Of a stretch of 64,000 bases of DNA, positions 1-64,000 are shown one piece after another. Made by a program: the position numbers and the translations under genes. The notes under the pieces were generated by a model. That model made no database searches. It saw nothing but the letters and a program-made list of their open reading frames with translations, and had not been told where the DNA came from. Location: positions 14,130 through 78,129 of the forward strand of contig DVIA01000043.1 in NCBI GenBank assembly GCA_018711655.1, in the 5' to 3' direction. Position 1 is the first letter of the stretch, and the number at the start of each line of letters is the position of its first letter. The DNA comes from Candidatus Pullichristensenella avicola. Lineage in GTDB: Bacteria; Bacillota; Clostridia; Christensenellales; Aristaeellaceae.

Positions 1-3000
1 GCCCGGGTTGCCGAACTTGATGTTCAGGGCGGTGACCACCATGTTGCGGATGCGCTCAATGGCCACTTCCGCGGTGAGGCCATACTTGGCGAAAAGTTCG
101 TCCATTTTGCCCTGCGCCTCGCCGGTAAGCAGGCTGAGCAGGAACGTTGGCTCGGTAAGCATCTCCACGAAGGAATTGACAACGGAATTGGCCAGCGCGC
201 CAAAGACCGCCTTGGAGGTATCGACCGTTTCGTCGCTGAACTGCGCGGCCAGCAGATCAATGATCATTGCCTCCAGCGCCGCGGCGTCGCTCGCGTCTAT
301 CGCCTCATAAGCTTCTTTGAACTCGGCGTCATTGGCCAGCATTTCCTCCAGGCTCGCATAGCCCTTTGCCTTGACCAGGGCGTTAAGCAGCATACCGACG
401 CCCTCGGTATCGGCAAAGTACTCCATCAGGTCCGCAAAGATGGCCTCTATGCTCGCCTTGTCCTCTGCTTCGAGGATGTCGGCGCGAACGGTCAGCGTGT
501 TGGCGCGCAGATTCGAAGCGCCGAGATATGCAGTGTTGTTGTAACGAACATAGTTGATAGCGACGCCCACGCCCACGCCAGTCGTAGAATTTGTAGCGCT
601 GGCGTTAGCGGAGATGACGGCATCCGTATCCACCAGGGAAGTCACGGCCACATCGCCGTCGGCTTCGATCGCGGTGTCATCGCCGACGCGGGCCGAAGAA
701 TCGTTTTTGAGAATGTTGAGCGCAAGCGCTGCGGCAACTTGCACGCTGCCTTCCTGCGTCTGCGCGCGGGGGCGATCCTGCGCAAGCGTCGAAATGGCCG
801 CGGAGTTGACGTTGTTGGTTCCGATGCTGGCGGCAAGCGCGCTGGCGGTCTGTGTGTTCAGATCTGCGATCTGATCCGCCTGGCCCTCCTGATTCAGCGC
901 GCTGACGTTCGAGCCGCCCGCTCCGCTCTGGCCGGTAAGCGTTTCATCAATTTGATCCTGCGTGCCGGTCGAGGCCTGGCTCTCCTGCTGTTGCTGCTGT
1001 TGAAGCTCATCCGGCGTCTTGGGACCGGTGGGGCTTGTCGTGGGCGTAGCGCCCTTGGAACTGGCAATGACCTTTTGGTCAAAGCGACTGATGGATTGCG
1101 AATCCACCATTACATTGCGCGCCGAGGCGCTGCGCTCAAGGGCGGCAGCGGCAGAGTCGTTGAAGATACCGATGCCAAACGCGCCGCCGACGCCGACGCC
1201 CGCGCCCACGGCCGAGGCGTCCACCTGCATGGTGCGCTCCACCTGGCCATTGGCGGTAACAGACACATCGCCACTAGCGTCGATCTCCTCATTCGCGGTG
1301 CCAAAGTACGCCTGCGTATACACACCGCCGACGCCCAGGGCCAATACCGGCACTATGGACGTGCCGCCGGCCGCGCCGGCCGCGGCTTCAATGTGCTCCG
1401 TACCACTATAGGAAGCGTTTACCCACGCAGAGGTGAGCGGAAGATTTCCGAACGTCACGCCATCCTCGATGCGCGCGGTGACGTCTACACCAACCAGCCC
1501 GACCGCGATGCCGGCGCCAACGCCAGTGGAATTGGCCGTCATCTGGTTTGCGGGTTCGAAGGGAATAACGATGCCGCCAAGAGTAATGCTGCGGCGCTCG
1601 CGCTTTCCGGAGGCGTCGCCTACCGTGACGTAGCGACCCGTGCCGGTGGAATCCACGCCCACCTGGCCGCCGTTAATCGTATAGGAAGCGCCCTTGCCCA
1701 CCAGCGCATTGTTGATCGCCGTGGCCAAATGCACGGAAATCGCGCCGCCCAGACCAAAGTCTGCAGTCGAGGGAACATGGCCGGCCTTGATGATCACGCT
1801 GGATCCCGTGTGCCCCATGTCGGCGTCTACAAACAGACTTTGGGCGGTAATTGCGCCGCCAGTGATTTCGGCCACATTGTTGTTGTTGAAATAGGAAACG
1901 CCAACAGCCGTGCCGATCGCCTTCTGCGGCGCATCCTGGGGCGTCAGGCCCGTCACGGGGTCAATCGGAGGCGTTCTGTACAGCGAAGCGTCGGCGCGCA
2001 GTTCCGCGTAGGCTTCGCCACGGGCGAACACATCCACTGCGCCGGCAGCCTGAATATCGCCAACGGTGGCGATGCGGGCGGCGTTATCGTTGTCGATATA
2101 TGCCAGCGAGAAAGCGCCTGCGAACTGCTTCCCGGGCTTCTGCGGCTTATCGACCACCTGAACCGCCTGGTCGAGGAAGCCCTGGATGCCCGTAGCGCCG
2201 CTGATCAGATTGCGCAGCGCTCCGGCGATATCCGTCTTGATGCCAAGCAGCTTCTTGACCACGCCGATGGCTTTCGTCGTCGAAATTGCGCCGGATGCCT
2301 CCGCGTCGGCGGGGATGTTGACCGTCACCGTATTGGCATGCACGCGGGAAGTGGAATCCAGGCGGATGTCGCCCGCGAGCGCCAGAATGCTGGCAGAATC
2401 AAGCACCTCAACAGACGTATTGTTCTGAATAAACGTTCCGGCAATGTACACGCCCGTTGCCGGCTTCGTCGCCAGCGTCTTGGCGGGCTTGCCCGTCGAG
2501 AAGGAACCGGTGGTCACCGCCGCATTGGCGATCAGGTCCACGCTGCCATCCGCTTCGATTCGCGCGTTGTCCTTCACCGTCACATGCGTATCCACCAGCG
2601 CCACGGCAAGGGAAATCGCAAATTTCGGCACGCCGCCCACGGTATCGGCCGTGATGCTGGTATCGGAATAAGCATCCAGGTGCGCGTTGGAGCCCGCCTG
2701 AATCAGCGCGTCGCCGGCGACTGTAACGGTCGCTTCACCAATCGCAACGCCCACAGCCACGGGGATGACCACGCTGGCCACGCCGTTGGTGGTATTGACG
2801 AGAATATCCAGTTCGCTGCCAATGCGCACGGCGCCTTCAGCGATGATCTCGCCCAGAACATCGATGGTCGCGTAGCCCATCTTCAGAACGAAGGGCTGCA
2901 GTTCGAAGTCGGCAGGAAGGATGCCGCCGGGCAGATCCGGAATGGGGAGATAGCCCTCGCTCAGGGCAAGGCTGGCAAGGATGTCCACCGACTCGGCCGC

Positions 3001-5850
3001 TTCAAGCCTGGCGTTTTCGCCGATCGTGATGCGGCGATCGCTCTCCGCCTCGTACAGACCGACCTCGAGGCTCATGTCGTCCTCGCCTTCGGAGAGATCG
3101 TCGTCAACGATGGACAGGGAACCTTCGATCACGACGTCGTCCGTGCCGACGGCCTGCAGAAGGATGTTCTTGCCGGTCACTTCCCCATTGACCTGAATGC
3201 GCTTGCCGGTAACGAGCACGTTCATGCCCGCGGCCAACAGACGATCAATGGTGATCTCGCCGTCATCGCCAGCATCGTATACGATATTGGTGAACAACAG
3301 ACCATCGTCCGGAATCGTCAATTCGGAAACGAAGTCCAGCACCTCGTAGGGATTGACGCCCACCAGTTCCGTCAGCGGCAGGCCGTCCGGACCCAGCACG
3401 GGCAGGCCGGCGTCATCCAGTACCGGAACTTCCTGGTAGGACTCATACTTGGTAACAAGCTCGGTGATCTCATAATTGGTGAACGGAAGCGCCTCGCCCG
3501 AAAGCGCCTCGCCTTCCAGGCGGATGGTGCGCTTGTTCTCCAGGGCGTCGGTAAAGGCCTCGATGCCAAGCGCCGCAATTTTAAACTGCTTCTCAAAACT
3601 CAGCGTCAGCGCGTCGCCGGCGATGTCGCCCAGGAAGCTCAGTTCCGCAAGCGCCTCAATGGTCACTTCAACAGAATCGGCGTCCATCTGCGCGGTGATG
3701 CGCTCGGCCTCGTCGATTCCATCGTTGAGCTTGCCGGTGATGTGCAGACGGTCGAAGCCGTCGTTGCCCAGCACTTCGGTGGCAATGCCGCCGATGGTGG
3801 AGAAGGCCGCGGTGGTATCGACGGTAATGACATCGTCGCCCAAACCACCATCCAGACTAAAGTTTGTTTTCTGATATTCGGTGGCGCCGGCGCCGGCAAT
3901 ATAATCCGTAAGGAACTGCACGACTTCCTGCCCGAGCGAGAGCGTGCGAGCGCCGGAAATGTTGATGCGGTCGTTGCCTTCGCCGCCAAGAATGCTCACG
4001 TCTGCCGCGCCGATGTCTACGCCAAAGCCGTATTGCAGCGTCAGGGGCGCATTCGGGTCGCTGCCGATAACCGGCGTGCCAGGCGCCAGATCGGTCGAAT
4101 CCACAAGCGTGAAGTCCAGCGTGTCGTTGCCCAGGCCGAGGTTGATGTTGACCTTGAGCGGCTCCGCATCCAGGGCGGCGTCGATGACCATATCGTCGAT
4201 GCTGTCGAGCAGGTCGAGCATCGTTTCCTTCAAGCCAGCAGGCAGGTCCTGAATGCTCTCGACACTGGTAATTCCCTCAAAGGCCGTCTGCCAGCCTTCC
4301 TGCAGGTCGATACCAAATTCGAGGCTCGGATTCTTCTCCGTGCGGACACTCACGCGGTCGTCGCCCTTGCCCGTGTCAACCGTGACCGAGCCGGTAACGT
4401 TGCTTACGTTCATGTCCACAACGTCGTCCTGCGTCGTGCCATAATAGGTAACGCTCTGAGCGCCCTCGACGTTGACCAGGCCGCGCGTGGAAAGATAGAG
4501 ACCCGCAAGCACAACGTCAAGGCCGTCGAAGTCGATGTTGATGTCGCCCTCAACCTGCGCGCCGCCATCGCCTTCAGCGGTGAAGGAGCCATCCTCGGCG
4601 ATCGCGTCTTCGGCGACGATATTGATCTGTATCTGGCTCTGCTGCTCTTTGTTCAGCCCCAGGATCTCCGCAATCAGATCAGCAAGGGGCGAACCGCTGC
4701 CCGAATCATTGCTGATGTTCAGGCCGCCCTGGTAGATGCCGTCGGAAACGACGATGGTCGCCGTTTTTACAGCCTGCTGCTCATCCGGAGATTCATACAG
4801 GCTCTTGATATATGTAAGAGCGCTCTGCATCGCGTTGGTGATGGCGTTGTTCTCAGCATCGTTGCTGAAGGTGATATCCGCGCCGATCTCCTTAATGTAC
4901 GTGCTGCCCGCCGGAATGGCATAGGCTTCCACGGTGTCATCCTGGCCCACGGGCGGTTCATCGCCAGCGGCCAGAATCTGGGCGCCCTCCGGCAGGATGG
5001 GCGCGTTGTCGCCGGTAAGCTGATAAGCGGCCTCGAGCGCGCTCATATCCGGAATAACGACTCCGGTCTGTTCCTGGGTATCGCCTTCGCCGGCCGTTTC
5101 TCCTTCTTCGCCGGAGGTCTCGCCCTCGGACGTTCCTTCGCCCGGCGTTCCCTCTTCGCCGGTCTCCTCGGAAACTTCGCCCTCGTCCGGAATCAGCGTC
5201 TCTTCAATTTTGCCCTCTTCATCCTCCGAACCGGTTTCGCCGCCGGCTTCCTCGCCGGAGGTTTCGCCCTCGGACGTTTCCTCGCCCGGCCTTCCCTCTT
5301 CGCCGGTCTCCTCGGAAACTTCGCCCTCGTCCGGAATCAGCGTCTCTTCTTCTTCGGAAGAAGTTTCTCCCTCATCAGAGACTTCGGTCTTTTCCTCTTG
5401 ATTTCCCGGCACTCCGTCTACATTTTCAGCGCCCTGCTGCGATCCGGTCTGCGCGCCATCCAACGCGCCCGCATCGTCGTTTCCGCTGACAGAAGCGCCA
5501 TCAGGAATACTGCTCGACTCGGAGGAGCCGCCCGCAACGTTGCCGCCATCTCCGGATTCGCTTCCCGCGCCAGGCGCAGAATATCCGGCAGAGGCACCCT
5601 GCACAACATTCGCGTATGCAGCGGCCACAGGCGGACTCTTTGCCGCGGCGGACGTTCCGCCGGCATTTCCCTGCGACGCGGCGACTTCGCCGGTCGCCGA
5701 AGCCGAAACTGGCGGCGCAGAACTTTCCTCGGCCGTTGCGAACACCGCGCTGGCAAACAGCGCGAGCATCATCACCAAGCAAAGGATGCTGACGCCGTTC
5801 TTGGTCAGCCTACGGAAATCGCGCCTCTTTTTCTCAATCAGCTTCTTCAT
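1..5850 (-). CDS. giant secreted/cell-surface repeat protein; N-terminus in window, C-terminus runs off the left edge (at least 1950 aa)
   Basis: Absent from the supplied ORF track because there is no stop inside the window. On the reverse strand, GGGGAGG-7nt-ATG gives a start at 5850. My translation begins MKKLIEKKRRDFRRLTKNGVSILCLVMMLALFASAVFATAEE (basic N-region plus hydrophobic segment, i.e. signal peptide or anchor). Eight spot translations further along (codons starting at 4380, 4152, 4020, 3864, 3780, 1230, 1020, 480) and the final 20 codons (60..1) are all in phase with this start and protein-like; I did not scan every codon for stops. Contents: an acidic E/G/T/S tandem, dispersed GxG(N/D)Dx(I/L/V) motifs, G/A/V-rich strands (MQVDASAVGAGVGVGGAFGIGIFNDSAAAA), a QQQQQQ linker and a helical tail (...IERIRNMVVTALNIKFGNPG at the window edge). 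Confidence 0.85.
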   Translation of the reverse strand, partial: MKKLIEKKRRDFRRLTKNGVSILCLVMMLALFASAVFATAEESSAPPVSASATGEVAASQGNAGGTSAAAKSPPVAAAYANVVQGASAGYSAPGAGSESGDGGNVAGGSSESSSIPDGASVSGNDDAGALDGAQTGSQQGAENVDGVPGNQEEKTEVSDEGETSSEEEETLIPDEGEVSEETGEEGRPGEETSEGETSGEEAGGETGSEDEEGKIEETLIPDEGEVSEETGEEGTPGEGTSEGETSGEEGETAGEGDTQEQTGVVIPDMSALEAAYQLTGDNAPILPEGAQILAAGDEPPVGQDDTVEAYAIPAGSTYIKEIGADITFSNDAENNAITNAMQSALTYIKSLYESPDEQQAVKTATIVVSDGIYQGGLNISNDSGSGSPLADLIAEILGLNKEQQSQIQINIVAEDAIAEDGSFTAEGDGGAQVEGDINIDFDGLDVVLAGLYLSTRGLVNVEGAQSVTYYGTTQDDVVDMNVSNVTGSVTVDTGKGDDRVSVRTEKNPSLEFGIDLQEGWQTAFEGITSVESIQDLPAGLKETMLDLLDSIDDMVIDAALDAEPLKVNINLGLGNDTLDFTLVDSTDLAPGTPVIGSDPNAPLTLQYGFGVDIGAADVSILGGEGNDRINISGARTLSLGQEVVQFLTDYIAGAGATEYQKTNFSLDGGLGDDVITVDTTAAFSTIGGIATEVLGNDGFDRLHITGKLNDGIDEAERITAQMDADSVEVTIEALAELSFLGDIAGDALTLSFEKQFKIAALGIEAFTDALENKRTIRLEGEALSGEALPFTNYEITELVTKYESYQEVPVLDDAGLPVLGPDGLPLTELVGVNPYEVLDFVSELTIPDDGLLFTNIVYDAGDDGEITIDRLLAAGMNVLVTGKRIQVNGEVTGKNILLQAVGTDDVVIEGSLSIVDDDLSEGEDDMSLEVGLYEAESDRRITIGENARLEAAESVDILASLALSEGYLPIPDLPGGILPADFELQPFVLKMGYATIDVLGEIIAEGAVRIGSELDILVNTTNGVASVVIPVAVGVAIGEATVTVAGDALIQAGSNAHLDAYSDTSITADTVGGVPKFAISLAVALVDTHVTVKDNARIEADGSVDLIANAAVTTGSFSTGKPAKTLATKPATGVYIAGTFIQNNTSVEVLDSASILALAGDIRLDSTSRVHANTVTVNIPADAEASGAISTTKAIGVVKKLLGIKTDIAGALRNLISGATGIQGFLDQAVQVVDKPQKPGKQFAGAFSLAYIDNDNAARIATVGDIQAAGAVDVFARGEAYAELRADASLYRTPPIDPVTGLTPQDAPQKAIGTAVGVSYFNNNNVAEITGGAITAQSLFVDADMGHTGSSVIIKAGHVPSTADFGLGGAISVHLATAINNALVGKGASYTINGGQVGVDSTGTGRYVTVGDASGKRERRSITLGGIVIPFEPANQMTANSTGVGAGIAVGLVGVDVTARIEDGVTFGNLPLTSAWVNASYSGTEHIEAAAGAAGGTSIVPVLALGVGGVYTQAYFGTANEEIDASGDVSVTANGQVERTMQVDASAVGAGVGVGGAFGIGIFNDSAAAALERSASARNVMVDSQSISRFDQKVIASSKGATPTTSPTGPKTPDELQQQQQQESQASTGTQDQIDETLTGQSGAGGSNVSALNQEGQADQIADLNTQTASALAASIGTNNVNSAAISTLAQDRPRAQTQEGSVQVAAALALNILKNDSSARVGDDTAIEADGDVAVTSLVDTDAVISANASATNSTTGVGVGVAINYVRYNNTAYLGASNLRANTLTVRADILEAEDKASIEAIFADLMEYFADTEGVGMLLNALVKAKGYASLEEMLANDAEFKEAYEAIDASDAAALEAMIIDLLAAQFSDETVDTSKAVFGALANSVVNSFVEMLTEPTFLLSLLTGEAQGKMDELFAKYGLTAEVAIERIRNMVVTALNIKFGNPG
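5109..5349. repeat. 144-nt (48-aa) tandem duplication inside the giant CDS (acidic linker)
   Basis: The 97-nt blocks 5109-5205 and 5253-5349 are near-identical, with a 144-nt offset. They encode EETLIPDEGEVSEETGEEG(R/T)PGE..TSEGETSGEE twice. Confidence 0.9.
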
Positions 5851-5901
5851 TGCAATACCTCCCCGAGCAATCTCGAGCGGAATATTTTCTGACGATGGCA
5901 A

Positions 5902-7317
5902 CTATTCTACGATCTGTTCAGCGTCGATCTGTTCGCCCTCCAGCAGTCGTTGGCTCTCGTAATACTGCGCAAGCTGCCAGAGTATGTTGGTGGCGGCGTC
6001 TTTGAGCGTTTGCTCATCGCCGCTGGTAAGCGTCATTTCCATATCGTCGAGCGCGCTGTCATAATCCAGCAGATTCACATAACACACGCCGCGATTGTAG
6101 TAACAGAACTGTGTGAGATAGCCCTGCTCGATGGAACTGGTGAAATCCGCCACCGCTTCCTCATAACGCCCCAACGAGAGCAGGCTTACGCCGCGGTAGT
6201 AGTAGCTGCCCACCAGTTCGGGCCCGTTTTCAATGGCCAGCGTGAGATATTCGACAGCCTCTTCATACTGGCCCAGCGACATCGCGGAGGCTCCCATTTG
6301 CTGATAGACGGAGCCGAGCGAAGCGCTAGCGTCCGGAAGCGCCAGAAGGCGTTCGCCATAGGCGATCACAGCCTCGTAGTTTTCGGAAATATACGAGCAC
6401 GTCACAAGCTGTTCCAGCGTCGCCGCCTCAGAATAGCCGCGCTCGAGGGCGCCTTCAAAATCCGCAATCGCCAGTTCATAGTTGGCAAGCTGCATCTCGC
6501 AGCAACCGCGCAGGAAGTAAGCGGTCGCCAGCAAGGCTTCCATGGAGGCGTTCTGCCCGTCGGCGTCCGCCTCGGAGGACGTTTCAGAGACTTCGGTCTG
6601 TTCGTGTTCGTCAATATAGGCGGTGAAGCCGTCGCGCGCGGTTTCGTATTCGCCCGCGAGCAGCTGGCAGCGCAGCGCCTCCAGGCGATAAACGCTCTCC
6701 TGCGGGAACTGCGTGTAAATCGCCTCATAGCACTCCGCGGCTTCGGCGTAACGCCCCAGCACTTCGTAGATCTGCGCAAGATCCTGACGGACGGCCGCGT
6801 CGTCGGGCACGAGGGCAAGATAACTTTCCAGGTCCCGCGCCGCCGGCAGATAGGACTGCTGAGCCAGTTCGATCTGCGCCCGCAAAAGCAACGCCTGCGA
6901 AGATTCCGGGTCGTATTCCAGCGCGCTTTCAAGCGCGGCGAGCGCATCGTCGTAATTCTGCATCAGCATATACAGCGAAGCCTTGCGCAGCATCAGGTCG
7001 GCCATGAGCGCGCCGTCGCTTTCATCCGCAAGGGCGGAACACTCGTCAAGATAGCCGAGCGCCTCCTCGTAGTTGCCCTGGCCGATGGCGATGTTGGCAA
7101 GCTGGTAGTAATCATCGTATGTCTGCGGTTCGTCGATCTCGTCCTGAAGAATAGAGTAAATCCTCGAAAGCGGATCCTCTTCGGCAAGCACAGCGGCGAA
7201 TTGAGAAATCGCGTCAAACTGCGTCACGACCGCCGTGCACAAAAGCACGATGGCGATGACCAGAGAAACCACGCGCAAAATGGGCTTTTTGCCTTTTTCA
7301 TTTCGTCCTGCTTTCAT
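5902..7317 (-). CDS. membrane-anchored TPR-repeat protein
   Basis: Track ORF is 5902..7335. I prefer the ATG at 7317 (GGGAGG-8nt-ATG). The N-terminus MKAGRNEKGKKPILRVVSLVIAIVLLCTAVV is basic plus one TM helix. The rest is made of 34-aa-type A/Y/L/E repeats (e.g. YYYRGVSLLSLGRYEEAVADF, GQGNYEEALGYLDECSAL) typical of TPR. It lies 51 nt upstream of the giant CDS on the same strand. Confidence 0.8.
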   Translation of the reverse strand: MKAGRNEKGKKPILRVVSLVIAIVLLCTAVVTQFDAISQFAAVLAEEDPLSRIYSILQDEIDEPQTYDDYYQLANIAIGQGNYEEALGYLDECSALADESDGALMADLMLRKASLYMLMQNYDDALAALESALEYDPESSQALLLRAQIELAQQSYLPAARDLESYLALVPDDAAVRQDLAQIYEVLGRYAEAAECYEAIYTQFPQESVYRLEALRCQLLAGEYETARDGFTAYIDEHEQTEVSETSSEADADGQNASMEALLATAYFLRGCCEMQLANYELAIADFEGALERGYSEAATLEQLVTCSYISENYEAVIAYGERLLALPDASASLGSVYQQMGASAMSLGQYEEAVEYLTLAIENGPELVGSYYYRGVSLLSLGRYEEAVADFTSSIEQGYLTQFCYYNRGVCYVNLLDYDSALDDMEMTLTSGDEQTLKDAATNILWQLAQYYESQRLLEGEQIDAEQIVE

Positions 7318-7443
7318 GTGCCGTTCCTCCCACATACCAAAGTCTGTTTTTGTCGGGTTTCCGTATATTTTAGACTTCGGTCTTTTCCTGTAAAGCGCTC
7401 CATCTGCGCAACGCTCACAGATATATTTCCTTTCGTTGGATCG

Positions 7444-7459
7444 CGTTTATCGATAAACG
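7444..7459. promoter_or_regulatory. perfect 16-nt palindrome CGTTTATCGATAAACG in the 5' leader of the TPR/giant-protein operon (candidate operator)
   Basis: Self-complementarity checked base by base. AACGATA recurs at 7456-7462 and 7469-7475. The site lies roughly 50-60 nt downstream of the predicted transcription start. Confidence 0.4.
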
Positions 7460-7513
7460 ATAAAAATTAACGATACACACATTAAATTATATCATACACT
7501 ATTCTAGCATTAC

Positions 7514-7542
7514 ATTATATTCCAATTTCAGTCGCTTGTCAA
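7514..7542 (-). promoter_or_regulatory. consensus sigma-A promoter for the TPR/giant-protein operon
   Basis: Reverse strand reads TTGACA (7542-7537), a 17-nt spacer, then TATAAT (7519-7514). Both hexamers are perfect, in an AT-rich stretch upstream of the TPR gene. Confidence 0.7.
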
Positions 7543-7868
7543 GCGATTTTGGACGATATTTTAAGTTTTTTGTTGATTTCAGCGCTCTACATAACATTCG
7601 TAATCATTCCATAACTTTTGCATGGTGTACCCCGGCAAATCAGTCTGCCATCCCGTTTCCACCCTGTCGCCAGCGGCACACCTTCCCGCTCATCGCTGCG
7701 CCGGGCAATCACTTTCCTCTCCCGGCAGAGGAGCAAATGAAAACGCGGCCTTCCTCCTGCCTCTGTTTGGAGATATCCTGGAAAAAGGGCCGCGCATAAT
7801 ATATGTTCTATATGAGTTTCTACCTATTTATTATACATCCGCTGAACCGGCCTGTCTCATGGTCGCGG

Positions 7869-9005
7869 TCATTTCAGACCAGATTCTGTTTTCTGATCCT
7901 GCTCGCGCCGATTCACATCTTCCCGCAAAAGTCTGTATGCCGTGGCCGCCAACGGAACGCCCAGCAACATGCCGACAATGCCCAACACGGAACCTCCAAC
8001 CGTGATTGCCGCCAGCACCCACAGCGCCGGCAATTTCAGCGAGGCCCCAACCACGCGCGGATAGACCAAATTCCCCTCCAACTGCTGCAGAATTACAATG
8101 AACACCAGGAAAAAAGCCGCCTCGATCGGGGAAACCGTCATAATCATGATCGCGCCGACAATCGCGCCTATATATGCGCCGGCGATGGGGATCAGGGCCG
8201 TTGCACCCACAAGCGTACCGACCATCGTCGCATATGGGAAACCGAGCAGCAACATGCCCAGCATGCACAGGGAGCCGAGAATTATCGCCTCTATACACTG
8301 GCCGACGATATATCGATGGAAACAGTCGTCCATCACGCCAAGCACATACCGCACGCGCGCATGCCATGCTGGCCGCAGATATGTGCGCATCAGACGAGAC
8401 ATCTGCGCGCAAATGCGCTCCTTGCCGTAGAGCAGGTATACTGCAAACACCACCGCCATCACCAATGTGGTCGCGCCGGAAAACACGCCGGATACCGTGA
8501 CCACCACAGAGTTCATCAGCCCGCCGAAACCACCGCCCAGCCAATCGACAACGCGCGTTACGCCGTCCTGCCAGCCGGCGTCTACGCTTGTCAACTCCTC
8601 CGGCAGCAACTGGGCAATTTCCGGATAACGCATCAGTTCCGCATAACCTCGCTCCAAAAGCGCCGGCACGTCGTTGAGCAAAAGCTGCAGGCTTTTTATA
8701 AGTTCCGGGACAATCAGTAGAATTACCAGAGACACCAAGAGAAGAATCGTCAGGATGGAAGCAAACAGACATACGCCACGCCGCGTGCGCGCAGCAAAAC
8801 GACCGCCGCGGCGCGGAAAGTAATGCCTCTCATAAAACCGCATCATTCGGTTTACAAGGTAGGCGATTCCCGCGCCCAAAACCAGCGGCCACAGTCCGCT
8901 GAGGAATACGCCGAGCAGCCGCGCTACGCTTTCCCAATAATGCACGGCAAGATAAACAAGCACGATGGTAATTCCAACGCGCAGACAGGCTTTCCACTTC
9001 AACAT
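7869..9005 (-). CDS. AI-2E family transporter (PerM/UPF0118-type permease)
   Basis: Multiple hydrophobic segments and the C-terminal motif ILQQLEGNLVYPRVVGASLKLPALWVLAAITVGG characteristic of this family. I prefer the start at 9005 (AGAGGTG-5nt-ATG; MLKWKACLRVGITIVL); the track start 9044 is an alternative. Confidence 0.8.
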   Translation of the reverse strand: MLKWKACLRVGITIVLVYLAVHYWESVARLLGVFLSGLWPLVLGAGIAYLVNRMMRFYERHYFPRRGGRFAARTRRGVCLFASILTILLLVSLVILLIVPELIKSLQLLLNDVPALLERGYAELMRYPEIAQLLPEELTSVDAGWQDGVTRVVDWLGGGFGGLMNSVVVTVSGVFSGATTLVMAVVFAVYLLYGKERICAQMSRLMRTYLRPAWHARVRYVLGVMDDCFHRYIVGQCIEAIILGSLCMLGMLLLGFPYATMVGTLVGATALIPIAGAYIGAIVGAIMIMTVSPIEAAFFLVFIVILQQLEGNLVYPRVVGASLKLPALWVLAAITVGGSVLGIVGMLLGVPLAATAYRLLREDVNRREQDQKTESGLK

Positions 9006-9175
9006 CTGCTCACCTCTTTGCATTCCAGAGCGCCCATTCCCCACCTCATTCTAACAGGCGCATCCGACGCCGTCAAGCACGCAGGGTAAATTTCCAATCG
9101 GCTTCCACGCAGAACAGAACACAGTCTTTTTCGCATGCGGTCGCACATGCAATGTTATCTTCCCGCAAACACCCC

Positions 9176-9204
9176 TTGCAATTCCGCGGGAACTGTGCTA
9201 TACT
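9176..9204 (+). promoter_or_regulatory. promoter of the SRP RNA gene
   Basis: TTGCAA (9176-9181), a 17-nt spacer, then TATACT (9199-9204), preceded by TGc (extended -10). Confidence 0.65.
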
Positions 9205-9210
9205 ACCCAT

Positions 9211-9344
9211 GTTCCACGGGTGATGACGATCGGGTCCCGTGCGGCGTCATGCTGTGAATCGTGTCAGGGCCGGAAGGCAGCAGCACTAAACAGATGTTGG
9301 CGCGCGCCGCGGGGCATGCCTGATTCGAGTCCGTGGAATTTTTT
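9211..9344 (+). ncRNA. ffs: signal recognition particle RNA (4.5S/scRNA-type)
   Basis: GTCAGGGCCGGAAGGCAGCAGC (about 9263-9286) matches the universally conserved SRP domain IV (CAGGUCCGGAAGGAAGCAGC, GGAA tetraloop). The downstream CAGATG matches E. coli 4.5S. The terminal helix pairs TTCCACGG (9212-9219) with CCGTGGAA (9331-9338) and is followed by TTTTTT. It has its own promoter and no plausible ORF. Confidence 0.8.
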
Positions 9345-9402
9345 GTCGCGCATACTGGAAAATTCACATAAGATGTGATAAAATAGATTTATCTGTGCGG
9401 AG

Positions 9403-10479
9403 GTGGGCTTGTTGACAAACCGTTTGGAGGCGTTTCTTGGCGCCATGGCAGCCCACAGCCTGTCCGCGGCGTTGATCCACCGCCCGGAAAACATGCGCTA
9501 TCTGACCGGATATACCGGCGAAGGCTGCCTGTTTGTTTCCAGAGAAGTGCAGGCCATTCTCACCGATTTTCGCTACGTCGAACAGGTATCCCGGCAAGCG
9601 CCGTTCGTCTCTTGTGTGCGTACGCGAAATGGCGCGCGCCTGGAAGAACTGGTGCGCAATCTTGTGGATCGTTCCCACAGCGATACGCTGGCAGTGGAAA
9701 CGGATTACCTCAGCTACGACGCCTGTATGGCGCTGCAAAATGCATTGGGCGACGTTCGCATGCTTTCCCTGGAAGCGCTGCCCGAATCCATGCGGATCTG
9801 CAAGGACGCAAAGGAGATCGAGGCAATTTGCCGGTCCGCAGATATTGCCTGCCGCGCCTTCGAGGCGCTGCTGGGAAAACTGCGTCCGGGCATGACAGAG
9901 CGGGAAGTCGCCATGACGCTCAATTATGAAATGCTCCGTTTGGGCAGCGAGGGCGAAGCCTTTCCCACCATTGCCTGCACGGGCATCAACGGTTCGCTGC
10001 CCCACGCGGTTCCCGGCGAGCATCGGCTTGAAAAAGGCGAATTGCTGACATTGGATTTCGGCGCCACCTGCGACGGCTACCGCTCTGACATGACGCGCAC
10101 CGTCGCGATCGGCAAAGTTTCCGACAAACTCCGGTCTCTTTATCAGGTGGTATTGGACGCGCAGCTTCTGGCGCTTTCCGCCATTCACCCCGGCGCGGTA
10201 TGCGAAGAGATCGACGCGTTGGCGCGCGATTATATCCAGGCGCGCTATCCCGACGCTTTCGGCCACGCGCTAGGCCATGGCGTAGGGCTTTATATCCACG
10301 AACAGCCCCGGCTCGGCAAGGGCGACAGGACCATTTTACAGCCCGGTCATGTCGTTACGGTCGAACCCGGCGTATATATCTCCGGTCTCGGCGGCTGCCG
10401 GATCGAGGACATGGCGATCCTGACTTCGGTCGGTTTTGTGAATCCCATCAACGCGCCGAAGCATCTGATCGAGCTGTAA
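9403..10479 (+). CDS. pepP: Xaa-Pro aminopeptidase/dipeptidase (M24B family)
   Basis: Creatinase-like N-domain followed by the metal-ligand motifs HGVGLYIHEQP and EPGVYISGLGGCRIED. It occupies the conserved position directly upstream of efp. Confidence 0.85.
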   Translation: MGLLTNRLEAFLGAMAAHSLSAALIHRPENMRYLTGYTGEGCLFVSREVQAILTDFRYVEQVSRQAPFVSCVRTRNGARLEELVRNLVDRSHSDTLAVETDYLSYDACMALQNALGDVRMLSLEALPESMRICKDAKEIEAICRSADIACRAFEALLGKLRPGMTEREVAMTLNYEMLRLGSEGEAFPTIACTGINGSLPHAVPGEHRLEKGELLTLDFGATCDGYRSDMTRTVAIGKVSDKLRSLYQVVLDAQLLALSAIHPGAVCEEIDALARDYIQARYPDAFGHALGHGVGLYIHEQPRLGKGDRTILQPGHVVTVEPGVYISGLGGCRIEDMAILTSVGFVNPINAPKHLIEL

Positions 10480-10514
10480 ATTCCTTACATTCTATTTGAG
10501 GAGGCACATTCCCC

Positions 10515-11075
10515 ATGATCAACGCAAGCGACTTCCGAAACGGCGTCACCATTGAGATGGACAACGGCATTTGGACCATCGTCAGTTTCCTGCACGTCAA
10601 GCCTGGCAAGGGCGCGGCGTTCGTGCGCACGAAGCTGAAGAACATCGTCACCGGCGCCGTCATCGAGCGCACCTTCAACCCCACCGACAAGATGGCCAAG
10701 GCGCATATCGAGACGAAGGAAATGCAGTATCTCTACAACGATGGGGATATGTACTACTTTATGGACCTGGAGACCTACGATCAGCTTCCCCTGACGCACG
10801 ACCAGGTGGCGGACGCCATTCCTTTTGTAAAGGAAAACACCAACGTCACCGTGCGCTTTTTCAAGGGCGCGCCCTTCAGCGTTGAAGCGCCGAACTTTGT
10901 CGAACTGGAAGTGACCGCCACCGAACCCGGCTTCAAGGGCGACACCGCCTCCAACACCACCAAGCCCGCGACGGTGGAAACCGGCTTCACCCTGCAGGTG
11001 CCGCTGTTTATCGAAATCGGCGACAAGCTCAAAATCGACACCCGCAACGGCGGCGAATACCTCGGCCGCGCATAA
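10515..11075 (+). CDS. efp: translation elongation factor P
   Basis: [43 protein letters not shown] is a near-canonical EF-P N-terminus including the KPGKG loop; 186 aa. Confidence 0.97.
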
Positions 11076-11165
11076 GCGGCGCAAAGAACGCACAATATGG
11101 ACAGGGCGGCACAATTTGCCGCCCGGTTTTCTGCAAAAAAAGCCCGCATGGGCGGAGGTGACGGC

Positions 11166-11684
11166 ATGGCAAACCTGAACGATAAGATCGGCTTTATTCG
11201 CGGGTTGATCGAGGGCGCACAACTCGACCCGAACGATCCAAGCGCCAAGCTCTATGCGGCGCTTGCCGATGCGCTGGAGGGCATCGCCGGCGAATTGGAC
11301 GATCTTCGCGACGGAATGAGCGAGCTCAACGACTTTGTCGAGAGCATTGACGAGGATCTGGAAGACCTCGAAGCCGCGGTGGATGGCGGCGAGCACGATG
11401 GCCGCATTGCGGAGGATGACGAAGATTACGACGAAATGGACGATCTTGCAGACGATCTCCCGAAAACAGACTCTGGTTTGCATGTGCTCCGTTCGGACGC
11501 GAGCGGCAACTGCCAGGCGCTGGCGGGCAGCATCTGCTCTGAATGCGGCAAGCTGTTTTTCGTTCCCGTAGACGAATTGCGGGCTGAAAACGAACTCTAT
11601 ATGTGCCCGCACTGTCACAAACCCGTGGATTTTGCACCGCTCACGCCGGAGAACGCCCCGATCGCCAAGCCCTACCGCGAATAG
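11166..11684 (+). CDS. acidic coiled-coil protein with C-terminal zinc ribbon (CD1247 N-terminal-domain-like; conserved efp neighbour in Clostridia)
   Basis: GGAGGTGACGGC-ATG gives a start at 11166 (the track ORF starts earlier, at 11097). MANLNDKIGFIRGLIEG..., a D/E-rich centre, then CSECGK...CPHCHK at the C-terminus. Confidence 0.7.
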   Translation: MANLNDKIGFIRGLIEGAQLDPNDPSAKLYAALADALEGIAGELDDLRDGMSELNDFVESIDEDLEDLEAAVDGGEHDGRIAEDDEDYDEMDDLADDLPKTDSGLHVLRSDASGNCQALAGSICSECGKLFFVPVDELRAENELYMCPHCHKPVDFAPLTPENAPIAKPYRE

Positions 11685-11706
11685 CGGTGACCGATCAAAC
11701 CATCCA

Positions 11707-11738
11707 GAGACCGCCCCTCGGCGGTCTCGTGTTTTTTG
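11707..11738 (+). terminator. rho-independent terminator of the pepP-efp operon
   Basis: GAGACCGCC-cctc-GGCGGTCTC followed by GTGTTTTTT. Confidence 0.8.
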
Positions 11739-12164
11739 GTGCCGGGTCTGTGATCTGATATTATTGTGCTGCCCGCCTCGCTTACGGGCGCGCCCGCCGT
11801 CCTGCGATGGCGTGTGCGTGGGCGCATTTTCATCGGAATTTCCCTTAAACCGACCATATTCTTTTTCATTCTCTATCCTTCAGTTCCACAACACTTCCGA
11901 ATCAGAACGCTGCGACCAGGGCGCTGTCCTTTCCGGCATTTTCTATCCATGCCGCCCGTTTCGCCGAAACCGCACATGTGTCCAAGGGCGCTTTTGCCTT
12001 CTGAAAATGGAGTCTGTAACGCGACAGCCTTTCTATGCGCAAAAGAGACTTTGGTCTTTACTATAGCAATGGCTGCCTCGCTCAAAGGCGGCCATTGCGG
12101 AAAGGTAAGCGTTTCTACCTATTATATATAGTTATACGCACCGCTGCTATTTTGACGCCAAACC

Positions 12165-12860
12165 CTACTCCAGCGTCCGCAGCGCCTCGACCAGGGCCGT
12201 TTTCTTCTCTGTCTTTGCGTCCTTCATTTTGATAATGCGGCCAGGGATCCCGGCGACGACGGCGTTTTCCGGTACGTCTGCCACAACGACGCACCCCGCG
12301 GCGATCACGGCGCCCCGGCCAATATGCACGCCCTCGAGCACGACGGCGTTTGCGCCGACCAGCACGTCGTCCTCCACCACCACCGGCTTGGCGCTTGCCG
12401 GCTCGACAACGCCTGCGAGCACTGCGCCCGCGCCGATATGGCAACGCCTGCCCACCGTAGCACGCCCGCCGAGCACCGCGCCCATGTCGATCATGCTGTC
12501 CTCGCCCACCACGGCGCCAATATTGAGGATGGCGCCCATCATAATCACAGCACGGTCGCCAATCTCGACATGGTCGCGGATCAGCGCGCCCGGTTCAATG
12601 CGCGCGTTGATGTTCCTGACATCCAGAAGCGGCACGGCGCTGTTGCGGCGATCCGCTTCGACGACGACATCTTCAATGGCGCCGGCATTGCGCTCCAGCG
12701 CCGCACGGATCGCCGCCCACTCGCCAAATACGATTCTATCCCCCATGCCAAAGACGCGACATCCGGGAAATTCTACTTCCGCAGCGGCCTTGACGTACGC
12801 CTTCACAGGCGTTGTTTTTTTAGCATCGTGGATAAAGCGGATGATCTCTTCCGCGTTCAT
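12165..12860 (-). CDS. dapH: 2,3,4,5-tetrahydropyridine-2,6-dicarboxylate N-acetyltransferase (hexapeptide-repeat)
   Basis: N-terminus [23 protein letters not shown] plus a left-handed beta-helix repeat region ([38 protein letters not shown]), as in DapH/YkuQ. It is the last gene of a dapA-dapB-dapH operon. Confidence 0.85.
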
Positions 12861-12878
12861 GGCCTTACCTCCTTGCTC

Positions 12879-13610
12879 CTACGAATTTGCGCGCAACCCC
12901 AGCACGTCGTCCACGCCGTACAGTCCCGGCGCAGCACCCACGGCAAAATCCAGCGCGCGCACCGCTCCCGCGGCAAATATCCGGCGGCTGGCAGCGCTGT
13001 GGCGGAACTCCAGAGTTTCATCCGCGCCGAGAAACAGCGCGCGGTGCTCCCCGGCGACGCTTCCCCCGCGCAGGGCGTGCACGCCGATTTCCTTTCCGCG
13101 CGCTCCGGTGAAACCCTCGCGGCCGTATATGCGCGCATAGTCGCCTTCAGGGTCGATGGCGTTAAGCAGCGCCTTGGCAGTGCCGCTGGGCGCGTCGGCT
13201 TTGCCGCCGTGGTGTGCCTCGACGATTTCCGCGTCAAAGCCGTTCTGCAAAAGCAGCGGCCCAATCTGTCGCAGCACTTTGCGCAGCACCGCCACGCCGA
13301 GGGAGAAATTCGCGTCGTAGACAATCGGCACACAGGCCGCCGCCTCGCGAATGCGCGCCATCTGCGCCGCCGAGAGGCCGGTTGTGCCGACGACGGCGGC
13401 CGCGCCGGCGCCCAGCGCGCGCGTCAGCGTACCCTCGAGATTTCCCGGGAAAGAAAAATCAATCAGCGCATCCGGCTTGCCCGGCACATCCGCCGGGCTT
13501 TCAAACAGCCCCGGCGAAACCACGCCGAGAATTTCAATATCTGCGCGCGGCGCGAGCATTTCTTCGATCATCCTGCCCATTCGCCCGTGGCCGACAAGGA
13601 TTACGTTCAT
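12879..13610 (-). CDS. dapB: 4-hydroxy-tetrahydrodipicolinate reductase
   Basis: GGAGGAAGT-ATG at 13610. MNVILVGHGRMGRMI (Rossmann motif) and the DapB signature EIVEAHHGGKADAPSGTA. Confidence 0.93.
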   Translation of the reverse strand: MNVILVGHGRMGRMIEEMLAPRADIEILGVVSPGLFESPADVPGKPDALIDFSFPGNLEGTLTRALGAGAAAVVGTTGLSAAQMARIREAAACVPIVYDANFSLGVAVLRKVLRQIGPLLLQNGFDAEIVEAHHGGKADAPSGTAKALLNAIDPEGDYARIYGREGFTGARGKEIGVHALRGGSVAGEHRALFLGADETLEFRHSAASRRIFAAGAVRALDFAVGAAPGLYGVDDVLGLRANS

Positions 13611-14482
13611 ACTTCCTCCAAAATACGCAGCGCGTCCTTGAGTTTTTCGAGATTTTTCTCTTCCATCTCGCACAGCGGCAGACGGCAGGGCCCGACGTCC
13701 ATGCCCATCAGGTTCATCGCTTCCTTGACCGGAATCGGGTTGACTTCAACAAACAGCGCGTTGATCAATTCCAGATAGCGAAGCTGCATTTCCCGCGCGC
13801 GCGCCGTATCGCCGGCAAGATAGGCAGCCACCATTTCGTGCGTCTGCCGCGGGCAGATATTGGCCCATACGCTGATCACGCCCACACCGCCCAGCGAGAG
13901 AATCGGCACGGTCATGTCGTCGTTGCCGGAAAGCAGGGCAAATTCCTCGTTGAGAAGGCGGGCGATCTTCGCCGTATAGGCGATATTCCCGCTGGCCTCC
14001 TTGATGGCGCGCACATTGGGCAACCTTGAAAGCGCTTCAACGCACTCCACGGAAAGCGCGCAGCCCGTGCGCCCGGGCACATTGTAAAGGATGATGGGCA
14101 GATCGACCGCTTCGGCAACGGTGGCAAAGTGGCGGTACATCCCCTTCTGGTTGGTTTTATTGTAGTAAGGCGTAATAAGCAGGAGCCCGTCCGCGCCCAA
14201 ATCGCGAAATTTGCGGCTCTTGGCAAGCGAGGTTTCCGTACAATTGGAACCGCCGCCGGCGATCACCGGAATGCGGCCCGCAATCGCATCCACGCAGCAG
14301 CGCACGATGGCGGCGTCCTCCGCAGCGTCGGTCGTGCTCGACTCTCCTGTGGTGCCCAGCACAACCAGGCCGTCCGTGCCGTTTTCCACATGCCATTTGC
14401 AAAGTTCCTTCAGTTTTTCAAAATTGACGCTTCCATCCGCGTAAAATGGCGTCACCAGCGCCACATAGCTGCCTTCAAACAC
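13607..14482 (-). CDS. dapA: 4-hydroxy-tetrahydrodipicolinate synthase
   Basis: GAGGAGGCGATTGC-GTG gives a start at 14482; the 549-aa track ORF 13607..15256 is an over-extension. YVALVTPF, GTTGESSTT and IKEASGN (Schiff-base Lys context). A 4-nt overlap with dapB. Confidence 0.93.
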   Translation of the reverse strand: MFEGSYVALVTPFYADGSVNFEKLKELCKWHVENGTDGLVVLGTTGESSTTDAAEDAAIVRCCVDAIAGRIPVIAGGGSNCTETSLAKSRKFRDLGADGLLLITPYYNKTNQKGMYRHFATVAEAVDLPIILYNVPGRTGCALSVECVEALSRLPNVRAIKEASGNIAYTAKIARLLNEEFALLSGNDDMTVPILSLGGVGVISVWANICPRQTHEMVAAYLAGDTARAREMQLRYLELINALFVEVNPIPVKEAMNLMGMDVGPCRLPLCEMEEKNLEKLKDALRILEEV

Positions 14483-14509
14483 GCAATCGCCTCCTCGGAC
14501 GTTTTCTCC

Positions 14510-14538
14510 ATCATAGCAAACACAGAAAGAATTTGCAA
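14510..14538 (-). promoter_or_regulatory. dapA operon promoter
   Basis: Reverse strand reads TTGCAA (14538-14533), a 17-nt spacer, TGc, then TATGAT (14515-14510). Confidence 0.55.
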
Positions 14539-14557
14539 GTTTTCTCCCCAGCGCCGG

Positions 14558-14584
14558 CATTTGTTTTTTCAGCAAAAACAAATG
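14558..14584. promoter_or_regulatory. AT-rich perfect 11-bp inverted repeat (CATTTGTTTTT-5nt-AAAAACAAATG) in the divergent dapA/M20 control region
   Basis: Arms at 14558-14568 and 14574-14584 are exact reverse complements. The repeat sits just upstream of the dapA -35 box. Confidence 0.4.
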
Positions 14585-14698
14585 TATTTGTGCAAAGGAC
14601 GCATCGCGTGCAAAAATTGCAAATTTCCCACGGAGAACAAACGAACTTAAACTTGCCATGCTAAAATGGAAAATAGGAAAATGCTGGGAGGTTGCGCC

Positions 14699-15802
14699 AT
14701 GCTGGAAACCATCGTGCGGCATCGCCGCCATTTGCACGCGATTCCTGAACTGGGCTACAACCTGCCGGAAACGAGCGCTTATGTGCGCGCGCACCTGGAA
14801 CCGCTGGCTACGCGCCTGGAAAGCGTAGCAGAGAGCGGATTTCTGGCATTTTTCGATGCCGGCCGCGCTGAAAGTGTCGCCTTTCGCTGCGATATGGACG
14901 CTCTGCCCATCGAGGAACCGCAAACGTGCCCCTATGCCTCCAAACACCCGGGGCGCATGCACGCCTGTGGTCACGACGCGCACATGGCCATCCTGCTGAC
15001 GTTGGCGCAATGGCTGTCGAGCGCCGGAAAACCCCTGCCGCGCAACGTTCTTTTGATTTTCCAGCCCGCCGAGGAAAGCGGCGCCGGGGCGCGGCGCGTG
15101 GTCGAGAACGGCGCGCTTGAGCGCTACAACGTATCGCGCATTTTCGCGCTGCATGTGCAGCCCGGCCTTTGCGCGGGCACGATGGCTTCGCGCAGCGGCG
15201 CGATGATGGCCACTTCGTCCGAGGTGCGGATACGCCTGCGTGGAAAAGCCGCGCATGCCGCGCGCTGGCGCGAAGGGCGCGACGCCATGCTCGCCGGCGC
15301 GGAGGCCGTGCGCGCCGTATACGCGTTTGAACGCTCTCTGCCCGCGGAAATGCGGCGGTTAATCCGCCTGTGCGCCTTTCATGCGGGTGCCTCGACCAAC
15401 ATCGTTCCGGACTTCGCCGAGCTTTCCGGCACGGCGCGCGCCTTCAGCCGTGAGGATCACGCGCGCATCAAGGAGGGCATCGCCGCCGCCGTGCGCTCCG
15501 CCTGTGCGCCGCTCGGCGTTGAGACCAAAGTCGCTTTTTCAGAGGGCTATCCGCCCACGGTCAACGACCCCGCCCTCTATGCGCGTTTTTGCGCGCTCCT
15601 TGCCGATATGCCCCTAAAAACGCTTGACGAGCCCGACCTGACGACCGAAGATTTTTCCTTCTATCAGGAGCGTGTGCCCGGCGTTCTGTTCTACCTGGGA
15701 ACAGGCGGCGACGCGCCGTTGCACTCCCCCGCTTTCCAACTGGACGAAGGCGCTTTGCTGATCGGGCTTCAGGCCTTCCAGCGCCTTGCGCTTGCCAACT
15801 AG
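14699..15802 (+). CDS. M20-family amidohydrolase, probable N-acetyl-LL-diaminopimelate deacetylase
   Basis: GGGAGG-ATG at 14699. MLETIVRHRRHLHAIPELGY and MHACGHDAHMAILL are typical of the M20D/YkuR family. The function is assigned from its divergent adjacency to dapA-dapB-dapH (acetylase branch). Confidence 0.7.
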   Translation: MLETIVRHRRHLHAIPELGYNLPETSAYVRAHLEPLATRLESVAESGFLAFFDAGRAESVAFRCDMDALPIEEPQTCPYASKHPGRMHACGHDAHMAILLTLAQWLSSAGKPLPRNVLLIFQPAEESGAGARRVVENGALERYNVSRIFALHVQPGLCAGTMASRSGAMMATSSEVRIRLRGKAAHAARWREGRDAMLAGAEAVRAVYAFERSLPAEMRRLIRLCAFHAGASTNIVPDFAELSGTARAFSREDHARIKEGIAAAVRSACAPLGVETKVAFSEGYPPTVNDPALYARFCALLADMPLKTLDEPDLTTEDFSFYQERVPGVLFYLGTGGDAPLHSPAFQLDEGALLIGLQAFQRLALAN

Positions 15803-15817
15803 AAAGGAGGACCCGCC

Positions 15818-16810
15818 GTGAACCTCTATGGACGCAGTTTTTTGACGCTTCTGGACTTTACGCCTGAAGAAATCCGTTCCCTGCTCGATCTTGCCCGACG
15901 CCTGAAGCGCGAAAAGCACCTGCGCATCGGCCACAGGCATCTGATGGGTCGCAACATTGTGCTGCTGTTTGAAAAGACCTCTACGCGCACACGCTGCGCC
16001 TTTGAAGTCGCCGGCCGCGATTTGGGCATGGGCGTGACGTTCCTCGATCCCGCAAGTTCGCAAATGGGCCGCAAAGAGAGTATCGAGGACACCGCCCGCG
16101 TCCTCGGCCGCATGTACGACGGTATTGAATACCGTGGTTTTAGCCAAAATACCGTGGAACTGCTGGCGAAATACTCGGGCGTGCCGGTGTGGAACGGCCT
16201 GACCGATCAATTTCACCCCACGCAGATGCTGGCCGATCTGCTCACCATCGACGAGCATTTGCATCGCCTGGAGGGCGTCCGCCTCACCTTCATGGGCGAC
16301 GCGCGCAACAACGTCGCCAACTCCCTGATGATCGCCTGCGCAAAAATGGGCATGCACTTTACCGCCTGCGCGCCCGCTTCGCGTTTCCCCGATGCGGATC
16401 TGGTCAAAACCGCGCGCGAAATCGCCGTTCCCAATGGCGGCAGCGTGACCCTGACCACGGATGTGGCCGAAGGCACGCAAGGCGCCGACGTCCTCTACAC
16501 GGATATCTGGGTTTCCATGGGCGAACCAGAGTCGGTTTGGAAGGAGCGCATTGATCTTCTCCGGCCCTACCAGGTCAATGCGGCCGCTTTTGAAAACGCC
16601 GCGGAGGACGCCATTTTCATGCACTGTCTGCCTTCCTATCACGATTTAAAGACCGAAGTCGGAAAACAGATCCACGAAAGATTCGGCCTTGCGGAAATGG
16701 AAGTGACCGACGAGATATTCGAAAGCGAGCGTTCGGTGGTCTTTGACGAAGCGGAAAACCGCCTGCATACGATCAAGGCCGTCATTCTGGCGACGCTTTC
16801 CAAGCAATAG
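15818..16810 (+). CDS. argF: ornithine carbamoyltransferase
   Basis: FEKTSTRTR (carbamoyl-phosphate site), HPTQMLADL, WVSMGEP, and FMHCLPSYHDLKTEVGKQIHERFGLAEMEVTDEIFES (closely ArgI/ArgF-like). AAAGGAGG-GTG start. Confidence 0.92.
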   Translation: MNLYGRSFLTLLDFTPEEIRSLLDLARRLKREKHLRIGHRHLMGRNIVLLFEKTSTRTRCAFEVAGRDLGMGVTFLDPASSQMGRKESIEDTARVLGRMYDGIEYRGFSQNTVELLAKYSGVPVWNGLTDQFHPTQMLADLLTIDEHLHRLEGVRLTFMGDARNNVANSLMIACAKMGMHFTACAPASRFPDADLVKTAREIAVPNGGSVTLTTDVAEGTQGADVLYTDIWVSMGEPESVWKERIDLLRPYQVNAAAFENAAEDAIFMHCLPSYHDLKTEVGKQIHERFGLAEMEVTDEIFESERSVVFDEAENRLHTIKAVILATLSKQ

Positions 16811-16819
16811 GAGGATACC

Positions 16820-19441
16820 ATGAATTTCTACACCGAGCCTCTGCGCGATATCCTTGGCCATTTCGGCTGCGACCCGCAGAAAGGTCTGAACGAGGCCCAG
16901 TTGGATCAGGCCCGCGCCAAATACGGCAAAAACGTGCTGCGGGAAGCCAAAAAGCCATCGCTGCTTATGCGCTTTCTTGCACAGTTCAAGGATGTCATGA
17001 TCATCATCCTCATCATCGCCGCCGTGATCTCCTTCTTTGTCGCCGCGCAAAGCGGCGAGCCCAAGGAATTCCTCGAGCCGGCGCTGATTCTGGCCATCGT
17101 CATTCTCAATGCAATCATGGGCATGATGCAGGAGAGCAAGGCGGAAAAGGCCATGGAGGCGCTCAAGAGCATGTCCGCCCCGCATGCGCGCGTGCTGCGC
17201 AACGGTCGCGAGACCATACTGGACGCAAGCGAACTGGTGCCGGGCGATGTGATTCTCGTCGAAGCGGGCGATTTCGTGCCGGCAGACGCGCGTCTGATTG
17301 AATCGGCGAGCCTCAAAAGTGAAGAATCGGCGCTGACGGGCGAATCCGTTCCCGTAGAGAAGGACGCGCAGGCCGCCGTCGCCAAAGACGCGCCGCTGGG
17401 CGATCGCGTGAACATGCTCTATTCCGGTTGCTCGATTACCTACGGCCGCGGCCGCGCCGTCGTTACCGCCACCGGCATGGACACGGAAATGGGCCGCATC
17501 GCCGGCCTGTTGGAAAGCGCCGACGACACGCAGACCCCCCTGCAACACAAACTTGCCCACCTGGGGAAAATCCTCGGCATCGTCGCCATCGCAGCCTGCG
17601 CGGTGATTTTCGTCATCGGCCTGCTCAACAAAATCCCTGTCCTGGAGATTTTTATGACCAGCGTTTCGCTGGCTGTTTCCGCCATTCCCGAGGGTCTGCC
17701 GGCCATCGTCACGGTGGTGCTTTCCATCGGCATCCAGCGCATGGCGAAGAAAAACGCAATTATCCGCCGTCTGCCCGCCGTGGAAACGCTGGGCAGCGCT
17801 TCGATCATCTGCTCGGATAAGACTGGAACGCTGACGCAAAACCGCATGACGCTCACGCGCGCCTATGCCGTGGACGGCAGAGGGATCGAGGAGATCACCG
17901 CCAACTGCTCGGACGCGGTGCGCCGCGTGCTGTCCTACGCCACGCTCTGTTGCGACGCCAGCGTTGAGATTGAAAACGGCAAGGAAAAGCACATCGGCGA
18001 TCCTACGGAAACGGCCATCGTTGCCGCCGCAGCCAAAAACGGCATTACCAAGGCCGCGCTCAACCGCAAGCATCCTCGCCTGTGCGAGATTCCCTTTGAT
18101 TCCGATCGCAAACTGATGACCACAGTACATGAAATCGACGGCGGTCTGTTTGCCATTGTCAAAGGCGCGTTTGACGTCATTGAGGACCGTTGCGCCCCGG
18201 GCGGCTGCCCGGCCGAGGCCGACGACATCGTCAACGAAATGAGCGAGCAGGCCCTGCGCGTGCTGGCGGTGGCCATCAAAAAGCTCGACCGCGTGCCGGA
18301 AAACCCGGTTTCCGAGGAATTGGAGACGGGCCTGACGCTCATCGGCCTGGTCGGCATGATCGACCCGCCGCGTCCTGAAGTGCGCGAAGCGGTCAAAATT
18401 TGCCGTCGCGCCGGCATCACTCCGGTCATGATTACCGGCGACCATGTGGTAACCGCCGCGGCCATCGCCCGCGAATTGGGCATCCTCGTGGAAGGCAACG
18501 AGGCCATCACCGGCGCGGAACTGGCCAGTATTTCCGATGAGGAACTTGCCGCGCGCGTGCGCAACATCTCCGTCTATGCGCGCGTGTCCCCGGAGGACAA
18601 GATCCGCATCGTGCGCGCCTGGCAGAGCCAGGGTGAAATCGTATCCATGACCGGCGACGGCGTCAACGACGCCCCGGCGCTCAAGGCCGCCGACATTGGC
18701 TGCGCCATGGGCATTACCGGAACGGACGTGGCCAAAGGCGCCGCGGATATGACCCTGACCGACGACAACTTTACGACCATCGTAGACGCCGTGCGCGAAG
18801 GCCGTGGCATTTACGACAACATTCGGAAAGTGGTCGGTTTTCTGCTTGGCACGAATATTGGCGAAATTCTGTGCGTATTCTTCGCCATGATCCTCTGGCA
18901 CCGCACGCCGCTTTTGTCGATGCAGCTTCTTCTGATCAATCTGGCCACCGACAGCCTGCCCGCCATTGCGCTGGGCATGGAGCCGGTGGAAAAGGACATC
19001 ATGGATCGCAAGCCGCGTCCCAAGAGCGAGAGCCTCTTCGCCAACGGCTATGGCTTGCAGATCGCCCTGCAGGGGCTGATGTTCGGCGCGCTGACGCTCA
19101 TTGCCTATTGGCTGGGCGAACACCATGCCGGCCGCATCGAGGACGGCCAGACCATGGCCTTCCTGGTGCTGGCGCTTTCGCAGGTCGTACAGGCGTTCAA
19201 TATGCGTTCCACGCATTCCCTGTTCAAAATCGGCCCGTTTACAAACGGAAAGCTCAACTGGGCGGCGCTGGCTTCAACGGCGCTGGTAGCGCTGGTGTCT
19301 TTTGTTCCCCCGGTACGTTCTGCCTTCGGGCTGGTTGCCCTGCCGGGAAGCCTGTACCTGTGGGCGCTGGGGCTGATCCTCTTCCCCGTTGTGGCCATGG
19401 AGGCGGCGAAGGCGTTGGAATTCATCAAACACCGCAACTGA
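16820..19441 (+). CDS. calcium-translocating P-type ATPase (PMCA/SERCA-like, P2 type)
   Basis: ICSDKTGTLTQNRM phosphorylation motif, MTGDGVNDAPALK hinge, TGES actuator motif, and N- and C-terminal TM bundles; 873 aa. Confidence 0.92.
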   Translation: MNFYTEPLRDILGHFGCDPQKGLNEAQLDQARAKYGKNVLREAKKPSLLMRFLAQFKDVMIIILIIAAVISFFVAAQSGEPKEFLEPALILAIVILNAIMGMMQESKAEKAMEALKSMSAPHARVLRNGRETILDASELVPGDVILVEAGDFVPADARLIESASLKSEESALTGESVPVEKDAQAAVAKDAPLGDRVNMLYSGCSITYGRGRAVVTATGMDTEMGRIAGLLESADDTQTPLQHKLAHLGKILGIVAIAACAVIFVIGLLNKIPVLEIFMTSVSLAVSAIPEGLPAIVTVVLSIGIQRMAKKNAIIRRLPAVETLGSASIICSDKTGTLTQNRMTLTRAYAVDGRGIEEITANCSDAVRRVLSYATLCCDASVEIENGKEKHIGDPTETAIVAAAAKNGITKAALNRKHPRLCEIPFDSDRKLMTTVHEIDGGLFAIVKGAFDVIEDRCAPGGCPAEADDIVNEMSEQALRVLAVAIKKLDRVPENPVSEELETGLTLIGLVGMIDPPRPEVREAVKICRRAGITPVMITGDHVVTAAAIARELGILVEGNEAITGAELASISDEELAARVRNISVYARVSPEDKIRIVRAWQSQGEIVSMTGDGVNDAPALKAADIGCAMGITGTDVAKGAADMTLTDDNFTTIVDAVREGRGIYDNIRKVVGFLLGTNIGEILCVFFAMILWHRTPLLSMQLLLINLATDSLPAIALGMEPVEKDIMDRKPRPKSESLFANGYGLQIALQGLMFGALTLIAYWLGEHHAGRIEDGQTMAFLVLALSQVVQAFNMRSTHSLFKIGPFTNGKLNWAALASTALVALVSFVPPVRSAFGLVALPGSLYLWALGLILFPVVAMEAAKALEFIKHRN

Positions 19442-19496
19442 CGGCGAACGGCAGGCCCTGCGCACACTGCGACGCTTGCCGCGCACAGCCGCATTT

Positions 19497-19530
19497 CCCG
19501 GACACGGCACGCCGTGTCCGGGACAATTTT
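19497..19530 (+). terminator. rho-independent terminator after the ATPase gene
   Basis: CCCGGACACGG-cacg-CCGTGTCCGGG (11-bp perfect stem) followed by ACAATTTT. Confidence 0.75.
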
Positions 19531-19550
19531 CACCTGGAGGATGTTGAACA

Positions 19551-21332
19551 ATGAGCGAACGCAAGGATATACCCGTCGCCGATCAATGGCGCCTGGAGGA
19601 CATTTATCTGACGGACGCGGAATGGGAAAACGCATTGCGCGCCGCGGAAAAACTCGCAAACGACTTTGGTCGTTTCGAAGGAACGCTTGACAAACCCGAG
19701 TCTCTTTTGGAATGCATGAAGCACGATTCCGCCATGCTCGAAATCGCTTCCAGCGTCTTTGCCTATGCGCGCATGCGCCGCGACGAGGACAACCGCGTGT
19801 CCGCCAATCAGGCCCTGACCGCGCGGGCGCAGGCGCTGCTTACAAAGGTGGAGACGTCTGCCAGTTTTCTGACGCCGGAATTGCTCTCGCTTCCGGCGGA
19901 GTATCTTCGCGAGGTCTGTGAAAAGCCGGAATTTGCCGAATTTGCCGTCACGCTGCGCGAAATCGAGCGCCAGCGGCCGCACACGCTTTCCAAGGCCGAG
20001 GAGCGCATCGTGGCCATGGCCGGGGAGATGGCCGCCGCGCCGGACACCATTTACACCATGCTCGCCGACGCGGACATGAAATTTCCCGTCATCAAGGACG
20101 AAAAGGGCGAGGACGTGCGCATCACCCATGCCAACTACATCCCCCTGATGATGAATCGCGACCGCGGCGTGCGCGCGGCGGCGTTTGAGGGGCTGTATAC
20201 CACCTATCAGTCCTTTGCCTCCACCATCCCTGCGCTCTACGACGCCTCGGTGCGCGCCGACATCTTTTCCGCGCGCACGGCGAAGCACAAGAGCGCGCTG
20301 GAAGCGGCGCTGTTTCCGGATCAGGTGTCCGTGAGCGTCTACGACAACCTCGTTTCCGCTGTGCGACGGCACATCCCCTCGCTGGCGCGGTTTGTAAAGC
20401 GCAACGGGAAATTGATCGGCGTGGACGACATGCGCATGATCGACCTCTATGTGCCCGCCGTCGAGGGGATTGACATCAAGCTCCCCTTCGATCAGGCCTA
20501 TGATCTGGTCACAGACGCGCTTTCCGTGCTCGGCGAAGATTATCAGGACATCCTGCGCACGGCGCGCAGGGAGCGCTGGATCGACGTCTATGAAAACGAG
20601 GGCAAGTCCGCAGGCGCGTATTCGTGGGGCACCTATGGAACGCATCCCTATGTGCTGCTCAACTACAAGGAAAATCTCGATTCCGTGCTCACCATCGCCC
20701 ATGAGATGGGCCATTCAGCGCATACCTATTTGAGCAACAAACGTCAGCCCTATCTGGACGCGGAATATTCGCTTTTTGTGGCCGAGGTGGCCTCGACGAC
20801 CAACGAAATCCTCGTTTTGCGCTCCCTGATGGAGCGCTACAAGGGCGACAGACAGGCGCAGGCGTTCCTTACCTGGCACCTGCTCGACGGCTTCCGTGGC
20901 ACAGTGTTCCGCCAGACGATGTTCGCCGAGTTCGAGCGCGAGGCGCACGCCATGGCCGAGCGCGGCGAAGCCCTGACCGCAGACAGCCTCAACGCCGTCT
21001 ACGCCGGCCTCAACGCCGCCTACTACCCGCAGGTTCATCAGGATCCGCTCATCGCCTACGAGTGGATGCGCATTCCCCACTTCTACAACGCCTTCTACGT
21101 CTACAAATACGCCACCGGCTTTTCTGCGGCGATGGCGCTTGCAGAGGGCATCCTTCAGGAAGGCGAAAGCGCCGTGGCGAGGTACAAAGAATTCCTTTCT
21201 CTCGGTTCCAGCGTACCGCCGCTGGAGGCGCTGCGCGTAGCCGGCGTGGACATGGAACGCCCCGAAGCCGTGGACCGCGCGCTGGACGCCTTCGACGCGC
21301 TGGTGGAGAAGTACGAGGAACTGACGAAGTAA
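19551..21332 (+). CDS. pepF: oligoendopeptidase F (M3B)
   Basis: 593 aa with the HEMGH zinc motif (LTIAHEMGHSAHTY) and typical PepF length and layout. Confidence 0.92.
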   Translation: MSERKDIPVADQWRLEDIYLTDAEWENALRAAEKLANDFGRFEGTLDKPESLLECMKHDSAMLEIASSVFAYARMRRDEDNRVSANQALTARAQALLTKVETSASFLTPELLSLPAEYLREVCEKPEFAEFAVTLREIERQRPHTLSKAEERIVAMAGEMAAAPDTIYTMLADADMKFPVIKDEKGEDVRITHANYIPLMMNRDRGVRAAAFEGLYTTYQSFASTIPALYDASVRADIFSARTAKHKSALEAALFPDQVSVSVYDNLVSAVRRHIPSLARFVKRNGKLIGVDDMRMIDLYVPAVEGIDIKLPFDQAYDLVTDALSVLGEDYQDILRTARRERWIDVYENEGKSAGAYSWGTYGTHPYVLLNYKENLDSVLTIAHEMGHSAHTYLSNKRQPYLDAEYSLFVAEVASTTNEILVLRSLMERYKGDRQAQAFLTWHLLDGFRGTVFRQTMFAEFEREAHAMAERGEALTADSLNAVYAGLNAAYYPQVHQDPLIAYEWMRIPHFYNAFYVYKYATGFSAAMALAEGILQEGESAVARYKEFLSLGSSVPPLEALRVAGVDMERPEAVDRALDAFDALVEKYEELTK

Positions 21333-21335
21333 GAC

Positions 21336-21373
21336 GGGCAAAGCGCTCCGGCAATGGTCGGGGCGCTTTGCCC
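21336..21373 (+). other. 11-bp GC hairpin between pepF and the DUF1848 gene (no U-tract)
   Basis: GGGCAAAGCGC-15nt-GCGCTTTGCCC, located 4 nt after the pepF stop and 6 nt before the GGAGGAG RBS of the next gene. Confidence 0.4.
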
Positions 21374-21392
21374 GCATGGAGGAGATACGGGC

Positions 21393-22319
21393 ATGATCAT
21401 CAACACCGGCGCGCGCACGGACACCGTGCAGTATTATACGGACTGGCTTTTGCGCCGCTTTGCCGAAGGCTATGCGCTTTCGCGCAACCCGCTGTTTCCG
21501 GACAAGGTGACGCGCTACGAACTGACGCCGGAGAAGGTGGACTGCGTGGTGTTCTGTTCCAAGAACTACGCGCCCATCCTGCCGCGCCTGCGCGAAATCA
21601 CCGAGCGCTTCCCCACCTACTTTTATTACACCATTACCGCTTATGGAAAGGACGTGGAGCCGGGCGTGCCGTCCATCGAGCAGAGCATGGAGACGCTGAT
21701 GGCGCTGTCCGAACAGGTGGGCAAAGGGCGCGTCGCCTGGCGCTACGACCCGGTGCTGCTCACGCGCAGGTACACCATTGCGCGCCACATGGAGACGTTT
21801 GAACGCATGGCCGCGACGCTCGCGCCGCACATCGACCGCTGCATTTTCAGCTTTGTGGAAATGTACAAAAAGCTGGAGAGCAATATGCCGGAGATCATCC
21901 CATTTTCGGATTGGGAAATGGATCAGATCGCCCGTGGACTGGGCGCCATCGCGCAGAAGTACGGCGTTTCTTTGCAGACCTGCGGCACCAACGGGGAGTA
22001 TTCCCGCTACGGCATCCACCCCTCGGGCTGCATGACGCTGGATATTCTCGGCAGAGCCAACGGCATTGAATTCAAGGATCTCAAACACAAGGGCACGCGG
22101 CAGGGCTGTCACTGCATCGAGAGCCGCGATATCGGCGCTTACGACACCTGCCTGAACGGCTGCAAGTACTGCTACGCCAACAAAAACCCCATGCTGGCCT
22201 TTCAGAACTACAAGCTGCACGACCCCGCCTCGCCGCTGCTGCTTGGACACTTGCGGCCGGAGGACACCATCGCGCAGGGGGCGCAGAAGTCGTTTCGCAA
22301 GGAGGCGCGGCATGGCTGA
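21393..22319 (+). CDS. DUF1848-family protein with C-terminal CxxxCxxC cysteine cluster
   Basis: GGAGGAGATACGGGC-ATG at 21393. MIINTGARTDTVQYYTDWLLRRF is the typical DUF1848 N-terminus. The C-terminus reads GCHCIESRDIGAYDTCLNGCKYCYAN. Confidence 0.75.
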   Translation: MIINTGARTDTVQYYTDWLLRRFAEGYALSRNPLFPDKVTRYELTPEKVDCVVFCSKNYAPILPRLREITERFPTYFYYTITAYGKDVEPGVPSIEQSMETLMALSEQVGKGRVAWRYDPVLLTRRYTIARHMETFERMAATLAPHIDRCIFSFVEMYKKLESNMPEIIPFSDWEMDQIARGLGAIAQKYGVSLQTCGTNGEYSRYGIHPSGCMTLDILGRANGIEFKDLKHKGTRQGCHCIESRDIGAYDTCLNGCKYCYANKNPMLAFQNYKLHDPASPLLLGHLRPEDTIAQGAQKSFRKEARHG

Positions 22320-22977
22320 GCGTCCCATGGGCGCGATGGCGCTGTACGAAGCGCTTCTGCGCGCATACGGCGAGCCGCGCTGGTGGTCGGAGGACGCCTA
22401 CACCGTTCTCTTTCAATGCGTACTGGTGCAAAACACAGCCTGGAGCAATGTGGAAAAGACCTGCGCGGCCATCGGCGAAAGGCTGAAGCCGGAGGTCATC
22501 GGGAATCTTGCGCAGGAGGAACTGGAGGCGCTCATCCGCCCCTGCGGGTTTTGCCGGGGAAAGGCGCGCGCCATCCGGGCGCTGACGGCGTGGTTCGGGA
22601 AATACGGCTTCGAGCGGCAGAACGCCGCGGGCGTATCCACGGAGGAATTGCGCGGAGAACTGCTCGCCATCCGCGGCGTGGGCGCGGAGACGGCGGACGT
22701 CATCCTCGTCTACGCCTTTTTCCGCCCGAGCTTTATCGTGGACGCCTACACGCGACGGCTGCTTGAGCGCCTCGGGCACGATTTTGCGGACGACGCGGCC
22801 ATCAAGCGGTTCTTTGAGGGCGCACTGCCGCGGGACGCGCGGCTGTACGGGCATTTTCACTGGCTTATCCTCGAACACTGCATCGGCGCGTGCCGGAAGG
22901 CGGCGCGGTGCGAGGGGTGCGCGCTCAATGGAGCGTGCATGGCGTATACGAAAAATGCCTCGCCTACAGGCAGGTGA
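22312..22977 (+). CDS. endonuclease III-related HhH-GPD protein (COG2231-like)
   Basis: The ATG at 22312 overlaps the DUF1848 stop (ATGGCTGA). LLAIRGVGAETADVILVY helix-hairpin-helix motif with a downstream Asp (FIVDAY). C-terminal cluster CRKAARCEGCALNGAC (C-x5-C-x2-C-x5-C). Confidence 0.8.
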   Translation: MAERPMGAMALYEALLRAYGEPRWWSEDAYTVLFQCVLVQNTAWSNVEKTCAAIGERLKPEVIGNLAQEELEALIRPCGFCRGKARAIRALTAWFGKYGFERQNAAGVSTEELRGELLAIRGVGAETADVILVYAFFRPSFIVDAYTRRLLERLGHDFADDAAIKRFFEGALPRDARLYGHFHWLILEHCIGACRKAARCEGCALNGACMAYTKNASPTGR

Positions 22978-23227
22978 GGCCATAGAGGCAGCGAAAACTG
23001 AGGACGCAGGCAGCGAGCGCCACGGCGAAAGCGGCGGCGCGCAGCCATTGCCGCGCAATGAGCGAGGCGGCGCAGAAGATCAGCATTTGCAGCGCCAGCG
23101 GCGGCAGGAGGAGATAGACGACGCCGCCCGCGCCCGGACCGTAGGCGGGCGCTTCCAGCGCCGAGGCGGCGCACGCCGCGACGGCGACGCAGAGGCCGGG
23201 GAGCGCTTGGCGGACAGCGTCGCGCAT
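22964..23227 (-). CDS. small hydrophobic protein (87 aa), hypothetical
   Basis: AAGGAAGG RBS 9 nt upstream of the ATG at 23227. Two or three hydrophobic segments (LPGLCVAVAACAA..., VVYLLLPPLALQMLIFCAASLI..., AAAFAVALAACVL). The 3' end overlaps the convergent EndoIII-like gene by 14 nt. Confidence 0.4.
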   Translation of the reverse strand: MRDAVRQALPGLCVAVAACAASALEAPAYGPGAGGVVYLLLPPLALQMLIFCAASLIARQWLRAAAFAVALAACVLSFRCLYGLTCL

Positions 23228-23328
23228 GGGGATCGACCTTCCTTTTCTGCCGGATATCCGGCGCTTGACAAGTCATCTCTTGGACGCGCCGCGGCGGGGG
23301 ATGGTTCCATTTCCACCCATATGTTCCC

Positions 23329-25593
23329 CTACTCCCCCAGCATCCGATCCAGCACGCTGAGCAGCGTGGCTTTCGCGCCTTCGCCCGCGGTCGCGCCGAC
23401 GCAGCTGGGGCAGCCGTTTTCGCAGGGGCAGGCGGCGAGGACTTCGCGCGCCTGGCGGAAAAGCTCCCTGTCCATCTCGAACACGCGCTCGGACAGGCCG
23501 ACGCCGCCGGGAATGGAATCGTAGAGGTAGATGGTGGGGCGGCCCGTGAAGGGATCGCGCACATGATAGACGACGTGGACGTCCTGCGCGGCGCACATCA
23601 GGTACATGGGCGCGATGTGGCGCAGGATGTGAGCGAGGCCGACCATGGCGTTTTTCACCGGCTCGCGCTCATAGTCATTTTCCAGCCATTCGGGCAGCGT
23701 CCACCAGGCGGCGGTGGTCTGCATTTCCAGTTCCGGCAGCGTCACCGGGCCCCAGCCGAGGTTTTCGTGGGTGTCGAAGCGTATTTTCTTAAACAGCGTG
23801 ACGATGGAACTGACCAGCACCTCGCCGCGCGAGCGCGTCAGGGAGCCGGAGGGAACGCATTCAAACTCGTCGAGAACCTTCAAACTGGTGGTAAGGTCCG
23901 CATCGGTGTAGTAACCGACATCCACGCGGCGCACATAGCCCTTTTTGTCGTCAAAATCGAGCTTTTCCACCTGGTACTGGCTGCCCTCGTGCATGTAGAT
24001 GGCGTACTGGTGAAGGAGCATCGGCACGGTGAAGCGATCCATCTCGCCGATGACGCGATGCTTCTTGGGGTCGGTGATATCGACGATGAGAAAGTTCTGA
24101 TCGCTGGCCGAGCGCAGGTTGATGCCCGCCTGCGGAAATTCCTCCGCCATCCAGTAATAGCGCCCGGCAACATGGCGCAAAATTGCCTGGTCGCAGAGGT
24201 AGTCGAGAAGTTCCGGGGTATCGCTGACGCCGTCGAAGCATTCGCCGTCCTCAAAGGGCAGTTCATAGGCGGCGCATTTGACGTGGTTCAGAAGAATGTA
24301 GAGATTGTTCGGGTCGATCAGCGCCTGTTCCGGCGATTTTCCGAAAAAATAATCCGGATGGTTGACGATATACTGGTCCAGGGGGCTGGAAGAAGCCACG
24401 AGGATCATCAGGCTTTTGCCGCCCCGCCGCCCGGCGCGACCGGCCTGCTGCCAGGTGCTGGCGATGGTGCCGGGATAGCCGCAGAGCACGCAGGCGTCGA
24501 GTTGGCCGATGTCGATGCCCAGTTCCAGCGCGTTGGTGGAAACCACGGTAAGGATGTTGCCTTCGCGCAGTTCGCGCTCGATCTCACGCCGCTGCGTAGG
24601 CAGATAGCCGCCGCGATAGCCGCGCACGCGGCCGGCATTGCCCAGAGGATCGCGCACCATGTCCTTCAAATAGCGCACCAGCACCTCCACGGTGAGGCGG
24701 GCCCGGGCAAAGACGATGGACTGTACCCCCGCGCGCAGAAGCCCGGCGGCGATATTGCGCGTTTCCGGAATGGAACCGGCGCGGATGCCGAGTTGGCGAT
24801 TGACCACCGGCGGGTTGTAAAAGACCACATGCCTCTCGCCCGCGGGCGCGCCGTTTTCGTCGATAAGGCGCACGGGGCGGCCGATCATCGCCTCGGCAAG
24901 TTCGCCGGGGTTGGCGATCGTGGCTGAACAGCAGATGAAGGTAGGCCGGGAACCGTAAAAGCTGCAGATGCGCTTCAGGCGGCGAACGACGTTGGCAAGG
25001 TTCGAGCCAAATACGCCGCGATAGGCGTGAATTTCGTCGATGACCACATACTTGAGATTTTCAAAAAGCTTGACCCATTTGGCGTGGTGCGGCAAAATGC
25101 CCTGATGCAGCATGTCCGGATTGGTAACCACCACATGGCCCGCCTGGCGGATGGCCGTGCGCGCCGAGGCGGGCGTATCTCCGTCGTAGGTATAGGCCTT
25201 GACCGGCGCGCCCATATCCTCGATGAGGGCGTACAGTTCCGCGGTCTGATCGCTGGAAAGCGCCTTTGTGGGAAAAATGTAGAGGGCGCGATTGGCCTCG
25301 TTTTGCAAAATGGCGTTGAGAACGGGCACGTTGTAGCAGAGCGTCTTGCCCGAGGCCGTGGGCGTGACCACCACGCAGTCCTCCCCCGCCAGCGCCGCCT
25401 CGATGGCGCAGCGCTGATGGATGTAGGGACGCTCAATGCCCCGGCGGGCGAGCGCCGCGACAAGGCGCGCGTCCAGCCCGGCGGGAAAATCGGCGTACTT
25501 CGCCTCCCGCGCCGGCAGCACGCGCCACGAGGTGACGTTCTTCATAAACGAAGGGCTGCTTTTCAGATGTTCAATGTAGGCTTCGACGTTCAT
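23329..25593 (-). CDS. DEAD/DEAH-box helicase with C-terminal DUF1998 zinc domain (YprA/MrfA family)
   Basis: VVVTPTASGKTLCYN (Walker A), VVIDEIHAYRG (DExH), QQAGRAGRR (motif VI) and C-terminal ACPCENGCPSCVGA; 754 aa. The start overlaps the thiI stop (ATGA). Confidence 0.88.
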   Translation of the reverse strand: MNVEAYIEHLKSSPSFMKNVTSWRVLPAREAKYADFPAGLDARLVAALARRGIERPYIHQRCAIEAALAGEDCVVVTPTASGKTLCYNVPVLNAILQNEANRALYIFPTKALSSDQTAELYALIEDMGAPVKAYTYDGDTPASARTAIRQAGHVVVTNPDMLHQGILPHHAKWVKLFENLKYVVIDEIHAYRGVFGSNLANVVRRLKRICSFYGSRPTFICCSATIANPGELAEAMIGRPVRLIDENGAPAGERHVVFYNPPVVNRQLGIRAGSIPETRNIAAGLLRAGVQSIVFARARLTVEVLVRYLKDMVRDPLGNAGRVRGYRGGYLPTQRREIERELREGNILTVVSTNALELGIDIGQLDACVLCGYPGTIASTWQQAGRAGRRGGKSLMILVASSSPLDQYIVNHPDYFFGKSPEQALIDPNNLYILLNHVKCAAYELPFEDGECFDGVSDTPELLDYLCDQAILRHVAGRYYWMAEEFPQAGINLRSASDQNFLIVDITDPKKHRVIGEMDRFTVPMLLHQYAIYMHEGSQYQVEKLDFDDKKGYVRRVDVGYYTDADLTTSLKVLDEFECVPSGSLTRSRGEVLVSSIVTLFKKIRFDTHENLGWGPVTLPELEMQTTAAWWTLPEWLENDYEREPVKNAMVGLAHILRHIAPMYLMCAAQDVHVVYHVRDPFTGRPTIYLYDSIPGGVGLSERVFEMDRELFRQAREVLAACPCENGCPSCVGATAGEGAKATLLSVLDRMLGE

Positions 25594-26732
25594 ACGATCT
25601 CTACGCGCGTGTTTTCCACGGCTTCTGCGACCAGCGCCTCGACGTCCAGTTTGCGCTCGGCGTCCGGCATGGTGTCGAGCCTGGGCTTGGTGACGGGGTG
25701 GCGGGGAGTAAACACGGTGCAGCAGTCCTCATAGGGCAGAATGGAGGTCTCATAGGTGCCGATTTTTTCGGCGATCTCGGTGATCTCCAGTTTGTCCATG
25801 CCGATGAGCGGACGGAACACGGGCATATCGACCACCGCGTCCGTGCAGGCGATGGCCTCCATGGTCTGGCTGGCCACCTGACCGAGGCTCTCGCCGGTAA
25901 TGAGGGCCAAAGCGCCGAACTTGCGCGCCAGCCGCTCGGCGATGCGCATCATGAAGCGGCGGGTAATGAGCGTGCCGAGCCCTTCCGGGCACTTTTCGTG
26001 AATTTCCGTCTGCACCTTCGTGAAAGGCACGAGGTAAACGCGCATGCCGTTTTCGTATTCGCCGAGTATCTTCGCAAGCTGCAACACCTTATCCAGCGCC
26101 AGTTCGCCGGTGTAGGGCGGGCTCTGGAAATGGATGGCGCAGGTGGTGACGCCGCGCTTCATCAACTGATAGCCGGCCACGGGGCTGTCGATGCCGCCGG
26201 AAAGCAAAAGCGCCGCCTTGCCGCCCGTGCCCATGGGCATGCCGCCCACGGCCTTCCACTCCTCAACGCAGACGTAGGCATGGTCGCGGATTTCCACGTT
26301 GAGGCGATGCTCGGGGTGGTGGACGTCCACATGCAGTTTGGCGTTGTCCTCGAGCACGCGACCGCCGATCTCGGTGGCGATCTCCATGGAATTCATGGGA
26401 AAATGCTTGTCCGAGCGGCGGGCAAAGACCTTGAACGAACCGGAGAGCGGACGCATCAGTTCCACGCATTTGGCGGAAACGGCTTCAAATTCCTTGTCCA
26501 TTTCCCAGGCGGGGCTGACCGAATAGACGCCGAACACGCGGCGCACGCGCTCGCCGCAGGCGCGCATGTCCTCCACGCCGGCGACGTAGATGCGCGAATC
26601 CGCCAGCCACACCTGGCCGCCCAGAGGCTTGACGGCGCGCCGGATGTTCTCGGTGAGCGTTTTGAGAAAATAGGGGCGATTCTGTCCCTTCAGATGGACT
26701 TCCCCAAAGCGTACCAGCAAAACTTCTCGCAT
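25590..26732 (-). CDS. thiI: tRNA 4-thiouridine(8) synthase
   Basis: MREVLLVRFGEVHLKGQNRPYF (ferredoxin-like/THUMP N-terminus) and the PP-loop LLLSGGIDSPVAGY. Confidence 0.93.
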   Translation of the reverse strand: MREVLLVRFGEVHLKGQNRPYFLKTLTENIRRAVKPLGGQVWLADSRIYVAGVEDMRACGERVRRVFGVYSVSPAWEMDKEFEAVSAKCVELMRPLSGSFKVFARRSDKHFPMNSMEIATEIGGRVLEDNAKLHVDVHHPEHRLNVEIRDHAYVCVEEWKAVGGMPMGTGGKAALLLSGGIDSPVAGYQLMKRGVTTCAIHFQSPPYTGELALDKVLQLAKILGEYENGMRVYLVPFTKVQTEIHEKCPEGLGTLITRRFMMRIAERLARKFGALALITGESLGQVASQTMEAIACTDAVVDMPVFRPLIGMDKLEITEIAEKIGTYETSILPYEDCCTVFTPRHPVTKPRLDTMPDAERKLDVEALVAEAVENTRVEIV

Positions 26733-26734
26733 GT

Positions 26735-27856
26735 TTATCTCCTCTGAAAGCGCCGAAGCTGCGGCCAGACGCGGCGAAGCGCCTCGGCGGCGTAGTCGAT
26801 TTCCTCAATGGTCGTGTGCGGCGAAAGGCTGAAGCGCAGGGCGCTCTCGGCGCGCTCCACAGGCAGGCCCATCGCCGTGAGCACGCCGGACACCTTGCGC
26901 TTTTTCGACGAGCAGGCGGAACCCGTAGAGGCGCAAACCCCCTCGCCCTCCAGTGCGTGGAGCATGGTTTCGCCGCGCACGCCGGGAAAACTCATATTGA
27001 GGATGTGCGGCGCGCCCTTTTCCGGGGCGGGGCCGTTGATCTGCGCCTCGGGCACGGCGTCCATGAACGCTCTGACCATATGGAGCTTTTTTTCCATCAG
27101 GCCGGAGGCGTCCATTTCACGAACCGCTTCGCAAAAGCCGGCGATGCCGGGGGTGTTCTCCGTGCCGGAGCGCAGGTTTTCCTCCTGGCCGCCGCCGATA
27201 TGCTGCGGGCAAAGGCGCACGCCCTTTTTCACCGCCAGCGCGCCCACGCCCTTGGGCCCATGCAGCTTGTGGGCGCTGATGGTATACATATCCACATCCG
27301 CAAAGCGGAAAGGCGCGCGCAAAAAGCCCTGTACGCCGTCCACATGGATAAGCGCGCGGTCGTTGACGACCCTTTTGAGGCGCGCGACGTCCAGCAGCGC
27401 GCCGGTTTCGTTGTTGACCTGCATGCAGCTGACGAGGCTCGCGCCGTCGTCCAGGGCCTTTTCCAGCGCTTCGTAGTCGAGCGCGCCCTCTGCGTCAACG
27501 GGGAGCACGCGCACTTCGTGCCCCATCTCGCCCAGGCGATCGAATGCGGCCAGCACCGAGGGATGCTCTGTGGCGTTGACGGCGACGATCTGCTTGCCGC
27601 GCATGCGCTCCACTGCGCCGAGGATGGCCAGATTGTTGGCCTCCGTGCCCCCGGAAGTAAAGTACAACTTCTCCCCCGGGGCGCCAAGTTTTTCCAAAAT
27701 CGCCTCGCGGCAGGCGCGTACCTGTCGGAAGGCCTCCACCGCCGGGCCATACACGGACGAAGGATTGTACCAGCCGTCCTCCATGCAGCGAACCATCGCC
27801 GCCACGACGGAGGGCGTCGGCCGCGTCGTGGCGCTGTTGTCAAGATATGCCTTCAT
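26735..27856 (-). CDS. nifS: cysteine desulfurase (NifS/IscS class V aminotransferase)
   Basis: MKAYLDNSATTRP, ISAHKLHGPKGVGAL (PLP-binding Lys) and STGSACSS (catalytic Cys loop). The ATG at 27856 overlaps the upstream gene's stop (ATGA); the track start 27880 is an alternative. Confidence 0.9.
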   Translation of the reverse strand: MKAYLDNSATTRPTPSVVAAMVRCMEDGWYNPSSVYGPAVEAFRQVRACREAILEKLGAPGEKLYFTSGGTEANNLAILGAVERMRGKQIVAVNATEHPSVLAAFDRLGEMGHEVRVLPVDAEGALDYEALEKALDDGASLVSCMQVNNETGALLDVARLKRVVNDRALIHVDGVQGFLRAPFRFADVDMYTISAHKLHGPKGVGALAVKKGVRLCPQHIGGGQEENLRSGTENTPGIAGFCEAVREMDASGLMEKKLHMVRAFMDAVPEAQINGPAPEKGAPHILNMSFPGVRGETMLHALEGEGVCASTGSACSSKKRKVSGVLTAMGLPVERAESALRFSLSPHTTIEEIDYAAEALRRVWPQLRRFQRR

Positions 27857-28425
27857 ACGTTTTTGTACGCTCCATCCCAAGCCGCGGCCGGCATAAAGCG
27901 GCGGTTGAAAATCGCCTCCGCCATTTCCGCATTGAGTTCGAGCACCACCAGATGCCGCTCGCCCTTTTTCTCAAAGAAAAAAAAGTACTTTTTCGCGTCC
28001 TTGTTCAGATACCAGCGATGCTCGCGCACGTTCGCTTCGCGCGCGCAGGCCTTGAAGGCGTTCGAGCCCTCTTCTCCGGCGGCGTAGAGATTGACGGTTT
28101 CAAAGCTGGTCAGGTTCACGCGCTTGCGGCCGTTGAGCACGCGCGCCACATCAACGATGCCGTTGGTAAACGTATAATCGTATTCCGTGCGCAGCCGCCT
28201 GGCCCCGCGCCAGAGCAGAAACGCGGCTGCAAGGCAGACAAGCGCCTGCGCAAGCGCCAGATAATTGACGCCCAGGCTGCCGCCGGCGCCGGTATAAAGT
28301 ATGTTCATCAGGCTGATCAGGCCCGCAAGGCCCAGGGCGATCAAAAGCGCCCACGCCGCGTAAAACAGCGCCTCGCGCAAGCCGCGGCGGGCGGGACAAA
28401 CGACCTGTTCGACAAATACGTCCAT
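27853..28425 (-). CDS. two-TM membrane protein, uncharacterized (first gene of the nifS-thiI-helicase operon)
   Basis: GGAGGTGCGCA-ATG at 28425. Hydrophobic segments ALFYAAWALLIALGLAGLISLM and ALAQALVCLAAAFLLW, followed by a soluble C-terminal domain. Confidence 0.65.
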   Translation of the reverse strand: MDVFVEQVVCPARRGLREALFYAAWALLIALGLAGLISLMNILYTGAGGSLGVNYLALAQALVCLAAAFLLWRGARRLRTEYDYTFTNGIVDVARVLNGRKRVNLTSFETVNLYAAGEEGSNAFKACAREANVREHRWYLNKDAKKYFFFFEKKGERHLVVLELNAEMAEAIFNRRFMPAAAWDGAYKNV

Positions 28426-28450
28426 TGCGCACCTCCAAACTCACTCCATT

Positions 28451-28478
28451 ATTATAGCACAATTGGGGCGATTGTCGA
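28451..28478 (-). promoter_or_regulatory. promoter of the membrane-protein/nifS/thiI/helicase operon
   Basis: Reverse strand reads TCGACA (28478-28473), a 16-nt spacer, TGc, then TATAAT (28456-28451). Confidence 0.55.
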
Positions 28479-28543
28479 TAGAACGTGGGGTAAAAATATG
28501 AAATTCTGCGCAGCGCGTGCGCGAAGGGCAAAAATGTAGTATA

Positions 28544-29959
28544 ATGGAAAGCAAGAATATTCAGGAGGGTCTTGGTTTGAACTGTCCCTATTGTCATAAA
28601 CCCTTTGGCCCCACGGACGTGGTCTGCCCCTCGTGCGGTCAGGTGCTGCCCGAGCACATGGAGGACATATCCTCTCAACCGCGCGCATTTTGGGATCGGC
28701 GCGGCGTGCGGGCTGCGCTTTTTGTCGTATGCGCCATTGCGGCGGTATTCATCGTCGGCTTTGGCATTTACAAGCTCTATTTCTGGATGCAGGATTACCA
28801 GATCACGCGCCTGTATACGCGCGGCGAACGCACGCCGGTGGTGAGCGAGGTTACGCTGGAGGACGGCCGCGCCGCGCACGCCATCAGCTTTTTCGCCGAG
28901 GACGGCGACCAGATCTTCATCCCCGAACTGGAGCGTTCCACCGTGGTGGCGGGCCATGTGGCGCGCGTTGAAATCGCCGACAGCGACTGGTTCAGCGACG
29001 GCATTTCCGACGACATTGAAAGCGCCGAAGTCAACCTTTCACCGGTGCTGATTGAGGAAAACGGCGCGCGCACACAGTTGCCGACCGTGTCTTTGAGCGT
29101 AGCGCCGCCTTCTTCCCCCATCGAAGTCATCAGCCCCGCCGAGGACGGCCTGACGGTGTTCACCTCCATTTATCCTTTGGAGGTGCAGGTGGTGCCCGGA
29201 TCCACCGTGCTGGTCAACGGCGAAGATGTGACCGACGTTGTGGACCGCAACGGCCTGCTTTCGGCCAATGTCAACGTCTACCCCATTGGCGACAATGTCA
29301 TCACCATCCTGGCGCGCACGCCCAACCATCTCGAAAGCCGCCGCGACGTGACCATCTATCGCGCGCAGTTGGAAATCGAGATCGAATTGGATACCTCCGT
29401 GCAGACCGAAACGGACACGCGCCAGATGCTGGTTTCCGGCACCTGCGAACCGGGCGCGTATATCGAAGTCGATTCCCCCTATGTGGAGGAAAGCCTCTAC
29501 ATCAACATGGAAACCGGCGACTTCGAATTCCTGACCGATCTTGAACTGATCGGCGAAAATGTGGTGCGCTTCCGCGCCGTTAAGGACGGCCGCGCCGACG
29601 CGGAAATCCACTTCAACGTCAACTACCGGCCGACGCTGGCCAACTACTCCATCGCCGCCTGGGACCTTGGCGAAAACTACGATCAGCTGCGCCTGCTCTA
29701 TGCGCAGTGGACCGGCCGCGTGTTCCTTTGCGAAGGCGAGGTCATCGACGTGTTTACCGAGGACGAGGAACAGTACATCGTCATGGATACCAGCGGCGAC
29801 CGTCAGGACCTGGTGGTACTCATCAACGAATCCAACACCGGCACGCCCATTATCGGCCGCGAGTACTCAGCCTATGCGCACGTTGAAGGCAGGTATATGT
29901 ACAAGGCCAATTACTACCCGCTGCTGACGACGTTGTACATGGATCTGCGCACCGATTGA
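28544..29959 (+). CDS. zinc-ribbon / single-TM / large extracytoplasmic-domain protein, uncharacterized
   Basis: CPYCHKPFGPTDVVCPSCG zinc ribbon, TM helix ALFVVCAIAAVFIVGFGIY, then about 390 aa of beta-rich sequence. The start is ambiguous: ATG 28544 has no SD and overlaps a TATAAT, while in-frame TTG 28577 has AGGAGGG at 7-nt spacing. Confidence 0.7.
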   Translation: MESKNIQEGLGLNCPYCHKPFGPTDVVCPSCGQVLPEHMEDISSQPRAFWDRRGVRAALFVVCAIAAVFIVGFGIYKLYFWMQDYQITRLYTRGERTPVVSEVTLEDGRAAHAISFFAEDGDQIFIPELERSTVVAGHVARVEIADSDWFSDGISDDIESAEVNLSPVLIEENGARTQLPTVSLSVAPPSSPIEVISPAEDGLTVFTSIYPLEVQVVPGSTVLVNGEDVTDVVDRNGLLSANVNVYPIGDNVITILARTPNHLESRRDVTIYRAQLEIEIELDTSVQTETDTRQMLVSGTCEPGAYIEVDSPYVEESLYINMETGDFEFLTDLELIGENVVRFRAVKDGRADAEIHFNVNYRPTLANYSIAAWDLGENYDQLRLLYAQWTGRVFLCEGEVIDVFTEDEEQYIVMDTSGDRQDLVVLINESNTGTPIIGREYSAYAHVEGRYMYKANYYPLLTTLYMDLRTD

Positions 29960-30085
29960 CGACACCGCGCGGCTGTGTCCATTTTCGGACATGGCCGCGC
30001 AAAAAATATTCCACTTGCGCGCCCACGCGGCAGGAAAAACCCAATTTGTGTCGAATTTAGAAATTGGAAAGAAGGAGGCGTTCGT

Positions 30086-30334
30086 ATGCGCTGCGGCTGT
30101 CCCGATTGCGGGACGTATATGGTGCATGCCGACGGCCCGGAACTTGGCTGCGTTTGCCCCGCCTGCGGCCGTCGTTGCCGCGATTGCATGGGCCTTGCCG
30201 CGCCGCTCAGCCGCGAAGAAATTCGCGCCTTGGCGCGCGATCCGTCAGCAATGTCAGGCTTTTTCTCCTTCTCGGAAAATGACGAAAATGCGCCCTTTTC
30301 AGGGGCGGATCCCTCTGAGGAGGGAGATATGTAA
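30086..30334 (+). CDS. small Cys-rich zinc-ribbon protein (82 aa), hypothetical
   Basis: AAGGAGG-7nt-ATG at 30086. MRCGCPDCGTYMVHADGPELGCVCPACGRRCRDC (eight Cys) followed by an acidic tail. Confidence 0.6.
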   Translation: MRCGCPDCGTYMVHADGPELGCVCPACGRRCRDCMGLAAPLSREEIRALARDPSAMSGFFSFSENDENAPFSGADPSEEGDM

Positions 30335-30563
30335 CCGGCACGCAGCGACCGTTTTCGTAAGGGTTTGATTGTGCGTTTGTAAAGACAAACTCTATTTGTG
30401 TCGGAAATATGTCGAAACACGCGGTTTTCCCTTCGTTTCTACATGTTTTTCGTTGTTTTCAAATTACAAAAAAGTAAACTGGTTACAATACGCTTACGCG
30501 CAGCCGGTTGGCGTAACTTTGCTTCCGGCTTGCGCAGAGCGCTTTTGGAGGAGCAGAAACCAT

Positions 30564-30845
30564 ATGCAGGAAGCAAAAAAGGCCGTCGTCACGGTGCTGG
30601 GCTACGATCGCAAGGGCATCATCGCAAAGGTCAGCGCCGTTCTCTACGAATGCGACGCAAATATCGTCGATATTTCCCAAACGGTGCTTTCCGGGCTTTT
30701 CAACATGGTGCTGGTCGCGGACATTTCCTCGCCCGACTGCGCCTTTGACCAGCTTTCCGATCGCCTTGCCCGGCTCGGCGAAGAGCTGGGGCTGCAAATT
30801 CGCGTGCAGCGCAGCGAAATTTTTGAAGCCATGCATCAGATTTGA
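30564..30845 (+). CDS. ACT-domain protein (UPF0237 family)
   Basis: [42 protein letters not shown] is a typical ACT fold start. It forms the conserved pair with the UPF0210 gene downstream. Confidence 0.85.
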
Positions 30846-30856
30846 GGAGCGCGCAA

Positions 30857-32209
30857 ATGATCCACACTTCCGAAATTCTCGATACGCTGCGCATGATCGA
30901 CCGCGAAAAGCTCGATGTGCGCACCATAACCATGGGGATATCCCTGTTTCCCTGCGTCAGCGACGACGTTGGCGTGCTTTGCCGTCGCGTTTACGACCGC
31001 ATCACCCGCAAGGCCGAGCGCCTGGTGGCCGTGGGCGAGGAGATCGAGCGCGAGTTCGGCGTTCCCATCGTCAACAAGCGTATTTCCGTAACGCCGGCGG
31101 CGCTGATCTCCGGCGGCATTGGCGATCCGCTGCCCCTGGCGCGCGCGTTGGACGACGCAGCCGCGCAGACGGGCGTGGACTTCATCGGCGGCTATACGGC
31201 GCTGGTACAAAAGGGCATGACCGACGCCGACCGGCGGTTGATCGAATCCATTCCCGAAGCGCTTTCCACAACGCGCTTTCTCTGTTCATCGGTAAACGTA
31301 GCCTCTACGCGCGCCGGCATCGACATGGACGCTGTTGCCCTGCTCGGTCAGGCCGTCAAGCGAACCGCGGAACTGACCCGGGACAACGACGGCCTGGGCT
31401 GCGCCAAATTCGTTGCGTTTGCCAACGCCGTGGAGGACAATCCCTTCATGGCCGGCGCTTTCCATGGCCCCGGCGAGGGGGACGCGGCGGTCAGCGTTGG
31501 CGTCAGCGGCCCGGGCGTAGTCAAGCGCGCGCTGGAAAACGTGCGCGGCGAGCCGTTCGACGTGGTGGCTGAAACGGTCAAGCGCACGGCCTTCCGCATC
31601 ACGCGCGTTGGCCAGCTCGTGGCCCGCGAGGCCTCGCGGCGGCTGGGCGTGCCCTTCGGCATCGTCGATCTTTCCCTCGCGCCCACCCCGGCGGTGGGCG
31701 ATTCTGTGGCGGAAATCCTCGAGGAAATGGGCCTGGAGGTCTGCGGGACGCACGGCACCACGGCGGCGCTGGCGTTGCTCAACGACGCCGTCAAAAAAGG
31801 CGGCGTGATGGCTTCTTCGCATGTGGGCGGCCTTTCCGGCGCGTTCATCCCTGTCAGCGAGGACATTGGCATGATCCGCGCCGCGGAAAAGGGCGCGCTG
31901 ACGCTGGACAAGCTTGAGGCGATGACCTGCGTCTGTTCCGTGGGTCTTGACATGATCGCCGTGCCCGGCGATACGCCTGCGGAAACCATTTCCGCCATCA
32001 TCGCCGACGAAGCGGCCATTGGCGTAATCAACAACAAGACCACCGCCGTACGCGTCATCCCCGCGCCGGGCAAAACGGTGGGCGATTCGGTGGAATTTGG
32101 CGGCCTGCTGGGCCGCGCGCCGGTGATGCCGGTGCACAGCTTTTCCTCCGCGGCCTTTATCCGCCGCGGCGGCCGCATCCCCGCCCCGCTCAACAGCCTG
32201 AAAAACTAA
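30857..32209 (+). CDS. UPF0210 (DUF711/PFL-like) family protein
   Basis: GAGGAG-7nt-ATG at 30857. [30 protein letters not shown] is the family-typical N-terminus; 450 aa. Confidence 0.85.
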
Positions 32210-32215
32210 ACCTGC

Positions 32216-32247
32216 GCCCCGGGAAAACGCTCTCCCGGGGCTTTGTT
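32216..32247 (+). terminator. rho-independent terminator after the ACT/UPF0210 pair
   Basis: GCCCCGGGA-8nt-TCCCGGGGC followed by TTTGTT. Confidence 0.75.
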
Positions 32248-32299
32248 CGGCAAAAACGGCCGTGCGGCGGCAATCGAAGCGCCTCGGGCGCCTCCCGAT

Positions 32300-32791
32300 C
32301 TACTTGCCGGAATTGACAAGTTCCTTCCCCTGCTTGCCCGTCATGTGCTCCACGGACATTTCCAGCATGCACAGTTCATCCCAATCCCGCTCAATGGCGC
32401 GCGAGCGGCCCTCGGCGCTGTCCTCGGGCGCATATTTCCGAGCCAGGCGCTCAATGGCGGCGCGCTTTGCCGCCGCATCCTCGATCACGCGGACGCGGCC
32501 AAAGACGATCACGCTGCGGTAGCGCGTGGTGTATTTTTCCGGAAAGACGTCATCGCAGTCGATCACGCAAAACGAGGCCTTGTCGCTGCGGGCGATGGCG
32601 TCGAGCTTATGGCCGCTGCGCGCGCAGTGGAAGTATATCCTGCCGCCGCAATACACATAGCTGATGGGCACGGCGTAGGGATAGCCGTCGTCGCCGCACA
32701 GGGCGAGCACGCCGCTGCTGCCACGCTCAAGAATCGCCGCGCACTCCTGCGGCGAAAGTTCCTGCCTGCTCCTGCGCATTTTTCGAAACAT
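32300..32791 (-). CDS. pyridoxamine 5'-phosphate oxidase-family (NimA-like) flavoprotein
   Basis: MRRSRQELSPQECAAILERGSSGVLALCGDDGYPYAVPISYVY...GRIYFHCA is the typical split-barrel PNPOx-like N-terminus; 163 aa. Confidence 0.8.
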   Translation of the reverse strand: MFRKMRRSRQELSPQECAAILERGSSGVLALCGDDGYPYAVPISYVYCGGRIYFHCARSGHKLDAIARSDKASFCVIDCDDVFPEKYTTRYRSVIVFGRVRVIEDAAAKRAAIERLARKYAPEDSAEGRSRAIERDWDELCMLEMSVEHMTGKQGKELVNSGK

Positions 32792-32815
32792 GCTCTGTTC
32801 CTCCTTCGTTGTGCC

Positions 32816-33139
32816 TTACGCGACGGGAAAAACCGTGCGGATCAACGCCATATAGCACGCCGTGCCCACGGCGATGCTCAAAAGCGTATTGCGTTTCCAC
32901 AAATGCGCAAGCGCCGTCGCCGCCACGCCGATGATCTCGGCCATACCAAATGGATAGCCCGTGAAATCGACGCCCTTCAGGCAATATACCACCAGCGCGG
33001 CCATGATGGCAGGCGGCAGTACGCGCCCCAGATAGACCACCGCGCGCGGCAGCGGCCGTTTGCCAAAGACTGCAAAGGGCAAAAAGCGCGTAACAGCCGT
33101 TATCAGCGCCGTTGCCGCCACGATATATACGGCGTTCAT
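32816..33139 (-). CDS. azlD: branched-chain amino acid exporter small subunit AzlD
   Basis: 107 aa, all hydrophobic (MNAVYIVAATALITAVTRFLPFAVFGKR...). A 4-nt overlap with azlC. The 196-aa track ORF is over-extended. Confidence 0.8.
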   Translation of the reverse strand: MNAVYIVAATALITAVTRFLPFAVFGKRPLPRAVVYLGRVLPPAIMAALVVYCLKGVDFTGYPFGMAEIIGVAATALAHLWKRNTLLSIAVGTACYMALIRTVFPVA

Positions 33140-33819
33140 ACCTTCTCCTCCAGTCGGCCCCGCAGCGCGATCAGGATGACCACCGCCGCGATGAGGGCAA
33201 TGAGCAGAAAATTGTCCGGCCCAAACAGCCAAAGCGCCGCGGCGGCGCAAATCAGCCCCACCAGCGCCGGCACATGCGAGGGGAACTGCTTCCACTGGTC
33301 GATGAAAATGACCACGAAAAGGGCCGTCATGGAAAAGTCGATGCCCGTCAGATCTACGGGCAGTGCCTGCCCAAGCGCCGCGCCCAATACGGAGCCAACG
33401 ATCCAATAGCCATGGTCAAAAAGCGAGATATAAAAGGCGCAATCGTTCCAGCGCATGTCGCTTGGCACTTCCATCGAACACAGCACGCTGTAGGTCTCGT
33501 CCGTCAGCGAAAAGGCCATGTAGGGAAAGCGCCGCCCCATGCCGCGATATTTCTCGATAAACCCCAGTCCGTAAAAAATGTGACGGGCGTTGACAAGAAA
33601 CGTCGTCACCGCCACGGTATACAGCGGCGCGCCCGCCGCCAACAGCGAAACCATGACAAACTGCATGGACCCGGCATAGACCAGCAGGCTGGAAGCCAGC
33701 GCCCACAAAGGACCGTAGCCGGCCTCGGAAAGCAGTATGCCAAAGGCCATGCCGAGAAAAATGTAACCACAGGCGACAGGCGCCGTTCGCCTCAACGCGT
33801 ATGCGATCTCTTTGCGCAA
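33136..33819 (-). CDS. azlC: AzlC-family branched-chain amino acid permease subunit
   Basis: RRTAPVACGYIFLGMAFGILL...MQFVMVSLL...FLVNARHIFYG...SLTDETY are family-typical. I prefer the TTG at 33819 (GGAGG-8nt); the track start is 33888. Confidence 0.8.
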   Translation of the reverse strand: MRKEIAYALRRTAPVACGYIFLGMAFGILLSEAGYGPLWALASSLLVYAGSMQFVMVSLLAAGAPLYTVAVTTFLVNARHIFYGLGFIEKYRGMGRRFPYMAFSLTDETYSVLCSMEVPSDMRWNDCAFYISLFDHGYWIVGSVLGAALGQALPVDLTGIDFSMTALFVVIFIDQWKQFPSHVPALVGLICAAAALWLFGPDNFLLIALIAAVVILIALRGRLEEKV

Positions 33820-34089
33820 TATGACCGCCTCCAAGGATTCTATTTTAGCATGGCCGCGAACGGCTTTCAAGTGAATTTTGCGTTGCACGGCGCGCAGGGG
33901 GCGCGGAACGCCCTATCGGCAAACCGGCGGTAAAGCCGGGAGGCGCCGCGTGCGCGCCTCGCTGACGCGGCGTGCGCAGAAGGTTCTGGCGCGCGGCCGG
34001 CTTGCGCGCAGGGCGCGCTTCGCGCTTTGACAAGGCGGCCCTTGTAAGCGCCGCAGAAAAATGGTATACTTGAAGCGGGAGTTGGTAAA

Positions 34090-34614
34090 ATGCGAAAGAT
34101 TGTCGTTGTGGCGTATCGTCCGGAGTGGTCGGAGGCATTTCGCGCCGAGGCCGCGCGCATCGCCGCCGTCCTAGGGGAAAACTTGGTCGCCATCCATCAC
34201 ATCGGCTCAACCAGCGTGCCGGGGCTGTGCGCCAAGCCCATCATCGACATCCTGCCCGTGGTGCGCGACATCGAAGTCGTAGACAAATGCAACGCGGCTT
34301 TCATCGCCCTGGGCTATACGCCCATGGGCGAATTTGGCATTCGCGGCCGGCGCTACTTCCACAAGGGAGGCGACGAGCGCACGCACCATGTGCATGTCTT
34401 TGCCGCGGAAAACAGGGAGGCCATTGAGCGCCATCTGGCCGTGCCGGCCTACCTGCGCGCCCATCCCGACGAGGCGCGCGCCTACGGCGAATTGAAAAAA
34501 GCCCTGGCCGCGCGCTTTCCCCTCGACTGGGAGGGCTATTGCGACGGCAAGGACGAATATGTGCGGGCGCTGGAAATGCGGGCGCTCAGGTGGTACCGCG
34601 GGCGGCCGGCGTAA
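34090..34614 (+). CDS. GrpB (UPF0157) family nucleotidyltransferase-fold protein
   Basis: IHHIGSTSVPGLCAKPIIDIL..., RTHHVHVF and ...RDYLRAHPD-type motifs; 174 aa. Confidence 0.85.
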   Translation: MRKIVVVAYRPEWSEAFRAEAARIAAVLGENLVAIHHIGSTSVPGLCAKPIIDILPVVRDIEVVDKCNAAFIALGYTPMGEFGIRGRRYFHKGGDERTHHVHVFAAENREAIERHLAVPAYLRAHPDEARAYGELKKALAARFPLDWEGYCDGKDEYVRALEMRALRWYRGRPA

Positions 34615-34631
34615 CGGAAAAGAGGGCTTCC

Positions 34632-35199
34632 ATGGCGCTTTTCCAACCTGTACGCTCTGAGGAAGCGACGCTCGCGCCCGGTCTGTGGCTGCGCACGCGG
34701 GCGTTGGAGGTTTGGTTGAACGTCAAGACCGGGAAGGCTGGTCGCTATCGGCGATGGACGGGACGGATGCGCTGCTCAGGCAGGGCTGCGGCAGGCGTTA
34801 CCGCGTGGTGGCGCACGCGGACGCGGGGCTGGCGGCGTTTCTCGAGCGCTGCAAAGCGGAGGGCTGGAGCCTGGCCGGTTCCGGCGAGGACGTATACATA
34901 CTTGAAGTCGCGGCGGGGACGGCGAAGGAGATAGAGGCCTATGTGCGCCGCCATTGCCGGCGGCAGGCGCTGGCATGGGTAGAACTCGCCGCGGTTTGCC
35001 TGTTGCTGTACGCCATCCTGCGGCTGTGCGGCGACGGCTTTGACCTGATGCGCAACGAAGCCGTGGGAGGACTGGCCTTCCTCGTCTACCCCGCTACCGC
35101 GACGGTCTGCATGTGGCGTACATATGGGCGCAGCCATATGCGGATTTCGCGCCCGGCGGCGCTCTTTATGAGCCCGTGCGGACGCGCAGCGCCATCTGA
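34632..35199 (+). pseudogene. DUF2812-like membrane protein, apparently frameshifted (3' end uncertain)
   Basis: Frame A from ATG 34632 reads MALFQPVRSEEATLAPGLWLRTRALEVWLNVKTGKAG and then becomes Arg-rich junk. Frame B reads ...REGWSLSAMDGTDALLRQGCGRRYRVVAHADAGLAAFLERCKAEGWSLAGSGEDVYILE followed by two TM helices. Joined, the two frames reproduce the WL..(x)..GW.L ... GW layout I recall for DUF2812. Frame B has no stop until 35566, deep inside the convergent GNAT gene and beyond a strong terminator. Confidence 0.35.
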
Positions 35200-35202
35200 T
35201 CC

Positions 35203-35251
35203 AAAAACAGGACGGCCGCCTGCCCAAGCTTCGGGCGGGCGGCTGTCTTTT
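35203..35251. terminator. bidirectional rho-independent terminator
   Basis: GACGGCCGCCTGCCC-7nt-GGGCGGGCGGCTGTC (15 bp with two G-U pairs). It is flanked by AAAAACA on the left and TTTTG on the right. It follows the GNAT stop (35257) on the minus strand. Confidence 0.8.
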
Positions 35252-35256
35252 GTCCG

Positions 35257-35817
35257 TCAATCGTTTCCCAAAAGGTCTCGCACGTCGATTTTGCCGATGG
35301 GAACAATCTCGTGGGGCGCTTCTGCGCTGTCTGAAAGGCGCTTCTGCATCCAGACGACGTCGCGCCACCGGCCATTTTTCCAGCCCGCGTCAGCAAACGC
35401 GCCAGCCCTTGTAAAGCCCATAGCCTCGTGCAGACCGACGCTGGCGGGGTTGGGCAATGTGATGCAACTGTACGCCATGCGCACGCCCTGGCGACGCAGC
35501 ATTGCCAAAAGCCTCTCCATCAGGGCGCGACCGATGCCCTGGCGATGGAAAGCGGGGGCGAGGTAAATGGTCGTTTCCACATTCCAGCGGTAGGCGGCGC
35601 GCTCCCTGTACAGATGCGCGTAGGCATAACCGGCGATTTCGCCGTCCACTTCGCAGACGATATAGGGATAGACGGCAGAAATATCGCAAATGCGCGCGGC
35701 GAACGCCTCCAAAGAGGGCGGCCCTTCTTCGAAACTGACCGCAGCGAACGTATAGGGCGCATACACGCGGAGCAGAGCCGCCGCGTCCGCCGCCGACGCC
35801 ATTCTAAAGGTACGCAC
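35257..35817 (-). CDS. GNAT-family N-acetyltransferase (phosphinothricin acetyltransferase-like)
   Basis: (M)RTFRMASAADAAALLRVYAPY..., HRQGIGRALMERLLAML (acetyl-CoA motif A) and GFTRAGAFADAGWKNGRWRDVVWMQ. GGAG-6nt-GTG at 35817; ATG 35823 is an alternative. Confidence 0.85.
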   Translation of the reverse strand: MRTFRMASAADAAALLRVYAPYTFAAVSFEEGPPSLEAFAARICDISAVYPYIVCEVDGEIAGYAYAHLYRERAAYRWNVETTIYLAPAFHRQGIGRALMERLLAMLRRQGVRMAYSCITLPNPASVGLHEAMGFTRAGAFADAGWKNGRWRDVVWMQKRLSDSAEAPHEIVPIGKIDVRDLLGND

Positions 35818-35939
35818 AGGCATCTCCTTTCGCGCGGGCGCAAACGTTTTCGGGCAGTTCACAGAACGTCGATCCGCCCGCGCCCGTGAGCCTTCGACGG
35901 GGGCCGCGCATGGCGCGGCAATTCCGCGCCCATGCGCCG

Positions 35940-36506
35940 TTACAAAAAGCATGCCCTCAGCTTTTCGTTGAGCTTTTGATAAACGCGCGCGCGCATCCAC
36001 GCCTCTGAGGATGCGTCCGCCGCGCCATCGAGATCAAACCAGCGCACGCCGCTGTTTTCGTCAGGCTTGGCATGCAGATCGTCGCTTTCGTCGCCCTCAA
36101 GAAGATAGGTAACGTTCAAATGCAAATGCGAAGAGACGTATTTGCCGCGCTTTTCATGCCCGTTCACGGTGAGAATTTCCAGAGAGAAAATATCCTCCGA
36201 TACGGGGCGCACATGGGTAAGGCCGCTTTCCTCGCGGGCTTCGCGCACGGCGACGGCAAGCAGATCGCGCTCGCCGTCCGCGTGGCCGCCCAGCCACGAC
36301 CAGGAGCGATAGATGTTGTGCCAGGCCATCAAAACGCGGTCGTGCCGGGCGTTGACGATCCAGGCCGAGGCCGTCATGTGCATGCATTCGCAGTTGCGCA
36401 GAAAAATGTCCGCGTGCGCGTCCATGGCGCGAAGCATCGCCGCCTGGTCGCGCTCCTCCTGCTCGTTGAAGGGCCGATACGCCTCAAGGGCGCGCCGTAT
36501 ATCCAT
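35940..36506 (-). CDS. NUDIX hydrolase
   Basis: Nudix box GGHADGERDLLAVAVREAREESGL. I prefer the start at 36506 (GGGGAG about 8 nt upstream); the long track ORF 35940..36884 is over-extended. Confidence 0.85.
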   Translation of the reverse strand: MDIRRALEAYRPFNEQEERDQAAMLRAMDAHADIFLRNCECMHMTASAWIVNARHDRVLMAWHNIYRSWSWLGGHADGERDLLAVAVREAREESGLTHVRPVSEDIFSLEILTVNGHEKRGKYVSSHLHLNVTYLLEGDESDDLHAKPDENSGVRWFDLDGAADASSEAWMRARVYQKLNEKLRACFL

Positions 36507-36951
36507 CGCCATTCTCCCCATAAAGCGCAATGCAGCGCGCGTAATTGCCGACCAGCCAGGGGTTCTTTGCATTCTCTGCGTCCAGCCCTTTCGCAGCGGT
36601 GAGCCGGTCGCGCAATTCGCCGTCGTTTTCGACAAAAAACCAGCCGGAGGCAAGATCCAGAAAAACCATGGCCGGCCATCCGCGCCGCCCGCGGCCCGGC
36701 AGGGCGAAGGCGACGGGGCGCGGCGCTTGCCCCGGCGACAGTTTTTCCCGCAGAGGCGGGTTGAAAAGCACGTTTTCGCGCGCCACGGACAGGGCTTTCT
36801 CACTGGTGAGCGGCAACAGGCGATAGCGCGCTTCCAGCCAGGAAAGCAGCTCCGCGCCGCTTCTGCGGCACGGCGGCGGCACATTCCCGGCGGCGATGCA
36901 GGCGCGGCCCCGGGCGAGGGCGAGGAGCAGGCGCTTTTCCCTTTTCTTCAT
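36484..36951 (-). CDS. hypothetical protein (155 aa)
   Basis: GGAGGGAAT-ATG at 36951 overlaps the crp-like stop (ATGA). Its 3' end overlaps the NUDIX start by 23 nt. No family recognised by eye. Confidence 0.5.
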   Translation of the reverse strand: MKKREKRLLLALARGRACIAAGNVPPPCRRSGAELLSWLEARYRLLPLTSEKALSVARENVLFNPPLREKLSPGQAPRPVAFALPGRGRRGWPAMVFLDLASGWFFVENDGELRDRLTAAKGLDAENAKNPWLVGNYARCIALYGENGDGYTARP

Positions 36952-37622
36952 ATTCCCTCCGCGCCCGTCAGCAAAGTGAAGCGGCTGCGCTCGCACTCGA
37001 TGAGACCATCGCGGCGCATGCGGGAGAGTTCCGCGGAAAGGGCGCTGCGCTCCACGGCCAGATAGTCGGCCAGCTGCTGCCGGTCGAAGGGAATGCCAAA
37101 CGAGCGCGTGCCGCGCCGCACCGCTTCGCCGGAGAGATAGGTCAGCAGGCGTTCGCGGATGGTGTGCGGCGTGATGAGGCGGAGCTTGCGCGAGAGCAGC
37201 AGGTTCTTTCTCGCCATCTCCGTGAGCAGATTGCGCACGAGGCGGGCGTGGAAGGCGCAGGCGTTGGGGCAGAGCGTCAGCACGCGCGTGGCATCGAGAA
37301 AGAGGATATGGCAGTCCGTAGCCGCCACCGCGTTCATGAGCAGCGGCTCGCCCTCCACGCAGGCATATGCTTCGGCAAAGCACTCGCCCGGGCCAAAGCG
37401 CTCAAGGATGCGGCGCCCGCCCCAGGCGTCCACGCGCTCCAGGCGCACGCTGCCCTCCAGTACCAGCGCCATCTCCAGCGCCAGATCGCCGGCGCGCAAA
37501 ATGGTCTCCCCCGCGCCATAGGAGCGGCGGCGGGGCGAGAGACAGCGGAGCATAGCGGATATTTCCACACTGCTGATGCCGGCAAAGAGCGTCGAATCCA
37601 CGAGTATGCGTCTTTCATCCAT
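36948..37622 (-). CDS. Crp/Fnr-family transcriptional regulator
   Basis: AGGAGG-7nt-ATG at 37622. cNMP-binding-type N-domain (LFAGISSVEISAML...GETILRAGD...) and C-terminal HTH RQQLADYLAVERSALSAELSRMRRDGLI. Confidence 0.85.
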   Translation of the reverse strand: MDERRILVDSTLFAGISSVEISAMLRCLSPRRRSYGAGETILRAGDLALEMALVLEGSVRLERVDAWGGRRILERFGPGECFAEAYACVEGEPLLMNAVAATDCHILFLDATRVLTLCPNACAFHARLVRNLLTEMARKNLLLSRKLRLITPHTIRERLLTYLSGEAVRRGTRSFGIPFDRQQLADYLAVERSALSAELSRMRRDGLIECERSRFTLLTGAEGI

Positions 37623-37770
37623 GGGAGTTTCCTCCTGCGCGCGCAAGAAGCGCGCGAAAATGCGGGAGGACACCGCCTCCCGGGTCAAACAGGCTCCCAT
37701 TCCCCTTTTCCCGTTGACAGCGCGCGGGGCCCGCGCCAGCGAAAGTCCCGCGACAAGATGCGCTATGCGA

Positions 37771-38487
37771 TCATTCGTGTACGGTGGTGCCAAGGTCCTC
37801 GCCAGCGGCCACGCGAAGGATATTGCCGAGATTTTCCATGGAAAACACGCGCACCTCCGGGACTTTCTGCTCCATACAGAGCATGAAGGCAGTGAGATCC
37901 ATGACGCGCAGGCCGCGGGTGACGGCCTCGCGGTAGCTGATGTCGCGGATGAGCTGCGCGTCCGGGTTTTTGCGCGGGTCGCTGTCGTAGACGCCCTCGA
38001 CGGTCGTACCCTTGAATACCACGTCGGCCTTCAATTCCGCCGCGCGCAGAGCGGCGCCCGTGTCCGTGGTGAAGAAGGGATTGCCCGTGCCGCCGGCAAG
38101 CAGGACGATCTCGCCGTTTTCCAGGCATGCGATGGCGTCCTTGGCGTTATATAGGCGCGAGAAGCGGTTCATTTCCTGGGCGGTGAACACCGTGGCTTTC
38201 CTGCCCAGGCGGCGCAGGGCGTCCTCCACAGCCAGCGCGTTGATCACTGTGGCCAGCATGCCCATCTGATCGGCGTTGACAGGATCCATCTTCTCGGAAA
38301 AGCGGCCGCGCCAGATATTGCCGCCGCCCATGACCACGCCCACCTGAACGCCCATGCCGGCCAGTTCGGAAATGACGCACGCCACCTCTTCCACGCGCAG
38401 GGCGTCGAAGGTCGGGCTTTGCGCGCCCTCCAGGGTTTCCGGGGCAAGGGTCTCGCCGCTCAACTTGAGTATAATGCGCTTATACAT
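37771..38487 (-). CDS. pyrH: UMP kinase
   Basis: MYKRIILKLSGE..., GGGNIWRG and TTDTGAALRAAE are canonical PyrH motifs. Confidence 0.95.
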   Translation of the reverse strand: MYKRIILKLSGETLAPETLEGAQSPTFDALRVEEVACVISELAGMGVQVGVVMGGGNIWRGRFSEKMDPVNADQMGMLATVINALAVEDALRRLGRKATVFTAQEMNRFSRLYNAKDAIACLENGEIVLLAGGTGNPFFTTDTGAALRAAELKADVVFKGTTVEGVYDSDPRKNPDAQLIRDISYREAVTRGLRVMDLTAFMLCMEQKVPEVRVFSMENLGNILRVAAGEDLGTTVHE

Positions 38488-38556
38488 GCGTTCCACTCCC
38501 TCGTTTTTCAGGCCCGAAAAAAGGGGAACGCGGCGCGTTCCCCTGCGATGCGGTGT

Positions 38557-39468
38557 TTACTTTTTCATCGCGCCGATCTGCTCGGCAACCTCGGCGGCGA
38601 GGTCGTTGACCTTCTTCTCCAGGCCGTCGCCCATCTTGTAGCGGGTGAAGCGGACGATGTTGAGGCCCTTGGCCTTCTGTTCGATCATCTGACCAACGCT
38701 GATATCGCCATCCTTGACGAAGGCCTGTTCGAGCAGGCAGACGTCCTTGTAGAACTTGACGATGCGGCCCTGAACCATCTTTTCGATGATCTTCTCGGGC
38801 TTGCCCTCGTTGCGGGCCTGGGCGATGAGGATTTCCTTCTCGTGCTCCAGGTGCGCGGGATCGACCTCCTCGCGGCGCACATACTCGGGCGCGACCGGAG
38901 AGGCGGCGGCGATCTGCAGGGCTACGTCGTGGATAACTTCCTCGTTGGGCTCGCCTTCGGCCTGCACCAGCACGCCGACCTTGCCGCCCATGTGGATATA
39001 GCTTTCGACGATGCCGCCCTCGTAGCGCACGAAACGGCGGATGGAAATCTTTTCGCCGATCTCGGCGGTGGCGGCGGTGACCATCTGCTCGATGGTGGTG
39101 GATTCGTCCTTGAAGAAGGGCTGCTTGAGCAGCGCCTCGACGTCGGCGGGGTTCTTCTTGGCGACCTGCTCGGCCACGTCGGAAACGAGGGCCTTGAACT
39201 TATCGGTCTTGGCCACGAAGTCGGTCTCGCAATTGACTTCGACGAGGGCGCCGGTAGCGCACTCCTTGCACACGAAGCTGCCCACAAGGCCTTCGGCGGC
39301 GATGCGGCTCTGCTTCTTGGCGGCGGCGGCCAGGCCCTTTTCGCGCAGATAGTCGATGGCCTTTTCAATATCGCCCTCGACGGCGGCAAGCGCCTTCTTG
39401 CAATCCATCATGCCCGCGCCCGTGCGGCCGCGCAGCTCCATTACGATCTTTGCGCTGATTTCAGCCAT
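38557..39468 (-). CDS. tsf: translation elongation factor Ts
   Basis: [45 protein letters not shown] is the canonical EF-Ts UBA-like N-terminus. AGGAGG RBS. Confidence 0.97.
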
Positions 39469-39511
39469 GGGGAAAACCTCCTGTCGGTTTCGGTTCTGTT
39501 TGGTGTTGGAT

Positions 39512-40243
39512 TTATTCGGCGTCGGCTTCCTCAGCGGGGGCTTCGCCGGCGTCGATCTGTTCGCCCTGTTTGCCTTCGAGCACGGCGTCAGCCAGCTTGC
39601 CAGCAATGAGCTTTACGGCGCGGATGGCGTCGTCGTTGCCGGGGATGACGTAGTCGATCTCGTCCGGATCGCAGTTGGTATCGACGATGGCCACGATCGG
39701 GATGCCCAGGGCGCGGGCCTCGGCCACGGCGATGCGCTCCTTGCGCGGATCGACGATGAACAGCGCGCCGGGGAGCTTGCGCATTTCGCGGATGCCGCCC
39801 AGGTTCTTCTGCAGCTTTTCGCGCTCGGCGCACAGCTTGATGACTTCCTTCTTGGGCAGGACGTCGAACTGGCCGTTCTTCTCCATCGCGTCGATGGCGT
39901 TGAGGCGGTCGATACGGGTGCGGATGGTGCGGAAGTTGGTCAGCGTGCCGCCCAGCCAGCGGTTGTTGACGTAGAACATGCCGCAGCGCTTGGCCTCAGC
40001 CTCGATGGATTCCTGCGCCTGCTTTTTGGTGCCGACGAAGAGGATGGACTTGCCCTCCAGGGCCACGTCGCGCACGAACATGTAGGCCTCGTCGATCTTG
40101 CGCACGGTCTTTTGCAGGTCGATGATGTAGATGCCGTTGCGCTCGGTGAAGATGTACTGCGCCATCTTCGGGTTCCAGCGACGGGTCTGATGGCCGAAGT
40201 GGACGCCGGCCTCGAGGAGCTGCTTCATGGAAATGACTGCCAT
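39512..40243 (-). CDS. rpsB: 30S ribosomal protein S2
   Basis: [27 protein letters not shown] is canonical. AAGGAGG RBS. Confidence 0.97.
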
Positions 40244-40345
40244 TGTGGGATTCCTCCTTGTTTTTTCCACCCTGCGCTTCGTCTCCGAACGGCATCCCCT
40301 TAGGGACAACGCCGCGCGGATCGGCGCAAGTGCGTTTTCCGACAA

Positions 40346-40375
40346 ATTATAGCACAGATTGGCCCCGGCGCGCAA
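40346..40375 (-). promoter_or_regulatory. rpsB-tsf-pyrH promoter
   Basis: Reverse strand reads TTGCGC (40375-40370), an 18-nt spacer, TGc, then TATAAT (40351-40346). Confidence 0.55.
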
Positions 40376-40415
40376 CAGGAATATGTAAATTTTTGCGCGT
40401 TCACCGCACTTTTTC

Positions 40416-41621
40416 TCACACGCCGCGGTAATTTTTGGCCAATCCGCCCTCAGCCGTCTCGCGATAGCGGCCGGAAAGGTCGCGGCCGGTTTCGTACATG
40501 GTTCGCACAACGGTATCAAGCGATATTTTGCGCGTGGCGGTCAGGAAATTGGCGATGCGCACGGCGTTGATGGCGCGCATGGCGGCAACGGCGTTGCGCT
40601 CGATGCAGGGGATCTGTACAAGGCCGCAGATGGGGTCGCAGGTAAGGCCGAGATGGTGCTCCAGCGCCACCTCAGCGGCGTACTCGATCTGATCCACGCC
40701 CATTTCAAACAGTTCGCCCAGCGCCGCCGCGGCCATGGCGCAGGCCGAACCGATTTCCGCCTGGCAGCCGCACTCCGCGCCGCTGATGGAGGCGTTGGTT
40801 TTGATCAGATCGCCGATCAACCCCGCCACGGCCAGCGAGCGCAAAACGCGCTGCTGCGATATGCCGCGCTGCTCCCGCATGTAGCGCAAAACGCTGGGCA
40901 GCACGCTGCAGGCCCCGCAGGTGGGCGCGGTGACGATCACTCCGCCGTCGGCGTTCTGCTCGCTGATGGCAAAGGCGTAGGCGCAGACGATGCGATCCTC
41001 GCGCGTCTCCGGGCTTTCGTCGATATGCTTCTGGTGGAACAGATACTGCGCCTTGCGCTCCACCTTCAGGCCGCCGGGCAGCACGCCGCGACGGGAAAGG
41101 CCTTCATCGCAGGCGGCGTTCATCGTCCGCCAGACTTCGGAAAGAAAATCCAGTATCTCCTCGCCCTCGCGTTCAAGCACGAAATCGCTCAGGCGCAAAT
41201 TGCGGGATTTGCATATCTCTGCGATCGCGCGGAAGCTGTTTTGCGCGTATACCTCCGCCTTTTCCGCCTCCGTCTCGCCCGGGTAACGCACGTCGCCCCC
41301 GCCCACGCTCAAAGCGCGCAGAAATCCCGTTTGCCGCGCGCCTTCAAAGGCCAGAAAATCCAGCGTGTTGGGATGCTCGAGCGAAAACTCCGCCGTGGGG
41401 ACCCATTTGATTTCCGTCCTGACGGGCGCGAGCGTTTTCATCAGCACGCGGTCCGTGCCGTGGCCCTCGCCGGTTTTGGCCAACGACCCGTACAGGCGCA
41501 CCTCAAAGCGGTCGGCCTCGGGATGCTCCTGCTTAAAGCGCATGGCGGCGCGTTCCGGCCCCATCGTGTGCGAACTGGACGGGCCGCGGCCGATTTTGTA
41601 GATTTCCCGGATGGATTGCAT
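40416..41621 (-). CDS. sdaA: L-serine ammonia-lyase, iron-sulfur-dependent (single-chain)
   Basis: [26 protein letters not shown] resembles the SdaA N-terminus (FKVGIGPSSSHTVGP). The alpha-type C-terminal half contains a [13 protein letters not shown]-like segment. Confidence 0.88.
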
Positions 41622-41882
41622 ATTTCCGCCTCCTTCCCCGCCCTTCTATCATACCATGCCCGGAAGGGGATTTCCATACGCATACAAAACAAAATTTCAT
41701 TGCCCGTCTTTGCCGGGGCGATGCGGGGCAAGCGGTTGCAGGCATTGGCGGGGCCGCCGGCGGCGAAGCAGGGAGATTCAGACGGCAAACGCGCCGCTCC
41801 GAAGCCGTTTGAAACGGTCATGAAAATGATAAGGACGCCGTTTTGGCGGATTCCCCGAAAATCAGGACGGTTCCATGGACGC

Positions 41883-41916
41883 AAAAATCCCGCTACCATC
41901 GAAAGGGCAGCGGGAA
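41883..41916 (-). terminator. rho-independent terminator after the WG-repeat gene
   Basis: Reverse strand reads TCCCGCTGCC-9nt-GGTAGCGGGA followed by TTTTT. Confidence 0.75.
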
Positions 41917-41925
41917 ATGATCGTA

Positions 41926-43689
41926 TCATTCGCCGTCTATGAGATTCAGAGCCAAGAGCAACTCGTGGGTAACTGTCCCCGTCTCGCTTAAGCCATTGTC
42001 TTGCTGGAATGCAGAAATGGCTGCCTTTGTATTCTTTCCCGCAATGCCGTCAGGCGTTCCGCAATCGTAGCCTGCTTCGTTCAGCGCCGCTTGGACGCTC
42101 TGTATCGTTTCTTGGTCGGTGTATTCCATGAGCATCCTTCGCGCTTCAGCCTCAGCCTTGCGCGCTTCTTCCTGTTCGGCAATATCTTCTTCCCAGCCGG
42201 GCTGAAGTTCATCTCGGGAAACAACTGTAATATTCCCATCTTTTATAAGAGAGAAATAGCCTTCATTGTATGAAATGGCATCATATTCACAGGGAATAAT
42301 AATGTCGCCTGTTCTATCGATTACACCTTGCTTCCCGTCTTCAAAACCATTTCTTCCTTTCGTGATAAAAACAGCGACACCTTCATTGAAGGAATATGCA
42401 TGATCATATTGGAATGGCAAAACGATTTCTCCATTTGTATCAATATAACCGTATTTATCACCATTTTTTACAGGCGCGAGGCCTTCAGAGAAAGTGCCTC
42501 CGTCATAGTCAGTGATAACTATTTGGCCCGTTTTGTCAATATAGCATCTTTGGCCATCTTTGATTGCATAAGAAAGCCCATCGCTGAATCCATAGATGTT
42601 ATCGAACTCAGCAGGAATAACCATCTCCCCTGCTTTATCTATGCAACCATATTTCTGTTTCAACCAATCGTAGCTAGGAGCCAAACCATCCTCAAAATAA
42701 CACTTATCTCCATAACCGAAAGTAGGTATGACTAAGGTGCCTGTTTTATCAATATACCCGCACACTCTATCTTCTACAGAATATACACAAGCGAGCCCTT
42801 CGCTAAAGTCATAGGCAGCATCAAATTCGCAAGGAATAGCCAACGCGCCAGTAGAGTCTATGTAGCCGAATTTTCCGTCTTTTTTGACAACGCTCATGCC
42901 ATCCTTAAATTCTCCTATGGATTCATACTCGCCAAATGGAATAACAACTTCTCCATTTGTATCAATTACTCCCCATTGACCGTCTTTGCATACGGGAGCA
43001 ATTCCTTCACAAAAATCATAGGCAGTACTGTAAATGCAGGGAATGACTATCTCCCCCAAAGTATTGATGTATCCGTGAAGATTCATAATGTTCCAGAATT
43101 GGCACATGCCATCGCTGAATCTCCCAGTATTCTTGGCCGGCAATAGATCACGTAGTCCCGATGAATCCTCAATTATGAAGGAGTACTTACTGATGGGGTT
43201 CTCCTTCTCAGTAAAAACAAACCGTATTGTTCCAGGTTCGCAAAGGGCGGTGAGAACTGTTATGCACTCTTCAGTGTCAACATAAATTTGATCTTCACCA
43301 CTTGGCATGAATGCGCTGAAATAATATTTTTCTCCAGCGCCATCCATCATGGCCACGTCATATTCTAAACTTCTGGAGTATGAGTTTTTCACTACATTAT
43401 TCCCATATTCGATCAGTTTGAATGAAATGCTTATATCATTATAGTTATATCCTTTGTCAATATAGATATATGTTAATAATTCTGAATCCGTCGTCGCGCT
43501 GTTGCTGAATTTGCCTACAATTGGTTCCTTGTTGCTGATATAGTATTCGTCGGTCGGCAAATCAAACTCATCCACATAGGCGCGCTTTTCCCAAATACCC
43601 GTATCTGTTGTCGTTTCAGATTCTGCCCAAACCACAGCGCTGCTTATCAACAGCGCGAAAACCAACAGAGCGGCGGCAAATTTCTTCAT
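41926..43689 (-). CDS. secreted WG-repeat (KWG-type) protein with C-terminal peptidoglycan-binding domain
   Basis: Signal peptide MKKFAAALLVFALLISSAVVWA. About eight repeats of the type GKFGYIDSTGALAIPCEFDAAYDFSEGLA. C-terminus IQSVQAALNEAGYDCGTPDGIAGKNTKAAISAFQQDNGLSETGTVTHELLLAL (PG_binding_1-like). AGGAGGAAGGAAA-ATG. Confidence 0.85.
   Translation of the reverse strand: MKKFAAALLVFALLISSAVVWAESETTTDTGIWEKRAYVDEFDLPTDEYYISNKEPIVGKFSNSATTDSELLTYIYIDKGYNYNDISISFKLIEYGNNVVKNSYSRSLEYDVAMMDGAGEKYYFSAFMPSGEDQIYVDTEECITVLTALCEPGTIRFVFTEKENPISKYSFIIEDSSGLRDLLPAKNTGRFSDGMCQFWNIMNLHGYINTLGEIVIPCIYSTAYDFCEGIAPVCKDGQWGVIDTNGEVVIPFGEYESIGEFKDGMSVVKKDGKFGYIDSTGALAIPCEFDAAYDFSEGLACVYSVEDRVCGYIDKTGTLVIPTFGYGDKCYFEDGLAPSYDWLKQKYGCIDKAGEMVIPAEFDNIYGFSDGLSYAIKDGQRCYIDKTGQIVITDYDGGTFSEGLAPVKNGDKYGYIDTNGEIVLPFQYDHAYSFNEGVAVFITKGRNGFEDGKQGVIDRTGDIIIPCEYDAISYNEGYFSLIKDGNITVVSRDELQPGWEEDIAEQEEARKAEAEARRMLMEYTDQETIQSVQAALNEAGYDCGTPDGIAGKNTKAAISAFQQDNGLSETGTVTHELLLALNLIDGE
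41947..42083. repeat. 137-nt repeat copy A (3' coding module, PG-binding domain)
   Basis: Identical to 44079-44215 except for 2 positions (aligned by eye, base by base). Confidence 0.9.
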
Positions 43690-44013
43690 TTTCCTTCCTC
43701 CTGCAATTCAGGGGCGATTTGAACCGCCCCAGTCCCTAAGCTCCTCTCGCAACTTCCTTGAACGCATGCCAACAACCGACGGCGCACTCTTGTTCCGGCT
43801 CAGTTTCCCATTGCCCGCATACCCAACCCCTCCATTTACATTTCTTGCCAATATTGTACCCACCCCCCGAAAATTTCAGTAGAAATTCATATGTATTTAA
43901 TGTTAATGTGATGATTTCAGATAATTGTTTTGATGAAAAGCGTTTCGTGTATGTTTTGTTAAAAAACGCTTCATTTTGCCTCATGTCCAAGGAAAGAAAA
44001 TGATCGTCCTTAC

Positions 44014-44051
44014 AGAAAAAGCCCCCACTATCCTTCAAAGGATAATGGGGG
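44014..44051 (-). terminator. rho-independent terminator after the second PG-binding gene
   Basis: Reverse strand reads CCCCCATTATCC-6nt-GGATAGTGGGGG (one mismatch) followed by CTTTTT. Confidence 0.7.
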
Positions 44052-44060
44052 TTGGTTATA

Positions 44061-45611
44061 TTATTCGTCTACGATGCCCAGAGCCAAGAGCAACTCGTGG
44101 GTAACTGTCCCCGTCTCGCTTAAGCCATTGTCTTGCTGGAATGCGGAAATGGCTGCCTGTGTATTCTTTCCCGCAATGCCGTCAGGCGTTCCGCAATCGT
44201 AGCCTGCTTCGTTCAAAGCGGTCTGCACACTCCTGACAGTATCTCTATCATTGTATTCCCTCGAAGAAGCCGTTTCTTCCGCACTGGCGGCGCCGCTTTC
44301 TCCCTTGACGCGGTAATTGTATTGATAGTCACGGCCGTCTGACAATTTCATCACAAGCAACAGGTTTTCGTCGCTCGTACTCGCCTCTTCCGGAAGTTCT
44401 ATCAGGGCATGGACGTGACAAGTTTCCAACGGAACCGCAGCCACATCGTTGCTCCAGTGGCTAAACTGATTATCTCCGTCATTTACGACCACAAACCCGG
44501 AATATCCGTAACCATCTCCATAAATGGCAATAACCGTGAACAGTTCCCCAATTCGAATATCCCGCTTCATCAGGTTTTTCAGGCTGCCCTCTGCATGCAG
44601 ATATACTTTTCCGGATTCCGCCGGATACGATTCGTAAAATCCACTCGTATTGCTGGGCAGCAATTCATAGGTCAGTTCAACGTTTTCAAGCGTGAATTCG
44701 TAGTCATTGGTTGTGACCGTTTCGCCCAGCGCCAGCATTGAGGCGGTTTGCGCATCCGTCGTCTCAGAGGACGCCGCATCCGCCCGGCTTACCATATCCT
44801 CATTTCCGGGAACGATCTCGATGTTCATCGTCCCGGCGTCAAATGTAATTGTGGCGATATGCGTGCCGCCATCGGAAACAACGTATTCATCCGCCGTTTC
44901 TTCAACGGTGAAACCGTCATCCTGCAGCGCATTGATATATGCATTGTAAACGTCCTGCGCATCTTCATTTTCATTTTTCAGCGTATAGCTATAGCTGATG
45001 CTGACCACTTGATTGTTGACAGAACGCCTGCCGGAACTGGATTGCCTTACGTCAATGTAGCTCTCGGGCGTTGGCAGGATCGGGCAATCTTCATAATATG
45101 TGATTTCCTTCTCAAGTTCTCCCAACGCTATACTGATCGGCCCCAATGTAAACAATGCGGAATTATCATCGCTGTCCTCGACCGTAAACGTAAGGCTCAA
45201 CGTTTCCAGATCATTATAGCTTGCAATATCAAGATCATCATAGAGCAGCCATATGTAGGACTTCGCCTTGGACCCTGCATTGACTGTGGCCTTGCTGCCG
45301 CCCATTACTGAGTTGTTTACGCTCCAGCCGTTCGCGACGCCGTTGTAGCAAACCCTAATGTTCTTATCTGAATCGTTTTCGATGATCGCCTCCATCCGCA
45401 AAAACTGGAGGCCTTCATCTACAACCTCTCCGGTGAGATATACATTTATTCCGTCCTGCTCAAATATGTCCAGCCTTTCTCCAGGGATAAATTCCAGCGC
45501 GTCGGTTTCTGTGCCGGCCTCTGCTTCCGGCGCGACTTCGGCGATGCACGCAAGCGAATTGCATATCAACAGCAAAGCGATCAGAACATGCGCAAACCTC
45601 TTCATTTTCAT
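44061..45611 (-). CDS. secreted protein with C-terminal peptidoglycan-binding domain (N-terminal and central parts uncharacterized, Ig/DUF4352-like by impression only)
   Basis: Signal peptide MKMKRFAHVLIALLLICNSLACIA. C-terminus VRSVQTALNEAGYDCGTPDGIAGKNTQAAISAFQQDNGLSETGTVTHELLLAL. AGGAGGTATGAAA-ATG. Confidence 0.8.
   Translation of the reverse strand: MKMKRFAHVLIALLLICNSLACIAEVAPEAEAGTETDALEFIPGERLDIFEQDGINVYLTGEVVDEGLQFLRMEAIIENDSDKNIRVCYNGVANGWSVNNSVMGGSKATVNAGSKAKSYIWLLYDDLDIASYNDLETLSLTFTVEDSDDNSALFTLGPISIALGELEKEITYYEDCPILPTPESYIDVRQSSSGRRSVNNQVVSISYSYTLKNENEDAQDVYNAYINALQDDGFTVEETADEYVVSDGGTHIATITFDAGTMNIEIVPGNEDMVSRADAASSETTDAQTASMLALGETVTTNDYEFTLENVELTYELLPSNTSGFYESYPAESGKVYLHAEGSLKNLMKRDIRIGELFTVIAIYGDGYGYSGFVVVNDGDNQFSHWSNDVAAVPLETCHVHALIELPEEASTSDENLLLVMKLSDGRDYQYNYRVKGESGAASAEETASSREYNDRDTVRSVQTALNEAGYDCGTPDGIAGKNTQAAISAFQQDNGLSETGTVTHELLLALGIVDE
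44079..44215. repeat. 137-nt repeat copy B
   Basis: See copy A; there are 2 mismatches in 137 nt. Confidence 0.9.
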
Positions 45612-45726
45612 ACCTCCTGAATTTTTTAAGGAAGATTGATCCGCTCAAACCGCCTCGATTCCCAAGTCTCAAAACACCATTGCCCGCATACGCATTCCCT
45701 CCACTCCAGTTTTTGCCAACATTATA

Positions 45727-45735
45727 CCCCCCCCC
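45727..45735. repeat. homopolymeric C9 (G9 on the coding strand) abutting the -10 box of the 44061..45611 gene
   Basis: Reverse strand reads ...TTGAATTTTGC-GGGGGGGGG-TATAAT. The paralogous leader has GGGGGGTGGG-TACAAT (43869-43878 next to 43863-43868). Confidence 0.85.
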
Positions 45736-45911
45736 GCAAAATTCAATCGAATATTCCATGTATTTAGGGTTAACATGCCGCAATTTGAAGAAGATTATTT
45801 TGATTCGGCATACTGCGTGAAAAATTGTCCGGAAGGCGCTGCATTTCCTGCGTATCCATCGAAATGCCTCTGCCAAAGAGGAAGGGCGCGTGCGCTATAA
45901 AGCGGGCGAGC

Positions 45912-45950
45912 AGAAAAGGAAAAAGCCCGAAAACGCAGTGTTTTCGGGCT
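45912..45950 (-). terminator. rho-independent terminator after the QueG-like gene
   Basis: AGCCCGAAAAC-5nt-GTTTTCGGGCT, followed on the reverse strand by TTTTTCCTTTTC. Confidence 0.8.
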
Positions 45951-45965
45951 TAAGGGCGAAAATCA

Positions 45966-46838
45966 TCAAACAGCTTCCAGCCGTCGCGCCGCCCACTTCG
46001 CGTAGGGGCCGACGAGCGGGTCGCCCTCCAGGGCGCGGATGGCGGGAAGGTGCTCGCGCCTGCCCAGGCAGGCGGCGACCAGGCAGGCGCGGATGCGCAT
46101 GCGCGCTTTGCGCGCGTAGTTCGCGCCGATCAGCGGGGCCAAAGCATGCGTGTCCCCCGCCAGCAGGCGGTCAAGGGAAATGGCGGCGCGCACGTCCTCC
46201 GGCATGGGGACGGGGCGGACGGCGGCGTTGCGCGGGCAGGCCCGTTGGCAGAGGTCGCAGCCCCAGAGGCTGTTGCCGGTGAGGGCCATGGCCGCCTCGG
46301 GCATGGCCGGGGCGTTTTTCGCCGCCAGCGCGCGCAGGCAGCGGTCGGTATCGACATAACCCGCGCCGTCCAGGGCCTGAACGGGACAGGCGCGCAGGCA
46401 GCGGCCGCAATCCTTGCAGGCGTCGTCCAGGGGCGGTTCCTCCGTCCAGGCGCGGGGCGGGGCCTCTTCTTTGCTCCAGGCCGCCTCGACGGCGAAGCAG
46501 GTGCCCATGCCCTCGATGGCGACAAGGCCGTTGCGCCCGCGCCTGCCGATGCCGTAGCCGGCGAGGATCGGCTTGAGCGGCAGCCGAAAAGCCGGACGTT
46601 CGCAATTGGCCCTGACATATTCATAGAGCGTTTGCGAGGCGAGGTAGTACGCCGAAAGCGTCGCTTCGCCCATTTGCGATACAAAGGGCGCGTAGGGCAA
46701 CACGAACAGGCGCACGCAGCGCGCGCCCTCGGGCGCGTCGGCGCGCAGGCCGCCGGTGAAGGGCGTGGGCCGCGCGGCCACGTCCCGCCTCCACCGCTCC
46801 AGCGGCGGAATGGGCACAAGATATTCGCGCATCTCCAT
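45966..46838 (-). CDS. 4Fe-4S double-cluster protein, epoxyqueuosine reductase (QueG)-like but short (290 aa)
   Basis: CKDCGRCLRACP and CDLCQRACP ferredoxin motifs, with a HEAT-like tail (DPLVGPYAKWAARRLE). The ATG at 46838 shares one base with the DUF554 stop (TGATG). The 520-aa track ORF is an over-extension through the DUF554 gene. Confidence 0.6.
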   Translation of the reverse strand: MEMREYLVPIPPLERWRRDVAARPTPFTGGLRADAPEGARCVRLFVLPYAPFVSQMGEATLSAYYLASQTLYEYVRANCERPAFRLPLKPILAGYGIGRRGRNGLVAIEGMGTCFAVEAAWSKEEAPPRAWTEEPPLDDACKDCGRCLRACPVQALDGAGYVDTDRCLRALAAKNAPAMPEAAMALTGNSLWGCDLCQRACPRNAAVRPVPMPEDVRAAISLDRLLAGDTHALAPLIGANYARKARMRIRACLVAACLGRREHLPAIRALEGDPLVGPYAKWAARRLEAV

Positions 46839-47539
46839 CACAACAGCTTCCCCAGCCACTCGGCAATGGGAAAATAGGCGCAGGGCACGAGCATGGCCGG
46901 CAACATGTTGCCCACGCGCAGGCGCTCCTTCGTCACGCCCAACATGTTGAAGGAAAGCCCGATGATGAGCAGCGAGCCGACCGCCGACATCTCGCCGATC
47001 AGCGCATCTGTAAGAAAGGGCGCGAGCACGCCCGCGAGCGCGGCGATGCCGCCCTGATAGACGGTCAACGGAATGGCGGAAAAGATCACGCCCGCGCCAA
47101 ATGTGGAGGCGAAGATGACCGCCGAAACGGCGTCGATCACCGACTTGGCCAAAAGCGTATCGGGATTGTTGCGCAGCCCCGCCTCGAGGGAGCCGACGAC
47201 CGCCATCGCGCCGACGGAAAACAGCAGCGTGGCGTTGACAAAGCCCTCGGCAAAGCCGCCCTCGCCGTGGGAAAAGCGCGCCTGCGCCCACTCGCCCAGG
47301 CGGTCCAGGCCGCGCTCGATGCGCAAAAGCTCGCCCGCCAGCGTGCCGACCACCGCCGAGACAATGACGATCAGGACGTTGGAGGTCTTGATCGCGCCGG
47401 AAACGCCGATCACCAGCACGCACAGCGCCAGCGCCTGATTGAGCGCCGTCTGGTATTTCCTGGGAATGCCGCCGCGCAGCAGCGTGCCGAGCAGGCCGCC
47501 GACCACCACGCCGGCAAAATTGACCCATACGCCGAGCAT
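46838..47539 (-). CDS. DUF554-family membrane protein
   Basis: MLGVWVNFAGVVVGGLLGTLLRGGIP... and SLEAGL..NPDTLLAKSVIDAVSAVIFAST are family-typical. GGGGAGGGGAGACG-ATG. Confidence 0.8.
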   Translation of the reverse strand: MLGVWVNFAGVVVGGLLGTLLRGGIPRKYQTALNQALALCVLVIGVSGAIKTSNVLIVIVSAVVGTLAGELLRIERGLDRLGEWAQARFSHGEGGFAEGFVNATLLFSVGAMAVVGSLEAGLRNNPDTLLAKSVIDAVSAVIFASTFGAGVIFSAIPLTVYQGGIAALAGVLAPFLTDALIGEMSAVGSLLIIGLSFNMLGVTKERLRVGNMLPAMLVPCAYFPIAEWLGKLL

Positions 47540-47552
47540 CGTCTCCCCTCCC

Positions 47553-48344
47553 CTACAGTTTCACCGCGCCAGTGCGCGCGGCGTGGAACAGGAACTGCTG
47601 CAATATGCCGCCGTGCGCGCCGAAGCGTTCGCGCGCCATGCGCGCCAGATGGCGGCGGGAGCCGCGCATGCCGAACCATTCGTGCAAAAGCTTCGCCACC
47701 CATGTATCGACGGGAAAGGCCTCCGCGTGACCGCAGCCGAAAAGCAGCACGCAGTCCGCCACCTTGTCGCCCACGCCCTTGAGCGTGGTCAGGCGCGCGT
47801 GCGCCTCCTCGTAAGGCAGATCGCGCAGGGCCTCCAGGGAAAACCCTTCGCAGACGGCGCGGGCCGTTTCAATAAGATACGGCGCGCGATAGCCGGCCCC
47901 GAGCGCGCGCAATTCGGCCTCGGAAGCGCCCGCGACCGCCTCCGGGCCGGGAATGCCGTATAGGCCGTCCGCCTCGGGCCCATAGGCGCGGGAGATGGCG
48001 TAGACCAGCGAGCGGATGCGCACGACGTTGTTGTTGGCCGAAAGGATGAAGGAAAACAGCGTTTCCCATGCCGGCTGGTTCAAAACGCGCAGGCCCGGAC
48101 AGGCGGCGAAAGCCTGCTGCGCGGCAGGAAATTCCGCGTATTCGCGGGCGATGGCCGCGTAATCCCGATCCAGATCGAGATAACGGCGCAGGCGCGCGTC
48201 GGCAATTTCCGCATCCGAACGCAGCCATACGGCGTTGCCATCCAACACCGCGCCGAAGCCGCGCTCCGTTTCCAGCCAGTGAAAACACTGGGCCGCGTCG
48301 ATAAGAGAAAGACGCAGGTCTATCTTCCGCTTTTGTATTTCCAT
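47553..48344 (-). CDS. ogg: 8-oxoguanine DNA glycosylase/AP lyase (Ogg, HhH-GPD)
   Basis: LKGVGDKVADCVLLFG (catalytic Lys context, as in GVGTKVADCI of OGG1) followed by FPVDTWV (catalytic Asp). Start at 48344 (MEIQKRKIDL...); the RBS is weak. Confidence 0.8.
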   Translation of the reverse strand: MEIQKRKIDLRLSLIDAAQCFHWLETERGFGAVLDGNAVWLRSDAEIADARLRRYLDLDRDYAAIAREYAEFPAAQQAFAACPGLRVLNQPAWETLFSFILSANNNVVRIRSLVYAISRAYGPEADGLYGIPGPEAVAGASEAELRALGAGYRAPYLIETARAVCEGFSLEALRDLPYEEAHARLTTLKGVGDKVADCVLLFGCGHAEAFPVDTWVAKLLHEWFGMRGSRRHLARMARERFGAHGGILQQFLFHAARTGAVKL

Positions 48345-48943
48345 ACGCTCACCATTTTCACACAGGATTTTCAGCCTTCTGCCGGCTGCTTGCCGCGGGC
48401 ATTTTCTCCGCGCTGAATGCGGCGCCAAAGGCAGATCTCCCCGCTTCCCGGCGGCGGATACCGTCGAAGCCACCGTTCGCAGGGCCGCAAAGCGCGCTCA
48501 TGGGCCGCTGCGCCGCGCGCCGAGAGGCCCGCGCAGGGGTTCGTCCATCTTTCGCCGCTCATGGCAAAGCGCTTCGGCCGGGGCGCGCTTGGCAGCGGGC
48601 GCCGGAACGTCCGCGAATCGCGGCGCGGCGCATTTTTTCCATCGCCGCAGGCTGGGCGACGTTGACCGCGCCCGGTCGCGATATTGCCGCAAAGCCACGC
48701 GCCCGTTTCGCCGCCCGACAGGGCGACGCCCCTGCGCGCAGGCCCCAATGCCGGCGCCTTGCCGTGGCCCGATCCACAGGAAAGCCCCTGCGAAAACCCG
48801 GGCTGCGAGCCAGGACACCGGCCCCCACGCGGCCCCCACGCGTTCCTTCCAACTGCGCCGCAACTGAAAAGATTGCCTGAAAACCGGAGTTTTCAGACAA
48901 TCTGAAACGTGCCTTTCGGCATGTCCTGATCCCGCGTTCGCCG

Positions 48944-49240
48944 TTATTGCGCGGCGGCCTCGGTCTTGGGATAAATGCTGACCTGCTTGCGGGTCTTGCC
49001 GAGACGCTCGAACTTGACGACGCCGTCCATCTTGGCGTAGAGCGTATCGTCGTCTCCGATGCCCACATTGTGGCCGGGATGGATGCGCGTGCCGCGCTGG
49101 CGCACGAGAATGTTGCCCGCCAGCACGAACTGGCCGTCGGCGCGCTTGGTGCCCAGGCGCTGCGCGTGGCTGTCGCGGCCGTTGCGGGAGGAGCCCATTC
49201 CCTTTTTATGCGCGAAAAGCTGCAAATTCATCTTGAACAT
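48944..49240 (-). CDS. rpmA: 50S ribosomal protein L27 with cleavable N-terminal extension
   Basis: [24 protein letters not shown]. The 9-aa propeptide matches the Prp cleavage context. Confidence 0.97.
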
Positions 49241-49244
49241 GTGC

Positions 49245-49583
49245 CTACCTCCGTTCCTGAAAGATCACCCGGATATGCCGGGCGTAGTCCGCCTCAAGCA
49301 TTTGGAGAGCGGAAACAAGCGTTCTGAGCAGGAGTTGCGCTCCCGCGCGCTTGTCCTCTGGAACATTCCCCAGCGAGGCGGTGAGAATGCCGTCCTTTTC
49401 GTCGATTGCATAGTCCACGGGCGCTTTCAAAACATTGAGAAGGCCGTTGAGCGTTCCCTGTGTCAGCGCCGAAACCGCCGCACAGACGATATCCTCGCCC
49501 GCTTCGGCATAGTCCGCATGACCGCGGCAATCGAAACCGGACAGCGCGCCGTCCGCTTCGCAAAAGACGGTCACAGTCGTCAT
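49245..49583 (-). CDS. prp: ribosomal-processing cysteine protease Prp
   Basis: 112 aa located between rplU and rpmA. CRGHADYA...[10 protein letters not shown] contains the His/Cys dyad context typical of Prp (YsxB). Confidence 0.9.
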
Positions 49584-49891
49584 CAGGCGTTCACGGCCGT
49601 GATTTCGACCTTCGTGTAGGGCTGACGATGGCCCTGCTTCTTGCGCTCGTTCTTCTTGGCCTTGTACTTGTAGACGACGATCTTCTCGCCCTTGACCTGC
49701 GCAAGAGCCTTGCCCTCTACGCTGGCGCCAGCGACCACGGGCGTGCCGATCTTGGTTTCTTCGCCGCCGACGAAGAGCACCTGGTCAAACTTCACCGCAT
49801 CGCCCGCCTGAACGTCGAGCTTCTCAACGAAGATAACGTCGCCCTGCTGGACGCGGTACTGCTTGCCACCGGTCTGAATGACTGCGTACAC
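49583..49891 (-). CDS. rplU: 50S ribosomal protein L21
   Basis: (M)[17 protein letters not shown] is canonical. CAGGAGG-8nt-GTG at 49891. Confidence 0.96.
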
Positions 49892-49978
49892 GCGTTGCAC
49901 CTCCTGTTCACAATACTCGCCACGGCCGGGCAGCGCTTGCGCGCGTTTACAGGCCCCCCATGAGCGGCTTCCGAATTA
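49892..49978 (-). promoter_or_regulatory. rplU 5' leader (candidate L21 ribosomal-protein leader)
   Basis: About 85 nt of GC-rich leader between a perfect promoter and the RBS. Assigned by position only; not matched to a covariance model. Confidence 0.3.
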
Positions 49979-50007
49979 TTATACCTGAAATGCGCGTCCA
50001 TGTCAAA
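49979..50007 (-). promoter_or_regulatory. consensus sigma-A promoter of rplU-prp-rpmA
   Basis: Reverse strand reads TTGACA (50007-50002), a 17-nt spacer, then TATAAT (49984-49979). Confidence 0.75.
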
Positions 50008-50704
50008 TCGCGGCGCGCAAAAAGCGCGCGCAGAGCGAAATTTAACATGCCCGCGCGCGCAAATCCTCCAGCGTCGAGGCAACACCGCGGCCGGGAAAGG
50101 AAACGCGAGGGGCCTGCGGCCGATTTTTGCCCCTGCCCTCCCGCATTTGCGCCTGCCATCTTCTCCCAGGTCCTGCGCGTTTCACCGTTTTCCTGCGCGC
50201 CCCGCGCCGATCGGAGGATCCATGCGCCGCGCCGGGGCGTCCTCCTGTTCGCAGGCAGGAGAATGGAACGCAGCCGCGGACAGTATGAGGTTCCGCTTTC
50301 GCACCCGCCGCCATGCTGAATGCGAAAACACGGCGCGCAAAGCGCCTCTGCTTTCCCCGAGCGCGCGCCTCCGCCTTGCGACATTTGGCATCGCTCCTGT
50401 CCGGGCGGGCCCGAGGTTTGCCTTCGCGCCCGACGCCCCATTGCATGCGCATGCGCAGACGCGGGTCGCATGCCGTCCACGATCAAACTTCTCCCAGCCA
50501 GCCCGCGCCCACGCAGATGCGCAGCGCGTGCGGCGCATTTTGCCGGCCTTGACCGCCGCGCCTGCGCACGCCGCGTGGACGCAAAGCGCGTCGCAACGCA
50601 ACGGAGCCCGCCGGCAAGGAAGCAAGCCGCCCGTGCCCGCGTCTCCTGGACGCGCCCGCAAAAGCGTTCCATCTGGCGCATTGCTTCCAGCGCGGACGGC
50701 TTTG

Positions 50705-50737
50705 CGCAAACAAACGCCGCGCCCGAAGGCGCGGCGT
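50705..50737 (-). terminator. rho-independent terminator after rnpB
   Basis: Reverse strand reads ACGCCGCGCC-ttcg-GGCGCGGCGT followed by TTGTTTG. Confidence 0.75.
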
Positions 50738-50742
50738 GCGAA

Positions 50743-51085
50743 CGTGAGCGGCGTCTGTAAGCCGAGTTCTGTCTTGGACGGCCATCTATCTAGGCCCGCG
50801 GTTGCCAGCGGGCTCAAGCGATTACCCGGGAGCGCGACGGGCCGCCGCATATGCTCCCCTATCAATCTTGCGCCAGGTGGGGTTTACAGAGCGGACAAGT
50901 CGCCAAGCCGCTGGTGAGCTCTTACCTCGCCTTTCCACCCTTACGTTTCCCAAAGGAAACGCGGTATATCTCTGTTGCACTTTCCTTGGAGTCGCCTCCA
51001 CCGGCAGTTAACCGGCACCCTGCCCTATGGAGCTCGGACTTTCCTCAGACGGACAAGCCGCCTGCGGCCGCCCGGCGCCCTCACG
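50743..51085 (-). ncRNA. rnpB: RNase P RNA, bacterial type A
   Basis: Reverse strand carries GAGGAAAGTCCGAGCTCCATAGGGCAGGGTGCCGGTTAACTGCCGG (CR-I/P4 region, plus-strand coordinates about 51000-51046), GGTAAGGGTGGAAAGG...GGTAAGAGCTCACCAG, GCCTAGATAGATGGCCGTCC and ACAGAACTCGGCTTACAG (about 50756-50772). These align closely with E. coli M1 RNA as I recall it. The P1 helix pairs CGTGAGGGCG with CGCC(g)CTCACG. The ends are approximate. Confidence 0.9.
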
Positions 51086-51118
51086 GTTTCGCTGTTTCAA
51101 GGGGCGGGAGAAGTCCCG

Positions 51119-51826
51119 CTATTTGGGATCGTAGAGAATGCGGCCGCAGTTGTCGCATTCCACCGTTTTCTCTCCCAGTTTGAGTTCGCGCAGCGTGGCC
51201 GACGGCAGGGACATGAAGCACCCGCTGCACTGTCCCTCCACCAGGCGCGCCATCGGCGGCGTGCAATGCTGCTTGATGGCGCGATAGCGCTTCAAAAGCG
51301 CCGGATCGAGCTTCGCGGCCTCCTTTTCGATGTTTTCGCGCATCTGCGCCAGCTTCTGCGTATCGCGCTTGAATTCCTGATCGTAGACCTGCTTGAGTTG
51401 ATCGTATTCCTGCTTGGTCTTGGCTGCGCGCACGCGGATCTCCTTCTGCTGGCGGTCGCGCGCTTCGGCGTCCTTGCGCATTTTGACCAGTTCCTGCTCG
51501 TAGCGGGCCAGCGTCTCCGTCAGGCGCTGCGCGGCCTCGGCGCGGCGCTCGCTCTCCTCCACATCCGCAGGCGGATTGGCGTCGAGTTGCTCGACCATGT
51601 TCTCCAAAACGGCCTGCAAGCGCTTCGCCTCGTCGCCGACGGCCGCGAGTCTGTCCTGCATGACGGCCACGTCTGCCTCGAGCTTTTTCATGTTGCTCTG
51701 CTGTTCGAGTATGAAATTGCGCTGCTTGAGCAGCTTCTGGCGGTTGGGCGAAAGGCGCATCTGCCCCTCGAACTTGTCCGCCTCCATATCGACCTGCATG
51801 AAATTCCAAAGATCATCCAACTGCAC
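51119..51826 (-). CDS. COG1579/DUF164 coiled-coil protein with C4 zinc ribbon
   Basis: A long heptad-rich region followed by GQCSGCFMSLP...VECDNCGRILY. GGAGGG-6nt-GTG at 51826; the track start is 51832. Confidence 0.85.
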   Translation of the reverse strand: MQLDDLWNFMQVDMEADKFEGQMRLSPNRQKLLKQRNFILEQQSNMKKLEADVAVMQDRLAAVGDEAKRLQAVLENMVEQLDANPPADVEESERRAEAAQRLTETLARYEQELVKMRKDAEARDRQQKEIRVRAAKTKQEYDQLKQVYDQEFKRDTQKLAQMRENIEKEAAKLDPALLKRYRAIKQHCTPPMARLVEGQCSGCFMSLPSATLRELKLGEKTVECDNCGRILYDPK

Positions 51827-51841
51827 GAGCATCCCTCCATA

Positions 51842-52600
51842 TTACAAGAACGGCCTGTGCGCGCTCTCAAAAGTCTCCACCTTATATTCTACAGCATTTA
51901 TCGCTTTTTGTAAACCTTCGCGCAGAACGCGCACCGCGGGGTGCTCCGTCGCCGCGTGGCCGGCTTCGAGAACCGCCATCCCCGCCGCGGCGCAATTGAG
52001 CGCCGCATGGTAGGAAATCTCGCCGGTGACATAGACGTCCGCCCCCGCGGCCTGGGCGATGGAGGCATACCCTCCGCCCGCGCCGCCCAACACCGCCACG
52101 CGGCGGACGGCCCGGCCCGGTTTTCCATAGGCGCGCACCGCGCCGCCCAGCGCCGTTTCCACATGGCGGCGGAAGTCGGCAAGCGTCGTCGGTTCAAAAT
52201 CGCCGATGCGCATGCCGCTTTCCAGCGCCGCGCTCTGACGCACGCCAAGCCGGTCGCACAGCGCCCGGTTGACGCCGCCATCGGCGTTGTCAAAATTCGT
52301 GTGCATGGCGATCAGCGCCACGCGCGCGCGCACCAGGTCCGCCAGCAGCCTGCCCTCCGGATCGTCCTCGCGCAGGTTCTTGCGCCCGCCAAAGAGGATG
52401 GGATGGTGCGTAACGATCAATTCCGCGCCCAGTTCCTTCGCCTCTTCAAGCACTTCCGCGCACAGATCCAGCGCCACCAAAGCGCGCGTGACCTGCCAGG
52501 AAGGATCGCCGGCCAGCAGGCCCGCGTTGTCCCATTCCTCCTGCGTTTCCAGAGGGGCGATGCCCTCCAGGATTTCAAGAATGTCCCGAACCGTCGCCAT
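51842..52600 (-). CDS. Nif3-like dinuclear metal centre protein (GTP cyclohydrolase I type 2 homologue)
   Basis: MATVRDILEILEGIAPLETQEEWDNAGLL... and ELIVTHHPILF are canonical NIF3 motifs. GGGAGG RBS. Confidence 0.9.
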   Translation of the reverse strand: MATVRDILEILEGIAPLETQEEWDNAGLLAGDPSWQVTRALVALDLCAEVLEEAKELGAELIVTHHPILFGGRKNLREDDPEGRLLADLVRARVALIAMHTNFDNADGGVNRALCDRLGVRQSAALESGMRIGDFEPTTLADFRRHVETALGGAVRAYGKPGRAVRRVAVLGGAGGGYASIAQAAGADVYVTGEISYHAALNCAAAGMAVLEAGHAATEHPAVRVLREGLQKAINAVEYKVETFESAHRPFL

Positions 52601-53272
52601 GGACAGTCGCCTCCCAAATGGAAATTTCCCGTTCCAGGGCCGCGGCGTCGCCCTGTCCGCGCCGCGCGCCTGCGAGCGCCTTGCCCGCCACGCGCAGGCG
52701 GAATGCCGCATAGTCAAAAAGAAGCGGCGGGCGCTTGCGCAGAAGCACGGGGCCGACTTCCATTTCCTCCGGCGACAGGCGCATTTGCCCCGCCTGCGCC
52801 GCAATGATCACATACAGCCTGCGCCCTTCGCGGGCGATGACTTCTTCCACGATGCAAAAGCCCGCCGCCTGCAAGCGCATACGCAATTCCGGCGCGGCCA
52901 CGTTGGGCTGCAAAACAAGGCGGGAGGCGGAGAGGACGGCCCTCCCGCGCTCGACAATGCCAGCGATGGTCTGCCCACCCATGCCGGCGACGACCGCCAC
53001 GTCTGGTCGCTCCTTCAGCGCCTGCGCGCCGTCGCCGACGCAGAACGTCGCCCGCTCCGACAGCCCCAGGCCATAGATGAGCCTGCGCGCCTTGACCAGC
53101 GACGCCTCCGAAATATCGGCCAGTTGCGCCCGCTCGCACAGGCCGTGCAAAAGCATGTGGGCGCTCAGGCGGCCATGATCGGCGCCGATGTCGGCAAAAC
53201 TTGCGCAGCTTCCGGCCAAATCGCGTATGGCCGAAAGCCGCGCGCCCAGCGATATGGCGTTTTCGGGCAACA

Positions 53273-53273
<1 letters not shown>
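52575..53273 (-). CDS. trmK: tRNA (adenine(22)-N1)-methyltransferase
   Basis: LSAIRDLAGSCASFADIGADHGRL...VVAGMGGQTI is typical of TrmK/YqfN. The ATG shares one base with the sigA stop, and the 3' end overlaps nif3 by 26 nt. The track ORF is over-extended to 53813. Confidence 0.85.
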
Positions 53274-54361
<1,088 letters not shown>

Positions 54362-54400
54362 GCTGGCCTCTCCTTTCGACCGGTCATGTCCAGAGAAGGT

Positions 54401-56107
54401 TCAATACAGCTTCTCTATCTTTTCGTAGATTCTGCGCCGCTCTTCCGCGTCGGCGGTAGCCGCCTGCGCCTGCAGGCGTTCGACCTCTCCGGCGCGGCGC
54501 GCGCCGCGGATGGCGTTCAATGCGTCTTCGGCCATTTTCAGCGCCTCGTCGCGGCTTTCCGGCAGAGGCTGATAGTTGAGCGCCGGCAAAACGCGCGCCC
54601 GCGCCTCGTCGTCCAGCCTTTCCAGAAAAGCATTGACGCTTTTGCCTTCAATTAACCACGCCGCGCAATCGCGCAACGGGCCGGCGTCAAAATCGCCGGG
54701 ATCGACGGTCTGCGCAGGAATGCGTCCTTCGCTCAACAGCGTCAGCAGCGCGCGCTCGGCCGCGCTTGCGTTCTCCCCGGTGCTTCCGCGCGGGCGGAGC
54801 GCGCGGGGGCGTTCCTCGCGCGCGGGCGCGCTTACGCCGATCTGCTGAAGCAGTATCTCGCGGTCATAACCCGTTTCCGCAACCAGGCGGCGCAAATGGT
54901 TCTCCATCTCCACCGGGTTTTGCACGCCGCGCAATATCTGACAACAGCGCAGCGCGTACTGCGTCGTGCCCTCCTGCGTGGCAAGATCCAATCCATCGCG
55001 CGCGCGCAGCATGCGGTACTCCGCGGCGTCATACTTCTTCAACGCCTCAAAGCCCGCGGCCCCCCGCGCGCGGATAAACTCGTCCGGATCCATCCCCTCG
55101 GGATAGTCGATCACGCGGGCTTTCAATCCCGTTGGCGCCAGGATGTCCAGCGCGCGCAGCGCGGCCTTCTGCCCGGCGGCGTCGCCATCGTAGCTGATCC
55201 AGACCTCGGGCGCGTAGCGCTTCATCAGCCTGGCCTGTTCCTCGGTCAGCGCCGTTCCCAACGTGGCCACCACGCCCTGCACGCCGTGTTTGCGCAGGGA
55301 AACGGCGTCCATATAGCCTTCCACCAGCACCAGACGGCCGACGCCGCGCTCCTTTTTGACGAAATTGAGCGCGTAAAGCCCCTGGCGCTTGTTGAACACC
55401 GGCGTATCCGCCGTGTTCAAATACTTGGGCTGCGCTTCGCCCAGCGCCCGGCCGCCGAACCCCAGCACCTTGCCCTGCGCGTTGATGATGGGAAAGATCA
55501 CACGGCCGCGGAACATGTCGTAAGCGCCGCCCTCGCGCCGCACGACGAGCCCGGCGCGTTCCAAAATCGCCTGATCGAAACCCTCGCCGGCGAGATGGCG
55601 CAACGTACCGTCCCAACCGCGCGGCGCAAACCCTAGGCCGAAGCGGCGAATGTCCGCATCGCTAAGGCCGCGCTTGTAGAGGTAGGAAAGCCCCTGCGCG
55701 CCCTCGTCCGTCCACAGCGTGGCGTGGAAAAACCGCGCCGCGGCGACATTGGCGTTGTAAATGCGCTCACGCTCGTCCGGGCGCAGCGCTGCGCCCTTTT
55801 CCTTTGCCTCGGCCGGCAGCGGCAGATGCGCGCGTTCGGCCAGCAGTTTTACCGCCTCCTGGAAGTCCAGCCGCTCCATTTCCATCACGAACTGTATCAC
55901 CGTGCCGCCCTTATGACAGCCGAAGCAATAGAACAGCTGCGTTTGCGTGTCCACGGAAAACGAAGGCGTTTTTTCGTTGTGAAACGGGCAGAGGCCCCAA
56001 CAGCGGTGACCTTTGGGCTTGAGGCGGACATATTCGGAAACGATCTCCTCAATGCTGAGGCGCGCGCGCAATTCTTCCAGCCACGCGTCAGAAAATCTTG
56101 CCGACAT
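54401..56107 (-). CDS. dnaG: DNA primase
   Basis: Zinc finger CPFHNEKTPSFSV...YCFGCHKGG and TOPRIM region LVEGYMDV-type (LVLVEGYMDAVSL). GGAGAGGTGAAC-ATG at 56107. Confidence 0.95.
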   Translation of the reverse strand: MSARFSDAWLEELRARLSIEEIVSEYVRLKPKGHRCWGLCPFHNEKTPSFSVDTQTQLFYCFGCHKGGTVIQFVMEMERLDFQEAVKLLAERAHLPLPAEAKEKGAALRPDERERIYNANVAAARFFHATLWTDEGAQGLSYLYKRGLSDADIRRFGLGFAPRGWDGTLRHLAGEGFDQAILERAGLVVRREGGAYDMFRGRVIFPIINAQGKVLGFGGRALGEAQPKYLNTADTPVFNKRQGLYALNFVKKERGVGRLVLVEGYMDAVSLRKHGVQGVVATLGTALTEEQARLMKRYAPEVWISYDGDAAGQKAALRALDILAPTGLKARVIDYPEGMDPDEFIRARGAAGFEALKKYDAAEYRMLRARDGLDLATQEGTTQYALRCCQILRGVQNPVEMENHLRRLVAETGYDREILLQQIGVSAPAREERPRALRPRGSTGENASAAERALLTLLSEGRIPAQTVDPGDFDAGPLRDCAAWLIEGKSVNAFLERLDDEARARVLPALNYQPLPESRDEALKMAEDALNAIRGARRAGEVERLQAQAATADAEERRRIYEKIEKLY

Positions 56108-56435
56108 GTTCACCTCTCCGGGAAAAACCATCCGTCGCCCGGACAACCACGCGACGTCTGCTTGTTTGTATTATGATTCGCCGTCCGCCGCGTCGATTCC
56201 TGCATCATTTTTCGACATTTTGCGGCAAATTATCGCGTCCGGGCCCACGCAGGATCCGGGCAAAACGCCCTCCCACTACTGAAGGTATATACCACATGCA
56301 CGCAAAAAAACCTTCAATCTCTCGCAAATTAACAAAAATAAAACAGAACGCAGTCTGTTTATCTCCGCGCACCCTCCGACATCCAGGGCCATAGGATGCC
56401 GGGGAGCGGCCCTCCGCCCCACGGGAGGAAACGAC

Positions 56436-57497
56436 ATGATCGTATGCAAATTTGGCGGCACCTCGCTCTGCGACGCTTCGCGCGTGCGGCAGGCCATGGC
56501 GATCCTGCGCCGCGACGGCGCGCGCCGTTTTGTGGTGGTATCCGCGCCAGGGCGGCGCTTTGACGGCGATGAAAAAATTACCGATCTGCTCCTGCGCGCC
56601 GGGAATGGCGACGACGAAGCGCTGGCAGCGGCGCTGGCGCGCTTTCGCGAAATGGCGGCGGCGCTGGGCGTGGACATGGAGGGCGAGTTGCGCCGCGTCC
56701 GGGAGGAAATCCCCGGCCGCGGCGCGGAATTTGCCGCAAGCCGGGGCGAATATCTGTGCGGCCATCTCCTCGCCCGCTGTCTGCGCTGGACGTTTGTAGA
56801 CGCGGCGGAGGCCGTTTGCCTGCGCCAGAACGGCACGGCGGATCTGGAGGAGACTTACCGACGTCTTTCGCGGCTGCTTCGACCGCTGAAAAACGCCGTC
56901 GTTCCAGGGTTCTACGGCACGACGCGGCGCGGCGAAGTGCGCACCTTTCCACGCGGCGGCTCGGACATTACCGGCGCGCTGGTCGCGGGCGCGATGGGCG
57001 CGCGCCTGTACGAAAACTGGACGGATGTGGACGGGTTGATGTCCGCCGATCCGCGCGTGGTGCAAAATACCATATGCGTGCCGGAGGTCAGCTATCGGCA
57101 AATGCGCCTTTTGAGCGCCATGGGAGCGCAGGTGCTCCACCCCGACAGTCTGCTGCCGGTCATGCGCGCCGATATTCCCACGGCGCTGAAAAACAGTTTT
57201 CACCCCGAGCGGCCTGGCACGCGCATCTCCGGCGGAGCGCGGGCAAAAGTACCTTGCCTTGCCGGCCGGGCGCTGGAAAGCGGCGCGGGACTGCTGGCGA
57301 TCCTCTCGCCGGAGGCGATGGATCTGCCCAATTGCGCCGTCTCCGCGCTGCGCGCCGCAGGCATTCGGCCGCGCTGGCTCGGCGCATGGAGCGACCGTTT
57401 GCTCATGCGCGTGCGCGCCAACTGTCTGCCGGACGCGCTGCGCGCCTTGCATCACGCGCTTATCGAGGGCGGCGCAAAACCACGCCCGCAGGCTTAA
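56436..57497 (+). CDS. aspartate kinase (short form, 353 aa)
   Basis: MIVCKFGGTSL, VVVSAPG and RGGSDITGALVAGAMGA are amino-acid-kinase motifs of aspartokinases. Only about 100 aa follow the kinase domain. Confidence 0.75.
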   Translation: MIVCKFGGTSLCDASRVRQAMAILRRDGARRFVVVSAPGRRFDGDEKITDLLLRAGNGDDEALAAALARFREMAAALGVDMEGELRRVREEIPGRGAEFAASRGEYLCGHLLARCLRWTFVDAAEAVCLRQNGTADLEETYRRLSRLLRPLKNAVVPGFYGTTRRGEVRTFPRGGSDITGALVAGAMGARLYENWTDVDGLMSADPRVVQNTICVPEVSYRQMRLLSAMGAQVLHPDSLLPVMRADIPTALKNSFHPERPGTRISGGARAKVPCLAGRALESGAGLLAILSPEAMDLPNCAVSALRAAGIRPRWLGAWSDRLLMRVRANCLPDALRALHHALIEGGAKPRPQA

Positions 57498-57810
57498 CCG
57501 GCGATTCGACGGCGCGCCTGAGCCACGGCCGCGCGCGTGTTTCCCAGGAGTCGCCAAAGGCATACATTTCATCGCCTGGAGCGATGCGTTCTCCTTACCG
57601 GACGAGTTTTGATGCTTCCGTCCCGCCGGTGCGTTTTCCGCCTTCCCGTTCCAGGCGGCCCTGACGGAAAGGCGCGCAATGCTTCGGGCGCGCCCGCTCC
57701 TCCGTTCGAATCCTTGCAGCGCGGCCCAAATTCAAGGCGCGGCATGGCGCGACCCGCCCCCCATCGCTCCCCTGACCGCAAAGCGCGGGAAATCCCGGCA
57801 GGATGCGTCC

Positions 57811-58366
57811 ACGGCGCGCCGTCTCTGAAAACGGAGCCGCGCCGGCGCACGAATGCGGGAGGCGGCGTCTCCAGCCGTCCCGGGGAAGCGCGGGGCGCGG
57901 CGCTTTGCGCGCATGCCGCGCCGTTCGCCATGCGCGGTTCGCATGCCGGCGAAGTCCTCGAAGCAGCATGCGCGGCGTTTCTGAAAACAGAGCCGCGCCG
58001 GCGCGCGAATGCGGGAGGCGACGTCTCCAGCCGTCCCGGGGAAGCGCGGGGCGCGGCGCTTTGCGCGCATGCCGCGCCGTTCGCCATGTGCGGTTCGCAT
58101 GCCGGCGAAGTCCTCGAAGCAGCACGCGCGCCGTCTCTGAAAACGGAGCCGCGCCGGCGCGCGAATGCGGGAGGCGGCGTCTCCAGCCGCTCCGGGAAAG
58201 CGCGGGGCGCGGCGCTTTGCGCGCATGCCGCGCCGTTCGCCATGTGCGGTTCGCATGCTGGCGAAGTCCTTAGCGCGGCACGCGCGGCGTTTCTGAAAAC
58301 GGAGCCGCGCCGGCGCGCGAATGCGGGAGGCGGCGTCTCCAGCCGCTCCGGGAAAGCGCGGGGCGC
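57811..58366. repeat. tandem array, 156-nt unit x about 3.6 copies, GC-rich, non-coding by my reading
   Basis: The marker CTGAAAAC recurs at 57825, 57981, 58137 and 58293 (exact 156-nt spacing). The units are near-identical. Each contains GGCGCGGC-13nt-GCCGCGCC, the palindrome GCGCCGGCGC and GGAG-7nt-CTCC. Confidence 0.9.
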
Positions 58367-58451
58367 TTCCCCCGGGACAAATTCCTTCCTCGGCAGACGG
58401 CAGCGCACGGGGTTTGCGCCAAACGCCGCCGACCAGCGCGCCGGCCCGCGC

Positions 58452-58487
58452 AAACAAAAGCGCGGAGGGGCTTGCAGCCTCCTCCGC
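58452..58487 (-). terminator. rho-independent terminator of valS
   Basis: Reverse strand reads GCGGAGGAGG-ctgcaag-CCCCTCCGC followed by TTTTGTTTG. Confidence 0.75.
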
Positions 58488-58503
58488 GCCGGCGCGCCGC
58501 GTC

Positions 58504-61146
58504 TTAGCGCAGCGCCTCCATTTCGGCAATGCGGGCCTCGAGCTTGACAAGCAGGCCCTTGTTGGTCTCCAGCTTCTGCTTTTCCTGTTCGATGAGGTGG
58601 GCGGGAGCTTTGGAGACGAATCCCTGATTGTTCAACTTGCCCTGCGCGCGGGCGATCTCGCCTTCGACGTTCTTTCTGTCCTTTTGCAGGCGGGCGATCT
58701 CCTTTTCCACATCCACCAGTTCGCCCAGCGGCATGAACAATTCGCACGGCCCGGTGACGGCGCTGGCCGACTTTTCCGGGTTGGGCGCGTCGGCGGGGAG
58801 AATCTCCACAGCGCTGGCGAAGGCCAGGCGGCGGAAATAGCCCTCCGCGGCGGCGAGCGCGTCCTTCCATCCCGCGTGCGGCTTGAGCAGCAGCGTGGCG
58901 CGGCGGCCGGGGGCGACGTTCATCTCGGCGCGCAGGTTGCGCACGGTGCGGATGACCTCCATCACGCCCTCCATGCGGGCGGTCTCCTCCGGGAAATCGA
59001 ACTCGGGGCGCGCCTCGGGCCAGCGGGCAGTGATGAGCATGCCCTCCACGCCCGGCAGGTAGCTGTAAACCTCCTCGGTGACGAAGGGGATGTAGGGGTG
59101 CAAAAGCTTGAGCGTGCCCAGCAGCACCTCGTAGAGCACTTCCTGCGTGGCCTTTTTGCGCTTTGCGTCGCCGCTGTTGAGGCCCTGCTTGGCAAGCTCG
59201 ATGTACCAATCGCAGAAATTGCTCCACACAAAGTCGTAGAGCTTGGTGGCGGCCAGGCCCAGATCGAACTTTTCAAGGTCGTCGGTGATCTCGCGCGCGG
59301 TCTCCTGGAACTTGGTGAGTATCCACTTGTCGCACAGTTCCAATTTGTCTGCGTTGGGCACGCCCTCGGGCGTGAAGCCCTCGAGGTTCATCAAGACGAA
59401 GCGCGAGGCGTTCCAGATCTTGTTGACGAAATTGCGGAAGGACTCGATCTTCTCCTCCGACATGCGCACGTCCGCGCCCGGGGAGACGCCCATCTCCAGC
59501 GAGAAGCGCAGCGCGTCCGCGCCATACTTGTCGATGACGGCGATGGGGTCGATGCCGTTGCCGAGAGACTTACTCATCTTTCTGCCCTGCGCGTCGCGCA
59601 CGAGGCCGTGCATCAGCGCCACATGGAAGGGGCACTTGCCCATTTGCTCGATGCCGGAAAACACCATGCGCGCGAGCCAGAAAAAGATGATGTCGTAGCC
59701 GCAGGAGAGCACGCTGTTGGGGTAGAAGTACTGAAGATCCTCCGTCTCCTCCGGCCAGCCGAGGGTCGAGAACGGCCACAGCGCCGAGGAGAACCAGGTG
59801 TCGAGCACATCCTCGTCCTGATGGACGCGGCCGCCGCACTTGGGGCAGGCGGTGATGTCCTCGCGGGAGACAGTAATCTCGCCGCACTGCTCGCAGTAGA
59901 AGGCGGGGATGCGGTGGCCCCACCAGAGCTGGCGGGAGATGCACCAATCGCGGATGTTCTCCATCCAGTTAAGATACGTCTTTTCAAAGCGCTCGGGAAC
60001 AAAGACCAGTTCCCTGTTCTTCGCCACCTCGATGGCGGGCTCGGCCAAGGGCTTCATCTTCACAAACCACTGGGTGGAGACGAGGGGCTCGACGTTATCG
60101 TGGCAGCGGTAGCAGGTGCCCACATTGTGCTTGAGCGGCTCGACCTTGACCAGCAGGCCCAGCGTTTTCAGTTCCTCCACCACGGCCTCGCGGCAGGCTT
60201 CGCGCGTCATGCCCGCGAACTTGCCGGCGTTTTCGTTCATGGTGCCATCGTCGTTGAGGACGCGGATGATGGGCAAATCGTGGCGCTGGGCGACCTCGAA
60301 GTCGTTGGGGTCGTGCGCCGGGGTCATCTTCACCGCGCCGGTGCCGAACTCGAGGTCGGCGTAATCGTCGGCGACGATGGGAATTTCGCGGTTCATAATC
60401 GGCAGGGTGACGGTCTTGCCCACCATGTCCCTGTAGCGCTCGTCGGCGGGGTTGACGCATACGCCGGTATCGCCCAGCATCGTCTCCGGGCGGGTGGTGG
60501 CGACGACGATGTCGCCGTGCGCGCCGGGATAGCGGATGTGCCAGAGGTGGGAATCCTGCTCCACATACTCCACTTCCGCGTCGGAAAGGGCGGTCTTGCA
60601 GGTGGGGCACCAGTTGATGATGCGCGCGCCGCGGTAGATGAGGCCCTTTTCGTAGAGGCGCACGAATGTCTCGCGCACGGCGCGGCTGAGGCCCTCGTCC
60701 ATGGTGAAGCGCTCGCGCGACCAGTCGCAGGAAACGCCCAGTTTGCGCAGCTGGCGGACGATGCGGCCGCCGTATTCCTTCTTCCACGCCCAGGCGCGCT
60801 CGAGGAACTTTTCGCGGCCGATCATCTCCTTGGAGACGCCCTCGGCCTTGAGGGCCTCGACCACCTTGATCTCGGTGGCGATGGAGGCGTGGTCCGTGCC
60901 CGGCACCCAGAGGGTCGGGTCGCCCTTCATGCGGTGGTAGCGGATGAGCACATCCTGCGGCATCTCGTCCAGCGCGTGGCCCACATGAAGCTGGCCGGTG
61001 ATGTTCGGCGGCGGCATGACGATGGTGAAGGGCTGCTTCTCCGGGTCGATGACCGGCTTGAAGGCCCCGGATGACTCCCACTTTTCGTAGATGCGCGTTT
61101 CCACATCCTGCGGCGAAAATACCTTGTCCATCTTAAATTCCTGCAT
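58504..61146 (-). CDS. valS: valine--tRNA ligase
   Basis: 880 aa. PPPNITGQLHVGHAL (HIGH region), RKMSKSLGN (KMSKS) and a C-terminal coiled-coil. GGAGGGAAGACC-ATG. Confidence 0.97.
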   Translation of the reverse strand: MQEFKMDKVFSPQDVETRIYEKWESSGAFKPVIDPEKQPFTIVMPPPNITGQLHVGHALDEMPQDVLIRYHRMKGDPTLWVPGTDHASIATEIKVVEALKAEGVSKEMIGREKFLERAWAWKKEYGGRIVRQLRKLGVSCDWSRERFTMDEGLSRAVRETFVRLYEKGLIYRGARIINWCPTCKTALSDAEVEYVEQDSHLWHIRYPGAHGDIVVATTRPETMLGDTGVCVNPADERYRDMVGKTVTLPIMNREIPIVADDYADLEFGTGAVKMTPAHDPNDFEVAQRHDLPIIRVLNDDGTMNENAGKFAGMTREACREAVVEELKTLGLLVKVEPLKHNVGTCYRCHDNVEPLVSTQWFVKMKPLAEPAIEVAKNRELVFVPERFEKTYLNWMENIRDWCISRQLWWGHRIPAFYCEQCGEITVSREDITACPKCGGRVHQDEDVLDTWFSSALWPFSTLGWPEETEDLQYFYPNSVLSCGYDIIFFWLARMVFSGIEQMGKCPFHVALMHGLVRDAQGRKMSKSLGNGIDPIAVIDKYGADALRFSLEMGVSPGADVRMSEEKIESFRNFVNKIWNASRFVLMNLEGFTPEGVPNADKLELCDKWILTKFQETAREITDDLEKFDLGLAATKLYDFVWSNFCDWYIELAKQGLNSGDAKRKKATQEVLYEVLLGTLKLLHPYIPFVTEEVYSYLPGVEGMLITARWPEARPEFDFPEETARMEGVMEVIRTVRNLRAEMNVAPGRRATLLLKPHAGWKDALAAAEGYFRRLAFASAVEILPADAPNPEKSASAVTGPCELFMPLGELVDVEKEIARLQKDRKNVEGEIARAQGKLNNQGFVSKAPAHLIEQEKQKLETNKGLLVKLEARIAEMEALR

Positions 61147-61392
61147 GGTCTTCCCTCCGTGCGATATAAAAAGCCTGTCCCGGCCAAAGGGCGGGGACAG
61201 ACCGCGGTACCACCTTTATTTGCCCCTCGCGGGGCCTCTTTGCGCTGTACGGGGCGCGCCCCGGCGGACTACTTCCCTTCGCCCGCCCGCCTCGGGAGCG
61301 ACCTTCGCGCCTCGGCCATCCAGGCGGCCTTGCAGCCTGTGGACCGCCCTCTCTTGGGAGCCTGCGCGCTACTCCTCTCCGTCACCGGCAAA
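61147..61392 (-). promoter_or_regulatory. T-box riboswitch leader of valS
   Basis: Reverse strand carries AAAGGTGGTACCGCGG (T-box sequence, plus-strand coordinates 61201-61214). It is followed by the terminator GTCTGTCCCCGCC...GGCCGGGACAGGC-TTTTT. Stem I begins GGAGAGGAGTAGCG.... The candidate specifier is GUC (Val) in GAAG-GUC-G (about 61300-61302). Confidence 0.85.
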
Positions 61393-61396
61393 TATG

Positions 61397-61425
61397 ATTA
61401 TAGCAAGTTTGGGCGGCGGAGTCAA
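61397..61425 (-). promoter_or_regulatory. valS promoter
   Basis: Reverse strand reads TTGACT (61425-61420), a 17-nt spacer, TGc, then TATAAT (61402-61397). Confidence 0.7.
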
Positions 61426-61502
61426 GCAAAATTCGCGGCGGGCATGGTAAAACCTTGGCGCATGGCAGGGAAAAGCCGTCCGGGGCGGCCGGACGGCTCT
61501 GG

Positions 61503-62243
61503 TCACTGGCGGAAGAGCGCGCCGCAGAAGATGCAGACCGTTCGATTTGCGTTCTGCTCTTTCCCGCAGGCGGGACAGATCAAAGTGGGGGCGCTGCGGT
61601 CAACAGAAAATACCCTATTCCCATGCTTGACAAAGGACTTGATCTTTGTCAGCGCATTATTGGAAGCGTTCCCATAAGTTTTCTCTGATACCGCCGTGGC
61701 GTGTATGACCTTCAAAAGCTCTTGCGTATCCTCGTCACTCGCTTCAAGCTTCTGTGAAAGATAATCGTATATCTCCGTGGCGCTCTTCAGTTCCTGCATG
61801 TCGGACATCATCTCTTTGCTGATGACTTCCTTGGAAGCGATCGCTGCCTCCATCTTGGGCTGTTGAGGCGCTAGAGGCTTGGGCTTGCTGGTGGAGGATC
61901 CGGCCGGAGCTGCCGCGGGCTGCGCCTTGGCGGGAGCTTTCTCCGGCGCGGCTGCCGGTCTGCTCTCTTCCCTGTTTTCCTGCTTGAGCGTTTCCAGTTC
62001 CTTCTCGATGCGCAGCAGGGCGGCGTTGTTTGCGCAGGTCTTGTCCACGATTTCTCCGAAGCCGTACAGGAACAAATAGGTGATAGCCATAGAGAAAGCG
62101 CCCACGAGCATGACCGGCCAGCCGATGGCGCCGAGGCCCTGCGAGATGAGCGCGATGCCGGCGATGACGCAGGCGATGATGCCGATGACGCAGATGATGG
62201 AAACGACGGATTTGATGGTCTGCCCGATGTTGCTTTCGTTCAT
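61503..62243 (-). CDS. membrane protein with Pro/Ala-rich linker and C-terminal zinc ribbon, hypothetical
   Basis: Two N-terminal TM helices (VVSIICVIGIIACVIAGIALI, WPVMLVGAFSMAITYLFLYGF), a PAAAPEKAPAKAQPAAAP linker, then CPACGK...CIFCG. Confidence 0.65.
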   Translation of the reverse strand: MNESNIGQTIKSVVSIICVIGIIACVIAGIALISQGLGAIGWPVMLVGAFSMAITYLFLYGFGEIVDKTCANNAALLRIEKELETLKQENREESRPAAAPEKAPAKAQPAAAPAGSSTSKPKPLAPQQPKMEAAIASKEVISKEMMSDMQELKSATEIYDYLSQKLEASDEDTQELLKVIHATAVSEKTYGNASNNALTKIKSFVKHGNRVFSVDRSAPTLICPACGKEQNANRTVCIFCGALFRQ

Positions 62244-62326
62244 TGCCCTGCCCCTCTTTTGTATGGATTTTACAGGGACATTATACGTTCTGAACCATCA
62301 AATGTCAATACAACTTTCCTCCCCTT

Positions 62327-62800
62327 TCAGAATGCGAGGATGAGGCCGTCGCGCTCGGCGCAATCGCTGCACAGGCCGCGCGTGGGGAGGATGGAAATGC
62401 GGGCGTTTTCCCAGATGGCGCGGATGCGGCCGGCCAGTTTCCGACCAAAGGCTCGTTGAGACCGTGGCTGATGACCACTTCGCCGCCGCGGAAGCCCGTC
62501 TCCGGCATGGCCTTGCAGAGCGGCGAGAGGGCGCGCTTTTCGCCGCGCACTTTCCCACGCAGGCGTATCTCCCCTGCCTCGCCGACCTTGCCGGGGCGCG
62601 CGGGCCTTCCCGGGGGCTACGCCCTCCCGCGAAGGCAAAGCCTGTGTCTTTACGCCTTTTGTCCAACGTCCGCCATAGTCGTAGAAAAATCCTCTGGTGC
62701 CGGCGGGGAAAGCGCCGTCCTCCGGGCAAGGCCGTCAGCCCGACGCCGGACGGCCCCCTGTGCAAAAACATCCCGCAAAGAAAGGGGCGGCGGCCCGCAG
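62327..62800 (-). pseudogene. decayed/frameshifted gene remnant (family not recognised)
   Basis: One reverse frame reads well at both ends (EDGAFPAGTRGFFYDYGGRWTKGVK ... GRKLAGRIRAIWENARISILPTRGLCSDCAERDGLILAF-stop at 62327) but is Arg-rich junk in the middle. In that middle stretch a second frame reads GEKRALSPLCKAMPETGFRGGEVVISHGLNEPLVG. This implies two compensating frameshifts. The 5' limit is unclear. Confidence 0.3.
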
Positions 62801-62882
62801 CGAATGTTCGCGGCGGCATGCACGCCGCGGCCGGCGCTTCCCGAATTCAGGGGGCGCCTCCATTGGAGCGGCCACGGCCGGT

Positions 62883-63173
62883 TCAGAAGCTGAAATCGTT
62901 GCGAGGGTCGCCGCTTTTGCGGCGAACATCGTCGAGAAACTCGATCTCCATGCGTTCAAAGCCGATCTCTTCCACAAAGTGATCGGCCGTAAAGGCGGTC
63001 ATGCGAAAGGAGGAAAACTCGCGCTCGTTTTTCGGCAGCCAGATCGGCCTGGGCACGTCCAGCGCGCGACAGGCCTCCTCCAGCGCCGCGCGCGCGCCGT
63101 TGAAGGCGCACTCCACCGTCGTCTGGCGGTCGATCCTGTGTTTTTTCATCAGGCGCACCCAAAGTCTGGTCAT
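62883..63173 (-). CDS. small conserved hypothetical protein (96 aa) downstream of ddl
   Basis: AGGAGGAAGCC-ATG at 63173, 10 nt after the ddl stop. The composition is protein-like (MTRLWVRLMKKHRIDRQTTVECAFNGARAALEEA...). Confidence 0.6.
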   Translation of the reverse strand: MTRLWVRLMKKHRIDRQTTVECAFNGARAALEEACRALDVPRPIWLPKNEREFSSFRMTAFTADHFVEEIGFERMEIEFLDDVRRKSGDPRNDFSF

Positions 63174-63182
63174 GGCTTCCTC

Positions 63183-64000
63183 CTAGCGGCCCAATTTGCC
63201 CTTCGCGCCCTTGGACCCGCGCAGGATGTGCGAAAGGATGGACGAATCATAGGAAAACACCGAGGCCCTGCGATCCGCATAGGCGTTGAAGGCGCATTCC
63301 ACCATGCGGTCCAGCAGGCGGGAGAAGGCCACACCCTTCGGCTCCCAGAGGTAGAAGGCCAGCGAACCGGGGATGGTGTTGGCCTCGTTGATAAAAACGT
63401 TTTCGTTCTCATCAAGGATGAAGTCGATGCGCACCACGCCCTTCAGGTCCATGGCGCGGAAGGCGCGCACGGCCAGGTCGCGCACGGTCTCGGCCGTCTT
63501 TTCGCCGATGGGCGCGGGAATGACGCGCACCTGCGAAGCCATGCCCTCCGCGCCCTTGGCGCCGCTTTCGTATTTGCCCTTGAAGGTGAGAAATTCTTCG
63601 CGCGTAACGGGCATTTCCAGTTCCGAGGTCTCAACCTGGTCGCCATAGCCGAGCACGGAACAGTTGACCTCGCGCAGCGGGGAAACCGCCTTCTCCACCA
63701 GCACGCGGTGGTCGTAGGCCACGGCCGTTTCAATGGCGTCCTCCAGCTGGTCGCGGTCATGGGCGACATTGATGCCGATGGAGGAGCCGAGGTTGGCGGG
63801 CTTGACGATCATTGGGTAAGCGATCTGCGCTTCCGCGTCGTCCATCACGCCCTCGCGCTCGCGGCTCCAGCGGCCGCGGTCGAACCACATGCCCTCCACC
63901 ACCGGGAAACCGCAGCCCTTGAACAGCAATTTCATGGTGATCTTGTCCATGCCCACGGCCGAACCCATCACGCCCGCCGAAGTATAGGGCACGTTGAACA
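63183..64000 (-). CDS. ddl: D-alanine--D-alanine ligase (C-terminal ~270 aa; N-terminus beyond the right edge)
   Basis: ATP-grasp motifs: MDKITMKLLFKGCGFPVV, YPMIVKPANLGSSIGI and RIDFILDENENVFINEANTIPGSLAFYLW. Confidence 0.93.
   Translation of the reverse strand, partial: FNVPYTSAGVMGSAVGMDKITMKLLFKGCGFPVVEGMWFDRGRWSREREGVMDDAEAQIAYPMIVKPANLGSSIGINVAHDRDQLEDAIETAVAYDHRVLVEKAVSPLREVNCSVLGYGDQVETSELEMPVTREEFLTFKGKYESGAKGAEGMASQVRVIPAPIGEKTAETVRDLAVRAFRAMDLKGVVRIDFILDENENVFINEANTIPGSLAFYLWEPKGVAFSRLLDRMVECAFNAYADRRASVFSYDSSILSHILRGSKGAKGKLGR

Follow-up and report, generated by a model that had tools for sequence, protein, structure and literature searches.

The leukotoxin LktA of Fusobacterium necrophorum, which is ~3.2 kaa long, is the sole characterised protein with repeats of the LktA_tand_53 type, and it is a leukotoxin, not an adhesin. 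LktA is released from a diderm host by type Vb two-partner export (Umana et al. 2019, bioRxiv 10.1101/534297). The NCBIfam model NF012206 (LktA_tand_53) describes a 53-residue repeat under the name "tandem repeat-containing filamentous protein" and has a curated cut-off of 50 bits. Giant, poorly annotated, β-helix-rich proteins have also been reported from uncultured bacteria, including mammalian-gut Clostridia, in which the giants comprise 10–30 kaa and consist of RCC1, Listeria-Bacteroides repeat, YG-repeat, or dockerin domains (West-Roberts et al. 2023, bioRxiv 10.1101/2023.11.21.568195).

Here we analyse a giant gene at the left edge of a 64,000-nucleotide stretch (the window) of contig DVIA01000043.1 from Candidatus Pullichristensenella avicola, an uncultured bacterium of the chicken gut. 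Its ~7.7–8.1-kaa architecture and its neighbouring gene for a tetratricopeptide repeat (TPR) protein are conserved across uncultured Clostridia. Our literature searches on the NCBIfam model name and on giant proteins of Christensenellales turned up no account of the family.

The coding strand and the extent of the giant gene

The minus strand is open from position 5901 to position 1, i.e., over 1967 codons with zero stops, for which the probability in random sequence of the same composition is ~1e-27. Within this frame, the giant gene starts at the ATG at 5850-5848 (minus strand), and the ribosome-binding site GGGGAGG (5858..5864, minus strand) precedes it with a 7-nt spacer. This start, proposed in the initial annotation, can be read directly in the sequence, and our re-translation of the reverse strand encountered no in-frame stop between 5850 and 1. 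The window contains the first 1,950 codons (1..5850, minus strand), or 24% of a ~24.4 kb gene that exits at the left edge. The frame is indeed open to position 1, as implied by the earlier estimate of at least 1950 aa, but that estimate is fourfold too low: the full product comprises 8,135 aa in locus L007, which has 99.9% nucleotide identity, and 8,128 aa in L009. Judged from L007, ~6,185 residues lie past the window edge.

A 1717-aa open reading frame on the plus strand (739..5892) covers most of the same region. In favour of this frame being the true gene, or of the region being non-coding or a pseudogene, the plus frame is open over the entire region, and L010 has no giant-gene call and 9 stops in the frame. 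However, the plus frame meets no stop simply because TTA, CTA, and TCA are missing from the 1950 sense codons in the window, and the break in L010 is a 100-N scaffold gap inside the tandem repeat, whereas intact products are called in both L007 and L009. The codon-usage log-likelihood is +519 for the minus strand as opposed to -52 for the plus-strand frame. The GC contents at the three codon positions (0.65/0.45/0.73 on the minus strand) appear in the plus frame as 0.73/0.46/0.65, a mirror of the gene pattern of the genome, and the plus-strand product contains 12.8% Arg. Among the 69 substitutions between L007 and L009, 44 fall at sense third positions; they are 43 synonymous and 26 non-synonymous in the sense frame but 16 and 53, respectively, in the antisense frame. 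Moreover, 249 homologue clusters, 54 of them with E<=1e-30, support the minus-strand protein in an exhaustive HMMER search. We see practically no chance that the plus-strand frame is the gene or that the region is non-coding or a pseudogene. As the initial annotation had proposed, 739..5892 is an antisense shadow, in codon register with the sense gene, with an Arg-rich product and no gene, and the largest gene is that for a secreted repeat protein on the minus strand, as codon usage, GC3, homologues, and substitutions agree. This is a genuine gene and subject to purifying selection. Its GC content of 0.60–0.615 matches that of the window (0.608), unlike a separate island at 42–46 kb with 43–49% GC, making a recent horizontal acquisition unlikely.

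Domain architecture and the homologue family

The N-terminus, MKKLIEKKRRDFRRLTKNGVSILCLVMMLALFASAVFA-TAEE, is predicted to be a Sec-type signal peptide (residues 1-38; 5737..5850, minus strand): its n-region is basic, its core (Kyte-Doolittle 2.17) belongs to a hydrophobic segment of residues 18-36, and cleavage would follow VFA (VFA-TAEE). Signal peptides are found in the giant protein and every full-length homologue, all of which share the same start, in keeping with the signal-peptide-like N-terminus noted previously. The segment may alternatively serve as an uncleaved signal-anchor. It is followed by an acidic low-complexity spacer rich in Ser, Gly, Ala, and Glu (residues 39-289; 4984..5736, minus strand), the position of which is kept in the homologues and the sequence of which is lineage-specific. 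Within the spacer, the acidic 48-aa (144-nt) tandem EETLIPDEGEVSEETGEEG occurs in two copies (5062..5349, minus strand; 5206-5349 and 5062-5205), as initially annotated, with 103 nt recurring at 95% identity and a period of 144 nt. Tandem Repeats Finder did not detect this repeat, which was found by another repeat search. Its copy number varies among assemblies of the species (1, 2, 5, and 7). The in-window part of the protein is strongly acidic as a whole, with 296 Asp and Glu versus 98 Lys and Arg residues.

A family-specific N-terminal module of mostly β-structure with few helices extends over residues 290-1020 (2791..4983, minus strand), as delineated by an alignment of relatives (A1) and an AF2 model with a pLDDT of 79.7 and a pTM of 0.77. 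A local phmmer search located the module directly after the spacer in ~40 relatives. Against the PDB, Foldseek returned nothing below E 0.019, the weak matches being RTX β-rolls, and a profile search with alignment A1 gave no match. The sparse RTX-like motifs mentioned in the initial annotation correspond to five isolated GxGxD turns, four of which fit the RTX nonapeptide: TGKGDDRVS (residue 494; 4357-4371), LGLGNDTLD (residue 572; 4123-4137), GGEGNDRIN (residue 623; 3970-3984), and GGLGDDVIT (residue 669; 3832-3846), all on the minus strand and at least 90% conserved in the family. Together with the family signature LGNDGFDRLHITG (3733-3771), the turns occupy 3733..4371 (minus strand).

The first G/A/V-rich β-repeat block comprises residues 1021-1600 (1051..2790, minus strand). 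Both the strands of the AF2 model and our own repeat HMM agree with the strand repeats described from the sequence. Each unit consists of a long strand of ~16 residues, a short one of ~4, and another long one of ~16, predicted with a pLDDT of 94–98. The block contains divergent versions of a ~48-residue shaft repeat with the HMM consensus GAASGGSVGVGAAVAVNVVNNTTEASIGDGATITAGGDVTVSATSNTD. A low-confidence linker with two predicted helices follows (residues ~1601-1700; 751..1050, minus strand), including the previously noticed poly-Q stretch, QQQQQQ, at residues 1617-1622 (985-1002, minus strand). Further β-repeat units with TGVGVGVAINYV, supported by AF2 and homologue matches, cover residues ~1701-1794 (469..750, minus strand), the segment that recurs most often in relatives, where a single protein can have as many as 13 matched stretches. 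The last in-window element is a conserved helical block (residues 1795-1946; 13..468, minus strand; pLDDT 60–75), which also exists in the homologue P0002. It had been taken for a helical tail; the helices are indeed predicted, but the block is an internal insert, since repeats restart after it in L007, past the window edge.

When the first 3,316 residues were compared with themselves by BLAST, no internal repeats emerged, and an iterated HMM was needed to identify them. It located 24 copies in residues 1240-3282 of the giant protein and 25–34 copies in the full-length homologues, roughly from residues 800–1,300 to 4,500–5,100. The repeat body just past the window (residues 1901-3316, from L007) passes LktA_tand_53 with 113.8 bits (E 3e-33, 10 stretches), as does the homologue P0006 with 82.8 bits. 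The 1,950 in-window residues miss the cut-off, with 16.6 bits (E 0.0067) and a weak match at ~1245-1280. The earlier remark that the protein could not be placed by eye in a named adhesin family holds for Pfam, of which 0 families matched residues 1-1950 at E<=1, but not for NCBIfam. Searches of the in-window protein against PHROGs and PDB sequences yielded nothing useful, and those of residues 1901-3316 against Pfam and the PDB yielded nothing. In the AF2 models, both in-window tiles consist largely of β-structure, with confident strands in the repeat region. Foldseek gave no match at E<=0.001 for either tile against the PDB or for tile B against BFVD. The top matches of the repeat tile are all non-significant parallel β-solenoids (FapC, VacA p55, EspP, UpaB, and CsgA), the E values from 1.3 (FapC) to 9.4 (CsgA) with TM <=0.17 being at noise level.

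The family was found by the exhaustive HMMER search; a word-indexed protein search gave 1, 7, and 19 matches and no member above 3 kaa. Seven full-length homologues from uncultured gut Clostridia, 7,732–7,984 aa in length, are mutually collinear (P0006 and P0008 align in a single HSP, 125-7715, at 39.5% identity), and the family including the giant protein spans 7,732–8,135 aa. Also in favour of the size of the giant gene, the ~6,850 codons present in L043 align collinearly to P0006, P0007, and P0008. The signature [GE][FY]DR[LVT]H[LI]TG[KNV] alone retrieved 32 related loci in GTDB species genomes. The lineages include Christensenellales, Oscillospiraceae, Anaerovoracaceae, and some Lachnospiraceae, with one copy of the giant gene per genome, or two; one long-read contig breaks the gene into some 17 called genes. 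The window itself contains the features that define the family, namely the signal peptide, low-complexity spacer, signature-bearing module, ~48-residue repeats, and adjacent TPR gene.

Collinearity ends at roughly the last 100–200 residues, where some homologues have a transmembrane helix followed by a basic tail and others a globular domain. Three homologues (P0010, P0011, and P0015) end in the former, a hydrophobic segment and basic tail without LPXTG, and the other four of the seven end in a globular domain without a membrane anchor. An IS256/MULE transposase core was considered for the globular C-terminus and left unproven, having matched one of the four sequences (P0004) at E 0.11. The last ~1,000 residues of P0006 appear FHA-like by eye. 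None of the full-length homologues has the wall-anchoring end anticipated beyond the window (LPxTG, SLH, CWB, or dockerin): an LPxTG-like motif is missing from the last 80 residues of all seven and of the N-terminally truncated P0019 and P0028, and no Pfam match to SLH, CWB, or dockerin is on record for the homologues.

The TPR partner and the possible function of the giant protein

The product of the partner gene (5902..7317, minus strand) comprises 471 aa and combines a TPR domain (Pfam TPR_1, 2.2e-31) with a single transmembrane helix and a basic N-terminus. The gene starts at ATG 7317, preceded by GGGAGGA, and its product agrees residue for residue with HIS03421.1 of Ca. Pullichristensenella avicola, whereas the alternative start at ATG 7335 has no exact protein match and was rejected. 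Its TAG at 5904-5902 leaves 51 nt to the ATG of the giant gene, the distance stated initially. The positive-inside rule predicts the TPR domain to be outside the cell. The initial annotation called for a check of whether the two genes co-occur in relatives, and they do. Anchored TPR orthologues reside directly upstream of the giant gene in L002, L003, and L006; the L002 orthologue and the partner share 42% identity over 414 aa, and an N-terminal transmembrane helix is present in every orthologue. Of the 32 signature-retrieved GTDB loci, 23 were evaluable, and the TPR gene adjoins the giant gene at 21 of them (20 upstream on the same strand, 1 divergent). At the two remaining loci, the giant gene is a second paralogue, and a TPR-giant pair exists elsewhere in the same genome. 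A perfect σ70 consensus, TTGACA-17-TATAAT (7514..7542, minus strand), precedes the TPR start by ~200 nt and, by its 12/12 consensus matches, is likely the operon promoter; no terminator-like site was found between 5700 and 8000. Apart from the TPR gene, the neighbours are an AI-2E transporter, the SRP RNA, a peptidase, and EF-P. TPR proteins are generic, and the conserved adjacency does not specify the role of the partner.

We consider it reasonably probable that the giant gene encodes a Sec-exported, filamentous surface fibre of ~8,135 residues, co-transcribed with a membrane-anchored TPR protein as its docking or assembly partner. The ~48-residue repeats would stack into a long β-solenoid shaft of tens of nanometres, although their strands may instead form an antiparallel meander. 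The protein would stay on the cell, as suggested by the three homologues with a C-terminal transmembrane helix that could hold them there. The N-terminal module, probably Ca2+-binding, would be displayed at the distal end as a binding tip, and the TPR partner, its TPR domain predicted outside the membrane, would dock or fold the fibre emerging from the Sec channel. Sequence, profile, and structure searches revealed no domain of an adhesin, lectin, enzyme, or toxin, so it is position and analogy that suggest the binding tip. Against a cell-bound fibre stand the four homologues with a globular C-terminus in place of a membrane anchor and the release of LktA as a toxin. More tentatively, and with considerable reservation, we propose that the family, with the giant protein as its founding member, constitutes an undescribed, length-conserved (7.7–8.1 kaa) class of giant extracellular proteins, in which the folds of the N-terminal module and the repeat are unsolved and assembly or retention depends on the TPR protein. 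If true, monoderms would have a two-component surface-fibre system of a new kind, its secretion logic unrelated to type V, type I, and sortase.

Three other functions deserve consideration. The repeats could pack laterally in an amyloid-like manner into a sheath, an S-layer-like coat, or a biofilm scaffold, with the TPR protein as an assembly factor. Their richness in small residues and the strict length conservation, which would suit a ruler or scaffold, are compatible with such a matrix, and the functional amyloids FapC and CsgA are among the non-significant Foldseek top matches. However, those matches are noise, one or two copies per genome would be unusual for a bulk matrix protein, and the excess of acidic residues disfavours lateral packing without counter-ions, so that we regard an envelope or matrix role as unlikely. 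A released, LktA-like cytotoxin or effector acting on host or competitor cells seems distinctly unlikely to us. The full gene passes the model named after LktA, a leukotoxin that is secreted (Umana et al. 2019, bioRxiv 10.1101/534297), and four of the seven full-length homologues carry no C-terminal membrane anchor; yet three others are anchored, the two-partner route of LktA has no counterpart here in a TPS domain or a TpsB-like neighbour, no toxin domain was detected, and the organisms, uncultured gut Clostridia, are not known to be pathogens. We would be surprised if the shaft presented a variable C-terminal effector to neighbouring cells, as in polymorphic-toxin or contact-dependent delivery. 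The loss of collinearity at the C-termini of the homologues and a weak MULE-transposase-like match of the P0004 domain (E 0.11) would fit such a fibre. Known toxin or immunity domains were not detected, though, and P0004, P0006, and P0007 have globular C-termini that look alike by eye, whereas variation would be expected of polymorphic toxins. A conserved small immunity-like gene is also missing downstream of the giant gene, the downstream gene being on the opposite strand in L003 and encoding a DUF1538 membrane protein in L004.

In a widespread, uncultured group of gut Clostridia, the family probably forms the dominant surface structure. Giant genes of this sort occupy a visible share of a small genome, yet they regularly disappear or end up in fragments when MAGs are annotated; here, the ORF list gave the antisense shadow alone. 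No experimental structure exists for either of two structural units, the N-terminal module and the LktA-type repeat, and the variable 144-nt tandem offers a strain-typing marker. The conserved TPR partner would provide a genetic handle on how monoderms manage an 8,000-residue β-rich export substrate.

Comparison with known giant exoproteins

The giants of Clostridia introduced above contain RCC1, Listeria-Bacteroides repeat, YG-repeat, or dockerin domains, none of which is present in the TPR-partnered family. Curli and Fap systems share no significant structural similarity or Pfam match with the giant protein, and its locus has no csg or fap neighbours. Filamentous haemagglutinin (FHA) and CdiA, the TpsA proteins, are likewise elongated β-rich exoproteins with degenerate Gly/Ser-rich repeats. 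The rungs of FHA are built of short strands, whereas the predicted strands of the giant protein have 14–18 residues, and TpsB is missing. Residues 1-1950 and 1901-3316 gave no match to Pfam Haemagg_act, Fil_haemagg, or Fil_haemagg_2, with Haemagg_act, the TPS domain, absent from residues 1-1950 even at E<=1, and neither the neighbours of the giant gene nor the loci L002-L006 include a TpsB/LktB-like transporter.

The resemblance to RTX proteins (CyaA, LipA, and the serralysins) lies in the four near-invariant GGxGxDxUx-type turns and in the fold of the N-terminal module, whose sole structural matches, all of them weak, are RTX β-rolls (E 0.06–1.4, TM <=0.47 on the target). RTX nonapeptides are arranged in tandem, whereas those of the giant protein are single and 36–78 residues apart, and Pfam HemolysinCabind gave no match on residues 1-1950 at E<=1. 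RTX proteins also use a C-terminal T1SS signal instead of an N-terminal Sec signal, and the 10 kb upstream of the giant gene are free of T1SS genes.

Giant Gram-positive adhesins (LPXTG-anchored MSCRAMM-type proteins, Ebh, and serine-rich repeat proteins) share the general order of a signal peptide, a distinct module at the N-terminus, and a repeat stalk of great length, and if cell-bound, the giant protein would work like them. Unlike in these adhesins, LPXTG, SLH, CWB, Cna-B, Ig-like, and FIVAR elements were not found in the analysed part of the giant protein or in its homologues. The stalk is a wide-strand β-repeat instead of beads on a string, and the visible anchor of the family is a C-terminal transmembrane helix.

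With LktA, the giant protein has in common the shaft itself, made of the same ~50-residue tandem repeat rich in Gly, Ala, Val, and Ser (113.8 bits against a cut-off of 50), and both proteins are very large, secreted, and Cys-poor. The giant protein differs from LktA by its length of 8.1 kaa, its Sec signal peptide, another N-terminal module, and the TPR partner.

Coding strand and extent of the giant gene

The minus-strand frame that includes the ATG 5850 contains no stop codon from 5901 to position 1 of the window (1,967 codons), and the probability of such an open frame in random sequence of the same composition is ~1e-27. The start context (TCGGGGAGGTATTGCAATGAAGAAG) carries a GGGGAGG ribosome-binding site (5864-5858, minus strand) with a 7-nt spacer before the ATG (5850-5848). 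The encoded protein begins with MKKLIEKKRRDFRRLTKNGVSILCLVMMLALFASAVFA, in which a basic n-region is followed by a hydrophobic core (Kyte-Doolittle 2.17) and then by a VFA-type cleavage site, with TAEE after the predicted cut. The ribosome-binding site and the signal-peptide-like N-terminus, both pointed out in the initial annotation, can thus be read in the sequence.

The plus-strand frame is nearly open as well, with a single stop in 2,000 codons. A codon-usage model trained on eight clear genes within the window scored the minus strand at +519 versus -52 for the 1,717-aa plus-strand ORF (739..5892). The GC contents at the three codon positions of the minus strand (0.65/0.45/0.73) match the other window genes, whereas those of the plus ORF (0.73/0.46/0.65) are the mirror image of the gene pattern, and its product contains 12.8% Arg. 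The homologues follow the minus-strand translation, for which an exhaustive HMMER search found 249 homologous cluster representatives at E<=1e-3, including 54 at E<=1e-30. Between L007 and L009, two contigs of the same species, the giant gene differs at 69 positions, 44 of them at sense third codon positions; the substitutions are 43 synonymous and 26 non-synonymous in the sense frame versus 16 and 53 in the antisense frame. Four independent lines, namely codon usage, GC by codon position, homology and strain variation, establish that the minus strand codes, and the giant gene is under purifying selection. We rejected the plus ORF as a gene based on codon usage, mirrored GC and substitutions. 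It is the codon-aligned antisense frame of the giant gene, an antisense shadow as originally proposed, and remains free of stops because TTA, CTA and TCA codons are absent from the sense gene (0 in 1,950 sense codons; 0.15% in the other window genes).

The previous estimate of at least 1,950 aa was correct in that the frame is open to the window edge but far too small. In L007 (ENA ERZ27240439, 293-kb contig), which shares 99.9% nucleotide identity with window positions 1-7317, the gene following the TPR gene encodes 8,135 aa with 0 Pfam families on record. The full gene is therefore ~24.4 kb long, and the window holds only its first 24%. The product comprises 8,128 aa in L009 (GCA_944350105.1) and stops at the contig end in L008 (6,762 aa). 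The conspecific L010 has a 100-N scaffold gap within the tandem region, and its giant gene is uncalled. In L043, a noisy long-read contig, frameshifts break the gene (1260-21827) into some 17 called genes (15 sense and two short antisense); it is collinear with the full-length homologues to at least residue ~6,850.

Exact matches to HIS03421.1 (TPR protein) and HIS03424.1 (EF-P) identify the organism as Candidatus Pullichristensenella avicola, a species of uncultured Clostridia represented by MAGs only. The giant gene has the GC content of the window and lies in housekeeping surroundings (AI-2E transporter, SRP RNA, Xaa-Pro peptidase, EF-P and dapH/dapB/dapA). The small SRP RNA (9228-9328, plus strand, 71 bits) and the RNase P class A RNA (50741-51083, minus strand, 282 bits) are ordinary housekeeping RNAs. 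Elsewhere in the window, a low-GC island at ~41,900-45,700 (43-49% vs 61%), probably acquired horizontally, encodes two wall-binding proteins on the minus strand, one with seven WG_beta_rep repeats and PG_binding_1 (41926-43689) and one with PG_binding_1 (44061-45611).

Architecture of the giant protein

The signal peptide (residues 1-38), recognised in the sequence by its hydrophobic segment, precedes an acidic low-complexity spacer (residues 39-289). The spacer includes the acidic 48-aa tandem described initially, present in two copies (residues 168-263; 103 nt at 95% identity, period 144 nt). The copy number of this tandem (window 5062-5349) is one in L009, two in the window and L007, five in L008 and seven in L043. 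The tandem is probably a surface-exposed variable region, and its copy number could act as a strain marker.

Residues 290-1020 form a family-specific N-terminal module, delimited by alignment and AlphaFold2, which is found in ~40 relatives, always right behind their own lineage-specific spacers. The best-conserved columns of the module, which has the conserved signature GNDGFDRLHITG, are four isolated RTX-nonapeptide-like turns (TGKGDDRVS, LGLGNDTLD, GGEGNDRIN and GGLGDDVIT), corresponding to the sparse RTX-like motifs noticed before. The AlphaFold2 model from a 20-sequence alignment is mostly beta (pLDDT 79.7, pTM 0.77). A Foldseek search of the PDB returned nothing below E 0.019, the weak matches being RTX beta-rolls (CyaA blocks, LipA and serralysins).

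The G/A/V-rich strand repeats and the poly-Q linker of the initial annotation are located in a first beta-repeat block (residues 1021-1600, AlphaFold2) and in a low-confidence linker with QQQQQQ (residues ~1601-1700, AlphaFold2 and sequence). Further beta repeats (residues 1701-1794, AlphaFold2 and homologue matches) lead to a conserved helical block (residues 1795-1946, AlphaFold2). The presumed helical tail is indeed helical but internal, with repeats resuming right after it in L007.

AlphaFold2 predicts a repeat unit of a long (~16 residues), a short (~4) and a long (~16) strand, with a strand pLDDT of 94-98. A repeat HMM iterated from one repeat unit (48-residue consensus GAASGGSVGVGAAVAVNVVNNTTEASIGDGATITAGGDVTVSATSNTD) detected 24 copies at residues 1240-3282, and 25-34 copies in each full-length homologue, starting at ~800 to ~1,300 and ending at ~4,500 to ~5,100. 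Residues 1901-3316, taken from L007, match NCBIfam NF012206 LktA_tand_53 ("tandem repeat-containing filamentous protein", cut-off 50 bits) with 113.8 bits and E 3e-33 in 10 stretches, and gave 0 matches to Pfam. The in-window part reaches 16.6 bits, under the cut-off. That the protein could not be placed by eye in a named adhesin family agrees with Pfam (0 families), but the repeats downstream of the window do pass LktA_tand_53. For the AlphaFold2 model of the in-window repeat region, Foldseek found nothing significant in either the PDB (best E 1.3) or BFVD. Its top PDB matches, none significant, are all parallel beta-solenoids (FapC, VacA p55, EspP, SepA, UpaB and CsgA), from which we infer that the repeats may form a stacked solenoid-like shaft.

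Protein family and TPR partner gene

Seven full-length homologues of 7,732-7,984 aa are collinear end to end at just 29-50% identity; P0006 and P0008, for example, align in one HSP (125-7715) at 39.5% identity. All open with a signal peptide followed by a lineage-specific low-complexity tandem spacer. The C-termini consist of a hydrophobic helix and a basic tail in P0010, P0011 and P0015, and of a globular domain in P0004, P0006, P0007 and P0008. No LPxTG-like motif occurs near the C-terminus among the homologues examined, and the wall-anchoring end expected beyond the window (LPxTG, SLH or CWB) has no counterpart in any homologue. By eye, the globular C-termini of P0004, P0006 and P0007 (L002 ~26,100-26,546) resemble the IS256/MULE transposase core (...YVLV...G.L.L.....EAFW.E.L..L...G); the sole Pfam match among four sequences was MULE, in one of them, at E 0.11.

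When used to search GTDB species genomes, the module signature yielded 32 loci, all from MAGs. These belong to Pullichristensenella (best match 77% identical), Aristaeellaceae and Christensenellales, to Oscillospiraceae (Allofournierella, Gemmiger, Oscillibacter), to Anaerovoracaceae and to Hespellia. All named database matches are labelled "hypothetical protein", a word-indexed protein search returned no family member above about 3 kaa, and no family description was found in the literature on the LktA_tand_53 name and giant Clostridia/Christensenellales proteins. A more distant relative, P0001 (2,595 aa), has a weak Flg_new_2 match and is directly followed by a second giant ORF (>2,956 aa), with no TPR gene upstream (L001 424-17069).

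The neighbouring TPR gene (5902-7317, minus strand) ends with a TAG at 5904-5902, confirming the 51-nt gap to the giant-gene ATG. Its start is most likely ATG 7317, which has GGGAGGA 7 nt upstream and gives a 471-aa product identical to HIS03421.1 and on record for 11 contigs. The mechanically called start at ATG 7335 is disfavoured, that version being absent from the protein collection. The 471-aa protein combines a single transmembrane helix with at least seven TPR units and is basic at its N-terminus (MKAGRNEKGKKPILR); the positive-inside rule would place its TPR domain on the outside. In L002 (42% identity over 414 aa, E 7.5e-85), L003 and L006, the giant gene is directly preceded by an orthologue sharing the N-terminal helix; in L004 the orthologue is nearby on the opposite strand. 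Among the 23 of 32 GTDB loci that include upstream sequence, a TPR orthologue is adjacent in 21, immediately upstream on the same strand in 20 and divergent in one, and absent upstream in two (L027 and L029). Two MAGs carry two giant paralogues each (L027/L028 in JAXGXF01; L029/L015 in CAYWOS01), of which L028 and L015 have the upstream TPR gene. A perfect promoter-like TTGACA-17-TATAAT lies ~200 nt upstream of the TPR start, and the 51-nt gap contains no terminator-like site. From the adjacency across loci, the short gap, the missing terminator and the promoter match, we conclude that the proposed two-gene unit is real and conserved.

Regulators just upstream of the pair differ by lineage (L003 2290-3540; L004 4746-9828; L002 682-1377; L006 5777-8364) and include GerE/LuxR-type proteins (some with AAA and MalT-type TPR), TetR and a two-component system, suggesting that each lineage controls the pair in its own way. 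The corresponding place in the window is taken by an AI-2E family transporter.

Taken together, these widespread uncultured gut Clostridia carry an undescribed, Pfam-less, length-conserved family of ~8 kaa that has its own dedicated partner.

Proposed function and comparison with known systems

The extremely long, length-conserved protein bears a Sec signal and combines a distinctive N-terminal module with LktA-type filamentous repeats, and a membrane-anchored TPR neighbour is conserved beside its gene. We propose that the protein leaves the cell through Sec and that its stacked repeats build a shaft measuring tens of nanometres, roughly 40 nm if ~4,000 residues contribute one ~48-residue rung per 0.48 nm. 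The N-terminal module, probably Ca2+-stabilised at its RTX-like turns, would form an interacting tip at the distal end, and the acidic spacer of strain-variable copy number would be disordered and exposed at the surface. Docking or chaperoning of the emerging chain might fall to the extracytoplasmic TPR protein.

Because no recognisable functional domain was found in the giant protein, three other roles keep some probability beside this surface fibre. A matrix or envelope scaffold appears unlikely. The repeats share the LktA class, and a released LktA-like cytotoxin is a still more doubtful reading. A polymorphic-toxin delivery fibre seems the least probable of the three.

As a giant filamentous exoprotein, the protein belongs to a general category that is well known, and the full gene reaches the threshold of the LktA_tand_53 repeat class. 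LktA itself uses type Vb secretion (Umana et al., 2019, bioRxiv 10.1101/534297). In contrast to TpsA proteins, the giant protein lacks a TPS domain and its locus a TpsB gene. It does not qualify as an RTX protein either: its nonapeptides are not in tandem, it has 0 Pfam matches and it carries an N-terminal Sec signal. Unlike sortase, SLH and CWB surface proteins, no homologue shows their features. The likeness to giant stalk-and-tip surface fibres would lie in the way of working, whereas the building blocks and the partner differ.

Follow-up and report, generated by a model that had tools for sequence, protein, structure and literature searches.

The queG-like/sdaA interval of Candidatus Pullichristensenella avicola, a host belonging to the chicken-gut Clostridia, contains a low-GC insert of about 4.3 kb, and the question raised by this locus is from where this DNA has come and what its two genes encode. 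The window referred to below is the whole 64-kb stretch of DNA that was analysed. The interval is best explained, with a probability of roughly 0.78, as an islet without an integrase, acquired horizontally and formed from the cargo end of a small integrative element of gut Clostridia, the products of which would be held at the cell wall and the conserved frames of which would act as homology arms.

The GC content across 41.5-46.0 kb is 0.41-0.50 in 1-kb windows, against 0.60-0.70 on both sides. The island comprises two ORFs on the minus strand, 41926-43689 (gene A, 587 aa) and 44061-45611 (gene B, 516 aa), and both products have a signal-peptide-like N-terminus. The overall GC content is 0.43 for gene A and 0.50 for gene B, and their GC3 values of 0.42 and 0.57 compare with 0.75-0.87 in the local genes tsf, rpsB, sdaA, queG-like, DUF554, OGG and rpmA. 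The island is thus distinguished by the deviating composition and codon use typical of genomic islands, and the description of this region in a first-pass annotation as A+T-richer than its GC-rich flanks is borne out. The limits of the insert and the non-coding features at its ends are given below.

41679..45973, strand not assigned: insert relative to the empty site, 4295 bp; blastn homology of the flanks to L003, L004 and L005 stops at 45974 and resumes at 41678
41679..41887, minus strand: GC-richer spacer (0.57) from the gene A terminator to the sdaA promoter, 92.6% identical in L001
41888..41915, minus strand: terminator-like hairpin and T-run 3' of gene A (hairpin scan)
44022..44051, minus strand: terminator-like hairpin and T-run 3' of gene B, with about 80% identity to the one that follows the WG gene in an intact element
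45923..45951, minus strand: terminator-like hairpin just after the queG-like stop codon, inside the stretch missing from empty sites and present also in the one-cassette contig L093

Three sister species (L003, L004 and L005; sdaA 88% identical at the amino acid level) have an empty queG-like/sdaA site with the same compact junction, in which 23 nt separate the flanks. Two contigs of one MAG (L093 and L001; sdaA 95% amino acid identity) encode the queG-like gene, one WG cassette and sdaA, and two cassettes are present in the window and in two metagenome contigs, L081 and L082. The island is therefore absent from the syntenic site of close relatives, which is the second property of genomic islands. 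Comparison of this interval across relatives, proposed at the first pass, has revealed 0, 1 or 2 cassettes with varying body alleles, and neither a composition like that of the surrounding genes nor a conserved pair of genes is found. At the same site L002 has 187 nt of its own, of which the last 20 or so align to the window on the sdaA side by BLAST; more short stretches matching the window are seen by eye in the alignment of these 187 nt. The spacer at 41679..41887 is probably native intergenic DNA and not a part of the foreign insert.

No tRNA gene is present within the 64-kb window, and homologs of integrases or helicases are not found by tblastn across its whole length. The integrases of L083 and L113, used as tblastn queries, gave no match in the window at E-values up to 1. 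Direct repeats were not found flanking the island or at its boundaries, and the tRNA-Thr att region of L083 has no match in the window. Having neither an integrase nor an att/tRNA site, the island is not an active integrative element of the tyrosine recombinase type. The first-pass statement that integrase, tRNA and direct repeats are lacking holds for the window, yet the island demonstrably derives from an integrase-bearing element.

This element has been identified intact in L083, a sister species, and in L095. Both have a G-tract/TACAAT promoter as in the window, followed by intact ORF1 (74 aa) and ORF2 (61 aa, HTH_38, 28.4 bits), then an ortholog of the WG/PG_binding_1 gene and a Phage_integrase gene (66.6 bits; PHROG 1, E 2e-41). 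In L083 the integrase is followed by tRNA-Thr, and the L095 contig ends inside the integrase. The intact layout comprises a divergent SF2 helicase, the G-tract promoter, ORF1 (74 aa), HTH ORF2 (61 aa), variable cargo, a tyrosine integrase and the 3' end of a tRNA. L113 is a complete element of 5.1 kb, at both ends of which the 3' end of tRNA-Trp is present as a perfect direct repeat of 47 nt. The ORF1-ORF2 module occurs at 23 loci across Clostridia, and the slot after ORF2 encodes diverse secreted or membrane proteins and resolvases. Pfam and PHROGs match no named family to this element beyond generic helicase and integrase models, and relaxase, replication or capsid-related genes were not recognised in it. 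Independent cases of decay of the element are seen at other loci: in L096 the junction of the ORF1/ORF2 deletion is a different one and the integrase is internally deleted, and in L105 tandem accretion is found together with an integrase stump of 39 aa.

The leaders of both window genes align at 90-94% identity to the promoter, RBS and ATGCGG start of ORF1 in the element, and the gene A leader aligns in addition, at the same identity, to the 3' end of ORF2. Mobility genes are therefore represented in the island by remnants only, namely truncated ORF1, ORF2 and promoter. The upstream regions of genes A and B have a common block of about 110 nt, whose degenerate core of 22 nt has exactly two occurrences in the window, the expected number being 0.01.

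43690..43983, minus strand: upstream frame of gene A, element-derived intergenic DNA (alignments to L083, L095 and L093)
43859-43868, minus strand: gene A G6TG3 tract, abutting the TACAAT box
43853-43858, minus strand: gene A TACAAT box
ATG 43820 to TGA 43800, minus strand: gene A RBS and truncated ORF1 (alignment)
43736-43784, minus strand: gene A, 3' remnant of HTH-ORF2 (alignment)
43711-43730, minus strand: gene A, conserved GC hairpin before the RBS (alignment)
45612..45809, minus strand: upstream frame of gene B, element-derived intergenic DNA (alignment)
45727-45735, minus strand: gene B G9 tract, abutting the TATAAT box
45721-45726, minus strand: gene B TATAAT box
ATG 45689 to TGA 45669, minus strand: gene B RBS and truncated ORF1 (alignment)

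It would require a most improbable course of events for the two genes to be native and vertically inherited, AT-rich for functional reasons, and lost by deletion in L003, L004 and L005. The window has no mobility gene or att repeat and the sdaA-side spacer has a native appearance, as such a history would have it; however, the GC3 of 0.42-0.57 lies far outside the local range of 0.75-0.87, the genes in the frames are truncated and belong to an integrative element of which a sister species has an intact copy at a different locus, and three species have the same compact empty junction. The foreign origin suggested at the first pass is upheld by the differing composition, the site empty in three sister species and the mobile-element remnants.

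The upstream block could also be thought of as a cis-regulatory RNA, either a riboswitch or an attenuator with a leader peptide of 6 codons, by which both wall proteins would be regulated together. About 110 nt are conserved, an RBS and a mini-ORF of 6 codons, closed by TGA, occupy the same position in both copies, and a conserved GC hairpin precedes the gene A RBS in all WG cassettes. Against this, Rfam covariance models gave no leader match at E-values up to 1 in the region 41000-47000, where only two unrelated sub-threshold hits were found; the ATG of the mini-ORF opens the 74-aa ORF in intact elements; and the truncation junction differs in L096, as expected of decay and not of a selected leader. 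We consider this role of the block very unlikely. Of the tandem minus-strand cassettes described at the first pass, the signal peptides and terminators stand, while the dedicated leader does not: the shared leader is rejected as a regulatory RNA and consists of the promoter region, RBS and truncated ORF1 start of the integrative element, with the HTH 3' end in addition in gene A.

The -10-like boxes would provide each cassette with a putative promoter. A sigma-70 consensus scan called no site at the conserved TACAAT/TATAAT boxes, because no -35 hexamer lies 16-18 nt from them. Both genes are covered in part, at 95% identity or higher, by contigs from two RNA-seq runs on chicken gut; these are assembler contigs of "metagenomic RNA-seq" libraries that may contain DNA.

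The products of the two genes have different bodies joined to a common end. BLASTP aligns the last 78 aa of the proteins (74% identity) and, weakly, the signal peptides, and nothing else, in agreement with the first-pass view of homologous frames around unrelated bodies. The organisation of gene A is as follows.

41926..43689, minus strand: gene A, 587 aa (ORF; Pfam; AF2)
43624-43689, minus strand: signal peptide (ORF layout)
43105-43626, minus strand: N-domain to which no Pfam model is assigned (AF2 pLDDT 91.3)
about 42220-43104, minus strand: about 7 WG beta repeats (Pfam PF14903)
41947-42111, minus strand: PG_binding_1 (Pfam PF01471)

The WG_beta_rep family (PF14903) is assigned to gene A at 242 bits over 7 repeats, and the ortholog in L083 has 8 WG repeats. 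A charged linker lies between the WG repeats and PG_binding_1. The structure search gave no match for the N-domain. Gene B has a chain of domains whose limits were set from the AF2 model.

44061..45611, minus strand: gene B, 516 aa, with signal peptide at the N-terminus (ORF; AF2 pLDDT 81.5)
45123-45500, minus strand: beta-sandwich domain 1 (AF2)
44814-45086, minus strand: alpha/beta domain (AF2)
44310-44741, minus strand: beta-sandwich domain 3 (AF2)
44079-44246, minus strand: PG_binding_1 (Pfam PF01471)

Residues 291-432 of gene B resemble the beta-sandwich protein CD630_09570 of C. difficile (PDB 5bxg), with an E-value of 4.5e-25, 33% identity and a TM-score of 0.91. Foldseek matched gene B to 5bxg (E 1e-15, TMt 0.91) and to the DUF4352-like proteins of B. 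subtilis, YxkC (9a4z; E 1e-7, TMt 0.51) and YjhA (3cfu; E 5e-4, TMt 0.51). The Pfam model of DUF4352 itself (PF11611) has no match in gene B, whether whole or divided into its domains, at E-values up to 10, and precomputed PF11611 assignments exist for two gene B homologs only (P0005 and P0017), possibly in another domain. DUF4352 has been linked to phage defence through Mpr of M. smegmatis (PMC12596739), which for gene B may serve as a lead only. PADLOC anti-phage defence models match neither gene A nor gene B. The nearest homologs of the gene B body are 36-64% identical with partial coverage of the protein, and no close relative of gene B was found inside any intact element. The L083 sequence at 2164-2410 aligns to 44259-44013 of the window, spanning the gene B terminator.

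With a cut-off of 23, PG_binding_1 is recognised at 51.9 bits in gene A (residues 527-581) and 53.6 bits in gene B (residues 456-511), confirming that the same peptidoglycan-binding module ends both proteins. In the AF2 model of gene B it forms three helices (456-468, 482-494 and 505-510) with pLDDT above 90. As this module is common in endolysins and L,D-transpeptidases, the proteins might be taken for wall-acting enzymes or effectors such as hydrolases, and not for binding or display proteins. Such activity is hardly to be expected: Pfam at E-values up to 10 on separate domains and the structure search revealed no catalytic domain in gene A or B, the AF2 bodies are beta-sandwich and alpha/beta domains whose best matches are uncharacterised beta-sandwich proteins, and the gene A N-domain has no structural match.

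The common end extends to the DNA, where a 137-nt core is present twice.

41947..42083, minus strand: PG-binding core, gene A copy (DNA comparison)
44079..44215, minus strand: PG-binding core, gene B copy, differing from the A copy at 44145 and 44159 only

The core has sharp boundaries and 2 mismatches between the window copies (98.5% identity, a value that bubble collapse at assembly can inflate for short repeats in short-read MAGs). The window copies are 93-95% identical to the L001 ortholog and 82-85% identical to the element copies, a pattern suggestive of concerted evolution between genes A and B. Among WG alleles about 70 N-terminal and 75 C-terminal residues are invariant while the overall identity is 48-59%; at the DNA level the leader and the first 200 nt of the CDS are 90-94% identical, after which similarity falls below the blastn threshold. 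In P0033 a body of the window type (91% identity) is followed by a C-terminus of the element type.

These features might reflect programmed variation, in which phase-variable G-tract promoters would turn each cassette on or off and frequent gene conversion would exchange the bodies, as a dedicated system of surface antigenic variation and not as incidental recombination. Homopolymers are indeed situated at the promoter spacer, G9 and G6TG3 abutting the -10-like boxes, and in all copies a G-tract of 7 to 10 or more bases is so placed, its length differing between loci. Cassette number and body alleles vary as well. Over 15.7 kb of L081 or 11.1 kb of L082 the only 2 differences from the window are the sites that distinguish the B and A cores, and one Logan contig of low coverage joins the gene B body to the gene A downstream flank. 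On the other hand, G-tract lengths are identical in three near-identical assemblies (the window, L081 and L082), varying only in more distant copies; silent donor cassettes are lacking; and both the difference at two sites and the one joint of low coverage, which come from contigs, may be assembly artefacts of the 137-nt repeat. A dedicated system is therefore unlikely. The shuffling locus proposed at the first pass is supported to the extent that homologous recombination or gene conversion of the ordinary kind may act at the conserved frames, and not as a dedicated mechanism.

The element-derived frames, the empty sites, the 0/1/2 cassettes and the near-identical WG ends with divergent bodies together point to a domesticated cargo module that lacks an integrase and whose frames recombine. 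In the sister species a WG-repeat/PG_binding_1 gene occupies the cargo slot at tRNA-Thr, and two such cargo units are present in tandem in the window, between queG-like and sdaA, each keeping the promoter region and an ORF1 stub of the element. Since the helicase and integrase are lost from both units, this DNA is no longer self-mobile. Both products are predicted to be exported via Sec signal peptides, and the C-terminal three-helix module most likely attaches them to peptidoglycan without a covalent bond. The displayed body would consist of WG beta repeats in gene A and of successive beta-sandwich and alpha/beta domains in gene B. The 5' frame (promoter, leader and signal peptide) and the 3' frame (PG-binding module and terminator) may act as homology arms, at which ordinary homologous recombination and gene conversion would account for the tandem pair, the polymorphism of 0, 1 or 2 cassettes and the mosaic alleles. 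Our best guess at the role, for which phage receptor, adhesin and wall-acting effector were put forward as candidates at the first pass, is a modification of the envelope benefiting element or host, through adhesion or the exclusion of phage or incoming DNA.

Some observations count against this explanation. No tRNA gene lies at the insertion site, where neither an att-like repeat nor a target duplication was found, only the frames tie gene B to the element, and no canonical -35 box lies 16-18 nt from the -10-like boxes.

A wider and rather doubtful extension is that the conserved 5'/3' frames are portable homology arms by which tRNA-targeting mini-elements of about 5 kb and chromosomal "landing" loci swap surface-protein bodies in chicken-gut Christensenellales. 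This would form an integrase-independent platform for wall-displayed proteins, possibly with G-tract phase variation, whose cargo would exclude phage or incoming DNA at the envelope.

The islet is a fairly ordinary case of captured mobile-element cargo, the number and content of which vary between close relatives. It resembles decayed tRNA-targeting islets (tyrosine-recombinase islands, IMEs and prophage remnants with 'moron' cargo) in its atypical composition and absence from close relatives, in surface-protein cargo with its own promoter and terminator, in having intact relatives with an integrase adjoining a tRNA gene and direct-repeat att (L083 and L113), and in tandem accretion and integrase decay among relatives (L105 and L096). 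The window copy differs in not being at a tRNA and in lacking an att repeat, integrase and excisionase, and the parent element of about 5 kb differs in having no named Pfam or PHROGs family beyond generic models.

The C-terminal module matches in sequence the PG_binding_1 modules of phiKZ gp144 (PDB 3bkh) and an L,D-transpeptidase (PDB 8da2) with E-values of 5.6e-06 to 1.4e-04, and is like them in an HMM score above the gathering threshold and a predicted three-helix fold. Here it is C-terminal and, with no catalytic domain, fused to WG repeats or beta-sandwich domains.

The pneumococcal choline-binding proteins PspA and PspC are paralogous mosaic surface proteins with a common leader and wall anchor and different bodies. 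Genes A and B are similar to them in the conserved signal-peptide end, the non-covalent wall-binding C-terminus, the hypervariable or unrelated middle, and recombination among paralogs and alleles, but they differ in that the anchor is PG_binding_1 and not choline-binding repeats, and in being tandem cargo of mobile-element origin.

The AT-rich interval between the queG-like gene and sdaA is a decayed integrative-element islet with mosaic genes for predicted wall-anchored surface proteins. Its GC content per 1 kb is 0.41-0.50 at about 41.5-46.0 kb of the window, against 0.60-0.70 around it, and the GC3 is 0.42 in gene A (587 aa) and 0.57 in gene B (516 aa), compared with 0.75-0.87 in seven neighbouring genes. 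A second GC dip (0.49 against about 0.58-0.60 nearby) is seen at 7001-8000 of the window and might be another atypical segment.

Features of the island (window coordinates)
41888-41915: terminator-like hairpin and T-run, 3' of gene A
41926-43689, minus strand: gene A ORF with signal-peptide-like N-terminus
41947-42083: 137-nt near-identical core, copy in gene A, sharp edges
43105-43626, minus strand: gene A N-domain
44022-44051: terminator-like hairpin and T-run, 3' of gene B
44061-45611, minus strand: gene B ORF with signal-peptide-like N-terminus
44079-44215: 137-nt near-identical core, copy in gene B, sharp edges
45923-45951: third terminator-like hairpin, after the queG-like stop

Seven WG_beta_rep repeats and a PG_binding_1 domain have been assigned by Pfam to gene A and a PG_binding_1 domain to gene B; next to them lie sdaA and the genes of a 4Fe-4S QueG-like and a DUF554 protein. 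In BLASTP the only parts of the two products to align were the last 78 residues, with 74% identity, and, as a weak match, the signal peptides. The two 137-nt cores have two mismatches (42013/44145 and 42027/44159). A block of ~110 nt is common to the upstream regions of both genes, and its degenerate core of 22 nt has exactly two occurrences in the window, where 0.01 are expected. Neither a tRNA nor homologs of the relevant integrases or helicase are encoded in the 64-kb window; blastn of the island against PLSDB plasmids gave no match, and no IMG/VR viral contig contained the exact pattern of the promoter and leader. The first-pass annotation had described a low-GC pair of minus-strand genes, each with its own signal peptide and terminator, with unrelated bodies and a common peptidoglycan-binding end, and had seen no integrase or tRNA. 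The composition, ORF, Pfam, BLASTP and tRNA/integrase results are therefore in agreement with that description.

The sdaA relatives place the window in or beside Candidatus Pullichristensenella, chicken-gut Christensenellales known from MAGs only. Contigs of three species (L003, L004 and L005; SdaA identity 88%) have 23 nt between the queG-like stop and the sdaA promoter, and their flank homology ends at window position 45974 and resumes at 41678. P. stercorigallinarum (contig L002) has its own 187 nt at the site, of which only the last ~20 nt on the sdaA side align by BLAST to the window. A few further short stretches matching the GC-richer spacer 41679-41887 can be seen by eye, because of which we tentatively suspect this spacer to be native DNA. 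In a closer MAG (SdaA identity 95%) the locus is divided between two contigs, one (L093) running from the queG-like gene through the terminator, promoter and leader into a WG gene, the other (L001) with the end of a WG gene, the spacer and sdaA, which together indicate one cassette. The two-cassette layout of the window recurs in the metagenome contigs L081 and L082, so that close relatives differ in having 0, 1 or 2 cassettes at the site. The comparison of this interval across relatives, proposed along with the original description, has therefore revealed an interval that does not hold the same two genes in all of them. With the difference in composition from the neighbouring genes, neither of the two results that would have spoken against the original reading was obtained.

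The origin of the cassettes is indicated by a second P. stercorigallinarum contig (L083) and a metagenome contig (L095), in which a WG/PG_binding_1 ortholog lies behind the same G-tract/TACAAT box. Here the RBS and ATGCGG start an intact 74-aa ORF1, which is followed by a 61-aa HTH ORF2 (HTH_38, 28.4 bits), and a tyrosine integrase (PF00589, 66.6 bits; PHROG 1, E 2e-41) is encoded downstream of the WG gene. L095 stops within the integrase gene; in L083 the integrase is followed by a tRNA-Thr with its 3' end toward the integrase, and comparison of this tRNA-Thr region with the 5' end of L095 and with the window gave chance 10-13-mers only and no att site. The upstream region of gene A aligns at 90-94% identity to the intergenic DNA of the element, to the promoter and ORF1 start, and to the ORF2 end, the last comprising ~50 nt of ORF2 plus the conserved hairpin and RBS. 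In the upstream region of gene B the promoter is still present and the ORF1 stub is slightly longer.

Upstream features of genes A and B (window coordinates)
43820-43800: ORF1 stub of gene A, six codons then TGA
43859-43868, minus strand: G-tract (G6TG3) abutting the -10-like box of gene A
45689-45669: ORF1 stub of gene B, six codons then TGA
45727-45735, minus strand: G-tract (G9) abutting the -10-like box of gene B

An Rfam scan of the island at E-values up to 1 gave nothing relevant, for which reason we rejected the possibility that the leader is a riboswitch. Given this result, the alignments to loci with intact ORF1 and ORF2 and the TGA-ended stubs, the leader is a gene remnant and not a dedicated regulatory RNA. 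The earlier proposal of a separate promoter and leader for each gene stands as regards a conserved upstream block, but its leader corresponds, by alignment to L083 and L095, to what is left of ORF1 and, in gene A, of ORF2. A GC hairpin (GGGGCGG...CGCCCC), without T-run, is situated at 43711-43730 on the minus strand between the ORF2 remnant and the gene A RBS and is kept in every WG cassette examined (L083, L093, L095 and the related locus L096).

The promoter itself is predicted from conservation, and a consensus scan found no -35 hexamer at 16-18 nt. The length of the G-tract elsewhere is 7 (L096 and another related locus, L097), 9 after GT (L093), 10 (L095) and at least 10 in L083, the contig of which ends inside the tract; it is the same in the window, L081 and L082, which are three near-identical assemblies. 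These tracts appear to break short-read assemblies. Contigs of two chicken-gut RNA-seq runs cover parts of genes A and B, a slight hint that both are transcribed; the sequencing runs were examined as assembler contigs.

A search with ORF1 and ORF2 has identified 23 loci in Lachnospiraceae, Acutalibacteraceae, Oscillospiraceae and other Clostridia. One of these, L113, is a complete element of 5.1 kb of low-GC DNA within a perfect 47-nt direct repeat.

The complete element of L113 (locus coordinates)
645-5814: whole element
645-691 and 5768-5814: direct repeats, corresponding to the 3' part of tRNA-Trp

It encodes two unknown ORFs, a divergent DEAD/ResIII helicase, the 74-aa ORF1, the HTH ORF2 and a 310-aa tyrosine integrase. 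The slot behind ORF2 varies among the loci and is occupied by signal-peptide proteins, a lipoprotein, SHOCT or zinc-ribbon membrane proteins, or resolvases. When the unknown ORFs of the element were compared with Pfam and PHROGs only the helicase, integrase and resolvase were matched, and we recognised no named family for elements of this type. In L096 the WG gene has been kept, the deletion across ORF1/ORF2 has another junction and the integrase has an internal deletion. L105 (2157-8892) has two units in tandem at tRNA-Trp. The first has decayed and retains ORF1, a cargo gene and, at 3488-3704, a 39-aa remnant of the integrase plus an att copy; the other is complete with resolvase, helicase, ORF1 and integrase. 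Decay is recurrent in the family, and the tandem integrase-less cassettes of the window fit the pattern of L096 and L105. No att-like repeat was found at the window cassettes, which do not lie at a tRNA gene.

The cassettes are mosaics of conserved frames, at their 5' and 3' ends, and divergent bodies. In six WG alleles the first ~70 and last ~75 residues are nearly invariant, with an overall identity of 48-59% except for the protein P0033, in which a window-type body (91% identity) is fused to an element-type C-terminus. At the DNA level the identity is 90-94% over the non-coding leader and ~200 nt into the coding sequence, is undetectable in the middle of the WG gene and is back in the last 200-400 nt. 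Since the non-coding DNA is conserved like the coding ends, recombination explains this pattern better than selection alone. The 3' end and terminator of gene B are ~80% like those of the WG gene of the element and its RBS/signal-peptide region aligns at 77%; with both ends aligning to that gene, gene B looks like a different body set in the WG-cassette frame. The two core copies of the window are 98.5% identical to each other, 93-95% to the L001 ortholog and 82-85% to the element copies, which points to concerted evolution of the two cores.

Between the window and L081 (15,663 nt) or L082 (11,071 nt) only two differences are seen, at 44145 and 44159, where gene B of L081 and L082 has the bases of gene A. 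These may represent a short conversion tract or a collapse of the repeat in assembly, and the signature is only suggestive because bubble collapse can homogenise a 137-nt repeat in short-read assemblies. In one low-coverage Logan contig (run X3) the gene B body is joined through the core to the downstream flank of gene A (41946/44079); this might be a recombinant that has lost gene A or, by the same weakness of assembly, a chimeric contig. The suggestion of a shuffling locus made in the first-pass annotation is supported in part, namely for the mosaicism of body and frame and for recombination at the frames as seen in the WG alleles and P0033. Together, the comparisons show the island to be foreign DNA that goes back to the cargo end of the element family. 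It has lost the ability to move by itself, and its variation arises through recombination at the frames.

In the gene A protein the signal peptide is followed by a 170-residue N-domain, the WG repeats, a charged linker and PG_binding_1. The N-domain is without a model in Pfam and belongs to a large extracellular family of 975 cluster representatives (E up to 0.001); members of the family have the domain by itself or combined with WG repeats, RCC1 repeats, PG_binding_1, SH3_3, or Ltp plus LRR_5. AF2 gave a confident model of the N-domain (pLDDT 91.3, pTM 0.85), and Foldseek against PDB and BFVD gave nothing below E 0.001. A tblastn search of phage genomes with gene A revealed partial WG-repeat matches only (25-36% identity, four unannotated records) and endolysin PG-binding domains, and in a literature search on the WG repeat the sole mention of the family was in one modelling paper. 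A more distant protein of 703 aa (L124:883-3680) has the N-domain, WG repeats and PG_binding_1, and adjoins a divergent cI-like HTH_3 repressor and a 79-aa ORF; on so short a contig this may, tentatively, be another mobile-element regulatory context. The contigs of two other distant N-domain/WG proteins (P0048 and P0051) are short and little context is readable.

The AF2 model of gene B (pLDDT 81.5) includes a beta-sandwich, an alpha/beta domain, a second beta-sandwich and a three-helix module. Residues 291-432 match an uncharacterised C. difficile protein (PDB 5bxg; E 4.5e-25, TM 0.91) and, more weakly, B. subtilis YxkC and YjhA; the DUF4352 HMM gave no hit in gene B. The homologs of its domains are mostly lipoproteins or secreted proteins with many different domain combinations. 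No catalytic domain or PADLOC model was found in either protein, and both products are likely to be Sec-exported and retained at the wall through PG_binding_1. The PG-binding module matches those of phiKZ gp144 and of an L,D-transpeptidase.

Envelope proteins are over-represented among the cargo of the element family, and a DUF4352 domain has been experimentally tied to non-abortive phage defence in mycobacteria (PMC12596739). On these grounds exclusion of phage or incoming DNA at the envelope is one plausible role, offered as a guess; adhesion is another. The locus gives a compact view of small-mobile-element cargo becoming fixed in a chromosome: genes for mobility are lost separately at different loci, and the predicted secreted, wall-anchored proteins persist while their genes are duplicated and recombine. 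It is also a strain-variable surface locus in an uncultured chicken-gut genus, which could matter for phage susceptibility, recognition by host IgA or adhesion. Perhaps more useful than the island are the previously unnamed small integrative elements (helicase, ORF1, HTH, cargo, integrase) across Clostridia and the N-domain, a widespread extracellular domain that has neither a Pfam model nor a match to a solved structure. The current understanding is not overturned by the island, the element family or the domain.

What the first reader, a model, noticed from the sequence alone, without database searches (positions are those of the whole stretch)
57811..58366. 156-nt x ~3.6 near-identical tandem array in a 1-kb convergent intergenic region (aspartate kinase / valS)
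The unit boundaries are exact: CTGAAAAC occurs at 57825, 57981, 58137 and 58293. Copies differ at only a handful of positions, for example GTCTC versus GTTTC at the unit start and CCGTCCCGGGGA versus CCGCTCCGGGAA. The period is 52 codons and several reading frames on both strands stay open across it. However, every repeat peptide is Arg/Ala/Gly-rich without start or RBS context, so I read it as non-coding.

Each unit carries strong local helices (GGCGCGGC-13-GCCGCGCC, the palindrome GCGCCGGCGC, and GGAG-7-CTCC). The array lies outside both flanking terminators. It is not CRISPR-like because there are no unique spacers. It could be a structured tandem ncRNA, a protein-binding array, a recombination or termination insulator, or a VNTR.
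Basis: seen in the sequence. Interest (0 to 1): 0.6.

Follow-up and report, generated by a model that had tools for sequence, protein, structure and literature searches.

The report
Strain-variable non-coding 156-bp minisatellite
The 156-base repeat is a real, non-coding, species-specific tandem duplication (a bacterial minisatellite) in the gap between two converging housekeeping genes of an uncultured chicken-gut bacterium; it is ordinary in kind, but this genome carries dozens of similar arrays.

Summary
Tandem Repeats Finder gives 57814-58366, period 156, 3.5 copies, 94% identity and no indels. The array lies in a 1006-bp, 72% GC spacer between an aspartate-kinase-like gene (+) and valS (-).

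It is not coding: codon-position GC is flat, codon scores are negative in all six frames, variants do not favour third positions, and there is no Pfam hit or six-frame homolog. It shows no sign of being a structured RNA: no Rfam hit, folding no better than shuffles, no compensatory pairs and no promoter.

The unit occurs nowhere else in this genome, in 60 relatives, or in the phage, plasmid and public contig collections searched. Two congeners have an ordinary 179-189-bp, 50-55% GC spacer at the same site. Independent assemblies of the same species have identical flanks but 1.5, 3.5 or about 4.5 copies, or reshuffled variants. A divergent strain shows concerted evolution.

Best reading: a young intergenic minisatellite (VNTR) made and remodelled by slippage or unequal recombination, with no function of its own. 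It is one of about 62 non-coding whole-unit arrays in this 2.4-Mb genome. These sit in gene 3'-end spacers (21 convergent, 19 co-directional, 1 divergent).

The parts
57814..58366 (.). Tandem array, 156-bp unit x 3.54 copies, GC about 0.73
   Evidence: TRF; register and variants; nhmmer profile finds four hits here and none elsewhere in the genome
57814..57969 (.). Copy 1 (identical in the five assemblies that read through it: L023, L024, L026, L027 and the window)
57970..58125 (.). Copy 2
58126..58281 (.). Copy 3 (its 3' end, TTAGCGCGGCAC, differs from copies 1-2; this end is swapped in assemblies L026 and L027)
58282..58366 (.). Copy 4, partial (85 bp). The array ends at the tip of a hairpin-capable stretch (CCGGGAAAGCGC-GGG-GCGCTTCCCCCGG, about 58346-58375)
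   Evidence: inverted repeats I8/I9
57498..57813 (.). Left, non-repeated part of the spacer (316 bp, GC about 0.66). It holds no copy of the unit, only faint direct repeats 65-67 and 111 bp apart
58367..58503 (.). Right, non-repeated part of the spacer, which includes the valS terminator
58451..58489 (-). valS intrinsic terminator: GC-rich hairpin followed by UUUUGUUUG
   Evidence: fold of 58425-58510 (-): -60.4 kcal/mol, z -3.26
56436..57497 (+). Aspartate-kinase-like amino-acid kinase gene (353 aa, no ACT tail; below NCBIfam cut-offs)
   Evidence: Pfam PF00696 E 9e-32; NCBIfam best hit 249.9 bits against a cut-off of 434
58504..61146 (-). valS, valine--tRNA ligase (880 aa)
   Evidence: Pfam; NCBIfam NF004349, 1214 bits, cut-off 704

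Best explanation
The array is a young, non-coding intergenic minisatellite (VNTR) specific to this species (Candidatus Pullichristensenella, chicken gut). A 156-bp stretch of an already enlarged, GC-rich spacer between the 3' ends of the kinase gene and valS was duplicated head to tail. Since then, copies have been gained, lost and homogenised, by inference through replication slippage and unequal recombination or gene conversion between copies. It probably has no sequence-specific function. It persists because a spacer that holds only the ends of two converging genes tolerates extra DNA, whereas promoter-bearing spacers do not. Its high GC matches what unconstrained DNA would drift towards in a genome whose third codon positions are 82% GC. 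Shown: the array is real, non-coding, locus-specific, absent from relatives, different between assemblies, and evolving in concert. Inferred: the slippage/recombination mechanism, the neutrality, and the explanation for the GC content.
For: Real and exact. Non-coding: GC1/2/3 is flat at 0.71-0.76 and codon log-likelihood is negative in all six frames, against valS GC3 0.89 and GC2 0.40. Variants fall 7/3/6 on codon positions 1/2/3. There is no Pfam hit and no six-frame homolog of either long ORF in 40 relatives. Public gene callers place ORFs on different strands in different assemblies. Not an RNA family or stable fold. No promoter-like site. Locus-specific: only this locus in its own genome; only short GC-rich chance hits in 60 relatives; zero hits in genome and metagenome contig scans and in the phage and plasmid collections. 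Recent origin: the orthologous convergent spacer is 189 bp (GC 0.50) in G007 and 179 bp (GC 0.55) in G008. Variable: with 100% identical flanks, the spacer is 694 bp (1.5 copies, hybrid copy), 1006 bp (3.5 copies, in three different variant arrangements) or 1161 bp (about 4.5 copies, with an N gap). Contigs from five further samples (L028 and four Logan contigs) break inside the array. Concerted evolution: strain L028 differs by 0.28% in 5.4 kb of flank but by about 4% in the array, and both of its copies share strain-specific variants. Genome context: 74 whole-unit arrays, 62 of them non-coding, median GC 0.71. They lie in 21 convergent, 19 co-directional and 1 divergent spacer (Fisher p 1.7e-6), and their units are mostly unrelated to each other. 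A HiFi long-read congener has the same kind of array in convergent spacers. Closest published parallel: Wolbachia VNTR-141 and VNTR-105 (PMC3287509).
Against: There are no reads, so copy-number differences between short-read assemblies (MEGAHIT k141, SPAdes, a scaffold with an N gap) could partly be collapse or mis-threading of a 156-bp repeat and not biology. There is no RNA data, so transcription is unknown; the kinase gene has no convincing terminator and may read into the array. Copies differ by 4-8%, so the array is not brand new, and something could be maintaining it. The strong bias towards 3' spacers would also fit a role or an origin tied to transcription ends. The 3.54 (non-integer) copy number needs at least one extra event beyond simple duplication.
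Confidence: 0.75

Rival explanations
1. The array works at the DNA or transcription level as a buffer between the two converging genes. Examples would be a row of back-up terminators or roadblocks for valS or kinase read-through, or a topological or protein-binding insulator.
For: Each unit carries, on the valS-sense strand, a weak terminator-like site (CGCGCCGGCGCG hairpin followed by CTCCGTTTTC): 4 of the 8 terminator-like hits in the region, where shuffles give a mean of 2.5. Arrays genome-wide are concentrated in convergent spacers, about 10% of which carry one. The kinase gene lacks a clear terminator.
Against: Units at different loci are unrelated in sequence, so there is no shared motif for a common protein. 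Congeners manage with a 179-189-bp spacer at this very site. The hairpins are no more stable than composition predicts, and the U-run is only 4 long. valS already has a strong terminator upstream of the array. A 3'-spacer bias is equally expected from selection against insertions in promoter regions.
Confidence: 0.09
2. Each unit, or the whole array, is a structured non-coding RNA (a tandem sRNA gene array or a long structured 3' UTR).
For: The unit is rich in inverted repeats. Three variant columns switch between G-U and a Watson-Crick pair on the plus strand. The kinase transcript may extend into the array.
Against: No Rfam match even at E of 10 or less, apart from noise. MFE z-scores run from +1.5 to -2.2. 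There are 0 compensatory pairs, a covariation term of -0.12, and two predicted pairs broken by variants. No sigma-70-like promoter was found in the region. No homolog exists in any relative, so nothing is conserved.
Confidence: 0.06
3. The array encodes a repeat protein (52-residue repeats), for example the 336-aa plus-strand ORF 57537-58547 or the 272-aa minus-strand ORF 57732-58550.
For: The period is 52 codons; three frames are open. The only indel seen between strains is 3 nt. Automatic gene callers annotate ORFs here.
Against: There is no codon-position signal and codon scores are negative. Variants are not at third positions and mostly change the residue. There is no Pfam hit and no six-frame homolog in 40 relatives. 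The called ORFs flip strand between assemblies, and both long ORFs run into valS on the opposite strand or another frame. Long open frames are expected at 72% GC.
Confidence: 0.02
4. The repeat is an assembly artefact.
For: The genome is a 76-contig short-read bin. 33 of its 152 contig ends lie in tandem arrays. Assemblies disagree on copy number, and several contigs break inside the array.
Against: Copies carry distinct variants, which assemblers do not invent. At least three assembly styles and several samples recover two or more copies with the same copy-1 sequence. Assemblers collapse repeats far more readily than they expand them. A HiFi congener shows arrays of the same kind. Only the exact copy number is in doubt.
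Confidence: 0.03

Closest known systems
Wolbachia wMel intergenic VNTR-141 and VNTR-105 (PMC3287509)
   Same: Intergenic, long period (141 and 105 bp against 156 bp here), hairpin-bearing units, non-integer copy numbers (0.8 to 6.3 against 1.5 to 4.5), high identity between periods, copy number differing between very close strains, and attribution to slipped-strand mispairing.
   Different: A different phylum and an AT-rich genome. The Wolbachia periods are 98-99% identical, against 92-96% here. Their polymorphism was shown by PCR and sequencing, whereas here it rests on short-read assemblies. Wolbachia has a handful of such loci; this genome has dozens.
Mycobacterial MIRU/ETR-type VNTR loci (own knowledge)
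   Same: GC-rich genome, units of tens of bp in intergenic regions near gene ends, copy-number variation between strains.
   Different: MIRUs form a dispersed family of related 40-100-bp units, and some are translated as part of operons. Here the unit is unique to one locus, and units at other loci are unrelated. The MIRU membership test fails.
REP/BIME extragenic palindromes of enterobacteria (own knowledge)
   Same: GC-rich, hairpin-capable extragenic DNA found at gene 3' ends and avoiding divergent promoter regions.
   Different: REPs are palindromes of about 35 bp present in hundreds of related copies, in alternating orientation. This is a 156-bp direct repeat of a sequence found nowhere else.
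Convergent-gap minisatellites noted by this scan in other uncultured bacteria (notes e1-1474377, e1-2815377, e1-4050844)
   Same: Real, non-coding, strain-variable tandem arrays between convergent genes, absent from relatives. One human-gut genome likewise holds several unrelated arrays.
   Different: Those are AI notes on other genomes and were not re-tested here. Their periods are shorter (52-84 bp in the notes that give one).

Membership tests
Bacterial intergenic minisatellite / VNTR | Head-to-tail direct copies of one unit of tens to hundreds of bp | tested here: met
   156 bp x 3.5, 94% identity, no indels
Bacterial intergenic minisatellite / VNTR | Lies in non-coding DNA and is not itself translated | tested here: met
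   No coding signal in any frame, variants not synonymous-biased, no Pfam hit or homologs
Bacterial intergenic minisatellite / VNTR | Copy number differs between strains of one species | tested here: inconclusive
   1.5, 3.5 and about 4.5 copies, plus reshuffled variants, in assemblies with identical flanks.
Bacterial intergenic minisatellite / VNTR | Copies evolve in concert (homogenisation within an array) | tested here: met
   The two L028 copies share strain-specific changes; array divergence is about 4% against 0.28% in the flanks
Bacterial intergenic minisatellite / VNTR | Young and lineage-restricted, absent at the orthologous site of relatives | tested here: met
   G007 and G008 have 189- and 179-bp spacers without it; no homolog in 60 relatives
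Interspersed repeat family (MIRU, REP/BIME, BOX, ERIC) | Related units present at many loci in the genome | tested here: not met
   blastn and an nhmmer profile find the unit at this locus only. All-against-all comparison of 149 array units gives mostly singletons.
CRISPR array | Short conserved repeats separated by unique spacers of similar length | tested here: not met
   The whole 156-bp unit is repeated and there are no unique spacers. The Cas1 genes lie on other contigs.
Tandem sRNA gene array / structured ncRNA | Own promoter and terminator per unit or per array | tested here: not met
   0 promoter-like sites in 57300-58700. The only terminator-like sites are weak 6-bp hairpins with 4 U on the minus strand.
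Tandem sRNA gene array / structured ncRNA | Structure conserved and supported by covariation or excess stability | tested here: not met
   z-scores from +1.5 to -2.2; 0 compensatory pairs; no Rfam match
Tandem sRNA gene array / structured ncRNA | Transcribed as discrete RNA | not testable with these tools
Iteron or centromere-like protein-binding array | Short (about 10-40 bp) phased binding sites, usually next to the gene of the binding protein or an origin | tested here: not met
   The unit is 156 bp with no internal sub-period. The neighbours are a kinase-like gene and valS. Protein binding itself is not testable here.

The most novel reading that the evidence does not exclude
The array is one visible product of a lineage-specific process that keeps inflating the 3'-end (terminator-side) spacers of Ca. 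Pullichristensenella avicola and its sister species with unique, GC-rich tandem duplications. There are about 62 non-coding whole-unit arrays, about 10% of convergent spacers carry one, convergent spacers are twice as long as divergent ones, and the same genome holds roughly 20-40 dispersed mini CRISPR-like arrays. If this process is targeted, for instance hairpin-triggered slippage at terminators or off-target spacer integration followed by unit duplication, and is not just tolerated junk, the lineage would be a natural model for how a small bacterial genome gains non-coding DNA against the usual deletion bias.
Probability: 0.15. Interest if true: 0.55.

Novelty: new member of a known kind. 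Interest (0 to 1): 0.3.

Why it matters
On its own the array matters little. It is a usable strain-typing marker for an uncultured chicken-gut species, and a warning to annotators, because public gene callers place strand-flipping spurious ORFs of 161-311 aa on it. The wider pattern is more interesting. This 2.4-Mb genome has long, GC-rich 3' spacers and many unrelated minisatellites that break short-read assemblies (33 of 152 contig ends). That is unusual for bacteria, which normally delete non-functional DNA, and it deserves a look with closed long-read genomes.

Tried and rejected
1. A period 'quantum' of about 31 bp (156 = 5 x 31). A Rayleigh test on all array periods was significant (R 0.309 against a null 99th percentile of 0.287). 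The signal came entirely from a 61.8-bp harmonic class of CRISPR-like loci; without them R is 0.20 against a null 95th percentile of 0.32. Rejected.
2. A histone-fold or other 30-bp-step chromatin protein: PF00808 is absent from the genome.
3. Decayed copies of the unit in the array flanks or elsewhere: the nhmmer profile finds none.
4. A dispersed repeat family: rejected.
5. Phage or plasmid origin: no match.
6. Exact-pattern scans of genome contigs and metagenome contigs: 0 hits.
8. More assemblies from the valS side: the look-up returned only records already seen.
9. TRF on the long spacer of the closest relative, G002: no array detected. That contig ends at least 633 bp into the spacer, so homology of the expansion could not be judged.
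10. The first strand folding failed on the length limit and was replaced by ViennaRNA in Python.

Full report
OBSERVATION. Tandem Repeats Finder reports a single array at 57814-58366 with period 156, 3.5 copies, 94% matches and no indels. Laid out in register, the four copies (the last one 85 bp) differ at a few columns. The variants form a mosaic: copies 1 and 3 share GCGCGCCGTCTC, while copies 1 and 2 share GTCCCGGGGA. The array sits in a 1006-bp spacer with GC 0.72. On one side is a 353-aa amino-acid-kinase gene that resembles aspartate kinase but scores below every NCBIfam cut-off. On the other is valS, which scores above its cut-off. The two genes converge.

NOT CODING. I trained a codon log-likelihood on 514 long ORFs of the same genome. 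It is positive for the kinase gene and valS in their true frames and negative in all six frames of the array. GC at the three codon positions is flat (0.71-0.76), whereas valS has 0.61/0.40/0.89. The 16 variable columns fall 7/3/6 on codon positions 1/2/3 of the longest ORF, and most would change the residue. The four long ORFs tested have no Pfam family. Neither of the two longest (336 aa plus strand, 272 aa minus strand) has a six-frame match in 40 relatives. Public pipelines call ORFs here on different strands in different assemblies of the same DNA, which is what spurious ORFs in 72% GC sequence look like.

NO EVIDENCE FOR A STRUCTURED RNA. A permissive Rfam scan gives only noise, and the whole window at gathering thresholds yields just RNase P and SRP RNA. 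Seven distinct unit variants collected from all assemblies give 0 compensatory pairs, a covariation term of -0.12 kcal/mol and two predicted pairs broken by variants. No sigma-70-like promoter is found in 57300-58700. valS has a clear intrinsic terminator at 58451-58489 outside the array; the kinase side has only weak hairpins.

WHERE IT COMES FROM. The unit occurs only at this locus in its own 2.38-Mb, 76-contig genome. It has no homolog in 60 relatives, none in the genome and metagenome contig scans and none in the phage or plasmid collections. In congeners G007 and G008 the same two genes converge on a spacer of 189 and 179 bp with GC 0.50-0.55. In G004 the gap between the two genes is 1962 bp and reads like coding sequence. 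In the closest relative, G002, the spacer is at least 633 bp and runs into a contig end. The enlarged GC-rich spacer and its array are therefore recent and lineage-specific.

VARIATION. Looking up the exact kinase protein found ten further contigs from other samples. Five of them span the spacer, and their 5.4 kb of flank is 100% identical to the window. One has 694 bp (1.5 copies; the second is a hybrid of copy 2's head and copy 4's tail). Three have 1006 bp: one is identical to the window and two have variants arranged differently. One scaffold has 1161 bp including a 100-N gap (about 4.5 copies). Five more contigs end inside the array. A more divergent strain (L028) differs at 15 of 5378 flank positions. 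In 261 bp of array it has about 10 substitutions plus a 3-nt insertion, and both of its copies share the same strain-specific changes, which is concerted evolution. The repeat itself is not an artefact, but short-read collapse or mis-threading could explain part of the copy-number spread.

GENOME CONTEXT. TRF on the whole genome finds 149 loci with period of 40 or more, 1.8% of the DNA, with median GC 0.70. Thirty-three of the 152 contig ends lie in one. Their units are mostly unrelated. The loci fall into two classes.

- About 48 have periods that are harmonics of 61.8 bp. Inspection shows that many are CRISPR-like, with a repeat of 29-30 nt, unique spacers of 32-33 nt, and a different type I-E-like repeat at each locus. 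With TRF arrays masked, non-coding gaps still show a sharp 60/120/180/240-bp series of 9-mer matches.
- The other class is 74 whole-unit arrays like this one, 62 of them non-coding, with median GC 0.71 and no preferred period.

Using a crude codon-score gene caller, these whole-unit arrays lie in 21 convergent, 19 co-directional and 1 divergent spacer. The background is 209, 1111 and 228 such spacers (Fisher, convergent against divergent, p = 1.7e-6). Convergent spacers have a median of 436 bp at GC 0.66; divergent spacers have a median of 215 bp at GC 0.53.

For all TRF loci of period 40 or more, the density is 6.3 per 100 kb here. It is 7.8 in G002, 2.3 in G007, 2.7 in G006 (a hifiasm long-read MAG), 1.7 in G004 and 1.4 in G044, a same-order control of similar GC. 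Counting only non-coding loci, the figures are about 5.1 here (2.6 for whole-unit arrays only), 1.3 in G006 and 0.45 in G044. G006's arrays include 162 bp x 4.1 and 183 bp x 2.2 in convergent spacers.

MECHANISM. The best-supported reading is a neutral or nearly neutral minisatellite. Its steps are as follows.

- Tandem duplication of a spacer segment (inferred).
- Gain, loss and homogenisation of copies by slippage or unequal recombination. This is inferred from the hybrid copies, the mosaic variants and the concerted evolution.
- Survival because 3'-end spacers tolerate insertions. This is inferred from the orientation bias.
- GC content that reflects the genome's neutral composition, since GC3 is 0.82; this too is inferred.

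The non-integer copy number and the coincidence of the right junction with a hairpin tip suggest that hairpin-associated template switching, or a later deletion, shaped the end.

COMPARISON. The closest published parallel is Wolbachia VNTR-141 and VNTR-105. They are intergenic, have 141- and 105-bp periods, carry hairpins, have fractional copy numbers that vary between very close strains, and are attributed to slipped-strand mispairing (PMC3287509). The array is not a MIRU, REP or BOX-type interspersed element, because the dispersed-family test fails. It is not CRISPR and it is not an iteron set. Two general full-text searches returned nothing describing this pattern, and a search on the genus name returned only five papers, none about repeats by title or abstract.

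VERDICT. The finding is real and non-coding, and it is a new member of a known kind (bacterial intergenic VNTR). Interest is low to moderate. What is unusual is the number of such arrays and the long GC-rich 3' spacers in this lineage, plus the dispersed mini CRISPR-like arrays noticed in passing.

Noticed in passing
Own genome outside the window, e.g. C54:73917-74133, C10:47494-47866, C3:39982-40367, C59:39889-41245, C75:38-245, C65:342-552: Roughly 20-40 dispersed non-coding mini-arrays of 2-6 units with textbook CRISPR anatomy: a 29-30-nt repeat with a CCCCGCGCGCG(T/A)GGGG-type palindromic core, then unique 32-33-nt spacers, period 61-63. The repeat sequence differs from locus to locus. The bona fide type I-E-like array sits next to Cas1 at C19:1-1015, and a second, type II-like array (36-nt repeat, 41 units) is at C43:76576-79313 next to another Cas1. 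They could be decaying orphan arrays or off-target spacer integration; spacer targets were not examined.
   Followed up: partly
Whole genome G000 (window = C29:14130-78129): Convergent spacers are about twice as long as divergent ones (median 436 against 215 bp) and more GC-rich (0.66 against 0.53). This is the reverse of my expectation for bacteria (own knowledge, not tested here). About 105 gaps of 300 bp or more have GC above 0.68. The other GC-rich ORF-less blocks flagged in this window (48345-48943, 50008-50704) probably belong to the same pattern.
   Followed up: partly
Contig ends of G000, e.g. C29:1-283, C55:1-461, C76:1-265: 33 of 152 contig ends lie inside a tandem array, so these repeats cause a good share of the assembly's fragmentation and the true arrays are probably longer than assembled.
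   Followed up: partly
window 57612-57787: The non-repeated left part of the spacer holds faint direct repeats 65-67 bp apart (57612/57679; 57669/57734) and 111 bp apart (57659/57770). These may be remnants of older duplications.
   Followed up: no
window 56436-57497: The 'aspartate kinase' is only 353 aa, matches aspartate kinase models over the catalytic domain alone, and falls below every NCBIfam cut-off (best 249.9 bits against 434). A paralog with 52% identity lies at C1:10317-11135.
   Followed up: partly
L023-L026 (public assemblies of this locus): Automatic gene callers annotate 161-311-aa ORFs across the array, on the plus strand in some assemblies and the minus strand in others. These are spurious proteins that will enter protein databases.
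   Followed up: no
L039 (G004:C1:335500-341500): In congener G004 the kinase-to-valS gap is 1962 bp and reads like coding sequence on the reverse strand (several apparent ORFs). This would be a gene insertion where this species has a repeat-filled spacer; it was not analysed further.
   Followed up: no
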